Part shown: positions 1 through 50,465 of the stretch, in pieces
Position numbering within the stretch: position 1 is the stretch's first letter
Layout of the letters: each line of letters starts with the position of its first letter
NCBI GenBank assembly: GCA_008632985.1
Contig: QPGO01000349.1
Coordinates: 1-50,465, forward strand
DNA: 50,465 nucleotides
Reading direction: 5' to 3'
Origin: Psammoneis japonica
Lineage: Eukaryota
Made by a program: the position numbers and the translations under genes
The notes under the pieces: model-generated
Told to the model about the DNA's origin: nothing
The model's input: the letters and a program-made list of their open reading frames with translations, nothing else
The model's database searches: none

Positions 1-275
1 ATAGCGTCACGACGTCCAAAGGTGTGTCCTTCCTGCAACGAAAAAGATACAGACCGAGTGAGAATGTGACTACCAGCATGAAAAAGTTGTGCAAAGTGTC
101 ATGACTGCGCAACGCGATGTTGTCATCAAGCGAACAAGGAAAAGTTCCTACACAAGCAGGTAATCACGGTTCGCAAAGTCCAACTCACCGATGCCGACAT
201 TTTCATCGATGTGGCTGAAAACGCTGAAGCCGCCCCGGCCATGGCGGCAGCAAGGATTAGCTGAGTCTTGACCAT
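1..275 (-). CDS. 5' end of a host nuclear gene for a plastid-targeted (possibly thylakoid-lumen) protein; exon 1 275..189, intron 188..33, exon 2 from 32 running off the window
   Basis: Exon 1 encodes MVKTQLILAAAMAGAASAFSATSMKMSAS: a hydrophobic signal peptide followed by the ASA-F cleavage motif typical of diatom bipartite plastid presequences. GTGAGT donor at 188 and TTTTCGTTGCAG acceptor at 33. Exon 2 reads EGHTFGRRDA, a possible twin-arginine motif. TpA content is normal. Confidence 0.75.
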
Positions 276-963
276 GTTAGAGAGAATACAACACGAATAA
301 TGAGAAGCGCTATGAGGAAGGCGATAACAAGTTAGATCGCTGCGGTGGCAGAGGTTGTCGTGGGATAGTCGACAACACAATAACAAGGATATAGTACGGT
401 GTGACAGTGACACCTGTGGCGGATGTTTGATGATGAAGTCAGTCACCACGCACGTGAAGCGTTGCTTTGGTTGCCATTGACTCATTCACTCGCGTCAGAT
501 CCAAACTTCAAAACTCCTGATTCCCAATCAATGTGACCATTTTGAACGGAAGACGACAGACGGAAAATCTGAAAAATGGGCGGGATGCGCGGAAGATTTC
601 CACGTTGATTCTCCCGTGTCTCCCGTGTAATTCAACACGTAATCGCGAATGACAATGGACAGCTTGTCGAGTTCATTTTTGGTATGCCGGTACAAACGCA
701 TGTACCATTCTACGTACGTAATTCTGTGTAGCACCATACGGAGATGGCGAAGATCCAAGACACATCTCAACCACAACGAGAAACAACGATGCTCAACAGC
801 AGGCTACAATTTGGTGCTGTTTCCAACATTGTGTTCACTACAGCATTATTTCCTCGTATAACAATGCCACATGTGTGCACCTACATCATCACATTTGTAG
901 AGGTGAGATTTGTTTCGTGATTGTCGGCTGCAATTTGCAGCCAAATTGTTGCCCGCTCAATCC

Positions 964-3900
964 TCATTGGAACTTGTTGCACATGAAGTTGACTCTAAAC
1001 GTGAAACTTTCCCATGCATCACACAGAAAACCAACATTCCCACGCTTCTGATCAACGCACCCTCTCTTGATGAACCAAGACATTTTGCAACGATTCACAG
1101 CTCGTTCATTCCCTGATCTGGTCACTGCGATGCACCCCGTTCTGAGAACCTTGTCGCCACCGAACATCTCATCCGCATCATCAGGACGCAGGCACAATTG
1201 ACCATGCGTCTGAGCTTCCAAAGTTGGGTGACATCCTTTGTCAAAAATGTTCAAAAATGGCATGTCTGAAGAAGGGTCTGTTTCGGAGAAGACTTTTTGC
1301 AGTTCCAGCATCCTCGCATCCTTGATGAGTCTGTCGTCGTCACTGTGACCCGTGACAAGAGGCAATCCGAACATCCAACAACAGAGTTGGGCGGCAATGC
1401 CAGCTTTTCCACAGCATATGTTGTGGTGGGAATCATGCAGGGCACGGTTCATGTCACCTGAAGATGGGGTGGGCAAAGGTGCGTTTGACGCGTCGTGCAT
1501 GACTGCCCGAGGTCCAGTCGTTTGGTCGAAGTGTCTGTTCCATGCTTCGTCTCTGAACTTTGCATCCTCTGCACAGGAGGCATGCATGGGCCATCGAGCA
1601 CGACAATCAAGCTCAACTTTAAGCCTGAACTCAAGGGCTTTCATGAGAACCCTGTACCCAACGTCACACTCAGATTCAAAGTCTTGCGATCGGCTCTTGC
1701 TTCGGCCATACGTGAACTCGAAGTGCAGCAACAGCTCTTCCAGCCAAGTCATTTTCGTCACAGTCTTCGCCATCTTGTCAAAGTCTCCAGCATAAATGAC
1801 ATTGGTGCACCGAAGCAAATGTTTTAAATCTCTGAATCCGGTGCGTCGCTTTGCTTCTTTTGGTGTAAGGGCTCGCAGTGACATTTTCGGAGAGTTCGGC
1901 GTTTCATTGGCAAGGCTTCTCGGGTCCATTTTCTGTGGGTCCGGCACTGATTGTTTTAGATCACTGTGGTTGGTACCTTCTCTTGCCATGGCTAAACGAG
2001 TCGGCAAGGACAGCTTTGATTCTTCCATGCTTGTTCTCTTTACGTGATGCAAGATCTCTCGTTCCGCACCATTTCCGTTCGACATTGTTTTTGCCGGCGC
2101 ATCATGACTCCTCTCCCCAACTTGCACTGGAGCTTGGAATGGAGGAATGGATATCACCTTATTTGAGCTTTTGGTTCTTTTACCTGTCACCATTTCCATT
2201 GGATGTTTGTCGCATGTCCTGAGGTCGGAACTTGTGCAAAACCGACCGTAGCCGAGTCGGTCCATCCACTCTCGTCGTCGGAAGACTTTTTGCTGGTGAG
2301 TCATCCACTTTGTAGGCGTTGCGGTTTCTTTTAATTTCGGGGGTAAATTTGGTACACGACTTAACTTTGAGTTCGTGTTGTCATTGCTGCACTCTTTCAC
2401 GCAACAATGAAGTGTTGCTTTTGGCTTCTTGCTTGGTTGCTGCTGTGTTGTATTTGTCACGTCCCCCAATGGTCGTTTGACGGAAGTCGGGGCTTTTGCA
2501 TTTTGTTGGTCACCTGTTTCAATGCCTTTGCCCCATCCTCTCTTTGTTGTGCGATCCTTTAGCAATGATTTGAGCTTGTTTGCTTTCTCTAGTCGTTTTT
2601 GGTGTTCCGCACCGTAGTCGTTTTGCTGTGTGCTAACGCCAGTGGCAGCTCGCTCGTGACGTAGCTTAAACCCTGTGGGGTCGTCAATGTTGGTAGACGC
2701 ATCTCCGCAAAAACGTTTGAAGTCCTCAAGCCCAAACAAGTGGGACATTGCATCGTCTCCCTCGCCCACAATCCTGTGCTCTTCACGTGTTGCCACGCCC
2801 TTGGGAGCATTCGGCATTTTGTCGACGAGAGCCATTTCACCATCTGTCTGATTCCTCGTATCCTGACTGTCAGCTTTGACTGCAATGTTCTTTTCAGCTT
2901 TAACCACGGGTCGACAGCACGATGCTTTATCTCGCAATAGACCAAGGTCCCTGGGATTCGGCTCACCGGGTGACATTTTGGCACGACCTGTGCTCTCTGT
3001 GTGTTGTTCCAGCAGATCGAGAACTGTCGTATTTCCACTGAGAGCTGGAGGGACTTTCCCTGCAGCCTTCATCAAACGGACAATGTCGTCTTTCAATTGG
3101 TCGGTTGGCACTTTTTCCGAAACCACATCAATGTCTTCCCTTCGAATGCGTCGTCGAAAGTCGCCAAGCACCTGGTTTGCCATGCCTCGAAACAGCAGCT
3201 GGCTCAATTGCACGGCTTCTGTGAATGAGTGAGTGCAAACGCATCGATGGTTTCCGAGATCTGCGGGGCCATTGTTCTTGCACCCGGCTTTGCAATCACA
3301 TTCCGCGGCAAGGAAGTGTTTCACAGAAATTGCGCTGCGAGCAAAGCACATCATCGACTTCATCGAGGCAAGCATTTTATGCGAAAGGATTGTGCAAACT
3401 TCATTGGCGTGTTTTGCGAGCATTGTGCTTGCGTTGAGAATGTCAGGCGATCCCTCATCCAATGCGTGCCTAACCGCCCGTTTGCAGATGCGCTCTCCAG
3501 TGTGAACCCTGGCATTCTTTGCCATCTCAATGATGTTTGATGGCACAACATGCTTGTACGAAAGTCTTTCACCTTTCTTTCGTCCATGGACAACAGTCAA
3601 GGAAGCGAGAACATGCATGAAGCCGACGACATCCTCAATGAGCACAACGTCATCCACCATGAGTTCCTCCACGTCTTGCACTTCAGCTTCCTTTGTTCGG
3701 AGGAAATCATTCTGGGACGGGTGCAGAGCTGAAGTGGGGAGAGACGGGCACTTCACCTTCTCCATTTCGGCATCAAAAATGTCGAACTCCCCCACGAGCA
3801 GCTTCTCATATAGCCACAGCACTTGTGTGTGTGAAGCTTTTGCTGGAACCTTCTGGCCTTTCTTCCGCAGCTGCAAGCGCGTGTCGCTTTCGTCCTCTGC

Positions 3901-5325
3901 TTCTGCCATGCCGGAAATGGATCCCCGAATGCACTCAATGCACAAGACTCGGCATCCCTCCAAAAACTCCTCGCACGATTCGTTCATCAAACAAAATCGA
4001 CATGGCGTCGCATCGCATGTTTCACACTTGTGCACTCCCTCTGCATCTAAAAATGGGTGAGATGACTCTGCCGAGCAACCTTTGCACATAGAAACAGCCG
4101 GCCCATCAATGATCGTAGTTTCAGAATCGGCGAAATCTTGATTGAATCGATCTAACTCCTTTGGCGCTTGAAACATGCATCCATCATTGGTTTTCTCAAA
4201 CATGAGAGCAGCCGCCACACACAACACGGCATTTTTATTTTTCAATGTTGCTCCAGCTAAGGAGGACATGTCATTTGCCAATGCATCGTGGAGCGCCGAA
4301 CCCGACAAACCACCAGCACAATGTTTCTGGAACACGACGGAGGCAGCCTTTGGACCCACTCCAGACATCCCTCCTGGGCAAACATCACAACCTGTCATTG
4401 GTCCCAACAATGCACGCTCCATTGGATCTTGTACCCTGTCAAATGATGGACAGTCTGGGGTGCGCCCATCCTCCGAATCAAAAGGACAACGTCCTAGCTT
4501 GGGCATGAGAATTTTGCTGATGAGGTCGGCGACGGCCTTCTGACCAGTGTAAACTTTGCAGCTGCGGATTGGCTCCTTTTTGGTTCCCAACTTTACATCT
4601 TTCATGACAATGTCACCCACATTGCTTTTGCCGTTTGGTCCAATGTACATGGGAAAGTCCGAATCTCCGGATGTCAAAAAGTCGACTTCACCATCTACAG
4701 CCAACTTTGCAACACAAGGATCCGCTTGCGTTGGCGAGACTTCAAAAGCAATGACTCCTTTGTCTCTACAGTCATGCGAATCAACAAATTCTTGCAATTT
4801 TGTTGTAAAGTCTTCCGGTGGCTGGAGCCGCTTTATGGCATTTTCTAGGCTTCGTATCTTCTTCTGGAAATCATCAACTGTTGCAGCGTGTTCAGCTGTG
4901 TTGTCATTCTCATTTGACAGAGATTGAAGCTCAGCTCTCCTCACAATGAGACGCACTGCTTTCTCAGCACTCTCTGCTCGACGAGAGCACGAGGCTCGCT
5001 TGGATGGGTGCCTTGCCGTGGCGTTGTCACAAACAATGTGTGCATCAATTCTCGAATCAGACAAAGCTCGAGCGATTCGTTCGACAGCCCCGTCTGGCGT
5101 GCATGATGATCGGTCGTGCACACACTTGTGTCCCACGAGATTTGCATCAATCGCACACTTCAAACGACGCATGGGTTGTTGCACCGCAATTGCTTCACCA
5201 GTGTTGCCAGGCGCGTCCGCATTCTGACGCGTGCCAGCAGCCTTCTGCTCCATAAGAAACATCACCACATCACATGGCAGCTCTTCTGTCTGCCACAACA
5301 CTTTGTCAAGACCTGATGTGCCCAT
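964..5325 (-). CDS. 1453-aa multidomain transposase: PIN/XPG-FEN1-like nuclease, Cys-rich finger, SWIM-like finger, THAP-like finger, PIF/Harbinger (ISL2EU-like, DDE_Tnp_4) catalytic domain
   Basis: XPG/EXO1-like motifs MGTSGL..., IDAN, QADPCVAKL, SGDSDF and H3TH-like GCDVCPGGMSGVGPKAA. SWIM-like CDCKAG...CVCTH. THAP-like CCVKECSN...REWM...TCDKH. C-terminal HDASN / GHSDD / DKGC(Y) / RSGNERAVNRCK match the Harbinger-type DDE layout. Termini of the element not found. Confidence 0.7.
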   Translation of the reverse strand: MGTSGLDKVLWQTEELPCDVVMFLMEQKAAGTRQNADAPGNTGEAIAVQQPMRRLKCAIDANLVGHKCVHDRSSCTPDGAVERIARALSDSRIDAHIVCDNATARHPSKRASCSRRAESAEKAVRLIVRRAELQSLSNENDNTAEHAATVDDFQKKIRSLENAIKRLQPPEDFTTKLQEFVDSHDCRDKGVIAFEVSPTQADPCVAKLAVDGEVDFLTSGDSDFPMYIGPNGKSNVGDIVMKDVKLGTKKEPIRSCKVYTGQKAVADLISKILMPKLGRCPFDSEDGRTPDCPSFDRVQDPMERALLGPMTGCDVCPGGMSGVGPKAASVVFQKHCAGGLSGSALHDALANDMSSLAGATLKNKNAVLCVAAALMFEKTNDGCMFQAPKELDRFNQDFADSETTIIDGPAVSMCKGCSAESSHPFLDAEGVHKCETCDATPCRFCLMNESCEEFLEGCRVLCIECIRGSISGMAEAEDESDTRLQLRKKGQKVPAKASHTQVLWLYEKLLVGEFDIFDAEMEKVKCPSLPTSALHPSQNDFLRTKEAEVQDVEELMVDDVVLIEDVVGFMHVLASLTVVHGRKKGERLSYKHVVPSNIIEMAKNARVHTGERICKRAVRHALDEGSPDILNASTMLAKHANEVCTILSHKMLASMKSMMCFARSAISVKHFLAAECDCKAGCKNNGPADLGNHRCVCTHSFTEAVQLSQLLFRGMANQVLGDFRRRIRREDIDVVSEKVPTDQLKDDIVRLMKAAGKVPPALSGNTTVLDLLEQHTESTGRAKMSPGEPNPRDLGLLRDKASCCRPVVKAEKNIAVKADSQDTRNQTDGEMALVDKMPNAPKGVATREEHRIVGEGDDAMSHLFGLEDFKRFCGDASTNIDDPTGFKLRHERAATGVSTQQNDYGAEHQKRLEKANKLKSLLKDRTTKRGWGKGIETGDQQNAKAPTSVKRPLGDVTNTTQQQPSKKPKATLHCCVKECSNDNTNSKLSRVPNLPPKLKETATPTKWMTHQQKVFRRREWMDRLGYGRFCTSSDLRTCDKHPMEMVTGKRTKSSNKVISIPPFQAPVQVGERSHDAPAKTMSNGNGAEREILHHVKRTSMEESKLSLPTRLAMAREGTNHSDLKQSVPDPQKMDPRSLANETPNSPKMSLRALTPKEAKRRTGFRDLKHLLRCTNVIYAGDFDKMAKTVTKMTWLEELLLHFEFTYGRSKSRSQDFESECDVGYRVLMKALEFRLKVELDCRARWPMHASCAEDAKFRDEAWNRHFDQTTGPRAVMHDASNAPLPTPSSGDMNRALHDSHHNICCGKAGIAAQLCCWMFGLPLVTGHSDDDRLIKDARMLELQKVFSETDPSSDMPFLNIFDKGCHPTLEAQTHGQLCLRPDDADEMFGGDKVLRTGCIAVTRSGNERAVNRCKMSWFIKRGCVDQKRGNVGFLCDAWESFTFRVNFMCNKFQ

Positions 5326-6851
5326 GGGTGAAGCGAGAGCATTGGGTGCTAGGATGAACGTGCCGTAGCAGCATCGGCCATCGGCACGTTTCGTTCATTG
5401 GCATGTGAGAGTGCGAGTGCAAATCGGAGGTTTTTTGAATTCACCTCACTGCGTGGGATGATGCCAAACAGCTCGCATGTGCATCCCACACAAAAACACA
5501 CTTCACACCAAAAACAAAACTCGGCAAGCTGTCCATCAGGCAATGCAAAGCTGCAAAGATTGTTTGTTGAAGCCATCCATTTCCAAGAAAAGTTCTGGAA
5601 AAGCACTTTGCAGTCAACGAGTGCTCTTGGGGGGGGGGGGGGCGACAGCACCAGCCATTCTCAAACCCACTGTCAAAGAGTCCCTTGCCAGCAGTGGGAC
5701 CTTCTGTCACTCACACAACCTTGTCACAGGGGGCAATGCAGTGCGGGCATTCCTGCATCTGTGGGCTGTCCACAACAACAACGCTGATTCTGCAGAAGCG
5801 CGAGTTGGAAAACGTGGCTCCCAGCACAAGACCTGTGACAGACAGGCTCCAGCCCCAGGCGGGACTTTTTGTGACATTTGCCCTGCAGAATTCTGCGCAC
5901 AAGCTCTGCAGTCCATGCTCTGGTCAATGGACACATTTGTCTTCGACACAAAATGAACGGCCAAGTTTGCAGTGCACACATCTCTGCTCGCACTCAAAGT
6001 TTTGGACAACACGCCTGCCCTGCACCATTCTTAACCGGCCCAAAATCAATTCGGGGTTTTGCATGACATTGTGGACAGAAACACTGCCTGCCTGCCAAAA
6101 AATTGGGGGCACGCAGAATTGGCACCAGAAGCTGTGCTGGGGATTTGAACGATGCGCAGCCCACGCACTGTGCAGGCACAACGGCTAGACATCACCCATT
6201 TCCATCAAAAATGTCAAGCTGCATGGGTTTTGGTGCATGTTCTGCATGTCTTCCCTCAATTTCTGACTTAAATGTGCAGGTTCTGGCGCAAATTCCATGT
6301 GTCTTCCTGTTTGCGATGGCCATCCCAACCCTGCCAGACTGTCGCGCGAAACCCCGAATTAACTTTGACTCTTTGTTTGCCACAGCGACACGCGCGAAAT
6401 TTTTTTTTTTTGCGTGCGTTGAAACGGGGCCACCATCAACAACACAACAAATGGAACGTCGCGGTTCCAAGTCATTGCAACAGATGGCACCCCAACACCA
6501 TGCGGGGTGATCGTCAACACGGCAAGGTGTGTTGTGACAGCTTGGTTTGTTGTTGCCTTGGCGTTGTTTTTTCACGTCGCATCTTACCTGCTGTGGCATT
6601 GGCATTTCTTGCATCACGACAGGCGTGACCGACCGACATTGACAGAAACGGTGTCATCGTTTTCGGCATCCTGCTGGCAGAATCTGGTGGAACAGCAAAC
6701 AAATCGGCAAGAATGCAACACAATGCTGTTGTTCTGTTGCATCAGAGTGTCCTTTTTCCCATTCAACATTCCCTCAGCTTACCCTTGCTCTTTTTGCTCT
6801 ATTTTTTTTTCTTTTCAGTGCAAAACAACCGTCTTTCGCGGTGTTGGTGAC

Positions 6852-9800
6852 ATGAGCGTCGGCAACATCATGGAGACAATGGACATCTCCATGCTTGCAT
6901 TCAGCTCCGATGACACATCTGTGGAGGACGCTGATTTGGAGTCCGGCGTTGCTCCCTTGGCCTCTGCTGAACAACCTGATGACGTGCCGGCACCAGCTCA
7001 GAGAGCACCTCGTCAAACAAATTCTGTGGCCCATGATGATTGGATTGCAGGACGATGTGCACTTTTTCATGTTGATGTGGAGCATGGAGGGAAGAAGTGT
7101 GGCATGCTGCAGCTCTCAGCTGTTGCAGTAGATCCAAATGACAAGTCTACACTCGGCGAATTTGATGAGCACATCAAGCCTCCAGAAGGAACCAAGTGGA
7201 CCGACGAGATGGAGAGGGCCTCCCAGGAGTCGCACAAACTCAAGCTCACTGATCCCCGCATGGCCAGTGCTGACAAAATGGAATTGGTTTGGCCAAGATT
7301 TTGCAAGTTTGTAGAAGACAAGTTGGATGCAGGCTCCAAGGTTGGGGATTCTGGTGGCATGGGGAGGCAAGGGAGGTGATTGCGAGTGCATGTTTCGTCT
7401 TGCTGAAGACACCCATCGCAAAACCTTGTCCATGCCTGAAGGGCTGAAGCACTTTTATGACCCAAGGAAGACAATTGAGCACTGCAAGTCCTGTGCCCTG
7501 AATGCCAAGACATCCAAAGTTGTTGGCTACAGCTTGGGAGAAATTTGGTGTCATGTGAAGAACAAGGAGGTGCTTCCTGAAGCTCACTCTTCCATTGTTG
7601 ATGCCAAGGCACAAGCTGATGTGGTGAATGACGATCGCCTCTTCAAATTTGTGGACAAAGGCAAGGGAATGGAGCTTCTATCTGATGTTTGGGCTGCCAA
7701 GAGAAAGAAGAGAGAGCTGCTGGATTCCGAGCTTGAAAGGCCTGTTCCACCTCGGTGGGAGAATGAGGGGTCCTCTAACTGGGAACCTGGATGGTCTGGA
7801 TCTTATGCAGGCCCTGGTGGAGGGGGTGTTTGTGGCCCATCATGGGCTGTGAAGCAAGCCTGCAAGTCTCTTGTTGACTTGTTTCTCTTCTTTGTCACGG
7901 TTGACGACTTAGAGGAGGTTGCCAAGGAGACCAACTTTTGTGCCAACGAAGAGTGGGTCAGGCCTGTGACTGAGCAAGAGTGGCAACAAATTAAAGATCA
8001 GAATGAGCAAGATGAGGAGCATGGGCATGCAACCAACTGTGAGATTGTGGCTGATTATGATCAGTTGGAGCTGGATTTTGATTTGATGGAGCAAGGCAGC
8101 CGGGGCTTTTTCATGGACGATGGAGACTCCCTCTTTGGTGGATCAATTTTTGACCCTGACAAGTGCAGCAGCAGCAGCAGCGCCTCTGAATCCAGCGACC
8201 AGTCCTCTCACTCCAGTGACACTGACTCATCGTTTGGGACGCACGGGAGCTTTTGGACGGTTTCTGATGATGAGAGCTCTGTCTCCTCTTGCGATTCTTC
8301 CGACTGGTCTCTTGGCAGCAGCGAAGCCTGCAACTCAGATGATGAGCTTGGGGATGAGTTTGAGGAAGAGCCCAAGAGGAGAGCCAGGTTGGTTCCATGT
8401 GAGGAGGACCACCCTGACAGCAGGAAGAGACACAAGGACAAAAAAAAGCCTTGGATCCAAGTCACTCCTGGGTTCCTCCTTGCTTGGTTTGGAGTTTTGT
8501 TTGTTCTGGCTGCAATGAAACTCCGGTGGCAAGACCTCCTGTGGATGGAAACTCATGACTTGGCAGTGCCATGGATTCAGAACTCCATGTCTCGAAATGC
8601 CTTCACCCAGATTCGAAGATTCATCCATTTCGTCGACAACAGAAAGTTGCCAAGGCACGGCACTTCAAGATGGCACCCATTGCAGAAGATAATCCCATTT
8701 GTGAACAAAGTTGGCAAAAGGCTAAGGGCCGGGTGGGTGATTGGAGAGAAGCTAACGGTTGATGAGTCCATGATTCTCTACAAGGGAAGGGCTGTAAAGT
8801 TTGTTCAATACATGCCCGCTAAACCCATCAAACACGGCATAAAAGTGTGGGCATTGTGCTGCGCAGAAACCGGATATCTATATGCATTTTATGTCTACAC
8901 TGGCAAGGACAATGATGATGCATCGCCACTCGAAGTTGTTTCAAGGTTGTTGGCTATGGACCCCGAACTAGTGTTGTCGGGAAAAGGACGCAAGCTGTAC
9001 ACCGACAATTTCTACACATCGGAACAGCTCATGAAACTGGTGTATGACACGTATGGCATGTTGGTGGTGGGCACCGTGAAGATGACGAAAAAGAAGTCAC
9101 GAACAGCAACCGACTTCCCCTTCCACAAACTGTCATCCGGAGCATTGTCCAAGGTGCCTCGTGGGTGGTTACGCTGGGCTCAGAAGACTGTGCAAGGAGA
9201 CAAGAGCAATTCGGCTGGGTTTGTAGTACAGGCAACAACTTGGAAAGACAGAAAACAGGTTGGCGTGTTGCACAACCACATGGTGGGCGTACCTGGGGAT
9301 CACAAAACGTTGCGGTGGGACAACGACGAGCACAGCCGAGTTCCAGTCTCGTCCCATGCGGTCATCCCCGACTATATCAAGTTCATGCGTGCTGTCGACA
9401 GGGAAGACAGGGAGACTGCTGACTGGTCTATCAGCTTGAAGGGAAACAGATACTACCTCCGCATCATGTACTACTGCATGGACGGGGTAACTCACGCAAT
9501 GAAAGTGATCACAAAAAAGCTCTCAACAGTGGGACACCCCTTTGAAAAATATGCCAAGACCACACGATGGAAGTTCAAGTGGATGATGGATCTGGGAATA
9601 CAGTGTATCAACAAAGGCATTAGCATGGATTGGACAAACATAAACGACCCCACCACGAAGCCAAAATGGGTCAGACAGAAGCCGTACGTACCTTGTGGCT
9701 GTGGAGAATGCTTTTTCTGCAAGCACGGCCTCACGCATGGAAAGACTCATCGGCCAAAGAAAGGGAGAAAGAGACTTGTACGGGAAGAAGATATTGTGCA

Positions 9801-10008
9801 CGACAAGAAAGCAATCAAGATACTGAACCATAGCAAAGACTGCATTGATTGCATAAGGAAGGCCAGATTGACGATGCCAGATGCCGATTACGCTACCTTG
9901 AGAAAAGGAAGTCGTACATCTTTGTACGGCTGTAGGAAATGTGGTGAAGCAATTTGCAAAGTGTGCTGGCCAGATTACGATCACCTAGGTCATATCAGGA
10001 ACAGGTAG
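6852..10008 (+). pseudogene. piggyBac (PGBD, DDE_Tnp_1_7-like) transposase with N-terminal DEDDh 3'-5' exonuclease domain; one +1 frameshift near 7345
   Basis: ExoI HVDVEHGG, ExoII LVAWGGKGGD and ExoIII AHSSIVDAK. Removing one G from GTTGGGGATT joins the two ORFs (KVGILVAW). An acidic/Ser-rich linker follows. piggyBac motifs MSRNAF..IRRFIHF, VDESM, QYMPAKPIKHGIKVW, YTDNFYTS, WKDRKQV and AVDREDR are present, with a C-terminal Cys-rich domain CIDC...CRKC...CKVC..DH. Confidence 0.9.
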
Positions 10009-10171
10009 GCATTACATAAAACTTAGTGAGTGACAAAAACATAACTTGCTTAGATGCCACAACATGACACAAGCTTACCTGCACCTATCTCTTTGAAGAT
10101 GCCGGTGGAAAACCTCATGCACAATACCCATTGCCCAGTGTTCTTTCCAACTGATGAATGATTGCTTTGTT

Positions 10172-10430
10172 GGTGTGTGTGCCCTCACCATTCCTTTAGC
10201 ATCGGCACCGGTGCCTCAATCCGAGAAAAAAGTAACACTGTGATGCTACCAAAAATCCGAGAAAAAAGTAATGCTGTGATGCTACCACGGCACAATGGTA
10301 TGCTCTCAATGAAATTCTTGGTGTGCGTACCCTCACCATTCCTTTGGCATCGGCCCCGGCGCCTCAATCCGGGAAAAACGTAATGCTGTGATGCTGCCAC
10401 GGCATAACGGTATACTCTCAATGAATTCTG
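10172..10430 (+). repeat. Internal direct repeats downstream of the piggyBac transposase
   Basis: Two copies of GTGTG..CCCTCACCATTCCTTT.GCATCGGC...CTCTCAATGAA about 148 bp apart, and three copies of AATCCG.GAAAAA.GTAA..CTGTGATGCT.CC (~10218, 10254, 10366). Confidence 0.85.
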
Positions 10431-11599
10431 ACTCTACAAGCAAACAATAGTAAGACAGATAATGTGCTCGTGTTAGTAAGTAATGCCAAGGCATTACATG
10501 AAATGCATTGAGTAAAAAAGAACAACGCGATAGATAACAATGTAACTTACATTGACACCTAAACAAAAGCATACTTCTTCTCGTTGGCCCCCCACATTGG
10601 TGATTCATAGCCAGAATATTATCTGCAACAGCAGCAACAATAGCAACCTTATGCATGTGAGCCAATTGCCGCAGAACAAACAGCAGCAACAACAGTAAGC
10701 ATAAATATGAAATAAGAAATGGCGTTGGAAAGGGTGGAAATCACCCGCAATGGTTGTTCTGCCTCAACGGCGAAGAAATAACATCTATGCGGCTCTGTCG
10801 GGGTGCAGCGCCGATGATGTGATGGTGGGTTGTTGGCGATAGGTCGAGGGAAAAAAAAACGGCCTCCGCGCACCGCGCAAAAAAATCCGTAGTAATTGGT
10901 TCCTCCTCTTTTAGGTGGAACTCTCTAGATCGAAGTCTGAAACCGAAAGATTTTGGATTGCCGCCCTCGCTGCTGTCCCTGCTTATTTTTCACGAGCTCT
11001 AATTTGCACAGAAGCCACATGTTGGTTTCTGTGCATTTACGTAGATTTTGCACCAATCGCATCGTAGAGGTGTGTTGTTCGCCGGCCCTGACGAACTCTT
11101 TCTCAGATGCAACACATTTTTCACGACGGCCGGCACATGACGCCGGCTCGGTGGACAGGTTTCGAGTTCTTTTCACGTAGATCTTACCGCAGACACACGG
11201 CACTCAGATTTATTTCAGCGCAAATCTACGCAGCTTTGTCGCAGATGGCACAGAAACCCGTGGCAAGGCTCTGTGCCATCGAAAATGCTCAGGACCTCGC
11301 CACGCGTTTCTGTGCACAAGCAGGGCTGTCAGAAAACAGAGCCATGACGATTGCCTGCACCAATCATTTTGCTGCATTTTGCGCTGGGCGTTCGAATTAA
11401 TTGCAACACATGACGGTCACTTCGGTGCGCACTTTTGCGCGACCCACGCGACATGACCAACATGCGTCAGTGTGCGGTGCTGGTTGTTTTGCTTCTGACC
11501 GTTCTGTCTTCTGTGAGGTTTCATGAGGCTGTCTGTGTGTGTTGATGTTGTCTAGTTGTGCATGTTGATGTTGTCCAAGGCAAGCTGCGTTGGATTAAG

Positions 11600-11989
11600 G
11601 ACGCGTTCCAGGTCTAGGTGGGACCTCGCACTGCTGAACTGTGACATCGACAGTTTTTTGAGTCTCGTCGTATGTCGCGCACGTAGATTTCTACGTGATT
11701 TTTTCGACATTTTGTGTCATTTTACGGTGCACTTGTTGAGCGATCCGTCCAACAACTTTTGACATTTTTTGTTACAGCGCGATTCTACAATGTCTTAAGA
11801 ATCGCGCAGGGCAGGCGAAGTTGCAAAAACATCGAGTGGTGAGAGGCATAATTGCACCACAAACTTGGCCGTTTATTTGATGTTGAAGATGAACATGTCC
11901 ATTAATTAAATTCTCGCACTACGGAGCTCGCACGTAGAATTCTACGGGCCCAATGTCACACGGAGTCCCACCCAGGGCTGGAACGCGTC
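11600..11989 (+). mobile_element. MITE family A, 390 bp, least TpA-eroded copy
   Basis: Termini GACGCGTTCCAG...GGTGGGAC / GTCCCACC...CTGGAACGCGTC; TSD TAAG (11596-11599, 11990-11993). Confidence 0.95.
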
Positions 11990-12697
11990 TAAGTGAATGT
12001 GGAAATGTGCGAAATTTACGCATTGTTGCAGTTTCTTTGCTGGATGGTTGGCCCTCATTTGTGGCCACACTCAATCCGCGGCGGCTCAAGTGAAAGTCCA
12101 TGTGCATGTGTTTTGCGCATTGATGCGGTTGTCTTCACCAAATGGTTGTTTGCAATTTGCTCAATTCCATTCTTTCTGGCCATGCTTCTTCTGAAGGGAC
12201 TTTGCTTGCTCCTTCTCCTGCTCCGCCATCTCCTCCTCGGTGAAAAATCTCCCCGACCGCTGTGGAATTGCCGCTGCACATGCTGCCTTTGGCTCCTCCA
12301 TGGTTGAGTCATCCTTGGGCGCGACTGTTGTTTCCACATGATGACTGTCCACTGTCGTGTTGTCTTGCACAAGTGCAGAAGTGACATCAAAATTTCCCGA
12401 AGCAAGGTCAAACGCCGCTCTTGCTTCTTCCAAGGTGATCTCCTCTTCGTCTTCCTTTTCATCAATGACTGAAGAAGTTCCGCATGTGTCTGCACCTTTT
12501 TCTTGTGTCCTCACCAGTTTTCTTTGGCTCGTCTGCCTTCTTTGTTTGTTGTTGCAAATCCATGTTTTCTCCATTGCTGCGTTTTCTGTGACGGTTGCGT
12601 TTGCGTTTCTTGGTTTGTTGGTTAAAATCCATTCGACGTTGTGTGACGCATGTGTGGATTTCTGCGCAATGTGCTGATCTAATCGAAGTGTTTTGTT

Positions 12698-15600
12698 TTA
12701 CGAAATTTCCGCATTTTTACGGTTGGGGTCGCTGGATGGTTGTGCAGTGGTTGAGCATCCTAATCCAATGTTTGCGCACCACATCAACATTTCTGCGTGC
12801 TGTTGCTGAGAAAAATGCGTGGCGCTTCTCTCCTTCATGAGTCTCATCAAGGCTTCGTAGCCTTCTGAGACCTTGCACTTTCGCAGGTCCTTGCTTGGTG
12901 GCTTTCGCATGAACAGCCCTTCTCTGGTCTTTACTCTGGAGAGCACAACATGCACCCAATTCTGAGTGTAGCTCCAAGAGTGTGCAAACAACTGCGGGAC
13001 TCCACTCCCTTGCAGTTTGTGCCCTGCAGTGGCATTGTTGATGACAAATGGCAGCTGGGTTGCCTTCAGTTGGAAAGTGTGCCTTTGTTTGTCGCCTTCT
13101 TCTAAAATTGGGCTGGGCTTGGCGATGCAAGCCCTGAAAGCATTTGTTTTTGGCTCAACTAAAAACTTCGCGGGGTCGATGCTTTTGTTGCAGTGTTCCA
13201 ATGCAACATGGTCTACCTGACCAGCAAGTGCAGCAGGAATGCCAATGTTGTTGTCTAAAGCCACCAGTCTTGGCTCCTGTCCTGGTTTGAGAACGACCTT
13301 GTCAACAGTGGCTTGCGTTCCGTTTGCTTGACCGTTTGCCACATTTTCGTTGAAAGGTGTCATGACTCTGCATCCTCTGTAAATTCGTAAGACTGGATCC
13401 ATTCTTCCTGATTGCATGACAACGTCTCCTTCACCACAGTTGTTCCAGAAGCTGTTGCAAACCGGAAATGGTTGGTAGAGTCTCGTGCCATTCTGCACCT
13501 GCAAGTCGTCACTGAAAATCAACATTGAGTCAAGGACGTCTCCATCTCTTCCATGCAGTGTTTTCACTCTTTTTTCGAACAGGCCAGCGTCAATTGCATC
13601 TCTGTCCTTATTTGCGTGCGTGGCATGGCGGAGGTCACTGGGCAGATCATCTTCGTTCTGAACTGCTCGTTCGTTGATGCACTCTATGTCATCAACTGCA
13701 ATCTCACCAGTGCGGAATCTCTTGAGCAGTTTTCCCCATGATGGATCGTCTTTAAACCTGTGTACACCACGAAGTTCCACGCAGCAGTTGATCCACTCGT
13801 GAAACTCGGGACATGCATCTTTGTGTGGTGGTTTCACTCCTTTTCCGACTGGCTCTAGTTGCCTGAGGTCACCTGCGAAAACAATGTTCATGCCACCGCA
13901 CGGCTTGCTTAATTCACTCTTCAACACTGTCAAATTCTCATGGAGTTTTTCTAGTTCTCTCTTGCTTGCAAAAGAAATCTCGTCTACCACCAAAAGTCTC
14001 GTGTCTGACCATGCTTCAATTTGCTCTTCGGTTGTTTGCTTTCTTCTCATGAGGTGTGCAACTCGGTGGATTGTGTCCCCTTTGAGAACAGTGGCAGCCA
14101 CTCCGGTCAGTGCAGTCACTCTGATTGTGCTTGTTGTGAACGGCTGCTCAACAAGCGAGCAACACTCTCTTCCGCATTCCACGACGAGGTGTTTTGTGGT
14201 TGATTTGCCACTTCCACCTGCACCATGTAAAAAACACACAAGTTGCAACGTTCCATGTCTTTGCACTTCCACGAGTTTCTTCAATCAGCGAAGGTTTGTT
14301 GCAAATTCGTGTCTGCCATTTCTCCTGTTAAGTCCATTGCGTGACGTCTCGTCTTGAAGAGCGTCTTGACAGTGAGTGAGCACAAAGGTTCCTGCCAGAA
14401 TTTCAAAGGCACGCTGCTGTTGCCTGTCCAGTCTTGCTTTCCCAGCCCAGTCTACGACACTCACTGCAGATCCGTTTGCTTGACGTACATCGACGTGTTC
14501 TTCCAGACCTGTTGCATCCTCAAACGACCTTCTTGTTCTTTGCGTTCTAGTCAGCATCACTCGAACAATGTCGTCTCTTGACAGTGGTCTGCTGTGGATG
14601 TGTTGTTGCACTCCTTCATTCTGGTCTTCCTCGTCGGTGTCATCGCCGCCCTCTAGATTCTCAAAAAGTTGTCGTTCATTGACCTGGCTTTCCTCGTTTG
14701 GTGGGTCAGTGTGCATGTCTGCCAAGCATTTGCAACCACCCATGTGCGAACCTTTCTGTCTTGCACGTTTACCGCTCAAATGCGCAGGAACAACTGCTTG
14801 GTCGCTCAACCCAATGTCATCGTCTTCTGGCTGCTCTGCCATTTCTTCCAAGAGTGCATCCAGTGGTTGACCCTGAACGGCGCCTGAAAGACCTTCTTCC
14901 TCATCACTTTCGCAACAGTCAAACGCAACGTCAGCAGGTCTAAATTGCTCTGTCTTTCTTTGCAGATCGTCAGATGCACTTTTGAGATGAAGGCAGTTGG
15001 ACTTGGCATCCTGTGGGTTCTGCAAGAAGTTCAAGTTTTCCTCTGTGACAACACCGGCTGCTGCGGAGAGTTGGAATTCACGCAGGCATGTGTGGGCCAT
15101 TGGTTTGAGTTCCGTCATTGTTCTGCAAGGCACAAACAAGGCCAATGCCAACTTGCAGTGCAATTCTTTGTCCAGTGTTGTTGGTTGCTGCGGATTCACA
15201 AGGCAACTGCCAAACTTGGCTGCATCAGGAAAATCACACTGAAGTGCTTTTAACAATCGCGGTTGCTGTCGCTGTCTGACACCTTGAAGAAACTCATTCT
15301 TTGTTGAATTGCAAGACGGGTGCCTGTGCGCTCTGTCATCGAACATCATCATGCCGTGTTCGTTTTTCTTTGTGTTGCGAAGAACTTCGCATTCACTAAA
15401 AAACGCAAACGGACTGAGATTCTCCAGTGCTGTTGGACGACACAGGCAGTGCAAGGCCTGGCATTGGAAGAACGGTGNNNNNNNNNNNNNNNNNNNNNNN
15501 NNNNNNNNNNNNNNNNNNNNNNNNNNNNNNNNNNNNNNNNNNNNNNNNNNNNNNNNNNNNNNNNNNNNNNNNNNNNNNNNNNNNNNNNNNNNNNNNNNNN

Positions 15601-18430
15601 NNNNNNNNNNNNNNNNNNNNNNNNNNNNNNNNNNNNNNNNNNNNNNNNNNNNNNNNNNNNNNNNNNNNNNNNNNNNNNNNNNNNNNNNNNNNNNNNNNNN
15701 NNNNNNNNNNNNNNNNNNNNNNGTAGTTCGAAGCACTTCGTCGTACGATGCAGCATCATCTTTCTGGGTGTCTTTTAGGATGTGCTTGGTCGTGCATTGA
15801 GTGGACAGTCCAGGCATCAATGAAGCAATGTTTGTGTTGCATGTCAGTTTTGATCTGCTCATTGCAGGGCACGACACGTTTTGAAAAGCATCGCACTTTC
15901 TCCTCTTCGGAACAACTTCCTTCACGCACCGACACGCAAAAGTCCCATCCCAGCTGAACCACTTTATCTGAGTGTCATCTGCGTTCCTTGCTGAATTATT
16001 TGGACACGAAGCAGCTGGTTGCCTGTGACGGCAGTCACCTGGTTTGAGCTCCTCTCGTTTCCTTTTCCTTGACAGCGCGTCCAGTTCCTCGTGTGGGGTT
16101 TTTTTATGCATTTTACGTAACTCTGCGCATTTGGGAAAACACGACTTCGTAACGTGCATGTGATGGTTGTAAGCTGCGTCCGGTGTGCATGCCTCTGTTG
16201 TCCCTTGCAGACCACTTCGCTGGCATTGTGCACACATTGCTTTTAGTCGCTTTGCATGGTTGTCTGGATGGCGAGTCAGGCCAGGTGCACGGTGCCGTGA
16301 CTGTAAAAAGCTTTCTACAAACTCGACGTTTGTCCAGTGCTTGGTGCAGTGATGACAACAAGCAAACATTCCGTTCTTCGACTGCTGGCCGTCTTTGTGC
16401 CTCAGGTTTCTTAGCTGTTGGTCGTCTGCTGCTTTTGGAGAGGTGCAACGCATTTTTGGTGCTGCACAGTCATGATCGAATGCTTCACGCAACGCGTTGG
16501 TGCTGAAGTCCTCGCTGCAGATTAATTCCGTGCTGCAGATCTTCTGAACTGTGTTGGTGAGGTGCTCAGCACCTTCGCGTCGGATCTGTCTCATTGGCGA
16601 ATGCAGTTTCTCTCTTGCATTGTTGATTGATGCGAGCCAGATCTGCATGTGTCCGTGTGCTGTCAGACGTCCCTGCTCCTCAACTGCGGCTAAAAATGCG
16701 GCTGGCCTGCCAGTGTAGAAGTTAAAGTTTTCTCTTGGTTGGTTGGTGCTCAGATCCCAACCCACCACCTCTTCCATTGCAATGTCAAACAAGCACTCGA
16801 GTGCAAAGGCTGTTAGACCGGGAAACTTTAGACGTGGTTCATTGCGTTGCTTGGCCCTGCCAGCAAGAATTTCGTCCGTCAGTTGTGTCACGTCTTCGTT
16901 TGGGTCCAGGATGACACCCGAGTGCAGTTGCACAAGAAACGAATTTGCATCGTCCGGACTGACGGTTAAGAAAATGCCACCCTGACCAAAATGATGCTGA
17001 CGAGTTTCGGCGTTTCTCCTCATTTTCTTTGCTGCTTCGTCGCTGTGTGGCAGAGACGCAGATGCAACGTCGAGTGCGCGCAAAAAGTGGTGCCCGAGTC
17101 CACAATCTCTTCTCTCGCCCAAGTTGCGATCACAAACAGCTCCATCCACATCGTCCACTGTCAGTTCGTTTGCAAACTGTGCAGCCTGATTCTTGTCCCT
17201 GACTTTCCACCCTGCGCTCTGTGGCATCCTTTGCTTCATTGTCAAGTTGCAGCATGTTAACACGAAGAGCTGCTCGTGGAAGTGAGGCTGGGAAATCCGT
17301 GCTGAGTGGTTGGCACAGTGTGCAAGGTTGGTGCCATCTGCAAGACTTCCGTCTTTCTTCATTCTCGTCTCATTGATTCCTCCTCTGCCAAAAGGAAACT
17401 GCAGCAGACACGCGTCAATGAAGTTGTTGCCTTTGAAATCACTCGCAGATTCTTCAGACAACTGTGCTTGCACCTCTAAATCAAATCCGTTGGCAGCAGC
17501 TTTGTGTGCAAGATCTTTGAAGCAGCCCAGGTTGCGCTGACCACCGGTCGCAGGAGACATGGTTCCATCAGGAAAGCAAATGTGAAATGACTCTGAGGTC
17601 TCAATGTTCGCATTTTCTCCTTCTTCTTTGCCGGTGCTGTCGACAAGCACGGGATTCCGCAGATTATGCCTGACTTCGTCTAGATTTGTCTGTTGGTGCA
17701 CCCACTCTTGGTTGTGGCACAACAGCCATTCCATCGCCCTTGGCATGCAGTGCGTCCCAACTCTGTTCTTTGAACGCGCAAGTTGTCTTTGCTCCGGAGT
17801 CATCTTTCCAGTCATCAGTGCAATCACATTCTGATGTAAATTCAGTGCGTCGAAGTGCACAACAGTTCTTACGATTCTTTGCATCTTGACTTTGTAGCAT
17901 GTCAGACTTCCCTGAAGCTTCTTCTGTTTGCCACCAAGGCAACTGAAGCAGCATCCGCATGTTTTCACTGGTGTGAGCATTGCCAATTCTACTTCGGTTA
18001 GAGACAACAGTTCGTGCAGCGGGGTGCCGAAACAGCAGTTGTTCGCTGTCGCGTACATTGGCACAACGGCTCTTCCCAGGCTTCTTCGGCATTCGCTGCA
18101 GCAAGTGAATCCGTCGACGCGTCGTCTGTCTTCCTGCACTGCGCATTGGGCGCGGGGAGAAAGCAGCAGGTCTTTGATCCAATCAGCATCTTCATGCTCT
18201 ACAGTGTGGCAGGACTTGAGACGATCAGATGCGCTGTTCCAGTCTGAAGGGGTGAGCAAGTTTCTTGCTGATTCCAGTGTTTCGAGCGGCAAGCAGCAAA
18301 CTTCTCTAGGTTTCAGCAGAACGTCACAGACCAAACATGCGTGTGGTCTAAATTCTCTGTCTCCATGTGGACAAAGCATCTCAAACTTTCTGTTGATTGC
18401 ATTGCAAACACGGGAGTTGGCCTCGTCCAT
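12698..18430 (-). pseudogene. Helitron-type Rep/HUH endonuclease - PIF1 helicase (RepHel, ~1910 codons, one in-frame TGA at 14285-14287, N gap 15478-15722)
   Basis: N-terminal Cys fingers and the LTEVELAML segment. Rep motifs FLTVSPD, VEEQGRLTAHGHMQIW (HUH) and CTTKHILK (YxxKY with both Tyr mutated). PIF1 motifs GAGGSGKS, TGVAA, VVDEIS, GDLRQL, GHKLQG and VVLSRV. The two listed ORFs are adjacent and in the same frame. Confidence 0.92.
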
Positions 18431-18504
18431 TTTAATTTAAGCTGATGCTTCAACTCGACAAATTTCAAGAAGTCACTCAGCAAAAACAGTTGTTTTTTCG
18501 GTGC

Positions 18505-19410
18505 GATCACCGTGAAGCTGCGATCGGTGCCATCCAATCACCACAGCGATGTGTGTTTTCTCGCCACCTGTGGCACTGCGACTGGTGTCGTCCAGTCACC
18601 GCAGTGGTTCTGTCCAGTTGATCAATGAACCGCGTCGGTGCTGCCCGTTCACCGCAGCGCTGTGTCGTCTTCTCACAACCTGTGCAATCAGGTCGCTGTG
18701 AGTGCTGCAACTGGTGCTGTCCAGTCACCGCAGCCGAGTTGATCAGTTGCTTGATGAACTGCGTTGGTGCCACCCGATCACCGCAGTGTTGTGTCGTGTT
18801 CTCACAACCTGTGCGATCAGGTCTCTGTGAGAGCTGCGACTGGTGTCGTCCAGTCACCGCAGCTGAGCTTGTGCGTTGTCTCACAACCTACGTTACGAGG
18901 TGCAGCGCTGTGTTGTTCACTCACAACCTGTGCAATCAGGTCGCTGTGAGAGCTGCGACTGGTGTCGTCCAGTCACCGCAGCCAAGTGAATCAGTTGCTT
19001 GACGAACTGCGTCGGTGCCATCCGATCACCGCAGCGTTGTGTCGTGTTCTCACAACCTGTGCGACCAGGTCTCTGTGAGAGCTGCGACTGGTGTCGTCCA
19101 GTCACCGCAGCTGAGCTTGTGCGTTGTCTCACAACCTACGTTACGAGGTGCAGCGCTGTGTTGTTCACTCACAACCTGTGCAATCAGGTCACTGTGAGAG
19201 CTGCGACTGGTGTCGTCCAGTCACCGCAGCCAAGTGAATCAGTTGCTTGACGAACTGCGTCGGTGCCATCCGATCACCGCAGCGTTGTGTCGTGTTCTCA
19301 CAACCTGTGCGACCAGGTCTCTGTGAGAGCTGCGACTGGTGTCGTCCAGTCACCGCAGCTGAGCTTGTGCGTTGTCTCACAACCTGCGTCACCAGGTCAC
19401 TGTGAGAACT
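18505..19410. repeat. Tandem array upstream of the RepHel start: ~120-128-bp subunits forming a 248-bp higher-order repeat
   Basis: Core CTGCGACTGGTGTCGTCCAGTCACCGCAG recurs at ~18577, 18705, 18834, 18953, 19082, 19201 and 19330; alternate copies are 248 bp apart. Confidence 0.95.
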
Positions 19411-20250
19411 GAGAACTACGGTTGGTGTGGCCCAATCACCGTGGTTGGATGCTTTTCGTTTCCCTTTGCGCAAAGGTTCTGTCACAAAAAAGTGAGACGA
19501 AAGTGTGCCTCTTTCACCTCGACGGAAGAGTGACGTGTGCGTTCCTCCCACGTCCTTCTTCGCAACAGACGCACGACATGCTGCTTAGTTTCGTTGACGT
19601 TGAACATCCCATGGGATGAGATTTGGATCTTGTTCAAGTTGTTTCGACCATCTGCTCTGAACATTCCATGGGGTAAGATTCGGATCTTGTTCAAGTTGGT
19701 TCGGCAATCTTGGTGGTGGGCGCAGCTTTGCGCAAATTCCGTAGAATCACAATTTAACGAGTGGCGGGGCAGTTGAGTTAGTCGTGTGGCAACAACAATG
19801 CGATTGACGTCATTCGTGTTTCCAAAGTGCGCGCGAATCCTCCAAATGGGTGATGGGCCCACCTTGGCTAACTGCCGGTGCAGTGTGTAGTGACAGCGAT
19901 GGCGTCGACCATTTGGTGACTAGATTTCGTGCGCGATGGCCGCGCGGCAGTAACGGCTGAAATGCACACGAAGCACGGATGGAATTGCACGTGATTTTAC
20001 GCATTTTCAGCAAACTTGGTGCGACTTTGCGTGCTCCGATCCTTGTGTCTGTTTTGTTCAAATTGAATCCATGCACCACTTGCAAGTGCTGACACCTGGA
20101 AGGTCACCTTGTTGCAGTTCGACGTGTTTGAATCTGGTTGCTGACGTTGCCAGTTCTCCTTGGCATGATGCGCGCAGCTCTGCTGGGTCTTTCTTGGCAC
20201 TTCTGAACGATCGCACTTTTTGTTCCCACAATTTCTCTCCGACTGATTCA

Positions 20251-20915
20251 ATGGCACGCAAAAGAAACACAACGACCTCCCCGGCTGCAAAAGCCAAAGT
20301 CGCCGAAACCAAACAGAAGAAGGCAAAGACGAAGTTTTCTGATGCTCTGTTGAAGAAACTAAGTCCGCCCCACAAGACCAACGGCTTGACCGACGACGAC
20401 CTTAAACCGGAAGACTGCCTTGCCAAGCACGGGTTCAAGCTTTCCAAATCCGCCGGTTCTGACGATGGCAGCCATTCCGACAAGGACGCCCTCCTGCGCT
20501 GCGCCACCGTCACTGTCGGCCGCAAGAAAGGCGTCATTTTTCGTCTCCAAGCCAAGAATCCCCTTTCAACCAATGTTTGGTCGGAGAAGGTTCTGTTTGA
20601 TGACCTTCGCAGCAGGACTCCGTGGGCGGCTCAAGTCGGATTCCACCCTTGCGCTGGCAGGTGGGTTCACGAGGGCGAGTTGCAGACGAACGCCAAGAAC
20701 TGCGCCGTGCGTCTCTTCTTCATCTTCCTCGAAGAAGTCCCAACCGATGCTAAAGTGCGCGGCCTCGGGAAGCACATTGCGAAGCAGCTGAACGATGACC
20801 CTGAGAACAACACCAAGGTCTTCGTTGAAGACGACTTCTTCTGGATGAAGGATGCTGTTTGGTCCGAAGTGATCGGCAACGAGGCAGCGCTTGCCGAGCT
20901 TCAGAAGGAAGGTGG
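20251..20915 (+). pseudogene. Hypothetical cargo gene (basic N-terminus, globular C-terminal part) disrupted by a MITE
   Basis: ATG at 20251 (MARKRNTTTSPAAKAK...), coding-like GC3-rich codon usage. The frame runs into the MITE at 20916. No family recognised. Confidence 0.55.
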
Positions 20916-21104
20916 GACGCGTTCCAGGTCTAGGTGGGACCTCGCACTGCTGAACTGTGACATCGACAGTTTTTTGAATCTCGTCGTATGTCGCGCACGT
21001 AGAATTCTACGTGATTTTTTGATATTTTGTGTCATTTTACGGCACACTTGTTGAGCGATCCGTCCAAAAACTTTTGACATTTTTTGTTACAGCGCGATTC
21101 TATA
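20916..21104 (+). mobile_element. MITE family A, 5' half (rest lost in N gap 21105-21436)
   Basis: GACGCGTTCCAGGTCTAGGTGGGACCTCG start, near-identical to the 11600 copy. Confidence 0.9.
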
Positions 21105-21589
21105 NNNNNNNNNNNNNNNNNNNNNNNNNNNNNNNNNNNNNNNNNNNNNNNNNNNNNNNNNNNNNNNNNNNNNNNNNNNNNNNNNNNNNNNNNNNNNNNN
21201 NNNNNNNNNNNNNNNNNNNNNNNNNNNNNNNNNNNNNNNNNNNNNNNNNNNNNNNNNNNNNNNNNNNNNNNNNNNNNNNNNNNNNNNNNNNNNNNNNNNN
21301 NNNNNNNNNNNNNNNNNNNNNNNNNNNNNNNNNNNNNNNNNNNNNNNNNNNNNNNNNNNNNNNNNNNNNNNNNNNNNNNNNNNNNNNNNNNNNNNNNNNN
21401 NNNNNNNNNNNNNNNNNNNNNNNNNNNNNNNNNNNNAACTGAGTGTCGATTGCAACTCAGCTTTCCTCTGTCTCTTCAAGTGTGCACCATCTCCGACGAC
21501 AACTTTGCGTTACCGCGAAGCAATGGCGAATTGAGTGGAGTAACTGGCGTGTGACGTCCAGCACAGTGACAGCAAAAAAACAGTTCAGT

Positions 21590-22265
21590 TTAGTTCTTAA
21601 GTGAAATTGGCCATTTCGCGACGGGCAAATGCTTCCGTTCCAAGTGTGTCGGAGTGGGACGTCGCATGTGCTGGCTGGTTGACTGAGAAGTCTGCTCTTT
21701 CTTGGTGTGCTTGTGGAAGACGAGATGTTTCACGTCTCCGCTGTGCCACAAAAAGTCGCCATCATGGTGATCCGCCGTGAAGGACTCGCACATCCACTCT
21801 CCCGCGTGCGACGCGAACAGCGGATCTAGCGCCACCACCACGGTCCCAGCACGACACAACTTCGAAAGCATCGCCTCTGCCTTCTGCTGTGTGTTCTTGT
21901 CGTCGACCATGCGGGAGTTGCAGTTGTTGAAGAACACCTTGAGTCCTCTCTTTTTCCACAAAGGAGCCAGCCTCTTGTCCAAGAATGACTTGTTGATCAA
22001 CTCTGACCTGGCGTTCGAGCGAAGGCCAGCATGATGAGCCCAACGTACAGCCTCTTGGTGACGATCGTGGTCGGCCTCGATGCTCACCATGGTGCAACGG
22101 CGACGAAGTAACTTGAGCCCGATGCTGGGTCCGGCAACTCCCCCACCCATGTCGACAGATGTGTCGCAGGTGTGATTCACGCCAAGAAGGCGTTCGTTCA
22201 AAAACACTTCGCTGCTCAAAGTGTGGGGGTTTGGGACGTGCAGCTCGCAGCCCGACAACAAGCAA
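21590..22265 (-). pseudogene. Class I SAM-dependent methyltransferase, DOT1 (H3K79)-like
   Basis: Motif I DTSVDMGGGVAG, acidic strand 2 VSIEAD, KSFLD, VFFNN (DOT1 'ifvNN') and GTVVVALDPL, in the order and spacing seen in DOT1-family domains. 5' end unclear. Confidence 0.55.
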
Positions 22266-22270
22266 GTGCT

Positions 22271-22445
22271 TCTCTCGATTGGGTTTCGACCCCACTCCCC
22301 TGGAGTCCGCCGGTCCCTGTCAACAGAGTTTTGCTTTGGGTGCTCTTGAGGCAACGGAAAGCAGACACATCTCTCGATCAGGTTTTGACCCCACTCCCCT
22401 GGAGTCCGCCGGTCCCTGTCGACGGAGTTCTGCTTTGGGCACTGT
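22271..22445. repeat. ~100-bp-spaced direct duplication between the methyltransferase and dioxygenase genes
   Basis: CTCTCGAT..GGTTT.GACCCCACTCCCCTGGAGTCCGCCGGTCCCTGTC.AC.GAGTT.TGCTTTGGG at ~22272 and ~22371. Confidence 0.85.
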
Positions 22446-22448
22446 TGA

Positions 22449-23567
22449 GACGACAGTGACAGTGTCAAGCAGCGGAACATTTGCCGGTGAGTTCGCACAC
22501 ACATTCTCTGCGAACACCGCATCGTCAATGCGCACCAGGACACACGAGAACGTGTTGAGGGCTCAACCGCCACTTCACAAGGCCCACCGCAGCGCAGCGA
22601 TCCGCAGCCGGCCAGCAGGAAAACATCCAAGATTGCTCGCCTCGTTCCACTGGCACCGTGCGCCACTAAGAGTCTCTCCGTACACTGCGTAGCCAACCGC
22701 ACTCTAGTTTGTAACGGCGACTACACTCAGCCTGCACCACCTTGTCTTGCTGACATTGACTTTGCCGAATTGGCTCCTCTGCTCGTCTGTGACCCTGTGC
22801 TCGATCTGAAGCCTTTCTTTGGCTTGGACGGTTGCCGCTGCGACAACACCTGCACCCTGCTGCCGCATTCTGCTGTGGTGTTCAGCTCCCCCAACCCAGC
22901 AGAACTAGTTGCTCAGTGCCAAGCGCTCGAAGCACTAGAATGCTGCACCGCCCAGTCCACCGTGCGCGGCAAACAACGCGTTGCCTTCATGGAGACGGAC
23001 AGGAGCAAGTGTTCCACGATTGGCCTGGCTGCCACGAGGGACGCTCGAATTTCTTGCAAGCAGCCTGGCATGGCCGACCAACACACTCACCACCTCACCA
23101 GACTTCTTTCATGCATGGAGCACCTTGTCAATGAGCACGTGGACTGTGCCATCCTTGGGGGCATCGCTCGTGTCAAAAAGTTTCACAACTGGAAATCCCT
23201 GGCACGGTCAGATGGCATTTTCTCCTCTCTGGCGGCTGGGTGCAATGTCTTCCTCAACGCCCATCGGGACCAGGACTTCTTCCTGTCAGCAGTCACCGTG
23301 GTGGGAGTCCCTCCATCCGGCAGCTGCAACATGAATGACGGGATTGTGGCGCACTTCTGCTTCCCTGCTGAAGGCATCTCCGTTGCACTCCGGCTTGGTG
23401 ATGTCATCATTTTTAACCCCACCAAGTGCCACTGCATCTCCAGCAGGACAAACTCAAACGACGAGTTCTTCTGCGTGTCGCTCTACCTGAAGAGTGCTGC
23501 AGTGGGCAAGAACAACAATTCAATCCCCCTTTCTCTAGAGGAAGAGACCATTCTCAGGCGACTGTGA
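22449..23567 (+). pseudogene. 2OG-Fe(II) dioxygenase, TET/JBP-like
   Basis: HxD (NAHRDQD), FCFP..GISVALRLGDVIIFNP, distal His (K-C-HCISSR) and terminal strand CVSLYLK. The frame is open from 22449 but no ATG was identified. Confidence 0.65.
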
Positions 23568-23789
23568 CAGCACAAAATAACTTGCTAAATTTGCGTAGAT
23601 TTGCTGACTTTCTGCACTCAGGCGACTGTGCAGGTGCCTGCTAATTCGCTAGATTTGCGTAAATTTACCGACTTTCTGTTCTTCCTCGTTCCCATTTTTC
23701 GAACCACAACTGGGGCTACGCCTTTCCAACTGATGCCACAGTTTCGCTGAAAAACACCAACACACTGCACTGCTAATTTACAGAGCACA

Positions 23790-25248
23790 CTACACGGCAA
23801 ACGTTTTGCCAGACGTAGAGCTTCTCCCCCCCGACTTGGGGAGTAGACGCGATTTCTTCTTCCGATTCATGGCACCCGACGTCGCCTTCCTCTTCTTCTT
23901 CTTCTTCTCCGATTCGTCCAAGTTGCATCTGCAGAGAAATTCCTCCCCGGGCATGATTCGCTTCGTGACTGCCAAGCACCCGTTGTTGTAGAACTCGCAG
24001 TTGTTGTCCGCGTGTTGGCTTGCCTTGATCTTCTTCTTGTCCTTGAACGACTCGGTGGCATCATTCACGCAGTGCATTCGAGGTAGAGTGGATGGGAATT
24101 CTTGTTCCCTGGACCGCTAAAATCAAGCGGTTTTGGCTCCACTGTGATGCAGTGGCCCTCGCTGTCACGGATGGTGGAGCAGTGCACGCTGTGGTCTTCT
24201 CCAAACTTGCTGTCGTGGTCGTACCACGAGCAGCTCCTCGTCGTACCAGGCACCCTGGGGCCCACGTAGATTCCAACCGTGCTGCCTTTCTGGAACTGGC
24301 GCAAAGCAAAAAAACCAATGCCTGCGCCCCTCCATTGCGATGCGCGTAGCTCGCCCACCTCCACCTCCTTGGGGCCTGCGGAGCGAATGGACTTTTCGAG
24401 GCAAAACAACGCAGGTTAAGTGACACGGCGCCTCGTCCAAATGTGCACACTTCTGCACTTACTCTCTTCACGAGACAGACCAGTGCGAGCGACCACCCCG
24501 CTTCAAAAGCCTCGACGGCGGTCTTGAACACTTTGTTGCTCTTCGGCGTCGAGTCTGGGATGCCCCTCTCGCCGACTTCCGTTCGGCACCTCCACACCCA
24601 CTTGCAGTGTTCGCCATGAGCATTCGCGACGGCTTCAGGGTCGCTCCTGATGCACCCCAGTTCTCCCAGCACGGGGAACCAGAGGTCGGGATTGTTCGGT
24701 GCATCCTTCATAAGGCACATGGACTCCTGGAATTTATCGGATTTTTCGTGCCGCAACACCCAGCCACACAAGTCGAATGACGGATCGTTGGGGTCCGGAA
24801 ATTGCTTTCCTTCTTCTTCCTCTTCCGCCGTTGCTTTCGCGTCCACTTTGGCCGCGGGCTTGGCTGCCTCCTTGCTTTTGCCGCTGCAAAAAGACAGGAC
24901 CTCCGGTTTCACAAAGGTGGCCTGATCACCCACCAACTCGATCTTGTGACCGGCCTTGAGGAGCTGCTCGGCGGTGCAACCCAGCTGCTGTGCTTCATTC
25001 CAACCACAAATTTGAAAGGTTGGCTCCGGCGGCACGGCTTTCTCACTCTTTTCAGTTTGGGACTGCGCCGGCTTCTCCGACATCCTTGCGCATTCGGACT
25101 CGACGGACACACCCTCGGCACTTCCCTTGGTGCCAAGTGCAGTCATGGCAGCTGCCGCCACGCCTTCGGCGCCCGTGAGTTCTGCCATGACTTCCGGAGC
25201 TGCTGCATCCTCTGCTTTGCCAGACGCAACGATGTTGTCCTCCGCCAT
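23790..25248 (-). pseudogene. SET-domain lysine methyltransferase-like gene; intron 24462..24392, 1-bp deletion near 24080
   Basis: GAGIGFFALRQFQKGSTVGIYVG (SET-N), LYL(G)MHC(Y)VND...NNCEF and TKRIMPGEEFLCRC(Y)N (SET-C). A GTAAGT donor, CTTAAC branch site and AAAG acceptor splice exon 1 (ATG 25248) in frame. Lys-rich tail. Confidence 0.75.
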
Positions 25249-25761
25249 TCTAGCGCCGTGATGACAGAGCTGCACTCACTGCTGTGTGGTGTGCTGCTTT
25301 GTTCCAGCCATTGGCGATCCACATCCTTCTGCGCACGTAAACGTGTGACACTTCGCACCAAATTCCACGCAGCGCGTCTGCACCTGTCTACGTCCGTCTT
25401 CACCACTGCATGCACTGCGGCACTGCAGCGCACCCTTTCAAACCTTCATTGATGTTTATTTTTTCCTTCCTTTTCCTTTTCTCTTCTTCTTCTGTCTGGC
25501 TGGGAGGAACTGCTGCATGGCCGGACTTGTCCGTTGTGGCAAACAAAGAGTTAAGCCGGCAAGACACTCGAGAATGGCGCAGAAAGAAAAAATGTCAAAA
25601 GTTGTTGAATGGATTGCCTGATGATTGTGCTGCAAAATGACACAAAATTTTGACAACATCGTGCAGAAATGCACGTGCGCGACATGCGGCACAATTCAAA
25701 AAACTGTCGATGTCACAGCTCAGCAGTGCGAGGTCCCACCTGGACCTGGAGCGCATCGACA

Positions 25762-28720
25762 GGCACTGCAGAAGTTCCATGTGACTGAGACCAGCACGGC
25801 TGGCCATCATCATGCAAGTGACTCACTTTTCATGAAGGGTCAGCACAAGATGTGTGCAGCACCAACTGTGGTTGACTCCAAGCAAATGCTGAAGCATCAA
25901 CATGTTTTTTTGGATTTCTGGGTTTCCATTCTTCCAGATTTCCTGAATTTCCAGGTTTCCAGCCAAAGGGTGCATGGTGTTTGTCACTGCCTGGTGTCAG
26001 CGCACACACAAGAAGCAAGGAGACAAGGCAAGCCCATGCTTCATTCGGCTGCATGTTTTCATCAATGCAAAAGGAAACATTGTCTGTGATGTGTGCTTTC
26101 TTGTGCAACTCTGTTTCTCGTTTCTCCAGGAGAACTTTTGCAACTGCTCTGACCTTGTCACAAGGCATCTCAACAGAAAAAATTCCAAACAGTTTTTGTC
26201 TTTAAGAGATGAGAGTTTGTGAGGAACAAGATGAGTTGGCAGCTTGGCTTGACAATGAAGAGGGGCAACGATGTTGAGATTGCTGAGAAATGTGAAGAGG
26301 GACAACAGCTTTAAGAAGATGGCAGAGGACAAGTTCAGCAGAGCAACACTTTACAAGGTTGCCCATGATCTGAGAAATGTGCACAACATCTGTGACAGTC
26401 TCTTCCCACTCATGGCACCTGACAAAAACAAAGTTGTCTTTGAGAGCCTCGTTGACAAAAGGAGCATCTTGAATCTCTGAAAGTGGCGGAGATGCATGGA
26501 GATGGAGAACGATTGTGTGCATTGGTGCACAACAGCAAGTGCCAGCAGAAGTCCACCCCACCACCCGCCACATTGACCTTGGGATGAATTTTTTCCCAAT
26601 TGGAGAGAACGGTCGTTGACCGGTGGATCTTGAGATGCTTTCTGCTGCAGTCATTGTGCGGCCCACAGCCAACACAGTGGGAGCACTGGGGCCATTGGAT
26701 GTGCGCCAAAGCCAAAGCACAATCTCCTGCATTGTCAAGCAAATGACATCATCCTCAAGTTGAACATTGGCAGACATGCAGTCACGAAGATGTTGCCCAC
26801 ATTGAGCCAACTCCTCTGTTGTGATGCAAATTTGCCGCCATGCCAGGAAAAAGCCAACACTCAGGAAAGAAGCAAGGCCAGTTCTCTGTGAAAACTGCAG
26901 CTCAAACAACGAGAGTGACAAGTCAGCAACGTTTCCCACTTCCTTGCAGACAAAAGACAACTGGAGACACATTTCTGACTTCAGATGACAAGAATGAAGT
27001 GCGAGTTGCAAAAGTTCAAAGCTTTGGCACACTGGCTCATTCATCAAGGTGAGTGCTCAGGGTGGGAAAGACAGCTTTGCACAGAAAATGCAACAGTGCC
27101 GTCATTGCACTGCACCCAATGCAGGTTGATGCATCACCCCAAAACATTCACAAAACTTGAGAAACATGGATGGTCAACAAGCAAGTTTGCACAATGTTGG
27201 GTCTTGGGTCAAGGCAAAAGCTGGAAATGTCTCGGGAAATTGGCAGAAAAGCTGCTTGAGCATGCGGCAATTCTCACTTGACTTGATTGCACCGTGGTTC
27301 CAGAGCTTTTGTCATGATGTCATGACAACATTGAAGCTGCAAAGTGCTGCTTTTTGTCAAAGCAATGTGTCATTGCAAGCCCCGCAGCACTGCTGCTGCC
27401 ACCAACAAGCCCCAAATTGTGAGAAAATGATGCTGCAAACTTGGAGCAGCAAGAGAAGAAGATTGCTGGCAGCAGCCCTTGACAAAAGAAAGCTCTCTGG
27501 CTGTTGGAAGACATGCACAGAGAAGGCTTTTTGAAGCACCCACAAGCAGTTGTGGAGCCCTTTGCTGCAGCTTCAATGCTTTTGTCTTCCTTCTGTTGCA
27601 AACTCAGCTTGTTTTGCTGGGCAGCACAATGGGCACTCTGCCAAAATGGGAGTGTGTTGGGAGCATCATGCTTGAGAGAAACATCTCCACACATCTCACA
27701 CATGTGCCTTGCACGTCATGCAGGAATTCATCCATTGATCAACCAAGCAGACTTTGCAGCACAGGCAGGCATTTTGCTGCTGGAATTGTGCAAGTGTGCC
27801 TTCCTTGTGCAGATCATTTTGCAGCAGCCCATTGGCCCTTTTTGAATCATTGCTTCACAAACAAAAGACCACAAAATGACCCCACCGGAGTTTTTGCCAT
27901 TGCAGGGCAACAAAGAAAAGGCTTTTGTTGTCCTTGAGAAGTCAACAAGAAACTTGCCATTCTTGTGCCTCTTTTTCTTCTTCTTCTTGCTCTTGCAACA
28001 CAAATGGACAACACTTCTTTCCAAATTGAGCAATCCCCCCCAAGTTCTTGACAGGTCATCTGACTTCACTCTGTGAACTTGTTCTGTGAGGTTTCAAATT
28101 GTCTCCACTGACTCATGAATTGACACATGTTCCCCTGGTGCAAAAAATTTTTTTTGCCCAGAGCTCAAGTGCTTGGTTGGCTCTGGTGGATGTTTCTTTT
28201 TCTCCTTTGCAATTTTTTGGCTCATCGTTTTGAGCAGAGCCAGCGTTGCTTTCTTTCATTGGTGCTGCTCCACTCAATTTTTTGCACAACTTTGAACTCT
28301 CAACATTTGCTTTCACTTTCCAAGCAATTGCCAGTCTTTCTTTCTGCCAGGCCAGGAGAGCAAGATCCCCAAGTGTGTTGCTCCTTTTTTGTTGCAGTTG
28401 GCTCTGACTTGTGAAGACCATCATTGACTTGAGTTTCCAAAAAAAGAAAATGCGGCAAAGAAAATGGCACGGTGCTCTGGTTTGTCCCATGTGCAAGAAC
28501 AAAAAGTTGATGCTTGCAAACACTGTGCTTTTGGCGCTTCAATCTTTGTTCAAAACGAACAAAAAAATGCTGCCAGCAAGTTGGAGTTCTGTCATGAGCA
28601 AGCTCTTTGGAGAATGTGATCAACTCTCCATGCCACATTTGTGTGTGCTCATTGCCCAAGATGCTCCCACTTTGAAATTCTCGGAACAACACGGAAGAGA
28701 TTTGTCAGTGGCCTGACGCA
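25762..28720 (+). pseudogene. Heavily degraded coding sequence of unknown function, apparently continuing from ~5650-5840 across the nested insertion
   Basis: Removing the insertion gives ...WKTWLPAQDL*QALQKFHVTETS... with TGA probably from CGA. Several protein-like fragments follow (MAEDKFSRATLYKVAHDLRNV; IIDLSFQKKKMRQRKWHG). No family recognised. Confidence 0.35.
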
Positions 28721-28735
28721 GTTTCCTGAGAGATG

Positions 28736-28815
28736 TCCAAAACAAACAATTTCAACTCAGAGACTGGATGTGAGCTCCAAAACAAAACAATTTCAACTCA
28801 GAGACTGGATGTGAG
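28736..28815. repeat. ~40-bp tandem duplication
   Basis: TCCAAAACAAA(A)CAATTTCAACTCAGAGACTGGATGTGAG occurs twice. Confidence 0.9.
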
Positions 28816-29047
28816 TTCTGGCTGTCTTTGAGCAAGAACTCAAAAAGCAAAATGTTGACCTGTTTTAAAAATGAAAAGAAGCAGCCACTGACATCATGTC
28901 AACAGTGTGGGACATTTTTGCACACACACAACCACTTTTGTGGCTTCATTGTGCCTCTTCTTGACACTCAGAATGTTGGAAAATCCATGATGTGCATGAC
29001 TGCACTCAACAAATGCCAGAGACTGCAACTGCACAAAAAAAGAACAA

Positions 29048-29443
29048 GACGCACCCCAGCTCTGGGTGGGACCTCGCGCCACTGAATTGTGGCACAATTG
29101 GTTCTTGTCATCCGCCCCATGTTTTGTGCGCACATTTCTGCATGTTCCATCATAAAAAATTGCTCCACACTGCCTGTTTTGCAAAGCCAAAGGCTTTCTG
29201 TCATCTGCATTTGTGACAATGAAAATGCGCTGGGCACATTCTTCAATGTCTGAAGAATGTGCCCGGGCATGCTGCAAAGAATGCACTTTAAGTGTGGAGG
29301 AGGAGATGCGTTTGCAAAATTGCCTCTCATTCTGTTGGCAATCATCCATGTGTGCATTGCTTGACAATTTTGCTGTGGAGCTCGCATGCAGAATTCTGCG
29401 GGCCCAATGTCACAAAAAGTCCCACCCAGGACTGGAGCCATTC
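29048..29443 (+). mobile_element. MITE family B (same TIR type as A, different core), 396 bp
   Basis: GACGCACCCCAG...GGGTGGGAC / GTCCCACCC...CTGGAGCCATTC; TSD ACAA. Confidence 0.85.
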
Positions 29444-29559
29444 ACAATGAGAAAGTTGTTGAGTTGACAGCCTGATGATTGTTCTGCAAACTGGTGCAAA
29501 ATTGGACCAAAGTTGTGCAGAAATGTGCTTGACTTCTGTGCTGAAACATCAACGACATG

Positions 29560-30445
29560 TTCCAGCCATGCGTGACCCAAATCGTGCACAAAAACAACAT
29601 TTGCACAATTTTTGCATGGTCTCTGACTTGTGAACAATTTCTCTCCACCAAAAGCACAGATTTGCACACCAGTGTTGCAAAACATTGTTTTTGTGCTGTC
29701 CATGTTTTTCATTGCAACAAATGAGTCACAACACAATGGATGATTTTTGGCAAAAATGTTGCCGTCATTGGGGTGTCAAATTAATTTTTTTTTCTGCAGG
29801 AGACCTTCCAGCAGGCACTCTGCTTGCAAGCAAAAATGTGCGTCCAATGCACTGTCGTGCAATCAGCACTGAGTCTGCTGAGGAAGTTTGTGACACATGT
29901 CCCATGAGGACTTGAATGCCAAAACAAAACCCAAAGTCTAATTTAAAGTGCTGCTGCACTTCCACCCTGCAACTCCGGCAACAAGCCAACCCACACTCCC
30001 AATTCCAGCCATGCGTGACCCAAATCGTGCACAAAAACAACATTTGCACAATTTTTGCACGGTCTCTGACTTGTGAACAATTTCTCTCCACCAAAAGCAC
30101 AGATTTGCACACCAGTGTTGCAAAACATTGTTTTTGTGCTGTCCATGTTTTTCATTGCAACAAATGAGTCACAACACAATGGACAATTTTTGGCAAAAAT
30201 GTTGCCGTCATTGGGGTGTCAAATTAATTTTTTTTTCTGCAGGAGACCTTCCAGCAGGCACTCTGCTTGCAAGCAAAAATGTGCATCCAATGCACTGTCG
30301 TGCAATCAGCACTGAGTCTGCTGAGGAAGTTTGTGACACATGTCCCATGAGGACTTGAATGCCAAAACAAAACCCAAAGTCCAATTTAAAGTGCTGCTGC
30401 ACTTCCACCCTGCAACTCCGGCAACAAGCCAACCCACACTCCCAA
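29560..30445. repeat. 443-bp tandem duplication covering the 3' junction of the LINE
   Basis: TTCCAGCCATGCGTGACCCAAATC...CCACACTCCCAAT starts at 29560 and 30003; the two units are nearly identical. Confidence 0.95.
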
Positions 30446-33400
30446 TGCACCAGGTGAGGCAGGAGCACACAACAATTGGCCAAGATCAGCATCACCCGAG
30501 GGTGATGCCGCGCCAAAGCAGCTTGCGATGGTGTGCGTGCCTCTGACGGCCAGACGCCGGGCCTCTCGGATGCTCGACTCAAACACTGGCTTTGCCATGG
30601 CGAGCCAGTTTCGGAGTCTGTGGGTGGAATGAGTGAGATGTTCATCTGCTGAATCAAACAACTGTGCTCGGTCACGGGCCAAGTGCTCGTCTGCCCTTGA
30701 GCAAATTTCTTTGACCTCCGCCTCTGTGCCCCGTTGTTGCAAAGACTTTCTTGTCTCAGAATTGTGCCCGTGTGCTGCATCATCATGGGAGTCCCACAAT
30801 TCCCGCCATTGTGACCACACATGACTGCCAGTCATTGCCGCCCAGTCCAATCTTTTGTCTTCATCGGACAAGGAGCAATGCAAGCCAGAGGACACCAAGC
30901 ATGACGTTTGTGCCTCGTTCCACAAAGAAGAAAAACGCCTGCTGAAAATGTGACGCCAGCCAATGTCATCTTGAGATCGAAACAACTCTGTGATGCTGTG
31001 GTGGACGTGGGTGGAACAAAGCAATTCCTCGTTGAACCAACCTTCCAAGGCATGCAACAACAGGTCTCGCACAGACGGGGACATGTGCATGTCGTCGCAT
31101 TTCTTCCACAATCCTTGGAGAAACGTGCGCCGCCACGATTCATTGTGAGTGCAATGCAGAGTGTGATCCCTGTCTTCAAGGGGGTGTTGGCAATGTGCGC
31201 AGCAGTCGGGGCATGCAGGATTGTGTCTGTGGACAATCTTGTTCATCGGTGGCAAATCTTGGACCAATTTCACGGTGCTCATCTTTCGTCAGACATTGCA
31301 AGACATCAATTTGGAATGCACTCTCCAATCAATGGATTCGCACACTGAGTCAGACCATCCACACTTCTCCTTCATGTGTTGTGTCAAGGCTGGGCTGGAA
31401 GCTTCGCAACAGAGAACTGATTTAAACTTTGAGTTCACCGATGCCGACTGGACGTTTGGCAATGCAGAGCAATGGGGCATGCGGGGGGCCATTGAGGCAT
31501 CTCCAGTGCATTGACCCTGAAACAAACCTGCCAATTCGTCAGCTCCCTGATGGCTTTTAATCCACTTCATGTCAACGACATTGCTTGCAGAGTGTCCGTC
31601 ATGTTGGGCCTCCAAACTTGTCAATGAAACCAAGATCTCATGGACAACATCCCAGTCCAGTGCCAACGTGATGGCGACATGGTTCCGAAAATGAAAATCT
31701 TGTTGTCGTTGTGAATCAGACGTGCTCCAGCTCTGGGTGGGACCTCGCACTGCTGCACTGTGACATCAATGGTTTTTTGGATTGCGTTGCATGTCGCGCG
31801 CGCACATTTCTGCGTGTTTTGTTCTACGAAATTGTTTCATGGTCCCTGTTTTGCGAAGCCAAAGGCTTTCTATTTTCAACATTCATGAGAACAAAAATGC
31901 GCTGGGTGTGTTCTTTAATGTCTGCAGAACATGCATGGGCAAACTGTCAATTGTGTGCTGCAAGTGTGAAGGAGGAGATGCGTTCGTAAAATTGCCTCTT
32001 TTTCTGTTGGCGATCATTTGCATTTTCGTTGCAGCACAAATTTGCCACGGAGCTTGCACGTAGAATTCCATGGGCCCAATGTCACACGGAGTCCCACCTG
32101 GGACTGGAGCCCATCATCATCTGCGTCCAATGGAAGCGGTGGGGGAGAATGAAAGTTGGCAACATTGTGCACCACAGAGGAGTTGTCACAATGGGCGGCC
32201 ATGCCATGAGAAAAACAACAGTTGCAAAATTCCAGCACTCGAATGAGAAAGCATGGGACTGACAAGAAGCCGCGTGCTTCTGCTTGATGCAAGGACAGTC
32301 GGAATCCGAAGACCGGTCCAGCACAATCTGCAAGAATCACTCCATTGACCGCCAGCGTCCACCCAAAGGTGCCACTGGAATGCAACACAGAACCATCACT
32401 TCCCACTTCTGCTCGGAAGCGCCAAAGGGAACCCACCATTTCCAGTGCTGACACATGCATGGTGAGGTCACTGAACAGGGCAGAGACTCCCACAGTGACA
32501 AAGACATCAGCCATTCGCAGAAGTCCCCGAGGACAGGAGTTGTTGGGGTGGGTTGTGGTGGAGCGCACTCGCCATCTGCCATCTAGAGTCGTGTCCACCA
32601 TGACAGGTGATGCCAGTGGAGACAGGTCTGGAACTGTTTCTAACTGCTGCAGGGTTTCAGTGCAAGCATCCTTGACTGGAAACACTTGACAACCCGCTTC
32701 AGATCGGACACACAAAAACTCTTCGGAGGGCTCACAACAGGTGGGATGAAGCATGTGCATCTTGGAGGCAGGGACGGTCCATTGACCCAAAGGGGTTCAT
32801 GGGATGGAAGTGCCTTCATTGCACAAAAGAGCCATGGCTCGGCTCCATTGTTTCCAGGCGCGAGGTGACGGGCGTGCCTGTTTGACTGGATTGAGTGACG
32901 ACATGCTGCTCATGAGGGAAGTTTGCCCTTTCAACTTGAGTTTGTCCAAATGTCTGCCATCGGGAAGAGTGACGTCCGAGACAGTGAGCACTCGCAGGAA
33001 CAGCCTGCAACAATTCACCCACCGAATCTCTTTTTCAGAGAAAAGCCCAGACTCCAGTGCCGCATCCACAACATGTTGATCATTCTCTTGTCATGCAGGA
33101 AGGATGCCAGTGAAATCCAAATCGAAGTGTGCGTCAATGTGAGCAAGAAAGGACCTCATTGACACAAACCATTTGGACTCGGAGTGCGGGAGTTTGGTGC
33201 TCACATCTTTCAGAAAACTGGACCCTGTTCCAAGCTGGAGCTGTGTTCATGCCACTGCAATGCGGGACAAGGTGTGAGGTTGACCAGTGCCCCGCCAATG
33301 TCGAAGGAACTACAAACACCTCCTGAGGTGCACGGGCCGTGTGAAACATCCCGCTTGGTGTTGCGCTTACAACCACACTTTGCAAGTGTAGTTCGCATGG

Positions 33401-35458
33401 CCTTTTGTTGAATCTCAAGCAGTTCTTTTGGTTGGTGTGCACTCGGAAGGACACAAGCAGTGGAGGCCAGGCAGCATGCAAAGCAGTGAGTCCATGCCTC
33501 ATGACGGTCCAATGGGCACGACCAAAGAAACAGAGAAATGTTGTCACTTCTTGTTTTCAGTGCCTTGCACTGAGTCTTCTGAGTGCCTGCAGGAGATTTG
33601 CAATGGCCCAATGTCTTGTGGGAGGAGTGTGCTGAAAGTTGTGTGCTGTGTCATTTGGTGGATCTGTCAGCAGAGTGCACTTCGATGTCAATCTCATCAT
33701 TGTGCACCCAAAGGCATGGCTCGCCATCATCAGCAAAAAGCCATTCAATGGCATGAAATGAGCACTTTGGAAGCTCAAGCTCATGTCCTGCTGCATCCAG
33801 AAGGTTGCACCACAACTGATTGTCTTGCTGCATTCAAAACTGGGTCCAGCGCGTCTGGTTGGGGATCAGCACAGAAGGTGCTGACTTGATTTGAAGTGTC
33901 ATCAACACACCCTCTGGTGCACATCCGTGTTGAGACTTTCCGGTCGGGAGTTTCAAAGTGGGCTCCGTGAGCTTGACTGTCAAATGACCAAAACAAGCTG
34001 TTGCAAATCTGATTCCAACAGAAGGGTGAATTTCCACTGCCCTGGCCAGTGCCGCAGACAGGGAACTCGTCCGAGTGGGAGCAAGATGATGATGAGAGGC
34101 CAAGAGCTGTCTTCAACCAGCATCTTGCATCATGCAAAGCAGCGTTTGCCATCTGTGTTGCTGATTTGGGCATGCCATTGCTGCGGCTTTCAAGTGCTGT
34201 TAAGGCAGGAATGTTGCAATTGCAGCATGAAGCACAATTGCCATCACTGTGAATGGCAGTTTTCCGGGAGACTCCACTGGTCTCAAGCATGAGTTCCTCA
34301 AGGTGCACTGGAGTGTGGGCATTCAAAAAGGGGCGTGTCCCGCAGACACCTGGATTGCACAGACGACGGTGTTCCATGTTCTGTGCCAAGACTCTCCATT
34401 TCACACTGGATGTCAGTTGGAAATCTGCCTCACAGATGTGGATGACTTGGAGACGATGGATCTTGTTGTTGCCCGGCTCTTTGAAAATCATCACATTGAC
34501 AATGTCCTTCCACCTGTTGAACGAGCATCCCCAACACAGGGCACAGTTGAGCAAGTTCAAGCGGATCCGAGTCAACCATTGCTGAACTTTGTTCAAATGC
34601 TGACACTCAGGCGTGGGATCACCTTTGGGAGCAGTGGAGTCTGAATGAGAATGAGATGCATGCATTGCTTTCCAGTGTCCCAAATGAAGGCCCGAGAGCA
34701 TGGAAGTGGATGTGGTTTCCTTCCATGCCTTGAGTTTCCCCTTGAGATCAGATTCAGTCAGGAAGTTTGACACAGATGCTGGGGAATGTCTTCGGAGATG
34801 TTGGACAAAGAGAGCAGCAGCACTGTTGAGAGAGGATGTGTCATGCTCTCCATCTGAGACAAGGTCGGCCACAACCGTGTCACCTTTGCACCCGAGATCC
34901 ACAGAAAGGGGAGGAACTGCAGGAGGTGTGCCATGTGCCTGACCAAAGTGTCTCTGATTCCGAGAACACAATGCTGCAGAAACGTTGTCTGGGGCATCTG
35001 TCATGATCCAATCTTTGCACTCTTTTGGACCAGCAGCTGGGTTGCGAGGCACCTGAATGCTGTTGACACCTGCATCATGTTTTGCCTTGCACACATTGAT
35101 CTTGCGAAACAACCGAATGGTTTCTTCTGACTTCCGCATGTTCCGGACGAATTTTGCCAATTTGCGGGCGGCCGCTGCACCATCTGGGTCCAATTTGGCG
35201 ATCTTCTCTGCTGGCTCCTGTTCTCTTTGCTCAATGCTCTCCTTTGCAACTGCCTTGCATTCAGCCTGTGCCTTGCGCAAGGCGACTTGACATTCATGAA
35301 ATGTCGTTGGAATCAAGAATGAGCCCGTCAGCTTTGAACGCACCTGCTGGATCTGAGCAACGTGATCAAGACGGTTCCTCATCATGAAGAGAATGCGAGC
35401 GAAGATGCACAATCTGCAGCGGAGATCTGCTGACTTGACTGACCAGTCGGGTTCACAG
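30365..35458 (-). mobile_element. 5'-truncated, degraded non-LTR retrotransposon (RT + RNase H + C-terminal Cys/His finger), Ambal-like
   Basis: RT motifs SGLHLGHWK, RWKDIVNVMIFKEPG...IHRLQVIHICEAD, GTGQGSGNSP and GCVDDT (YVDD). RNase H motifs GSDGSV...GTFGW, QAEARG, HCDNSSVV and KWIKSHQ. C-terminal CAHC...EDRDHTLHC. Many stops and frameshifts. Confidence 0.85.
31719..32115 (+). mobile_element. MITE family B inserted in the LINE RNase H region
   Basis: GACGTGCTCCAG... / ...CTGGAGCCCATC; TSD ATCA. Confidence 0.9.
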
Positions 35459-35538
35459 TGGGATGTCAAATTAAATGTTTTTTTTCTGCAGGAGACCTTC
35501 CAGCAGGCACTCTGCTTGCAAGCAAAAATGTGCGTCCA

Positions 35539-35925
35539 GATGCGTTCCAGGTCTGGGTGGGACCTTGCACTGCTGAACTGTGACATCGACAGTTTTTTGA
35601 ATCTCGTCGTATGTCGCGCACGCAGAACTCTACGTGATTTTTTTATGTTTTGTGTCATTTTACGGCATGCTTGTTGAGCGATCCGTCCAAAAACTTTTGA
35701 CATTTTTTGTTGCAGCGTGATTCTACAATGTCTTGAGAATTGCGTGGGGCAGGTGCATTTGCAAAAACGTCAAGTGGCAAGAGGCACAATTGCGCCACAA
35801 ACGTGGCCGTTCATTTGATGTTGAAGATGAACACATCCATTTGTTGAGCTCGTGCTGCAGAGCTTGCACGTAGAATTCTGTGGGCCCAATGTCACACGGA
35901 GTCCCGCCTGGGGCTGGAACGCATC
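35539..35925 (+). mobile_element. MITE family A
   Basis: TSD TCCA. The empty site GTGCGTCCAATGCAC is visible in the paralogous repeat at ~29838. Confidence 0.95.
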
Positions 35926-36204
35926 TCCAATGCACTGTTGTGCAATCAGCACTGAGTCTGCTGAGGAAGTTTGTGACACATGTCCCGTGGGGACTTGAGT
36001 GCCAGTGAAAAGGTTGTTTAGATGCACACGCTCTGGACACATCAGAGGGCGCAATGCAGCGATCCGGCCACACCTTTTCATCGTGATTTTTGCTCCTTTT
36101 TTGCAGACAAATTTTTGCAGTTTCAAACCCAATTGGTTGTGCAGCTGGCAACAAATTTCAATCTGTGACAGGCAATTTATTTGGCTGTGGAGACCTCTTT
36201 TTGT

Positions 36205-36593
36205 ATGCATTCCAGGTCTGGGTGGGACCTCGCACTGCTGAGCTGTGACATCAACAGTTTTTTGAATCATGTCGCATGTCGCGCATGCAGATTTCTACGT
36301 GAATTTTTTGATGTTTTGTGTCATTTTATGGTGCACTTGTTGAGCGATCCGTCCATCAACTTTTGACATTTTTTGTCACAGAGCGATTCTATGATGTCTT
36401 AAGAATCGCACAGGGCAGGCACGTTTGCAAAAACGTCGAGTGGCAAGAGGCACAATTGCACCACAAATTTGGCCGTTTGTTTGATGTTGAAGACAAACAC
36501 ATCCATTGATTGAATTCTTGCACTGCGGAGCTTGCACGCAGAATTCTGTGGGCCCAATGTCACACGGAGTCCCACCCAGGGCTGGAACGTGTC
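36205..36593 (+). mobile_element. MITE family A (first G missing)
   Basis: ATGCATTCCAGGTC... / ...CTGGAACGTGTC; TSD TTGT. Confidence 0.9.
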
Positions 36594-37434
36594 TTGTCCA
36601 CAAGAAAACAACTTCAGCTGTCTAAACGCCCCCCTCTTTTCTCCCATTTTGCACGTGCCTTTGTTCACTGTGACAGCTGACAATCAACATCATTGGCATT
36701 TTTTACATCATGTGCCTGTTTTGTTGTTTAAAGTGGTGCACACAATGAACCCAGTCCACTCTTTGCAATCAACAGTGATGCCTTGCCACAGCTTTTTAAC
36801 GTTGATTGTCAATCAATGCCAAGTCAATGCTGCAGTCCCGGTTGTTCTGCATTTCCAATTTGCTTGCATGCTGGAGTCTTGATTCCTTTGCTTTTGTTGC
36901 TGTCTTCTTGGCTGGCTGCGTCTTCCTCCTCATCTCTTTTGCCACCTGGTGCACTCGTCACTTTGTCGTCCTCCTCATCATCACTAGAAAGCTCCATTGT
37001 TGCTTGCATTCTCCTCTCTGATTCCGCTTGTTTTTTAGTGTTTCTTCCCTTTTTTCCTTTGCCTTCACTCTCCTTTTTCTTTTTGTCTGTGCACCACATG
37101 TCAAAATGCACACCCTGCTCACTCGCCCTGTCTTCCTTTGTCTCCTTCAGCAGTTCGTTGAAGCGCAGCATTCCGTGATCCTTCCAAGAGTCATGCTGTT
37201 GCGACGGGTCTGTGTGCAATGGCACCGGTTTCCCCTCTTCGCTCCCTTTGTCATTTCCCTCCTGCATTTTCTTGTGCTCCCAAACCTTCCAGTGGTTTTC
37301 CATCATCAACGGGGCCAGTGCCTGGTCGCTGCTTGCCACAGCCAGATCTGTGGCCTTGGTGCTGCCAGACTCTGCCATCCCACTCCACACTGCAGTTCTC
37401 TTCATGAATTTTGGGATGTTGCTGCAGAACCATG

Positions 37435-37750
37435 TGCAACATGCATTGTTGTGCACATTGTGTGTGCACATGTGGACACATCAAACAATTTGTGCTTCAA
37501 CCACACGTCAATCGTGGGTTTGTGCGAAGGACAGATCAATCACACAGAATTGATTGGATGTCGAAAATGGCAAATGCGATGGTGCGATGATGTTGACATC
37601 TCATGTGTCAATGTCATTTGTGTCCCGACAATCTGTTGTCATGATCTTGTTCTCCAAAAGGCCTCTTGTCTGTGGGAACAGTGCAAATGCTTTGGGCCAT
37701 TGAGAACCCATTCGGAGAAACCCAAAATGATTGAGCAGAAATGAATCTCA
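37435..37750 (+). repeat. Gypsy 5' LTR (316 bp)
   Basis: Direct repeat of 43371..43687; starts TGCAACAT, ends AATCTCA. Confidence 0.9.
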
Positions 37751-39378
37751 TGAAACGCCCTGCTTCTTGCAGTGCTCGACATTGACAGAGTGCAGGTGCG
37801 ACTGTCCTTCTTCTTGGGATAAAAACACTGCTCGGTTTGAGCGTCTTTGGCTTGGAACTTGATTCCAATGGCTGAGGAACGATTTTCTCTTGCCTTGACG
37901 AAGTCTTGGCATTAGTCACATGAGGTGAAAGCTTCATCTTTGACTTGTCACCTTCTGTGGTGTGGTGTTTTCATCCCAAGAAGAAGGATGGTTGCACCCA
38001 CACTGTCAATGTTGAGTGCTGCAAGAAGCAGGGGGGTCCCAAGTGCACCGAATTTCTCAAGAGCTACGATCAACTTCTGGTGGGCCAGAACATCAAGAAG
38101 CAAGCGGGTGAGTTCCGTCTCATGCACGCGCTGTTGCAAGGAGATGCTCTGTGTGCTTTTGAGAATGGCGCGACGAATGTTGAAGACGAATCTGAAGAAG
38201 GAAGCTTCGAGAAATGTCTGCAGCACCTTGCACAACATGTGTTTCCCAAGAACACACTCCAGATTCAGAAACGTCATTTGCATCGCCATCTCAAGAAGCC
38301 AGAGTCCACGAAAGCATGCAAAATTGCTGCTTGGGTCCAGGAAATCAACGAAGACCTCAAGTTCTGTCCTCCCTTTGAAGAGGATCAGAAGATTGAGGAG
38401 GACAAGCTCAAGAACATCCTCTTTAATCTTGCACCTCAAAAGTGGCAGCTTCAGTCGACTGTCCAAGGTTTCAAAATTTTGAAACATGCCTGCGACGAGT
38501 TGGTTGAGTTTGTGGAGCACCCAGAGGTCACAGAGGACATGTTTGACAGCATTCATGTCAAGGCTGATGCCAGCAACAGTGCTGGATCAAAAGCCAGGAA
38601 TGGCTCCAAACGTGGTTCCAAAAATGGTCACCAACATGGCACCGAAAATTCTCAGTCCAAAAAGTGGTGCACATCATGCAAAAAATCCACTCACAACATG
38701 GACAAATGCTGGTCGATCAAGAAACCAGCAAAAGAATGCTGTGGAAACATTGAGCGTGATCCAAAACGGCGCCGTTCAGATGGCAATTGCAAATGCCTCT
38801 TGCAAGGAAGAGTTGAATGCCATGGCAGTCCAGGCAGTTCAAAAAATGCTCAAGGCGAGTTCCTCAAACAAGGACAAAAAGTGCAAGAGCAAAGATTGTG
38901 ACTCTGACACCCTTGATGAGGAGAACTGTCAATTTGAAAAAATTGATGCGCGGTGATTCTGACGAATGACTTGCATCGCAAGAGGAGTCTTGTGCATCGC
39001 TGGATGTTGGGAAGCCCGGAAAAGGTCCAAAGCAATTCGCGCCAATCCAGCAGCTGTCGCTCACATGAGTGCCTCATTGGGCAAAGCAAAAAACAAGCCT
39101 CTGCTCATTCTCCTTGACAGCGGAACATCGTCAACCACAATTTTGCGCAAATTCACGTGGAAACTCAGAACAAAAACATCCGCCACCAAAATCTGGGAAA
39201 CCAAAGGAGGGCACTTTACGACTGATGGTCGGTGCAAAATCCAACTCTCCTTGCCCAAATTTGACAAACATGAGATGATTGAAACAACGGCCTGTGTTGA
39301 TGACACCCCTTCTTCTTCGAGTCATCATGACATGATCATGGGACACGACTCAATGTCAAGTCTGGGAATGGTGTTGGA

Positions 39379-39768
39379 GACGCGTTCCAGCCCTGGGTGG
39401 GACTCCGTGTGACATTGGGCCCGTGGAATTCTACGTGCGAGCTCCGTAGTGCGAGAATTTAATCAATGGACACATTTGTCTTCAACATCAAACAAACGGC
39501 CAAGTTTGTGGTGCAATTGTGCCTCTTGCCACTCGACGTTTTTGCAAATGCGCCTGCCCCACGCGATTCACAAGACATTGTAGAATCGCGCTGTAACAAA
39601 AAATGTCAAAAGTTGTTGGACGGATCGCTCAATAAATGTGCCGTAAAATGACACAAAATGTCGAAAAAATCACGTAGAAATCTGCGTGCGCGACATGCGA
39701 CGTGATTCAAAAAACTGTTGATGTCACGGTTCAGTGGTGCGAGGTCCCACCTAGACCTGGAACGCGTC
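39379..39768 (-). mobile_element. MITE family A in Gypsy protease region
   Basis: TSD TGGA; removal restores LGMVLDFSNEE. Confidence 0.95.
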
Positions 39769-42013
39769 TGGACTTCTCAAATGAAGAGATCAAATGGGAG
39801 GATGCAGCTGCACCCATGAAGAATGTTGATGCACTCTTTGATGCCGATGTTTTTAAGTTGATTGCCAATCATGTTGAGGAATCTCATGCTGTGATCAGCC
39901 TCAATGACAGGGTCAATCGGATCCTTGACTCAGATTGTCATGCTGCTGACCCCAACAATGTGACAGCAGCAGCAACTCATCTAACTCCAGAAGAGCAGAA
40001 GCAGCCAAACTTCCTCTTAAAAAGATTTGAAGACCTTTTCGATGGTTCTCTGGGCAAATGGACTGGGAAGCCGGTGGATTTAAAGTTGAAATCGGGCGTG
40101 AGTCCGCATCGTGCCAAACCATTTCCTGCACCACAAGCCTTGGAGGTGACTGCTTGAAAGGAGGTTGAAAGACCATGCAAATTAAAAGTCTCAAGAAAAA
40201 CAAATTGTTCTGAATGGGCAGCTCCAACTTTCACTCAACCAAAGAAAAATGGTCAAGCTCAGTTTTTGTCTGACTTTCGTGAGCTGAACAAGAGGTTGAT
40301 GCGTGCGCCATTTCCTCTGCCCAATGTTCAGGATGTGCCACAGAAACTTGAAGGTTTCATGCATGCAACATCCCTTGATTTGAACATGGGATGCCATCAC
40401 TTCAAATTGACGCCACATGCACGTCATTTGTGCATGATTGTCATGCCTTGGGGCAAATTTGAATGCTGTGGACTCCCTGTGGGAATCTGTGGAGCTCCAG
40501 ATGTTTTCCAAGAGCCCATGAGTGAGCTCATGGCAGGTCTGGAGTTCGTCAGGACTTGCATTGATGACATGCTGTGCCTTGAAAAAGGTGATTTCCAAGA
40601 CCACCTCAAGAAGCTTGAGACGGTGTTTCTGTGCGCCTTGAACAAGCGGGGCTGAAGGTCAATGCGGAAAAGTCTTTTTTTGCCAAACCCAAAGTGGGCT
40701 GTCTGGGCTTTCATGTCACCCGCAATGGCATCAGCCCCATTCCAAAAAAGGCAGAAGCAATTCACGTGATTGCAGCTCCCAAAACTTGCAAAGAATTGTG
40801 GCGCTTTGTCGGCATGATCAACTGCTGCTGTCAAGACATGTGGCCTCGATGATCTCATGTTCCAGCTCCTTCAGCCAAACTTGCTTCAACCCAAGCAAAG
40901 TGGCAATGGACCAAAACAGAACAAAAAGCCTTCAAAACCATGAAGCACATCATCTCCAAAGATGTGCTGTTGTCACATCCAAATTTCAACACACCCTTTG
41001 AGATGTGCGCTGATGCAAGCAATTCTCAATTGGGGGCGGTTGTCACACAGAATAACCAACCAATTGCCTTCTGCAGCCGCAAGCTGAATGGAGCACAGAC
41101 GCGTTACACTGCAATGGAAAAAGAGCCATTGTCCACAGTGGAGACGTCAAAAGAGTTCCAAAACACACTGTTTGGCCAACAGACAAACACACACACGGAC
41201 CACAAAAATCTCACACACAAAAATTTCACAATGGACAGAGTCACGCATTGGCGTCTAACAACAGAAGAGTGCAGTCCCAAAATGACATGTCTCGAGGGCA
41301 AGGCGAATGTTGTCGCAGATGCGATTGGCCAACTCACTGTGAAAAAAAAACAGAGCCCATGGAAAACCTCAGCACAGAAGAGTTGGCTGAAAAGGTCCAA
41401 CCAAAATCCCACAACAATGTCTTTCCGTTAAGTTGCAAAGTTCTTGATGCTGAACAAAAACGGGACAAAGACATTCTCTCCAAATTGTCCAACAAGACAT
41501 TTCATGCAAAGACTTTTCGTGGAGGCGAGCAAGACCGGTTGCTCACATGTCACAAGGACAAAATCGTTGTTCCAAAGATGTTGCAAAAGGCAGTGACAGA
41601 TTGGTGTCACACGTGTCTTCTTCACCCTGGCACAAATCAAACAGAAGAAACAATCTCACAACACTTGTGGTGGTCTGCCTTGCGTGAAGACATGCGAGGG
41701 TGCGTGTCAAGATGTGAGATGTGCCAGAAATTCAAAAAGAAACACAAGAAATGCAGACATTTGCCTCCCAAGTGCACAGAATCAGTGCCATGGGAATGAC
41801 TGTGTGTGGATCTCATTGGACCACATGAAACACATCACAAGGGAAAGAAGAAACCCCTGGCCCTGAAGTGTTTGACAATGGTTGATCCAGCAACCGGGTG
41901 GTTTGAAGTTGTGGAAATTCCAAATGAGGAATCCACAGCTGCAGCTGGGCCATTAGAATGGACATGGTCAAGTGGATGTCCTTGGCCATCGTTGATCACT
42001 TGTGACCGTGGAA

Positions 42014-42403
42014 GATGCATTCCAGGTCTGGGTGGGACCTCGTGCCACTGAACTGTGACATCGGCAGTTTTTTGAATCACATCGCATGTCGCGCACGCAG
42101 ATTTCTACGTGATTTTTTCGACATTTTGTGTCATTTTACGGTGCACTTGTTGAGCGATCCGTCCAACAACTTTTGACATTTTTTGTTGCAGCGCGATTCT
42201 ACAATGTCTTAAGAATTGTGCAGGGCAGGCACGTTTGCAAAAACGTCGAGTGGCAAGAGGCACAATTGCACCACAAACTTGGCCGTTTGTTTGATGTTGA
42301 AGATGAACACATCCATTGATTAAATTCTCGCACTGCAGAGCTTGCACATGGAATTCTGCGGGCCCAATGTCACACGGAGTCCCACCTGGGGCTGGAACGC
42401 GTC
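42014..42403 (+). mobile_element. MITE family A in Gypsy integrase core
   Basis: TSD GGAA; removal restores DRGSEF. Confidence 0.95.
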
Positions 42404-42744
42404 GGAAGTGAGTTCATCGGGCACCAATTTAAAGACATGGTGCAAGATGATCATGGCATTAAAGTCAAGCCTGCAACTGCACAAAATCCACAAGCAAACA
42501 AAGTTGTTGAACGCACACATCAAGTGATGGGAAACATGATCTGCGCACTTGATTTGCAACATGCACCTCTGGATGCTGAGGATCCTTTTGCTGGAATGTT
42601 GTCAGCAGTGGCACTTGCAGTGCATTCTGCACATCATGCCACTGCGCAAGCTGTGCCTGGACAACTGGTCTTTAACAGAGACATGATGTTCAATGTCCAA
42701 CATGACGCAGACTGGAAATTCATCCAGCAGCAAAAACAAAAAAT

Positions 42745-43140
42745 GATGCATTCCAGACGCAGGTGGGAATCCGTGTGACATTGGGCCCACAGACTTCTGC
42801 GTGCAAGCTCCGCAGCAAAACTGTGCGGCAATTAAAATGTCAATGATCGCCAACAGAAAATGAGGCAATTTTGCGAATGCACAAACTCGCACATGATTGA
42901 AGCACATCATTTTTTACTTGGCCAGTTACATTCTTCAGATGTTGAAGAATGTAACTGGCACATTGTTGTTTCTATAAATTTGTTGTGTAAAACGTCTGGG
43001 GCTTCGCAAAACAGCGAGTCTGGACAATTTTTTTTAAATGTCACACGTAGAAATCTACGTGCGAAACATGCGACGGATGACAAAAATTGTTGTTGTCACA
43101 CGTCAGCACTGCGAGCTCCCACCTGGGGCTGGAACGTGTC
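42745..43140 (-). mobile_element. MITE family B-like copy in Gypsy integrase C-terminus
   Basis: TSD AAAT; removal restores QQKQKITNENNAREN. Confidence 0.9.
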
Positions 43141-43370
43141 AAATCACAAATGAGAACAATGCTCGAGAGAACACACAGAGCAGGAAAAAAGATGCTGCTC
43201 AAGAAAGACTTGCAGAAACTAGAACAGCCCCATGTTGGACCGCATGCAATGACAACGGCACACACCAATGGCGCAGTGCAGATCAGACGTGGTGACGTCA
43301 TTGACGCTGTCAACATCCACTGGATTGTGCCGTTTGACGACTGACTCCAATGTGCAGTTGGGGAGGCGAA

Positions 43371-43687
43371 TGCAACATGCGTTGTTGTGTGCATTGTGCA
43401 CGTGTGTGTGGATGTGTCAAACAAATTTGTGCTTCAATCGCACGTCAATCGTGGGTTTGTGCGAAGGACAGATCAATCACACAGAATTGATCGGATGTCG
43501 AAAATGGCAAATGCGATTGCACAATGATGTTGACATCTTGTGTGTCAACATCACTCACATCCGGAAAATCTGTTGTCATGATCTTGTTCACCGAAAGGCC
43601 TCTTGTCTGCAGGAACAGTGCAAATGCTTTGGGCCATTGAGAACCCATTTGGAGAAACCCGAAATGATTGAGAAGAAACAAATCTCA
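43371..43687 (+). repeat. Gypsy 3' LTR (317 bp)
   Basis: Direct repeat of 37435..37750, preceded by the polypurine tract. Confidence 0.9.
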
Positions 43688-44639
43688 TAATTTTCACTTT
43701 TCACACTTGACTCCACTTTCGTTTGTGCTCGTTCTTCAAGCACAGTGCACATGCGCACGCCTCCCTGTTCTTTTGCTTCTCAAACACAATTGTGTCCACC
43801 GTCCCATCCTCCCAAGTCACAATGAACTCTTCTTCAATGTCAGCTTTGTCCTGTTTCCGCTTCTTTCCGGGTGCCTTCTTCCTTGCTTCTTTCTTCCTTT
43901 TCCCGCGGATTTCCCTGGCTTGTTTTTCTGTTGTGATGACTGCAGCGAAACAAGAAATTCATTGGCAGCACCACACATGTTTCCACATTGGAAATGCCCC
44001 ACTCTGCTGCACTTGCCACTCATTGCACTCTTCATTGTCATCTGACACACGGTGTTTCTTTTTGCATTGATCGCATTGAGCACGCTTTTTTTAGCCCAGT
44101 CCTCCCACAATCCTGCCCACTTGTGCTTGCTGAACTCAACATCTGCCATGTTTTTGTGCATCAGCCGGGACACCTTGCCGCCACTTGCCATGTCTGCCTT
44201 CACAAGGAATTTTGCCTTTGGGAGCAGCTCTCTCCGTGCCACCTCTTCCACCTCTCTCTCTTCAGCGGCTGGTGATCAGCAGCAGCCCCCGACTGCTGCA
44301 ATGCTGCTGCAAACCTGGGGCTGTTGAGCGCTCCCTCTGCCCCTGCAGCATCCTTCTTTGCCGCTTTCTTCCTCCTTCCCATCGTCCTCAACTCATTGTG
44401 CCATGGTCAGTTCCTCCAGCTGCCACAATTGTGCAGTGCAGCAGCTCTTCAGAGGAAGACCGTCTTTGCAAAATTTCAAACCTGTTTCCTGACACTCTGA
44501 TGGTGATGCTGCTTCCCCTCTTCATGCATTTTTAGCTGGCATTTCTTTCCAAAACAATCACAATCAGCAATGTTCATTGCTTTTCTTTGAAAACCACATC
44601 CTTGGCTGTGTTCACTTCAGCTCAAGAGACAAAACATTC

Positions 44640-46000
44640 AGCTCAAATGTTGTGATTGATCGTCAATGACAAATTTGACATGTGACTTGATCATTGCATT
44701 TGCAACTTTTAATTGTGCAGAATTGTGCATGAACATTGATCCCTGCAAAGGGCTGAAGTTTGCATCCATGCTCCATGCGCTCTTGACCCCTGACAGATGC
44801 TTGGCGCCAAAGTCAATCTCCAACATGCTTTTTCCATTGCATCCTCCTCTAAATGGACAATGACAAAATTGCTGCACCTCCCCTCACATGGGCAATCAGT
44901 CATGCGATCAAACGTGCTTGTTGCCTCACAAACACAACCAACAAAATGCTTGACGTGATGATGACGGATCTTTTCTTTCTTCATTTTTAGATGTTGTCTC
45001 TGCCATTTCCTCTCCTTTTCATTGTCACACCAACAGTTGGAACCCCCACCCAAGTCCATTTTCTCCATGATTTCCAAGATCCAACCGTCAACCATCCTTG
45101 GTGTCAATTCAAAGAACTCCAATTCATCGCACCGCCACAACCTGCAAGGTGCGTCTCACTGGACTTGTTGCTCAAAAAAATGCACCAGCTTCCTGGCATC
45201 AAACACAATGCCCTTTCTGTCCATGATTGGCGAGTGCACACCTCCCAAACCATTGTCCGATGCAAGTGGTCCGCATCTCCTGCTTTGGTCCATTCCACAT
45301 GTGGGCAAGCTGATGGTTGATTCTTCTCTCAATGCATCAACATCTTGCTTGTCAATCACCATGCGAAGCTCGCCCTCCCTTGATCCAGCTGCCAAAAGAT
45401 CCATCAGCTCATTGCTTGGGTCGTTTGACCAGCCACTTGCACAACGCTGTTCTCCCTGTCTGGGTGCATTGCTGTTGAGCTCCAATGCTGCCATGTTTTG
45501 TGAGCATTCCTCATGTGCTCGATGATCAAACTTGCGTGCTCGTCCTTGTCGTGGATGGAGAACATGGCCTGGGCAGTGTGCGTGCATTCCCTCACTTCCA
45601 AGGTCCATCCATGCATGTTCTCATGCACCCGGCTCACAATCTTGTGCTTGGTTTCCCACAGTTCCTTCCATTTCTCCTTGATGGTTTGTTTGCCCCTCTC
45701 CATCTTTTTCAAATGAATCTCCCAAATTGCATCGACATCTGTGGGCTCATCGCCCAAGTCACTGCACGCGACCTTGCTGCATGAGCCAATTAAACGACAC
45801 ATGTCTCAGCTCTTTTTTTGATGTGCTGCAGTCCATCTCCATCTTTTCTTCTCTTGTTTTGTGTTTCAGACTGTTCACCTCAGCCAGTTTCCTCCAGCAG
45901 TTGTCAGGCCAGCGTGCCAGCAACAAATCGTTCTGGATGATGGAAGCCATGGTCAAACTGCAGGTCACTTGTCAAATTGCAGTGACGCGGGTGTTGTTCT
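44640..46000 (-). pseudogene. Degraded hypothetical gene divergent from the Plavaka-like transposase
   Basis: Protein-like fragments in shifting frames (VDAIWEIHLKKMERGKQTIKEKWKELW; RKGIVFDARKLVHFFEQ; RMVDGWILEIMEKMDLG). No family recognised. Confidence 0.3.
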
Positions 46001-48894
46001 TGGTTTTTTGACACTGTGCCACTGGTGGAACCAACGGCCGTGAAACCACGTCCGTTTTTTCACTGTGTGCACAAGCCAAAGAATTGACAGTGAGTGGTGG
46101 CCACAAAACATTCTGAAGACCATGTTCTGACTTGCTCTTTCCTTTCCATTGGCAGCTCTTGCATTCTCATTTGTTGTTCAATCTGAAAGTGTTCAATGAT
46201 CCCAATGCAATCTTTTGATGGGAGACCGCAAAAGCATTCGTCAATGCAAAAAAACAAATGAGCACAATTTTTGCGCCAATTTCATGTCTTGCATCCTGTT
46301 GCCCCTCACCACACTCACCGTCCACATGACCAAATCTTGGCCAGAACCATTTGCACAATTTTTCTCACCAATTTCTGAGTGTTTCTTTCCACAAAAGCTG
46401 CAAAATGGAGCTGCTGCAGTCTGACAACAAGGGTGAAGAAGCAATTGCCTGTCCTTGTTGCCAGCACTCATTCCAGCGCACACTCGGTCACTTAAATCGC
46501 AATCCACAATGTCTCTCTGTTGCTCGCAAAATGTCAAACTTGGCGGCACAAGGTGCGTCGGGACCCAACTTGTTTCCCGATGATTGTGTCAAAGTGGTTG
46601 GCAGGCGGAGCACCTCTGGGAATGCAAATGTGCGGGACCAAAGTTCTCGGGGACTCAATTTTTCCTTGTCATCAAACGACACCTCCGCACATGGATTGAG
46701 GCGGTCACGACGAGGAGCCTCCATTTCCAATGCCCGCATGGCTGGCTTCACCCGGTCATCTGAACTGCCTTCTGACGCTCCATGGTCACCAGCATTCAAA
46801 GACAACATGTCCCCTCTCTCCTCCATTTGCAGCTTGGACAATGACAATTTCATGTCACTTGAGATGCTTTCAGACAAAAGCAGCGATTCAGAAGCAAACT
46901 CTTTCACTGTGCTTTCAGACATCATCATGGATCTTTCCAATGGCAATGAGATGGATGACATGCAATCATCTCAAGGGAACGTCTCCTCCCTGTTGGATGA
47001 CAGCAGATTGGGCAAGATTTGCCAACACCCAGCCAAGATTGCCTTCGCCGGCTTGTCATCATTGAGCAACCCAAGCTGGGCCTGTGTGGAGTTGAGCAAG
47101 CTGACAGATGACTGCAGAGTGCCGCTCCACCTGTGCGATGACATTGTCACATTCATCGAAAGGCATTGCGGCACCACATTCAAGCTCGGCACAAGAACAC
47201 CTCATTGCAGTGCACTGATGGAAACTCTTTCCAGCTTGTTTCCAGGACCAGAGCAAGAGATGATCCCGGTTAACCTGGAAACTCCAAGTGGCAAACATGG
47301 TGAGAAAATGGTCATGGTGCCATGATGGAACTTTGAAGAGGTGTGGAAATCACACATGTCAGACACTTGCACGTGGGCGGAGAAAAGCAATCTTGTGGAC
47401 CCACACCATCCTTTTGGCATGTGTGTTGCCAAGGGCTCGGATGACAAACGCATCTTGGCTGGAGAGTGGCACCAGAGCATGCACTTGGCTGCAGTCAAGG
47501 ATCCACTGAAAAAGTTCTTGGAATGTTTGACAGTCTGTGCAGACAAGACGGGACAGACAGCTTCAATGGGATCTTCTTGCAGAGAACCCATGATGGTGAC
47601 CTCCGCACATGTCGCCTTCAAACAGTGGCACAACAAAGCAAAGTGGAGAGTTCTTGGATGCATTCCCGACCTTGAAAAAATGTCGTTGTCTGCAGCCAAA
47701 CAGCAGTCCAATGCACGCAAGTCGGAAAAGGGGCAAAGTCTTCATGACTGCCACAAGGTTTTGAAAACCACACTTCAGCCTCTGCTTGGTGCAATGGAGC
47801 GGGGTGGCTGTGGGTGTCATGTGTGACAAAGCAATGAGATCCATTGCCTGCATGTGACTCCAGCCACAATCCTGATCAATGGGGATGCAAAGAGCGGAGA
47901 CTGCCTCGTGGGAAGGTGTGGCGCAAAGAATTGTCACCAACGTTGCTCCCGTTTTTGCATGACAGGATGCAACGACCTTGACGAACCTTGGAAGGAATGC
48001 AAGCTGGTCCATGCTGGCAACTTGCTGCGATTTCAGTGCAAGGCCAATGATGAAAGTCTTGACGACAAAGAGCGGAATCACTGGAGGGAACAACTGCACT
48101 GCATGAAGCAGCACAATGTTTCAACCAACAGTTTGCTGTGTGCGGACTTTGGCGAGCAACCATTTGGGTTGACTCTTTCCACGGCCAGCAACATGATGCA
48201 CCTGCATGAAAACAGTGCTCTGAAAAGGGAGATTGGTGTGTTTGTAGACAGCATGACTGTCTCCGTGAGAAGCGATGCAGACAGACTGGTGGAAAAGATG
48301 TTTGGGAAACACCGGTCCACTTGCAGCTCCTCTTTTCTGCAAACCAATTTCAAAGGCGGGGCCATTTGTCTTTTGCCTGCTGTTGCTGATGAAGGAGGGT
48401 TGTGAGGTGTGCGCCCCCTGCTTCAGCGAGGAAGACCCAGAGGAACCGTCACTTCCCTTGGGTCGCCACATGCCCAAATTCAGAATGGACCATCACTGCA
48501 TTCCCCAAGAGTGCATCCCAGATGACAATCACCCAGCAGGTGATCATGATGATGGCGCCGATGCATCCGCCGATGAATGCAAGGCTGGCTGTTCTGTGAG
48601 AAACAAAAACAATGATTCAGAAAATGAAGGAGAGGGCAAGTGCAAGTGTGCCAACAAAAGAGACACCCAATTAGATGCAGCGTTTGCCAGCACGCAAAGC
48701 TGCTCAAAGACATGCTTTCATTCCATGCATGGTGCAAGCTGGGCAACCCTCCTGAGGACAGAAACAACCTTCACAAGATGTTGAAAAAAATTTGATTGCT
48801 GGTCACTTGTGCAGCCCATTTCTCCCCAAGGCACGAAGGTGTGGGGCGGAAGCTTCAAAAACTCCATGAATTGATTCATTTGCCCACATTCCTG

Positions 48895-49343
48895 TGCAGC
48901 ATGCATGCAGACAAAAGGTCATTTTTGTCATGACCTTTGTGACATTTAAAGGCTGCAACACATCGCCGCGACACATTGGCTCTTACAAATGGCTGGACAC
49001 TGCACTCCTCCCCATTTGTCGCGCAACCTCGCGGCTCTTGCTGACATGACATGACGCTGAACATGTTTGGTGGAACAGTGTGGGTGCATGTGAAGGAACA
49101 TGCAGAACTTGTGCAGAGTTTTGCGTGCTCGACAGTGATCAACGTTGCTGCAGACATCTCCCACTCAGGGTTTCGAGCCCCTGGCCTTCTGCCCAATGGC
49201 TGCGCAATGAATCACTCTGCTGTGAATTTACAGTGCAGTGTGCATGCAGACAAAAGGTTGTTTTTGTCATGACCTTTGTGACATTTAAAGGCTGCAACAC
49301 ATCGCCGTGATGCGTTGACTCTCATGAGTGGCTGGATGTTGCA
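48895..49343 (-). mobile_element. TRIM (miniature LTR retroelement), 449 bp
   Basis: 110-bp direct repeats 48895..49004 and 49234..49343 with TG...CA ends. PPT (CTCCTCCCCA on plus) at 49005-49014. TSD CCTG. Removal restores IHLPTFLFF..HAMNFD. Confidence 0.9.
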
Positions 49344-49920
49344 CCTGTTCTTCTGCCGCCATGCCATGAATTTCGATGCTGGGCTTGGTGAGTCACTGTT
49401 GAAGGACTTTGTCAAATTGCCATTGGCTGCGGCTCAACAGCGCAGCTTTGACATCTTCTCAGGTCAGGTTGCATCTTGCATGGAAGACCAAATGGGGGTT
49501 CACCACTCAATCTCTGCCAATCCATGGACAACAAACAAGGCGGATCACAGATTCCGTGTGGTGGGCAATTCGGCCAAACACCATCTGGGTGGGTCCTCAT
49601 GTGTTTTAAAGTGCAATGCTTCAAACAAGGCTGTTTTGTTCCTCTGGAAGGGAAAACAAAAACAGTGCCAGGTGCACCCTGTGCTCCTGAACTTTGTGGG
49701 AAAAAAAGTGGAAGGACTGTGTTGGCGACGGAGAGAACCAGTCAAAAGCACTCTTTGCAAATTGAGCATTGCAACAAAAAAGGAGTCGACACTTGCCGTG
49801 CACACCCGGGCTGTGACAGTGAAGGCACCATCCACGACTGGGCAAGTGCAAACTTTGGCACTTGGCACAGTGATTTGTTCTTCCCTTCACGGCTTCATTC
49901 TTTCTTTCAAAGAGAGATTG

Positions 49921-50370
49921 TGCAATGTGCAGCCACCGACAAGAGTCAATGTATCACGGCGACGTGTTGCAGCCTTTAAATGTCACAAAGGGCGTGACAA
50001 AAATGACCTTTTGTCTGCATGCATGCTGCACTGTGAATTCATGGCGGAGTGGTTCATCTCGCAACCATTGGGCAGGAGGCCAGGGGTTCGAAACCCTGAG
50101 TGGGAGTTGTCTGCAGCAACGTTGATCACTGTCGAACGCACTAAAACTCTGTGCAGTTCTGTGTGTTCCTTCGCACGCACCCACACTGTTCCGCCAAAAC
50201 CGTGCAGTGTCAGCACACGTCAGTGAAGAGCCGTGTGGACGCGTGACACATGGGGAGGAGTGCAGTGCACAGCTGCCAACAAGAGTCAATGCATCACGGC
50301 GACGTGTCACAGCCTTTAAATGTCACAAAGGGCGTGACAAAAATGACCTTTTGTCTGCATGCACACTGCA
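49921..50370 (+). mobile_element. TRIM, second copy in opposite orientation, 450 bp
   Basis: 110-bp LTRs 49921..50030 and 50261..50370; PPT TGGGGAGGAG at 50251-50260; TSD ATTG. Confidence 0.92.
50042..50098 (+). promoter_or_regulatory. tRNA-like internal Pol III promoter (A box + B box) inside the TRIM
   Basis: A box TGGCGGAGTGGT (50042) and B box GGTTCGAAACC within a CAGGG...CCCTG hairpin (50081-50098), at tRNA-like spacing. Confidence 0.6.
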
Positions 50371-50465
50371 ATTGATGGCGAGTCATTTGCAGTTGTTCAT
50401 CCTTGCACTCGTCCGCCAGTGTGCCATGTGGTGGAATGCTTGCAACACACCGACCTTGTAGTCGA

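What the first reader, a model, noticed from the sequence alone, without database searches (positions are those of the whole stretch)
8690..11400. TpA-intact island inside an otherwise eroded piggyBac: sharp boundary within one ORF
Seen: the 5' half of the transposase (to ~8690) is TpA-poor with likely Tyr->Cys/His changes (NFCAN, GVCGP). The DDD core, Cys-rich tail and 3' flank keep abundant TpA and Tyr (GYLYAFYVY, RYYLRIMYY). Both halves have the same insertion age, so age cannot explain the difference. Inference: targeting depends on copy number/homology (as in RIP) or local chromatin, or the 3' part was refreshed by recombination or gene conversion.
Basis: partly seen in the sequence, partly recalled or inferred. 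Interest (0 to 1): 0.75.

Follow-up and report, generated by a model that had tools for sequence, protein, structure and literature searches.

The report
Sharp TA-erosion edge inside diatom transposon
In a diatom-type transposon gene, one half has had nearly every TA step rewritten to CA or TG while the other half is untouched, and the edge fits neither copy number nor protein selection but lies beside a spliced antisense RNA, so the mutation process probably follows local chromatin state.

Summary
TA/(TA+CA+TG) jumps from 8/258 to 52/279 inside the ORF between 8683 and 8690 (0 of 2000 shuffles). The intact island ends at about 11227, not 11400. A separately intact 390-bp MITE at 11600-11990 makes it look longer.

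The gene is an exonuclease-piggyBac fusion known from Thalassiosira-like diatoms. In 29 related loci the 5'/3' TA ratio is 0.70-1.63. Here it is 0.16. Conserved Tyr is kept in 2 of 9 columns on the 5' side (5 are now His or Cys) and in 11 of 12 on the 3' side.

Summed contig depth shows no copy-number step at 8690. CpG loss steps at 8588-8593. A mismatch-free 1184-nt contig with three GT..AG gaps on the minus strand shows a spliced antisense RNA lying inside the island.

Best reading (0.4): the TpA mutator acts on silent chromatin domains and spares this transcribed unit. Exchange with an intact copy, chance tract edges and an assembly chimera remain possible.

Earlier notes of this scan report the same TpA erosion on other windows of this genome. 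The only paper found is a 2026 preprint on Bigelowiella natans.

The parts
6852..7346 (+). Transposase gene, first part (N-terminus and start of the DEDDh exonuclease domain). It is TA-eroded.
   Evidence: It aligns to the exonuclease region of relatives P0002, P0003, P0005 and others. Relatives P0003 and P0017 carry PF00929. The window's own piece gives no Pfam hit.
7347..7347 (+). One extra base in a G run, which shifts the reading frame.
   Evidence: The frame changes between ...GSKVG and ILVAWGG relative to all aligned relatives. Contigs of a sister copy leave one base out at 7344 (table 4).
7348..8689 (+). Transposase gene, eroded part: rest of the exonuclease domain, an acidic/Ser-rich linker, and the first ~84 residues of the PF13843 domain.
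   Evidence: TA 8 against CA+TG 244, TA o/e 0.10. Tyr-conserved columns now read His (7450, 8554) or Cys (7483, 7939). CpG o/e is 0.36 over 6852-8689.
8637..8753 (.). Left edge of the TA-intact island. The best estimate is between 8683 and 8690.
   Evidence: Change-point search and 2-lnL support interval. The CpG change-point is at 8588/8593.
8690..10008 (+). Transposase gene, intact part: DDE core, Cys-rich tail and TAG stop.
   Evidence: TA 52/279, TA o/e 0.61, CpG o/e 0.70. 11 of 12 Tyr-conserved columns are kept. All invariant acidic columns of alignment A2 (D472/E473, D553, D589, D634, D684, D687) lie right of residue 448, the position of the edge.
10009..11227 (.). Intact non-coding flank. 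It includes a tandem duplication at 10167-10429 and, from about 10800-10900, a different high-copy repeat.
   Evidence: TA 45/187 for 10009-10801 and 13/70 for 10802-11227. Direct repeats D1 and D2. Summed depth rises from 146-295 to 1945-4556 at the 10802 bin, and the own-copy contig ends at 10896.
9293..10787 (-). Spliced antisense transcript. Exons 10787-10551, 10433-10079, 9984-9692, 9591-9293; introns 10550-10434, 10078-9985, 9691-9592. RNA cover continues left to about 8874.
   Evidence: Run X2 contig of 1184 nt with 0, 0, 0 and 1 other letters in its four blocks (table 8). The skipped parts read GTAAGT..GTAG, GTAAGC..CTAG and GTACGT..CCAG on the minus strand. No Pfam family on the minus-strand ORFs.
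11228..11599 (.). Eroded stretch between the island and the MITE.
   Evidence: TA 3/84, TA o/e 0.14.
11600..11990 (+). A 390-bp MITE with 25-nt terminal inverted repeats and target duplication TAAG. It is intact and is read here as an independent, young insertion.
   Evidence: Inverted repeat I5. Alignment of 8 copies with 4-bp variable target duplications. TA 15/73. Summed depth about 200,000 against about 100-130 for single-locus contigs.
11991..12619 (.). Eroded high-copy repeat to the right of the MITE.
   Evidence: TA 0/115 for 12021-12619. Summed depth 3300-4500.

Best explanation
The gene is one copy of a diatom exonuclease-piggyBac transposon. It lies in DNA that has undergone a TpA-specific A:T-to-G:C mutation process (TA becomes CA or TG on either strand), together with ordinary CpG decay.

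I propose that this process is aimed at a position, meaning a silent and probably methylated chromatin domain, and not at a sequence family. On this reading the eroded domain (about 4865-8683) runs from the upstream repeats into the transposase gene. It stops, within roughly one nucleosome length, where an actively transcribed unit begins. That unit is the spliced antisense RNA at about 8874-10800 plus a few hundred bases on either side, and the region 8690-11227 therefore kept its TA and most of its CpG.

Shown: the step, its direction, the absence of a copy-number step, the absence of a protein-selection signature, the nearby CpG step, and the antisense RNA.

Inferred: that transcription or chromatin state sets the edge, that an adenine deaminase is the agent, and that the two halves are the same age.
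For: Direction of change:
- Of the 40 best-supported differences to other copies that one search lists (977 more are not shown), 20 are window CA/TG against TA elsewhere and 11 are window CA/TG against CG. Two run the other way and 7 are other changes.
- Conserved Tyr is kept in 2 of 9 columns on the 5' side (5 are now His or Cys) and in 11 of 12 on the 3' side, Fisher p = 0.002.

The island is unmutated, not merely less mutated:
- Its TA o/e of 0.60 lies inside the range 0.41-0.91 seen for the same part of the gene in 29 relatives.

Not protein selection:
- 31 of the 51 island TAs sit at codon positions 2-3 or 3|1, where a change is often silent.
- The non-coding flank is at least as TA-rich as the coding part.
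- The share of TAs in Tyr codons is the same on both sides (4/11 against 20/51).

Not copy number:
- Summed depth is alike on both sides of 8690.

Position rather than element:
- The island runs past the likely 3' end of the piggyBac (about 10.8-10.9 kb) into a repeat with 10-40 times more depth.

Shared edge of two processes:
- The CpG change-point is at 8588/8593 (49 of 2000 shuffles reach it).
- TA and CG o/e correlate over 97 bins, Spearman 0.65.

RNA:
- An antisense contig with three canonical introns matches the window exactly.
- Own-sequence RNA contigs of the eroded half have depth 3.4-5.4 against 44 for the antisense contig (table 8).

Precedent:
- In Bigelowiella natans a TpA-only hypermutation has stable region limits. 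The larger hypermutable region there is single-copy and transcriptionally silent (preprint 10.64898/2026.01.13.699255, Results read).
Against: The link to transcription rests on one coincidence. If a 1.93-kb RNA span were placed at random in the 7.2 kb that was laid, it would fall wholly inside the 2.54-kb island about 12% of the time (my arithmetic).

The run that gives the RNA is labelled 'DNA?' by the tool. That it is RNA is my inference from the three GT..AG gaps and from its near-zero depth on a roughly 2000-copy MITE.

Contig depth is one figure per contig, and the tool warns against ranking parts of a gene by it.

Cause and effect could run the other way, because erosion may itself destroy promoters and splice sites.

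The CpG step is only modestly significant (p about 0.025). CpG is also kept in 6000-7000, where TpA is lost, so the two processes do not always share domains.

The right side of the island is a patchwork. In other copies 10972-11328 seems to be absent (joint with only 30 letters on its shorter side), so part of the right-hand intactness could be youth.

No contig in the printed tables bridges 8490-8874, so contiguity across the edge is not independently confirmed.
Confidence: 0.4

Rival explanations
1. Homologous exchange. The 3' half was replaced from an intact sister copy by gene conversion, crossing-over, or template switching during gap repair after excision. The two halves would then differ in how long they have been exposed to the mutator.
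For: The junction is perfectly colinear with relatives, as exchange between homologues would leave it. Intact or less eroded sister copies exist. One expressed contig over 6818-7411 differs at 23 places. Of the 20 listed, 18 are TA- or CG-type with the window as the eroded side, and it lacks the frameshift. Several contigs of own and sister copies end between 8490 and 8672 (table 8).
Against: The own-sequence contig of the island has depth 101, against 128 for the eroded half, so no identical donor remains in the genome. The intact state continues about 330 bases past the likely end of the element into another repeat family. The CpG step would also have to be explained by the same exchange, though that is possible.
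Confidence: 0.2
2. Chance tract edges. The mutator works in separate kb-scale tracts, and the island is simply a gap between two tracts. Transcription or chromatin plays no part.
For: The window is a mosaic of segments with TA fractions from 0.000 to 0.28. Eroded DNA lies on both sides of the island and again between the island and the MITE. The coincidence with RNA has about a 12% chance expectation.
Against: The CpG decay, a different chemistry, steps at nearly the same place. In B. natans the mutations of one line are sparse and spread over a fixed region, not clustered in tracts.
Confidence: 0.15
3. Assembly chimera. An eroded copy and an intact copy were joined by the assembler in a stretch that they share.
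For: The window is a scaffold with two N gaps. Other copies at 84-96% identity exist on both sides. No printed contig bridges 8490-8874, and RNA contigs stop at 8669 and start again at about 8874.
Against: No RNA contig of an intact version covers 7428-8632. The depth there (2.2-5.6) is consistent with own-type contigs alone. An eroded copy and its intact counterpart differ every 20-30 bases, which leaves few long shared words. Earlier unchecked notes of this scan report sharp tract edges in many other windows of this genome.
Confidence: 0.1
4. Homology- or copy-number-dependent targeting, as in fungal RIP. Only the part of the element shared with other copies was mutated.
For: The 5' end (6223-7427) has two to three times more summed depth than the rest of the gene. 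A deletion derivative joining 6739 to 10483 exists.
Against: The depth step is at about 7427, not at 8690. Depth is alike in the bins on either side of 8690 (499 and 427). The ~2000-copy MITE and a 20-45-fold repeat are intact inside or beside the island, while low-copy DNA is eroded. The B. natans hypermutable region is single-copy.
Confidence: 0.07
5. Purifying selection kept TA in the catalytic core while the rest decayed.
For: All invariant acidic residues and the Cys-rich tail lie in the intact part.
Against: 31 of the 51 TAs in the intact coding part are at positions where a change is often silent. The non-coding flank is as TA-rich as the coding part (TA fraction 0.24). The gene carries a frameshift.
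Confidence: 0.02

Closest known systems
TpA-restricted hypermutation of integrated giant-virus and virophage DNA in Bigelowiella natans (Mettrop et al., bioRxiv 10.64898/2026.01.13.699255; abstract, Results and Discussion read)
   Same: Only TpA is hit. The outcome is TpG or CpA depending on the strand. Foreign or repeat DNA is the target. The hypermutable regions have fixed limits. The larger region there is single-copy and transcriptionally silent. Long-term TpA depletion goes with CpA+TpG enrichment.
   Different: A different lineage (diatom against chlorarachniophyte). The depletion here is much deeper (o/e 0.10, and 0.00 over kilobases, against 0.45 there). The targets here are transposons. 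The edge here lies inside one gene and is resolved to about 120 bases. CpG decay accompanies it here. No mutation rate has been measured here.
Repeat-induced point mutation (RIP) of Neurospora and other fungi (details recalled; abstracts of PMC7296669, PMC2621366 and PMC3318451 seen in the listing)
   Same: Dense, dinucleotide-specific transitions that disable transposons, with fairly sharp limits.
   Different: The chemistry is opposite: RIP turns CpA into TpA and enriches TpA, whereas here TpA is removed. RIP depends on duplication, whereas here no copy-number step matches the edge.
CpG islands and 5-methylcytosine decay (established knowledge, recalled)
   Same: A dinucleotide is lost by deamination-type transitions in silent, modified DNA and kept in unmodified, transcribed islands. 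Here the CpG o/e itself rises from 0.36 to 0.70 near the same edge.
   Different: The main dinucleotide lost here is TpA, for which no base modification or enzyme is known in diatoms.
ADAR-type A-to-I editing with a 5' U preference, and ADAT2/3 DNA editing (as discussed in the preprint)
   Same: A-to-G change with a T (U) before the edited A.
   Different: Those act on RNA, or on DNA only in special cases. Here the sense-antisense overlap, which would form double-stranded RNA, is the spared part and not the mutated one.
piggyBac superfamily transposons (PF13843)
   Same: The window's gene hits PF13843 (E = 5e-40). Relatives have TTAA target duplications and CCC...GGG terminal repeats.
   Different: This family carries an N-terminal DEDDh exonuclease domain. 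The window's own termini could not be found.

Membership tests
piggyBac superfamily transposase | DDE_Tnp_1_7 (PF13843) domain | tested here: met
   E = 5.1e-40, residues 375-723 of the 897-aa ORF, profile positions 27-342 of 349.
piggyBac superfamily transposase | Conserved acidic catalytic residues and a Cys-rich C-terminal tail | tested here: met
   The window keeps all invariant Asp/Glu columns of the 17-sequence alignment A2 (D472/E473, D553, D589, D634, D684, D687) and the CxxC...CxxC tail. Which of these form the catalytic triad is recalled, not tested.
piggyBac superfamily transposase | TTAA target duplication and short terminal inverted repeats (CCC...GGG) | tested here: inconclusive
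   Met in relatives: L015/L016 (4245 bp), L028/L029/L030 (3396 bp) and the right end of L001/L002. In the window no such end was found, even when eroded TTGA/TCAA forms were allowed. The TTAA at 6359 belongs at least as well to a small inverted-repeat element at 6046-6362 (I3).
TpA-specific hypermutation (B. natans type) | Changes fall on TpA and give TpG or CpA | tested here: met
   20 of the 40 listed differences to sister copies are of this type with the window as the mutated side, and 2 run the other way. Five of 9 conserved Tyr columns now carry CAY or TGY codons. CA and TG outcomes are balanced: 9 against 6 among the listed sites between 6673 and 7330, counted by me from the output.
TpA-specific hypermutation (B. 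natans type) | Confined to regions with fixed limits, independent of copy number | tested here: met
   The edges are at 8683/8690 and 11227/11231. Summed contig depth shows no step at 8690. This is contig depth only.
TpA-specific hypermutation (B. natans type) | Raised de novo mutation rate measured in mutation-accumulation lines | not testable with these tools
   This needs laboratory lines.
Repeat-induced point mutation (RIP) | C-to-T transitions, mostly at CpA, which enrich TpA | tested here: not met
   TpA is depleted (o/e 0.10) and CpA/TpG are enriched (1.45/1.55) in the mutated half.
Repeat-induced point mutation (RIP) | Mutation limited to duplicated sequence | tested here: not met
   The depth step is near 7427, not 8690. 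High-copy sequence is intact in and beside the island.
Hypomethylated, transcribed island (CpG-island-like) | CpG kept inside and lost outside, with the same limits | tested here: inconclusive
   CpG o/e is 0.36 against 0.70. The change-point at 8588/8593 is reached by 49 of 2000 shuffles. However, 6001-7000 keeps CpG (0.8-1.0) while it has lost TpA.
Hypomethylated, transcribed island (CpG-island-like) | Transcription from the island and absence of 5mC | tested here: inconclusive
   A spliced antisense contig lies inside the island. That the run is RNA is inferred. No methylation data are available.

The most novel reading that the evidence does not exclude
Diatoms may have a chromatin-directed adenine mutator. 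On this reading, TpA sites are converted to TpG or CpA only in silenced DNA, and the process halts with nucleosome-scale precision at the edge of any transcribed unit, even an antisense non-coding RNA inside a transposon. 'TpA islands' would then be the A:T counterpart of CpG islands. They would serve as a fossil record of which parts of each repeat were silent and which were active in the germ line.
Probability: 0.3. Interest if true: 0.85.

Novelty: new variant of a known kind. Interest (0 to 1): 0.68.

Why it matters
A TpA-specific mutator has been reported only once, in a 2026 preprint on an unrelated alga, and its targeting rule is unknown. This locus is a natural experiment on that rule. 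A single colinear gene is mutated on one side of a roughly 120-base edge and untouched on the other.

The comparison removes sequence family and protein selection as explanations, and, as far as contig depth can show, copy number as well. What remains is position: chromatin or transcription state, or a past exchange with an intact copy. That turns the question 'what does the mutator recognise?' into tests that can be run on this one locus with methylation maps, strand-specific RNA and long reads.

There is also a practical warning. TA-to-CA/TG changes can never create a stop codon and they remove TAA and TAG, so eroded transposon genes stay open. The window has 97 ORFs of 130 codons or more in 50 kb. 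ORF length is therefore no sign of function in this genome.

Tried and rejected
- Whole genome: none is held for this window, so self-BLAST copy numbers could not be computed.
- Other piggyBac copies in the window: none. Self-BLAST of 5500-12500 found only the MITE family and local duplications.
- Termini of the window's element: no inverted repeat between 6034-6860 and 10009-11600 beyond 9-14-base chance matches, and no TTAA-CCC or GGG-TTAA even with eroded forms allowed.
- MITE as the piggyBac terminus: rejected. Its target duplications are 4 bp but variable (TAAG, TCCA, GGAA, TTGT, TCCA), not TTAA.
- Coding role for the antisense RNA: 0 Pfam families on 4 minus-strand ORFs.
- Host genes in the window as an unmutated baseline: 49 of the 97 ORFs of 130 codons or more were scanned (I dropped the shorter of overlapping ORFs). 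Only transposon families were hit: PIF1, Helitron_like_N, DUF6570, RT, RNase H, integrase. The baseline was therefore taken from 80 metagenome relatives instead.
- Strand bias of the mutator: none seen. TG/(TG+CA) is 0.46-0.57 in the eroded parts next to the gene.
- RNA holders: no run is on record as RNA.
- Run X3 covers only the MITE (2 of 30 bins) and is uninformative.
- Parts without RNA cover (8670-8873, right of 10802) are holes in contigs, not proof of silence.
- Empty-site joints across the MITE (11594/11596 to 11991/11992) and the joint 10971 to 11329 have only 20-30 letters on their shorter side. That is below the tool's 31-letter rule, so they are hints only.
- Earlier scan notes on this place or on the words boundary, RNA or piggyBac: nothing.
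- Literature: 4 full-text searches found no paper on TpA erosion in diatoms or on exonuclease-piggyBac fusions. Only the B. natans preprint turned up. Its supplementary tables are closed and were not seen.


Full report
**What is there**

The window (50,465 bases, 577 N in two gaps) is extremely poor in TpA: o/e is 0.16, with CpA and TpG at 1.58 and 1.59 and CpG at 0.66. It holds 493 TA in all. None lies between 8057 and 8689, and from 8690 on there is one about every 25 bases.

I scored each TA, CA or TG site as TA or not. A single change-point search then puts the edge between 8683 and 8690 in all four spans tried that contain it:
- Inside ORF 7315-10008 the counts are 8/258 against 52/279 (LRT 36.3, 0 of 2000 shuffles as high).
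- For 2750-12017 they are 48/1177 against 131/701.
- The 2-lnL support interval is 8637-8753.

An optimal partition of the whole window returns 8690-12017 as one segment (TA fraction 0.187) at both penalties. Its neighbours are 4865-8683 (0.027) and, at the lower penalty, 12021-12619 (0.000). It is the largest TA-rich segment of the window.

**Refining the right edge**

Positions 11600-11990 are a 390-bp MITE with 25-nt terminal inverted repeats. Six other full or partial copies lie in the window, plus an inverted half copy at 5840-6034.
- Its target duplications are 4 bp but variable, so it is not a piggyBac derivative.
- Its summed depth in the genomic run is about 200,000, against about 100-130 for single-locus contigs.
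- Some copies in the window keep their TA and others have CA or TG at the same sites.

I therefore treat the MITE as an independent, young insertion. With it cut out, the right change-point is 11227/11231 (111/537 against 35/683), and 11228-11599 is eroded (3/84). The island proper is 8690-11227, not 8690-11400.

**What the gene is**

ORF 7315-10008 hits PF13843 (E = 5.1e-40, residues 375-723). Of the 29 proteins found:
- P0001 covers 98% of it at 47% identity.
- A Thalassiosira exigua protein covers 98% at 41%.
- P0003 and P0017 carry PF00929 (a DEDDh exonuclease) in front of PF13843.

The alignment shows the same architecture in the window: exonuclease, an acidic/Ser-rich linker, transposase core, Cys-rich tail. 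The start of the exonuclease lies in another frame (6852-7346), and one extra base at 7347 separates the two parts. The edge at 8690 falls in an Ile codon about 84 residues into the PF13843 domain. The alignment runs through it without any gap.

Relatives from metagenomes have textbook piggyBac ends, TTAA followed by CCC...GGG, with whole elements of 3396 and 4245 bp. I could not find such ends in the window.

**Is the 5' half eroded, or naturally TA-poor?**

Three controls say it is eroded.
1. None of 80 related metagenome loci has TA o/e below 0.51. In the 29 loci that cover both parts with at least 600 bases each, the 5'/3' ratio of TA o/e is 0.70-1.63 (median 0.85). The window gives 0.10/0.60 = 0.16, and its 3' value lies inside the relatives' range of 0.41-0.91.
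2. I took columns where at least half of at least 8 relatives have Tyr. On the 5' side the window keeps Tyr in 2 of 9. Five are His (CAC, CAC, CAT) or Cys (TGC, TGT), one is Trp and one Phe. On the 3' side it keeps 11 of 12, with none His or Cys (Fisher p = 0.002). NFCAN is one of these columns (20 of 22 relatives have Tyr). GVCGP is not.
3. Direct comparison with sister copies in the sequencing runs. Of the 40 best-supported differences listed (977 more are not shown), 20 are window CA/TG against TA elsewhere and 11 are window CA/TG against CG. Two run the other way and 7 are other changes. One contig of run X2 over 6818-7411 differs at 23 places. Of the 20 listed, 18 are of these two kinds, and it lacks the extra base. 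A nearly identical, less eroded and frameshift-free sister copy therefore exists, and the erosion of the window's copy is recent relative to ordinary divergence.

**What does not explain the edge**

Selection on the protein:
- 31 of the 51 TAs in the intact coding part are at codon positions 2-3 or 3|1, where changes are often silent.
- The share of TAs in Tyr codons is the same in both halves (4/11 and 20/51).
- The non-coding flank 10009-10801 has the highest TA fraction of all (45/187).

Copy number:
- The genomic run's summed contig depth is 355, 272, 310, 328, 499 in the five bins before the edge and 427, 374, 562, 351, 525, 346 after it.
- The only step within the gene is near 7427.
- These are contig depths, which the tool warns are crude.

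A recent identical donor:
- The own-sequence contigs have depth 128 (7792-8490) and 101 (9957-10896), so the island is not present twice.

Strand bias:
- None was seen.

**What coincides with the island**

First, CpG. Its o/e is 0.36 in the eroded coding part and 0.70 in the intact part. The change-point is 8588/8593, about 100 bases from the TpA edge, and 49 of 2000 shuffles reach it. Across the window, TA and CG o/e correlate (Spearman 0.65 over 97 bins). Exceptions exist: 6001-7000 keeps CpG but has lost TpA. Relatives L012, L056, L058 and L066 have lost CpG but not TpA, so the two processes are separable and the TpA process is lineage-specific.

Second, RNA. Run X2 holds an 1184-nt contig that matches 9293-9591, 9692-9982, 10077-10433 and 10551-10787 with 0, 0, 0 and 1 other letters. 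On the minus strand the three skipped parts (100, 94 and 117 bases) read GTACGT..CCAG, GTAAGC..CTAG and GTAAGT..GTAG. This is a spliced antisense transcript. Together with X2's near-zero depth on the ~2000-copy MITE, it tells me that X2 is RNA-derived, although the tool labels it 'DNA?'.

X2 depth by bin is:
- 23-52 from 8874 to 10801;
- 0.8-5.6 from 7428 to 8873, from own-sequence contigs of depth 3.4-5.4;
- about 0-2 right of 10802.

The 0.82 in bin 8633-8873 is what record 11 alone would give (37 bases at depth 5.35).

The RNA-covered span therefore lies wholly inside the island, about 185 bases from its left edge and about 430 from its right edge. Under random placement within the 7.2 kb laid, this would happen about 12% of the time (my arithmetic). 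It is suggestive, not significant. The minus-strand ORFs hit no Pfam family.

**Position or element?**

The own-copy genomic contig ends at 10896. Summed depth jumps from 146-295 to 1945-4556 at the 10802 bin. In relatives the 3' end lies a few hundred bases after the stop codon. The piggyBac therefore probably ends near 10.8-10.9 kb, and the island continues for about 330 bases into another repeat.

Right of it lies an eroded Helitron on the minus strand, with PIF1 at 12701-14284 and Helitron_like_N at 15725-18436. This favours a positional domain.

There is a caveat. A joint from 10971 to 11329 in other copies (only 30 letters on its shorter side, so weak) suggests that 10972-11328 may be a further insertion, whose intactness could reflect youth.

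**Interpretation**

The simplest account of both edges is a mutator that works on domains of silent chromatin and spares a transcribed unit. That account covers the nearby CpG step, the lack of a copy-number step, the lack of a selection signature, and the RNA.

This matches the one published precedent. In B. natans, TpA-only A:T-to-G:C hypermutation is confined to two regions with fixed limits. The larger one is single-copy and transcriptionally silent, and the authors suggest an ADAT-like adenine deaminase (preprint 10.64898/2026.01.13.699255; abstract, Results and Discussion read; supplements not seen).

I give this reading 0.4. The rivals are:
- exchange with an intact sister copy (0.2);
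- tract edges unrelated to transcription (0.15);
- an assembly chimera (0.1);
- RIP-like homology dependence (0.07);
- purifying selection (0.02).

The sense-antisense overlap is the spared part, which argues against editing of double-stranded RNA as the route.

**Novelty**

Four full-text searches found no description of TpA erosion in diatoms. Earlier notes of this scan report the same erosion in other windows of this genome (8 of 55 notes were shown). They are unchecked AI notes and gave me the lead to the preprint.

What this locus adds is a within-gene edge that separates the candidate targeting rules.

One side result follows by logic from the codon table. TA-to-CA/TG changes cannot create a stop codon, and they remove TAA and TAG. 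Eroded genes therefore stay open. This explains the 97 ORFs of 130 codons or more in this window, including a 1476-codon ORF with no Pfam family.

Noticed in passing
window 6852-10008; proteins P0001-P0028; loci L001-L080: This is a family of piggyBac transposases with an N-terminal DEDDh (PF00929-type) exonuclease domain. It is found in Thalassiosira species and widely in marine metagenomes (197 confirmed stretches). One search found no paper on such a fusion.
   Followed up: partly
window 11600-11990, 39378-39768, 42014-42411, 36207-36594, 35539-35926, 20915-21102, 25561-25757, 5840-6034: A ~390-bp MITE with 25-nt terminal inverted repeats and 4-bp variable target duplications. Its summed depth is about 200,000 against about 100 for single loci. 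Copies in the window range from TA-intact to eroded at the same sites.
   Followed up: partly
window 6046-6362: A small inverted-repeat element (arms TTCGGGGTTT... / ...AAACCCCGAA) flanked by TCAA on the left and TTAA on the right. It may be a piggyBac-type MITE whose left TTAA target copy has been eroded to TCAA.
   Followed up: no
window 12701-18436 (-): An eroded Helitron, with a PIF1 helicase ORF at 12701-14284 and DUF6570 plus Helitron_like_N at 15725-18436. TA o/e is 0.21.
   Followed up: no
window 967-5394 (-) and window-wide: A 1476-codon ORF with no Pfam family, among 97 ORFs of 130 codons or more in 50 kb. Loss of TAA/TAG and the inability of TA-to-CA/TG changes to make stop codons inflate ORF lengths here.
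   Followed up: partly
window 6818-7411 (run X2 contig): An expressed sister copy of the 5' part. It is less eroded, lacks the frameshift, and differs from the window almost only at TA and CG sites. Its RNA cover is not seen beyond 7411.
   Followed up: partly
window 10007-10488 and 10167-10429: This stretch is absent or replaced in another copy (joint 10006 to 10483 with 25 other letters). It is bounded by an 11-base direct repeat (10007 and 10489) and contains a tandem duplication. It also carries an exon and an intron of the antisense RNA.
   Followed up: no
window 10691: The genomic run shows A and G at equal depth (101 of 202), and the RNA contig has G. This is probably an allelic CpA/CpG difference between haplotypes.
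   Followed up: no
L028 2601-3600 (also L029, L030): In another organism's copy of the family, TA o/e dips to 0.24-0.34 and CA/TG rises to 1.5-1.65 over about 1 kb of the 3' coding part, then returns to about 0.8. This may be a mild tract of the same kind of erosion with a different edge.
   Followed up: no
L012, L056, L058, L066: Relatives with strong CpG depletion (o/e 0.13-0.29) but normal TpA (0.55-0.68). CpG decay without TpA erosion is common in other hosts of this family.
   Followed up: no
window 40158-41796 (+): Remains of a Ty3/gypsy-type retrotransposon (RT, RNase H, integrase zinc-binding domain) in a region with almost no TA.
   Followed up: no

Follow-up and report, generated by a model that had tools for sequence, protein, structure and literature searches.

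A TET/JBP dioxygenase gene with candidate chromatin-modifying neighbours in a high-copy transposon block of Psammoneis japonica

Why would a DNA dioxygenase gene and two genes resembling histone methyltransferases sit side by side next to the RepHel gene of a Helitron? A sequence-only reading of a contig from Psammoneis japonica described such a trio, with motifs of a DOT1-type methyltransferase, a TET/JBP-type dioxygenase and a SET domain, and suggested that it forms a mobile toolkit against silencing. Here we ask whether the three genes are what they resemble, whether they behave as part of a mobile element, and which element might carry them. The window is the whole stretch of 50,465 nt that was analysed (QPGO01000349.1:1-50465, assembly GCA_008632985.1), and positions are counted over that whole stretch. 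The trio was placed at 21590-25248 and the coordinates fit, the first being the stop codon of gene 1 and the second the ATG of gene 3; the motifs named for each gene are also present. Our preferred explanation, to which we give a probability of roughly 0.55, is that 20254-25248 is the cargo of a high-copy DNA transposon, that its carrier is a long Helitron nested in a piggyBac element, and that the cargo acts against silencing.

A repeat block inside a TTAA-bounded insertion

At this locus a single MITE is interrupted exactly at an internal TTAA by a 19.5-kb element (Table 1). The two MITE halves have the same orientation, stand in the correct order, share the TTAA breakpoint and are flanked by the same outer TSD, TGTC, so the trio does lie inside TTAA-bounded, piggyBac-type termini as had been proposed. 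The TTAA target site is intact at 6031-6034, and the right junction has decayed to CAA. We dropped the idea that the MITE family derives from this piggyBac element, as its TSDs are variable 4-mers (TAAG, GGAA, TCCA, TCCA and TGTC) and not TTAA. Contig joints at 20959/25585, 20980/25612 and 20986/25660 reflect MITE-to-MITE similarity and are no sign of excision.

Table 1. Features of the composite element and of the MITE that it splits.
Feature	Position	Strand	Remarks
Split MITE, second half	5841..6034	-	ends at MITE-internal TTAA 6031-6034; TSD TGTC just outside
Composite element, 19.5 kb, TTAA-bounded, inserted in MITE	6035..25560	.	left end CCGGCCC, right end GCCGG
piggyBac-type transposase ORF, 893 aa	7327..10008	+	PF13843 DDE_Tnp_1_7, E 5.1e-40
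Nested complete MITE, 391 bp	11600..11990	+	25-nt TIRs, TSD TAAG
Helitron RepHel	12698..18430	-	DUF6570, Helitron_like_N, PIF1 helicase
Tandem array of a 248-bp unit, about 3.5 copies (family D2)	18525..19397	.	between RepHel and cargo block
Fourth cargo ORF	20254..20915	+	basic N-terminus; cut by MITE at 20916
Nested MITE copy	20916..21104	+	enters N run 21105-21436
Gene 1, class-I SAM methyltransferase domain, possibly DOT1-like	21590..22237	-
99-bp tandem repeat, two copies	22260..22454	.	head-to-head spacer of genes 1 and 2
Gene 2, TET/JBP-type 2OG/Fe(II) dioxygenase	22656..23567	+
Gene 3, putatively PR/SET-like	23790..25248	-	one predicted intron
Split MITE, first half	25561..25757	-	ends at decayed TTAA; outer TSD TGTC at 25758-25761

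RepHel is identified by its matches to Helitron_like_N (E 6.9e-7), DUF6570 (E 1.3e-8) and PIF1 (E 3.1e-16). Its gene is interrupted twice, by a TGA in frame (14287-14285) and by a run of Ns (15478-15722). The trio lies upstream of it, as claimed, with the N run 21105-21436 between them; contigs extend into this run with MITE sequence. Long ORFs are expected by chance in this window because its DNA is so poor in TA, so we call the trio genes because of their homologues and their codon-position GC, and do not count ORF length. The fourth ORF agrees with the trio in codon-position GC and has a summed contig depth of 3100-4154; it matched no PDB sequence at E<=5, and the longer ORF 20071-21054 that contains it was blank in Pfam at E<=1. 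None of the window proteins matched the DOT1, Tet_JBP or SET models of Pfam at E<=1 or at E<=10. Searches of six pieces against PHROGs and NCBIfam produced no meaningful match, and the 99-bp repeat region contains no tRNA-like gene.

To judge whether the block is repetitive, we used 2852 contigs of one public DNA run placed on 19500-27500; this run contains 0.43 of the sampled words and may be the sample behind the window assembly. Summed contig depth, which is not a copy number, lies between 1771 and 5259 across 19500-25373, against 30.7 for the unique-sequence baseline, a 921-bp contig that covers 26526-27446 with zero differences. Hundreds of diverged contigs cover the trio region, near-identical unitigs over the trio have depths of 649-1298, and flanking unique DNA is covered tens of times less deeply. 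This depth marks the block as repeat DNA, in agreement with the sequence-only reading. That reading had also taken TpA erosion as a mark of repeat status. The depletion is real, with an observed/expected ratio of 0.23 across the three genes; at 0.15, however, the window as a whole is more depleted still, so depletion alone is not diagnostic. We considered base-calling errors in the assembly as a source of the depletion and dropped the idea, since differences between the window and the contigs of the run, which may be its own source sample, are about as frequent in one direction as in the other (A>G 21, G>A 22, C>T 16, T>C 16). Nine of the 14 listed codon differences from common variants change the residue, so purifying selection is not apparent in this small sample (n=14). 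All three genes are damaged in the window copy, which is a decayed and probably inactive member of its family.

A TET/JBP dioxygenase and its neighbours

For gene 2, a word-index search found no relatives (0 from 807 candidates), and an exhaustive search then returned 747 proteins at E<=1e-3, the best at 2.8e-63. Homology spans about 22656 to 23567, with no in-frame ATG before 22770; the ORF that was modelled, and from whose start residues are numbered, is 22770-23567 (265 aa). The iron-binding triad HxD...H is intact as H165-R-D167 and H221. In an alignment of the window protein with 49 relatives, chosen among the best 150 of the 747, H165, D169, D211, H221 and K241 do not vary, and at least 90% of the sequences keep D167. 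An AF2 model of the 265 aa is confident (pLDDT 92.3, pTM 0.89), and in Foldseek its first 22 ranks are all TET-family chains (CcTet at 1e-7, TET2, CMD1 and NgTET1), the first other family being FTO at rank 23. VIA-align places the model closest to TET2 (Z 16.8, rmsd 3.2-3.3, 230-231 residues aligned), then NgTET1 (Z 14.5-14.8), CMD1 (12.9-14.4) and CcTet (13.1-14.2), with AlkB/FTO and other families at Z of 12.1 or below. Among its Atlas neighbours, 24 of 30 belong to the Tet_JBP set, and the neighbours are mostly diatom; among named relatives, the nearest comes from the diatom Seminavis robusta. By homology and predicted fold, gene 2 is a TET/JBP dioxygenase, as the sequence-only reading had held.

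With the solved structures of TET2, NgTET1, CMD1 and CcTet (4nm6, 4lt5, 7cy8, 7vpn) gene 2 has in common the double-stranded beta-helix with TET-type elaborations, as modelled, and the HxD...H triad, whereas sequence identity is only 10-12%, and the 265-aa ORF contains no Cys-rich or other accessory domain. Pfam Tet_JBP (PF12851) did not match gene 2 at E<=1 or E<=10 and touched only 2 of 50 family members (best E 0.003). A profile of the gene-2 family found nothing among PDB sequences at E<=1.

Gene 1 is a class-I methyltransferase. It has one homologue (P0001; 53% identity, E 2e-56), and the similarity is confined to 21623-22219; the N-terminal ~42 residues of the homologue have no counterpart in the window, and the remainder of the 370-aa ORF, which lacks the codon-position GC signature, is probably non-coding. 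Two motifs can be read and are kept in the homologue: VDMGGGVAG, which we take to be class-I SAM motif I (DxGxGxG), and VFFNN, presumably the DOT1-type FxNN motif. Its best PDB profile match is weak (E 0.083), covers motif I and belongs to an O-methyltransferase, and a single-sequence structure model of the homologue reached a pLDDT of 32.3. Of 30 Atlas neighbours of gene 1, 15 belong to the DOT1 set. The top cluster, mostly diatom, scores 0.95 with 197 of 256 features shared, and 8 of the 10 Atlas rows among those listed carry PF08123. Protein-language-model neighbours and the two motifs thus hint at a DOT1-like enzyme, but the Pfam DOT1 profile (PF08123) itself matched neither the window domain nor the homologue at E<=10, so the DOT1 label that had been given to this gene is only weakly supported.

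Gene 3 begins with an exon at 25248-24463, encoding a 262-aa N-terminal region, followed by a predicted 71-nt intron (GTAAGT..AG, 24462-24392) and a putative PR/SET-like domain at 24391-23790. In the window copy the frame shifts by 1 nt at 24078/24079. The commonest variant is free of this shift: the sole contig there has a C inserted behind 24078 (depth 958.5/958.5). The codon-position GC signature of the exons is the same as in genes 1 and 2. When exon 2 was compared with 177,635 PDB sequences it gave only two matches, both to PR domains and both non-significant (MECOM, E 0.42; PRDM16, E 1.1); the exon 3 piece had no PDB match and exon 1 none at E<=5. Pfam SET/PR matched neither exon of gene 3 at E<=10, and a word-index search among longer proteins (55 candidates) found no homologue of exon 2. 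The catalytic motifs of SET domains are NHSC and ELxF/YDY. Gene 3 has GAGIGFF and then, in their places, VNDA and GEEFLCRC, so, like many PR domains, it has neither the catalytic His (NH) nor the C-terminal Tyr. The order of the motifs and the two PR matches weakly suggest a PR/SET-like gene; the SET assignment made earlier survives in this reduced form, with matches that are not significant and catalytic residues that are not conserved.

The carrier and the purpose of the cargo

If the trio travels with a Helitron, one might expect the same company elsewhere. In an unrelated metagenome contig (L001), DUF6570, Helitron_like_N and PIF1 lie at 1694-7511 and a gene-2 homologue (P0003, 40% identity) follows RepHel at 8207-10087, with no piggyBac match; the pairing of RepHel with a TET homologue thus recurs independently. 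In another locus (L004), a Plavaka transposase adjoins a gene-2 homologue. A total of 46 loci, most of them short, contain a relative of gene 2, and RepHel was found in only 1 of these. The other two genes of the trio did not recur there: tblastn found relatives of gene 1 or gene 3 in 0 of the 46 loci, and Pfam found no DOT1 or SET match in the 75 ORFs examined, out of 93 of at least 180 aa from related loci of at least 3 kb. Because of these two results, the trio is not a demonstrated conserved unit. Neither gene 1 nor gene 2 had a relative in viral contigs or in prokaryote genome contigs.

We favour as carrier a long Helitron on the minus strand, from about 12.0 to 25.4 kb, with the cargo upstream of its RepHel. 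It would be nested in the 3' part of the piggyBac element, within the 19.5-kb insertion at the TTAA site, and its cargo would comprise the TET/JBP dioxygenase, a DOT1-like methyltransferase transcribed divergently from it, the PR/SET-like gene and the fourth ORF. The TET-bearing transposons of fungi suggest a function by analogy: the dioxygenase may strip cytosine methylation off the element's own DNA, and the two methyltransferases, if active, could write histone marks that oppose heterochromatin, such that new copies escape silencing.

Because the Helitron termini were not located, piggyBac may be the carrier. On this account, which we think distinctly less probable, the cargo is part of a giant piggyBac, and RepHel belongs to a separate Helitron nested later between transposase and cargo. 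The TTAA-bounded ends at 6035 and 25560 are the sole demonstrated termini, high depth stops at the right one, and a search downstream of RepHel in the window copy found no perfect hairpin ending in CTRR. The right end also lies only 312 bp from the ATG of gene 3, but any insertion into the short 3' part would land close to that terminus anyway. The terminal inverted repeat of the 19.5-kb element is exact over 5 nt only (CCGGC/GCCGG), or 7 nt if transitions are tolerated. The metagenome contig has its RepHel and gene-2 homologue without a piggyBac match, and piggyBac is absent from the 11 transposon lineages reported with TET/JBP (PMC12730594).

A different purpose for the cargo, which seems improbable to us, is that genes 1 and 2 cooperate in modifying DNA bases instead of belonging to a toolkit for both DNA and histones. 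In that case a methylpyrimidine would be hydroxylated by the dioxygenase, and the DOT1-like enzyme would work on DNA, either making the substrate or capping the product. The two genes are arranged head to head with about 400 bp between them, as if they shared one control region, the DOT1 membership of gene 1 is unproven in that Pfam gives no match, and the Atlas neighbours of gene 1 include phage and giant-virus clusters. Yet its nearest feature neighbours are eukaryotic clusters annotated as DOT1, and a methyltransferase stands beside the dioxygenase in none of the 46 related loci. That the trio consists of ordinary host genes or fragments trapped between transposons, with no role for the mobile element, is very improbable: GC3 in the cargo genes (0.65-0.79) does differ from that of both the piggyBac transposase gene (0.57) and RepHel (0.50), and the trio was not found conserved in other loci, but the block has its repeat depth and hundreds of diverged contigs, lies within a single TTAA insertion, and has gene-2 relatives that adjoin RepHel and Plavaka transposases elsewhere.

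Known systems and significance

Transposons that carry a TET/JBP gene are not new. Iyer et al. in 2014 reportedly linked TET/JBP genes with Kyakuja/Dileera/Zisupton transposons. TET-bearing Helitron1, Helitron2 and Plavaka families have been described in fungi (Kojima 2025, PMC12730594). The fungal elements have a passenger dioxygenase beside the transposase, as here with RepHel and in L004 with Plavaka, and are proposed to escape methylation-based silencing, the role that we propose here. This locus differs in that the host is not evidently fungal, the nearest named relative and most Atlas neighbours being diatom, that the dioxygenase has a fourth ORF and two more genes for chromatin-type enzymes beside it, that the unit lies inside piggyBac-type termini, and that Pfam Tet_JBP misses the dioxygenase. 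Our literature searches gave no report of TET/JBP on diatom transposons, and among the papers listed none concerned a transposon-borne DOT1. DOT1 homologues do occur in giant viruses (Grau-Bove et al. 10.1101/2021.11.30.470311), and these are, as gene 1 may be, DOT1-like genes in a genomic parasite. DOT1 H3K79 methyltransferases and their viral homologues have class-I motif I and FxNN in common with gene 1. Gene 1 differs from DOT1 methyltransferases in having no Pfam DOT1 match and, in the window copy, no N-terminal segment. A known SET-carrying DNA transposon would share a SET-type cargo gene with the window element but belongs to another superfamily, whereas the SET-like domain here is PR-like, without the catalytic residues of SET domains, and its gene is one of several in the cargo and not the sole one. 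The joining of TET/JBP with two likely histone-type methyltransferase genes on one transposon would be a new combination, although TET-bearing Helitrons are already known in fungi.

The sequence-only reading had also speculated that a thymine-oxidising enzyme might be linked to the T->C process, as cause or countermeasure. In one such scheme, which we regard as a long shot, the transposon-borne TET/JBP enzyme would oxidise T in TpA on repeats, and its products, 5hmU and then 5fU, would be the source or the targeting mark of the erosion of TpA to CpA/TpG; 5fU mispairs with G. A dinoflagellate TET/JBP homologue makes 5hmU on transposons (PMC11572971). Like gene 2, it is a TET/JBP enzyme of a protist with a connection to transposable elements, and it makes thymine a realistic substrate for the family, but it is host-encoded and its mark silences transposons, whereas gene 2 is carried by one. 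Since the enzyme sits in a strongly TpA-depleted region, bench work can test whether base oxidation is connected with the mutation of repeats. If true, the scheme would amount to a repeat-directed point-mutation process with a new chemistry, coupled to a mobile module of three enzymes that edits chromatin and DNA.

Returning to the Helitron-borne cargo that we favour, the gene-2 family, with 747 representatives, is abundant, clonable and missed by standard Pfam annotation. The locus extends the idea of transposon-borne TET/JBP from fungi to a diatom and to a richer cargo, and, if our reading is right, a single high-copy element would carry a self-contained counter-silencing module that acts on both DNA and nucleosomes.

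Gene content and repeat status

The window is eukaryotic, repeat-rich and poor in stop codons, and because stops are scarce, ORF length alone is weak evidence for a gene here. We delimited the trio (genes 1, 2 and 3) by homology and codon-position composition, and by these measures the three genes that the sequence-only reading had proposed are present over 21590-25248. One GC signature by codon position is common to genes 1 and 2, all three gene 3 exons and ORF 20254-20915, which has a lysine-rich N-terminus and may be a fourth cargo gene. The MITE at 20916 cuts the 3' end of that ORF, which had zero matches in PDB, PHROGs, NCBIfam and Pfam (the last queried with the longer ORF 20071-21054). 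A 1453-aa ORF elsewhere in the window had none in Pfam at E<=0.01.

The trio had been said to behave as repeat DNA, and contig depth bears this out. From one public DNA run, which contains 0.43 of the words sampled from the window, 2852 contigs align to 19500-27500: 696 at >=99%, 1025 at 95-99% and 1131 at 90-95% identity. Of the 93 kinds of change listed, 75 are transitions. Every bin in 19500-25373, save those on the MITE and the N run, has a summed word depth of 1771-5259, versus 30.7 on an adjacent unique 921-bp contig that matches 26526-27446 with zero differences; past 25908 it drops to 234, 283, 61 and then about 31. Unitigs near-identical to the trio have depths of 649-1298. Summed depth is not a copy number, and read loosely it suggests tens to more than 100 copies of the block.

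The trio also lies within the termini of a piggyBac element, as had been claimed. The evidence comes from a MITE family (391 bp; 25-nt TIRs, GACGCGTTCCAG...GGTGGGAC) with at least 11 copies or fragments in the window, variable 4-bp TSDs (TAAG, GGAA, TCCA and TCCA; TGTC in a split copy) and a contig depth of 170,788 versus about 31 for unique DNA; the family probably numbers thousands of copies. The halves of the split copy share an orientation and stand in insertion-consistent order, the break falls exactly at an internal TTAA (intact at 6031-6034, CAA at the right junction), and TGTC flanks both outer extremes, so 6035-25560 entered a single TTAA site. This element, whose exact TIR is only 5 nt, contains in order a piggyBac transposase (Pfam, E 5.1e-40), the MITE at 11600, the RepHel, 248-bp repeats, the fourth ORF, an N run and the trio. 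Two sets of tandem repeats, one flanking RepHel and one following the piggyBac gene, may belong to these elements as subterminal repeats. The layers of transposition can be ordered in time, with two nested MITEs and probably one Helitron in one TTAA insertion. The MITE family itself is not piggyBac-like, and its derivation from the piggyBac element was considered and rejected, its TSDs being variable 4-bp sequences instead of TTAA.

Features of the window (positions on the contig)
Feature	Position	Strand	Remark
ORF, 1453 aa	964-5325	-	
Split MITE, second half	6034-5841		
Split MITE, first half	25757-25561		
TTAA-bounded element	6035-25560		19.5 kb
Tandem repeats	10167-10425		units of about 112-148 bp
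MITE copies	11600-11990, 20916-21104, 29042-29443, 31713-32117, 35538-35925		
Further MITE copies	36204-36594, 39378-39769, 42014-42403, 42743-43086		
RepHel	12698-18430	-	in-frame TGA (14285-14287) breaks frame
N run	15478-15722		245 bases, in RepHel
Tandem repeats	18525-19397		248-bp units
Fourth ORF	20254-20915	+	
N run	21105-21436		between MITE at 20916 and trio
Gene 1	21590-22237	-	P0001 homology over 21623-22219
Tandem repeat	22260-22454		2 x 99 bp
Gene 2	22770-23567	+	265 aa; homology from about 22656
Gene 3 exon 1	25248-24463	-	starts with ATG; GTAAGT follows
Gene 3 intron	24462-24392	-	71 nt, GT..AG

Assignment of the three enzymes

None of the trio proteins matched DOT1, Tet_JBP or SET in Pfam, at E<=1 or E<=10. 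Despite this, the prediction that gene 2 encodes a TET/JBP-type dioxygenase holds, as structure matches, homologues and protein-language-model feature neighbours (Atlas) agree. Of the 747 representatives that an exhaustive search returned (E<=1e-3), 457 reach E<=1e-10 and 6 reach E<=1e-30. We aligned the window protein with 49 of its best 150 relatives, picked favouring long coverage; G85, H165, D169, D211, H221 and K241 are invariant among these 50 sequences, D167 is present in at least 90%, and Pfam Tet_JBP touches two of them (best E 0.003). For the AlphaFold model built from this alignment (pLDDT 92.3, pTM 0.89), TET-family chains (CcTet, TET2, CMD1, NgTET1; E 1.0e-7 against CcTet 7vpn) fill Foldseek ranks 1-22, with FTO first appearing at rank 23. 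VIA-align gave Z 16.8 against TET2 (rmsd 3.2-3.3 over 230-231 residues), 14.5-14.8 against NgTET1, 12.9-14.4 against CMD1 and 13.1-14.2 against CcTet, versus at most 12.1 for AlkB, FTO and other 2OG oxygenases. The Tet_JBP set takes 24 of the 30 Atlas neighbours. Residues 6-54 of the homologue P0002 align upstream of the ORF (E 6.6e-4, local search), where the frame is open from about 22656 to 22770 but has no ATG.

Gene 1 appears DOT1-like, on softer evidence than gene 2. The DOT1 set takes 15 of its 30 Atlas neighbours, and the top cluster (score 0.95, mostly diatom) carries PF08123 on 53% of 236 members. Of the 10 neighbours listed, 8 carry PF08123. VDMGGGVAG and VFFNN fit the motif pattern of DOT1, and a two-sequence profile gave a weak O-methyltransferase match over motif I (E 0.083). 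Against this stand the zero Pfam matches. The sole homologue among 360 candidates, P0001 (244 aa), is 53% identical (E 2.1e-56); its single-sequence model has a pLDDT of 32.3, and its residues 1 to ~42 have no counterpart throughout 21400-25800. The domain shows low GC2 and high GC3 (0.55/0.42/0.69 by codon position), a pattern missing from the 370-aa ORF's upstream two fifths (0.55/0.56/0.65), which overlap the 99-bp tandem repeat.

The SET assignment of gene 3 is the weakest of the three, and we describe the product as putatively PR/SET-like. Exon 2 had two matches among PDB sequences, both PR/SET (MECOM, E 0.42; PRDM16, E 1.1), and a PR-type SET domain would be consistent with the motif order GxG...YxG, VNDA, GEEF. 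The catalytic His and C-terminal Tyr of SET domains are missing. Exon 3 had zero matches in the PDB set, and a homologue search with exon 2 among longer proteins found none. Splicing of the intron joins the frame of the SET-like N-terminal block, and a one-base shift at 24078/24079 leads into the frame of the C-terminal block, which ends with TAG at 23790. The only contig covering that site has an extra C at 24078 (depth 958.5 of 958.5), which restores a single frame across both blocks; the frameshift is therefore confined to the window copy or its assembly.

The carrier of the cargo

We favour a Helitron that carries the cargo (the trio and fourth ORF, 20254-25248) upstream of RepHel and is itself nested in the piggyBac element. 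Contig depth is continuous from 19500 through the trio, nesting in the short 3' part of the piggyBac element would give exactly the observed geometry, and TET-bearing Helitron1 and Helitron2 families are described for fungi (PMC12730594). The pairing also recurs independently: in one metagenome locus (L001), DUF6570, Helitron_like_N and PIF1 domains span 1694-7511, and P0003, which shares 40% identity with gene 2, comes next on that strand at 8207-10087. However, of the 46 metagenome loci that contain a gene-2 relative, most of them short, a single one has a RepHel, and a hairpin search downstream of the window's RepHel found no Helitron ends. In L004 (158-3592 and 5651-7267) a Plavaka-type transposase (E 6.5e-16) instead stands beside the relative, and nine loci (L020, L022, L030, L031, L032, L033, L036, L039, L042) pair the relative with a DEAD/ResIII/Helicase_C gene, which may represent another mobile element. 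The Pfam scan covered 75 of 93 ORFs of >=180 aa in loci of >=3 kb; L010, L011, L013 and L028 were left out, and their ORF layouts match those of scanned loci. Elsewhere, gene-2 relatives co-occur with transposon genes in L001 and L004; relatives of gene 1 or gene 3 were found in 0 of 46 loci. Cargo GC3 (0.65-0.79) is also unlike that of RepHel (0.50) and the piggyBac transposase (0.57), which fits capture from the host or another source.

TpA depletion and a possible anti-silencing role

TpA erosion had been taken to mark the trio as repeat DNA. The trio is indeed depleted (observed/expected 0.23), but it is not singled out, because everything in the window is affected: 0.15 overall, 0.19 in RepHel, 0.30 in the piggyBac gene and 0.04-0.05 across 25758-33000 and 44000-50465, two tracts of older repeats. 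TG/CA is 1.57 (range 1.57-1.73) and CpG 0.65 (0.39-1.0). Among the MITE copies, TA alternates with CA and/or TG, without CG, at 9 dinucleotide sites; a further 23 sites have the usual signature of CpG decay, and 7 are ambiguous. A TpA-directed transition process thus appears to be real, alongside CpG decay. Because TAA and TAG stops disappear along with TpA, spurious long ORFs are common. A TET/JBP enzyme of dinoflagellate hosts is described as making 5hmU on transposons (PMC11572971), which makes thymine a realistic substrate for this family. No observation in the window ties gene 2 to the erosion, a link that had been raised as speculation.

By analogy with fungal elements, we speculate that the dioxygenase would oxidise 5mC on its own element and so counter methylation-based silencing, and DOT1-type and SET-type enzymes could write marks that oppose heterochromatin. 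The window copy is itself incapable of this role, because gene 1 is truncated, gene 2 lacks a start codon, a frameshift breaks gene 3 and RepHel has a nonsense codon; 9 of the 14 listed codon differences from common variants change the residue, so this small sample gives no evidence of constraint. Transposon-borne TET/JBP genes, Helitrons included, are already described for fungi (PMC12730594), as are SET genes in Harbinger elements. We found no work joining TET/JBP, diatoms and transposons, and no transposon-borne DOT1 among the matches listed. What appears new here is the host group and a multi-enzyme cargo whose DOT1 and SET members, and whose unity as a cassette, are putative.
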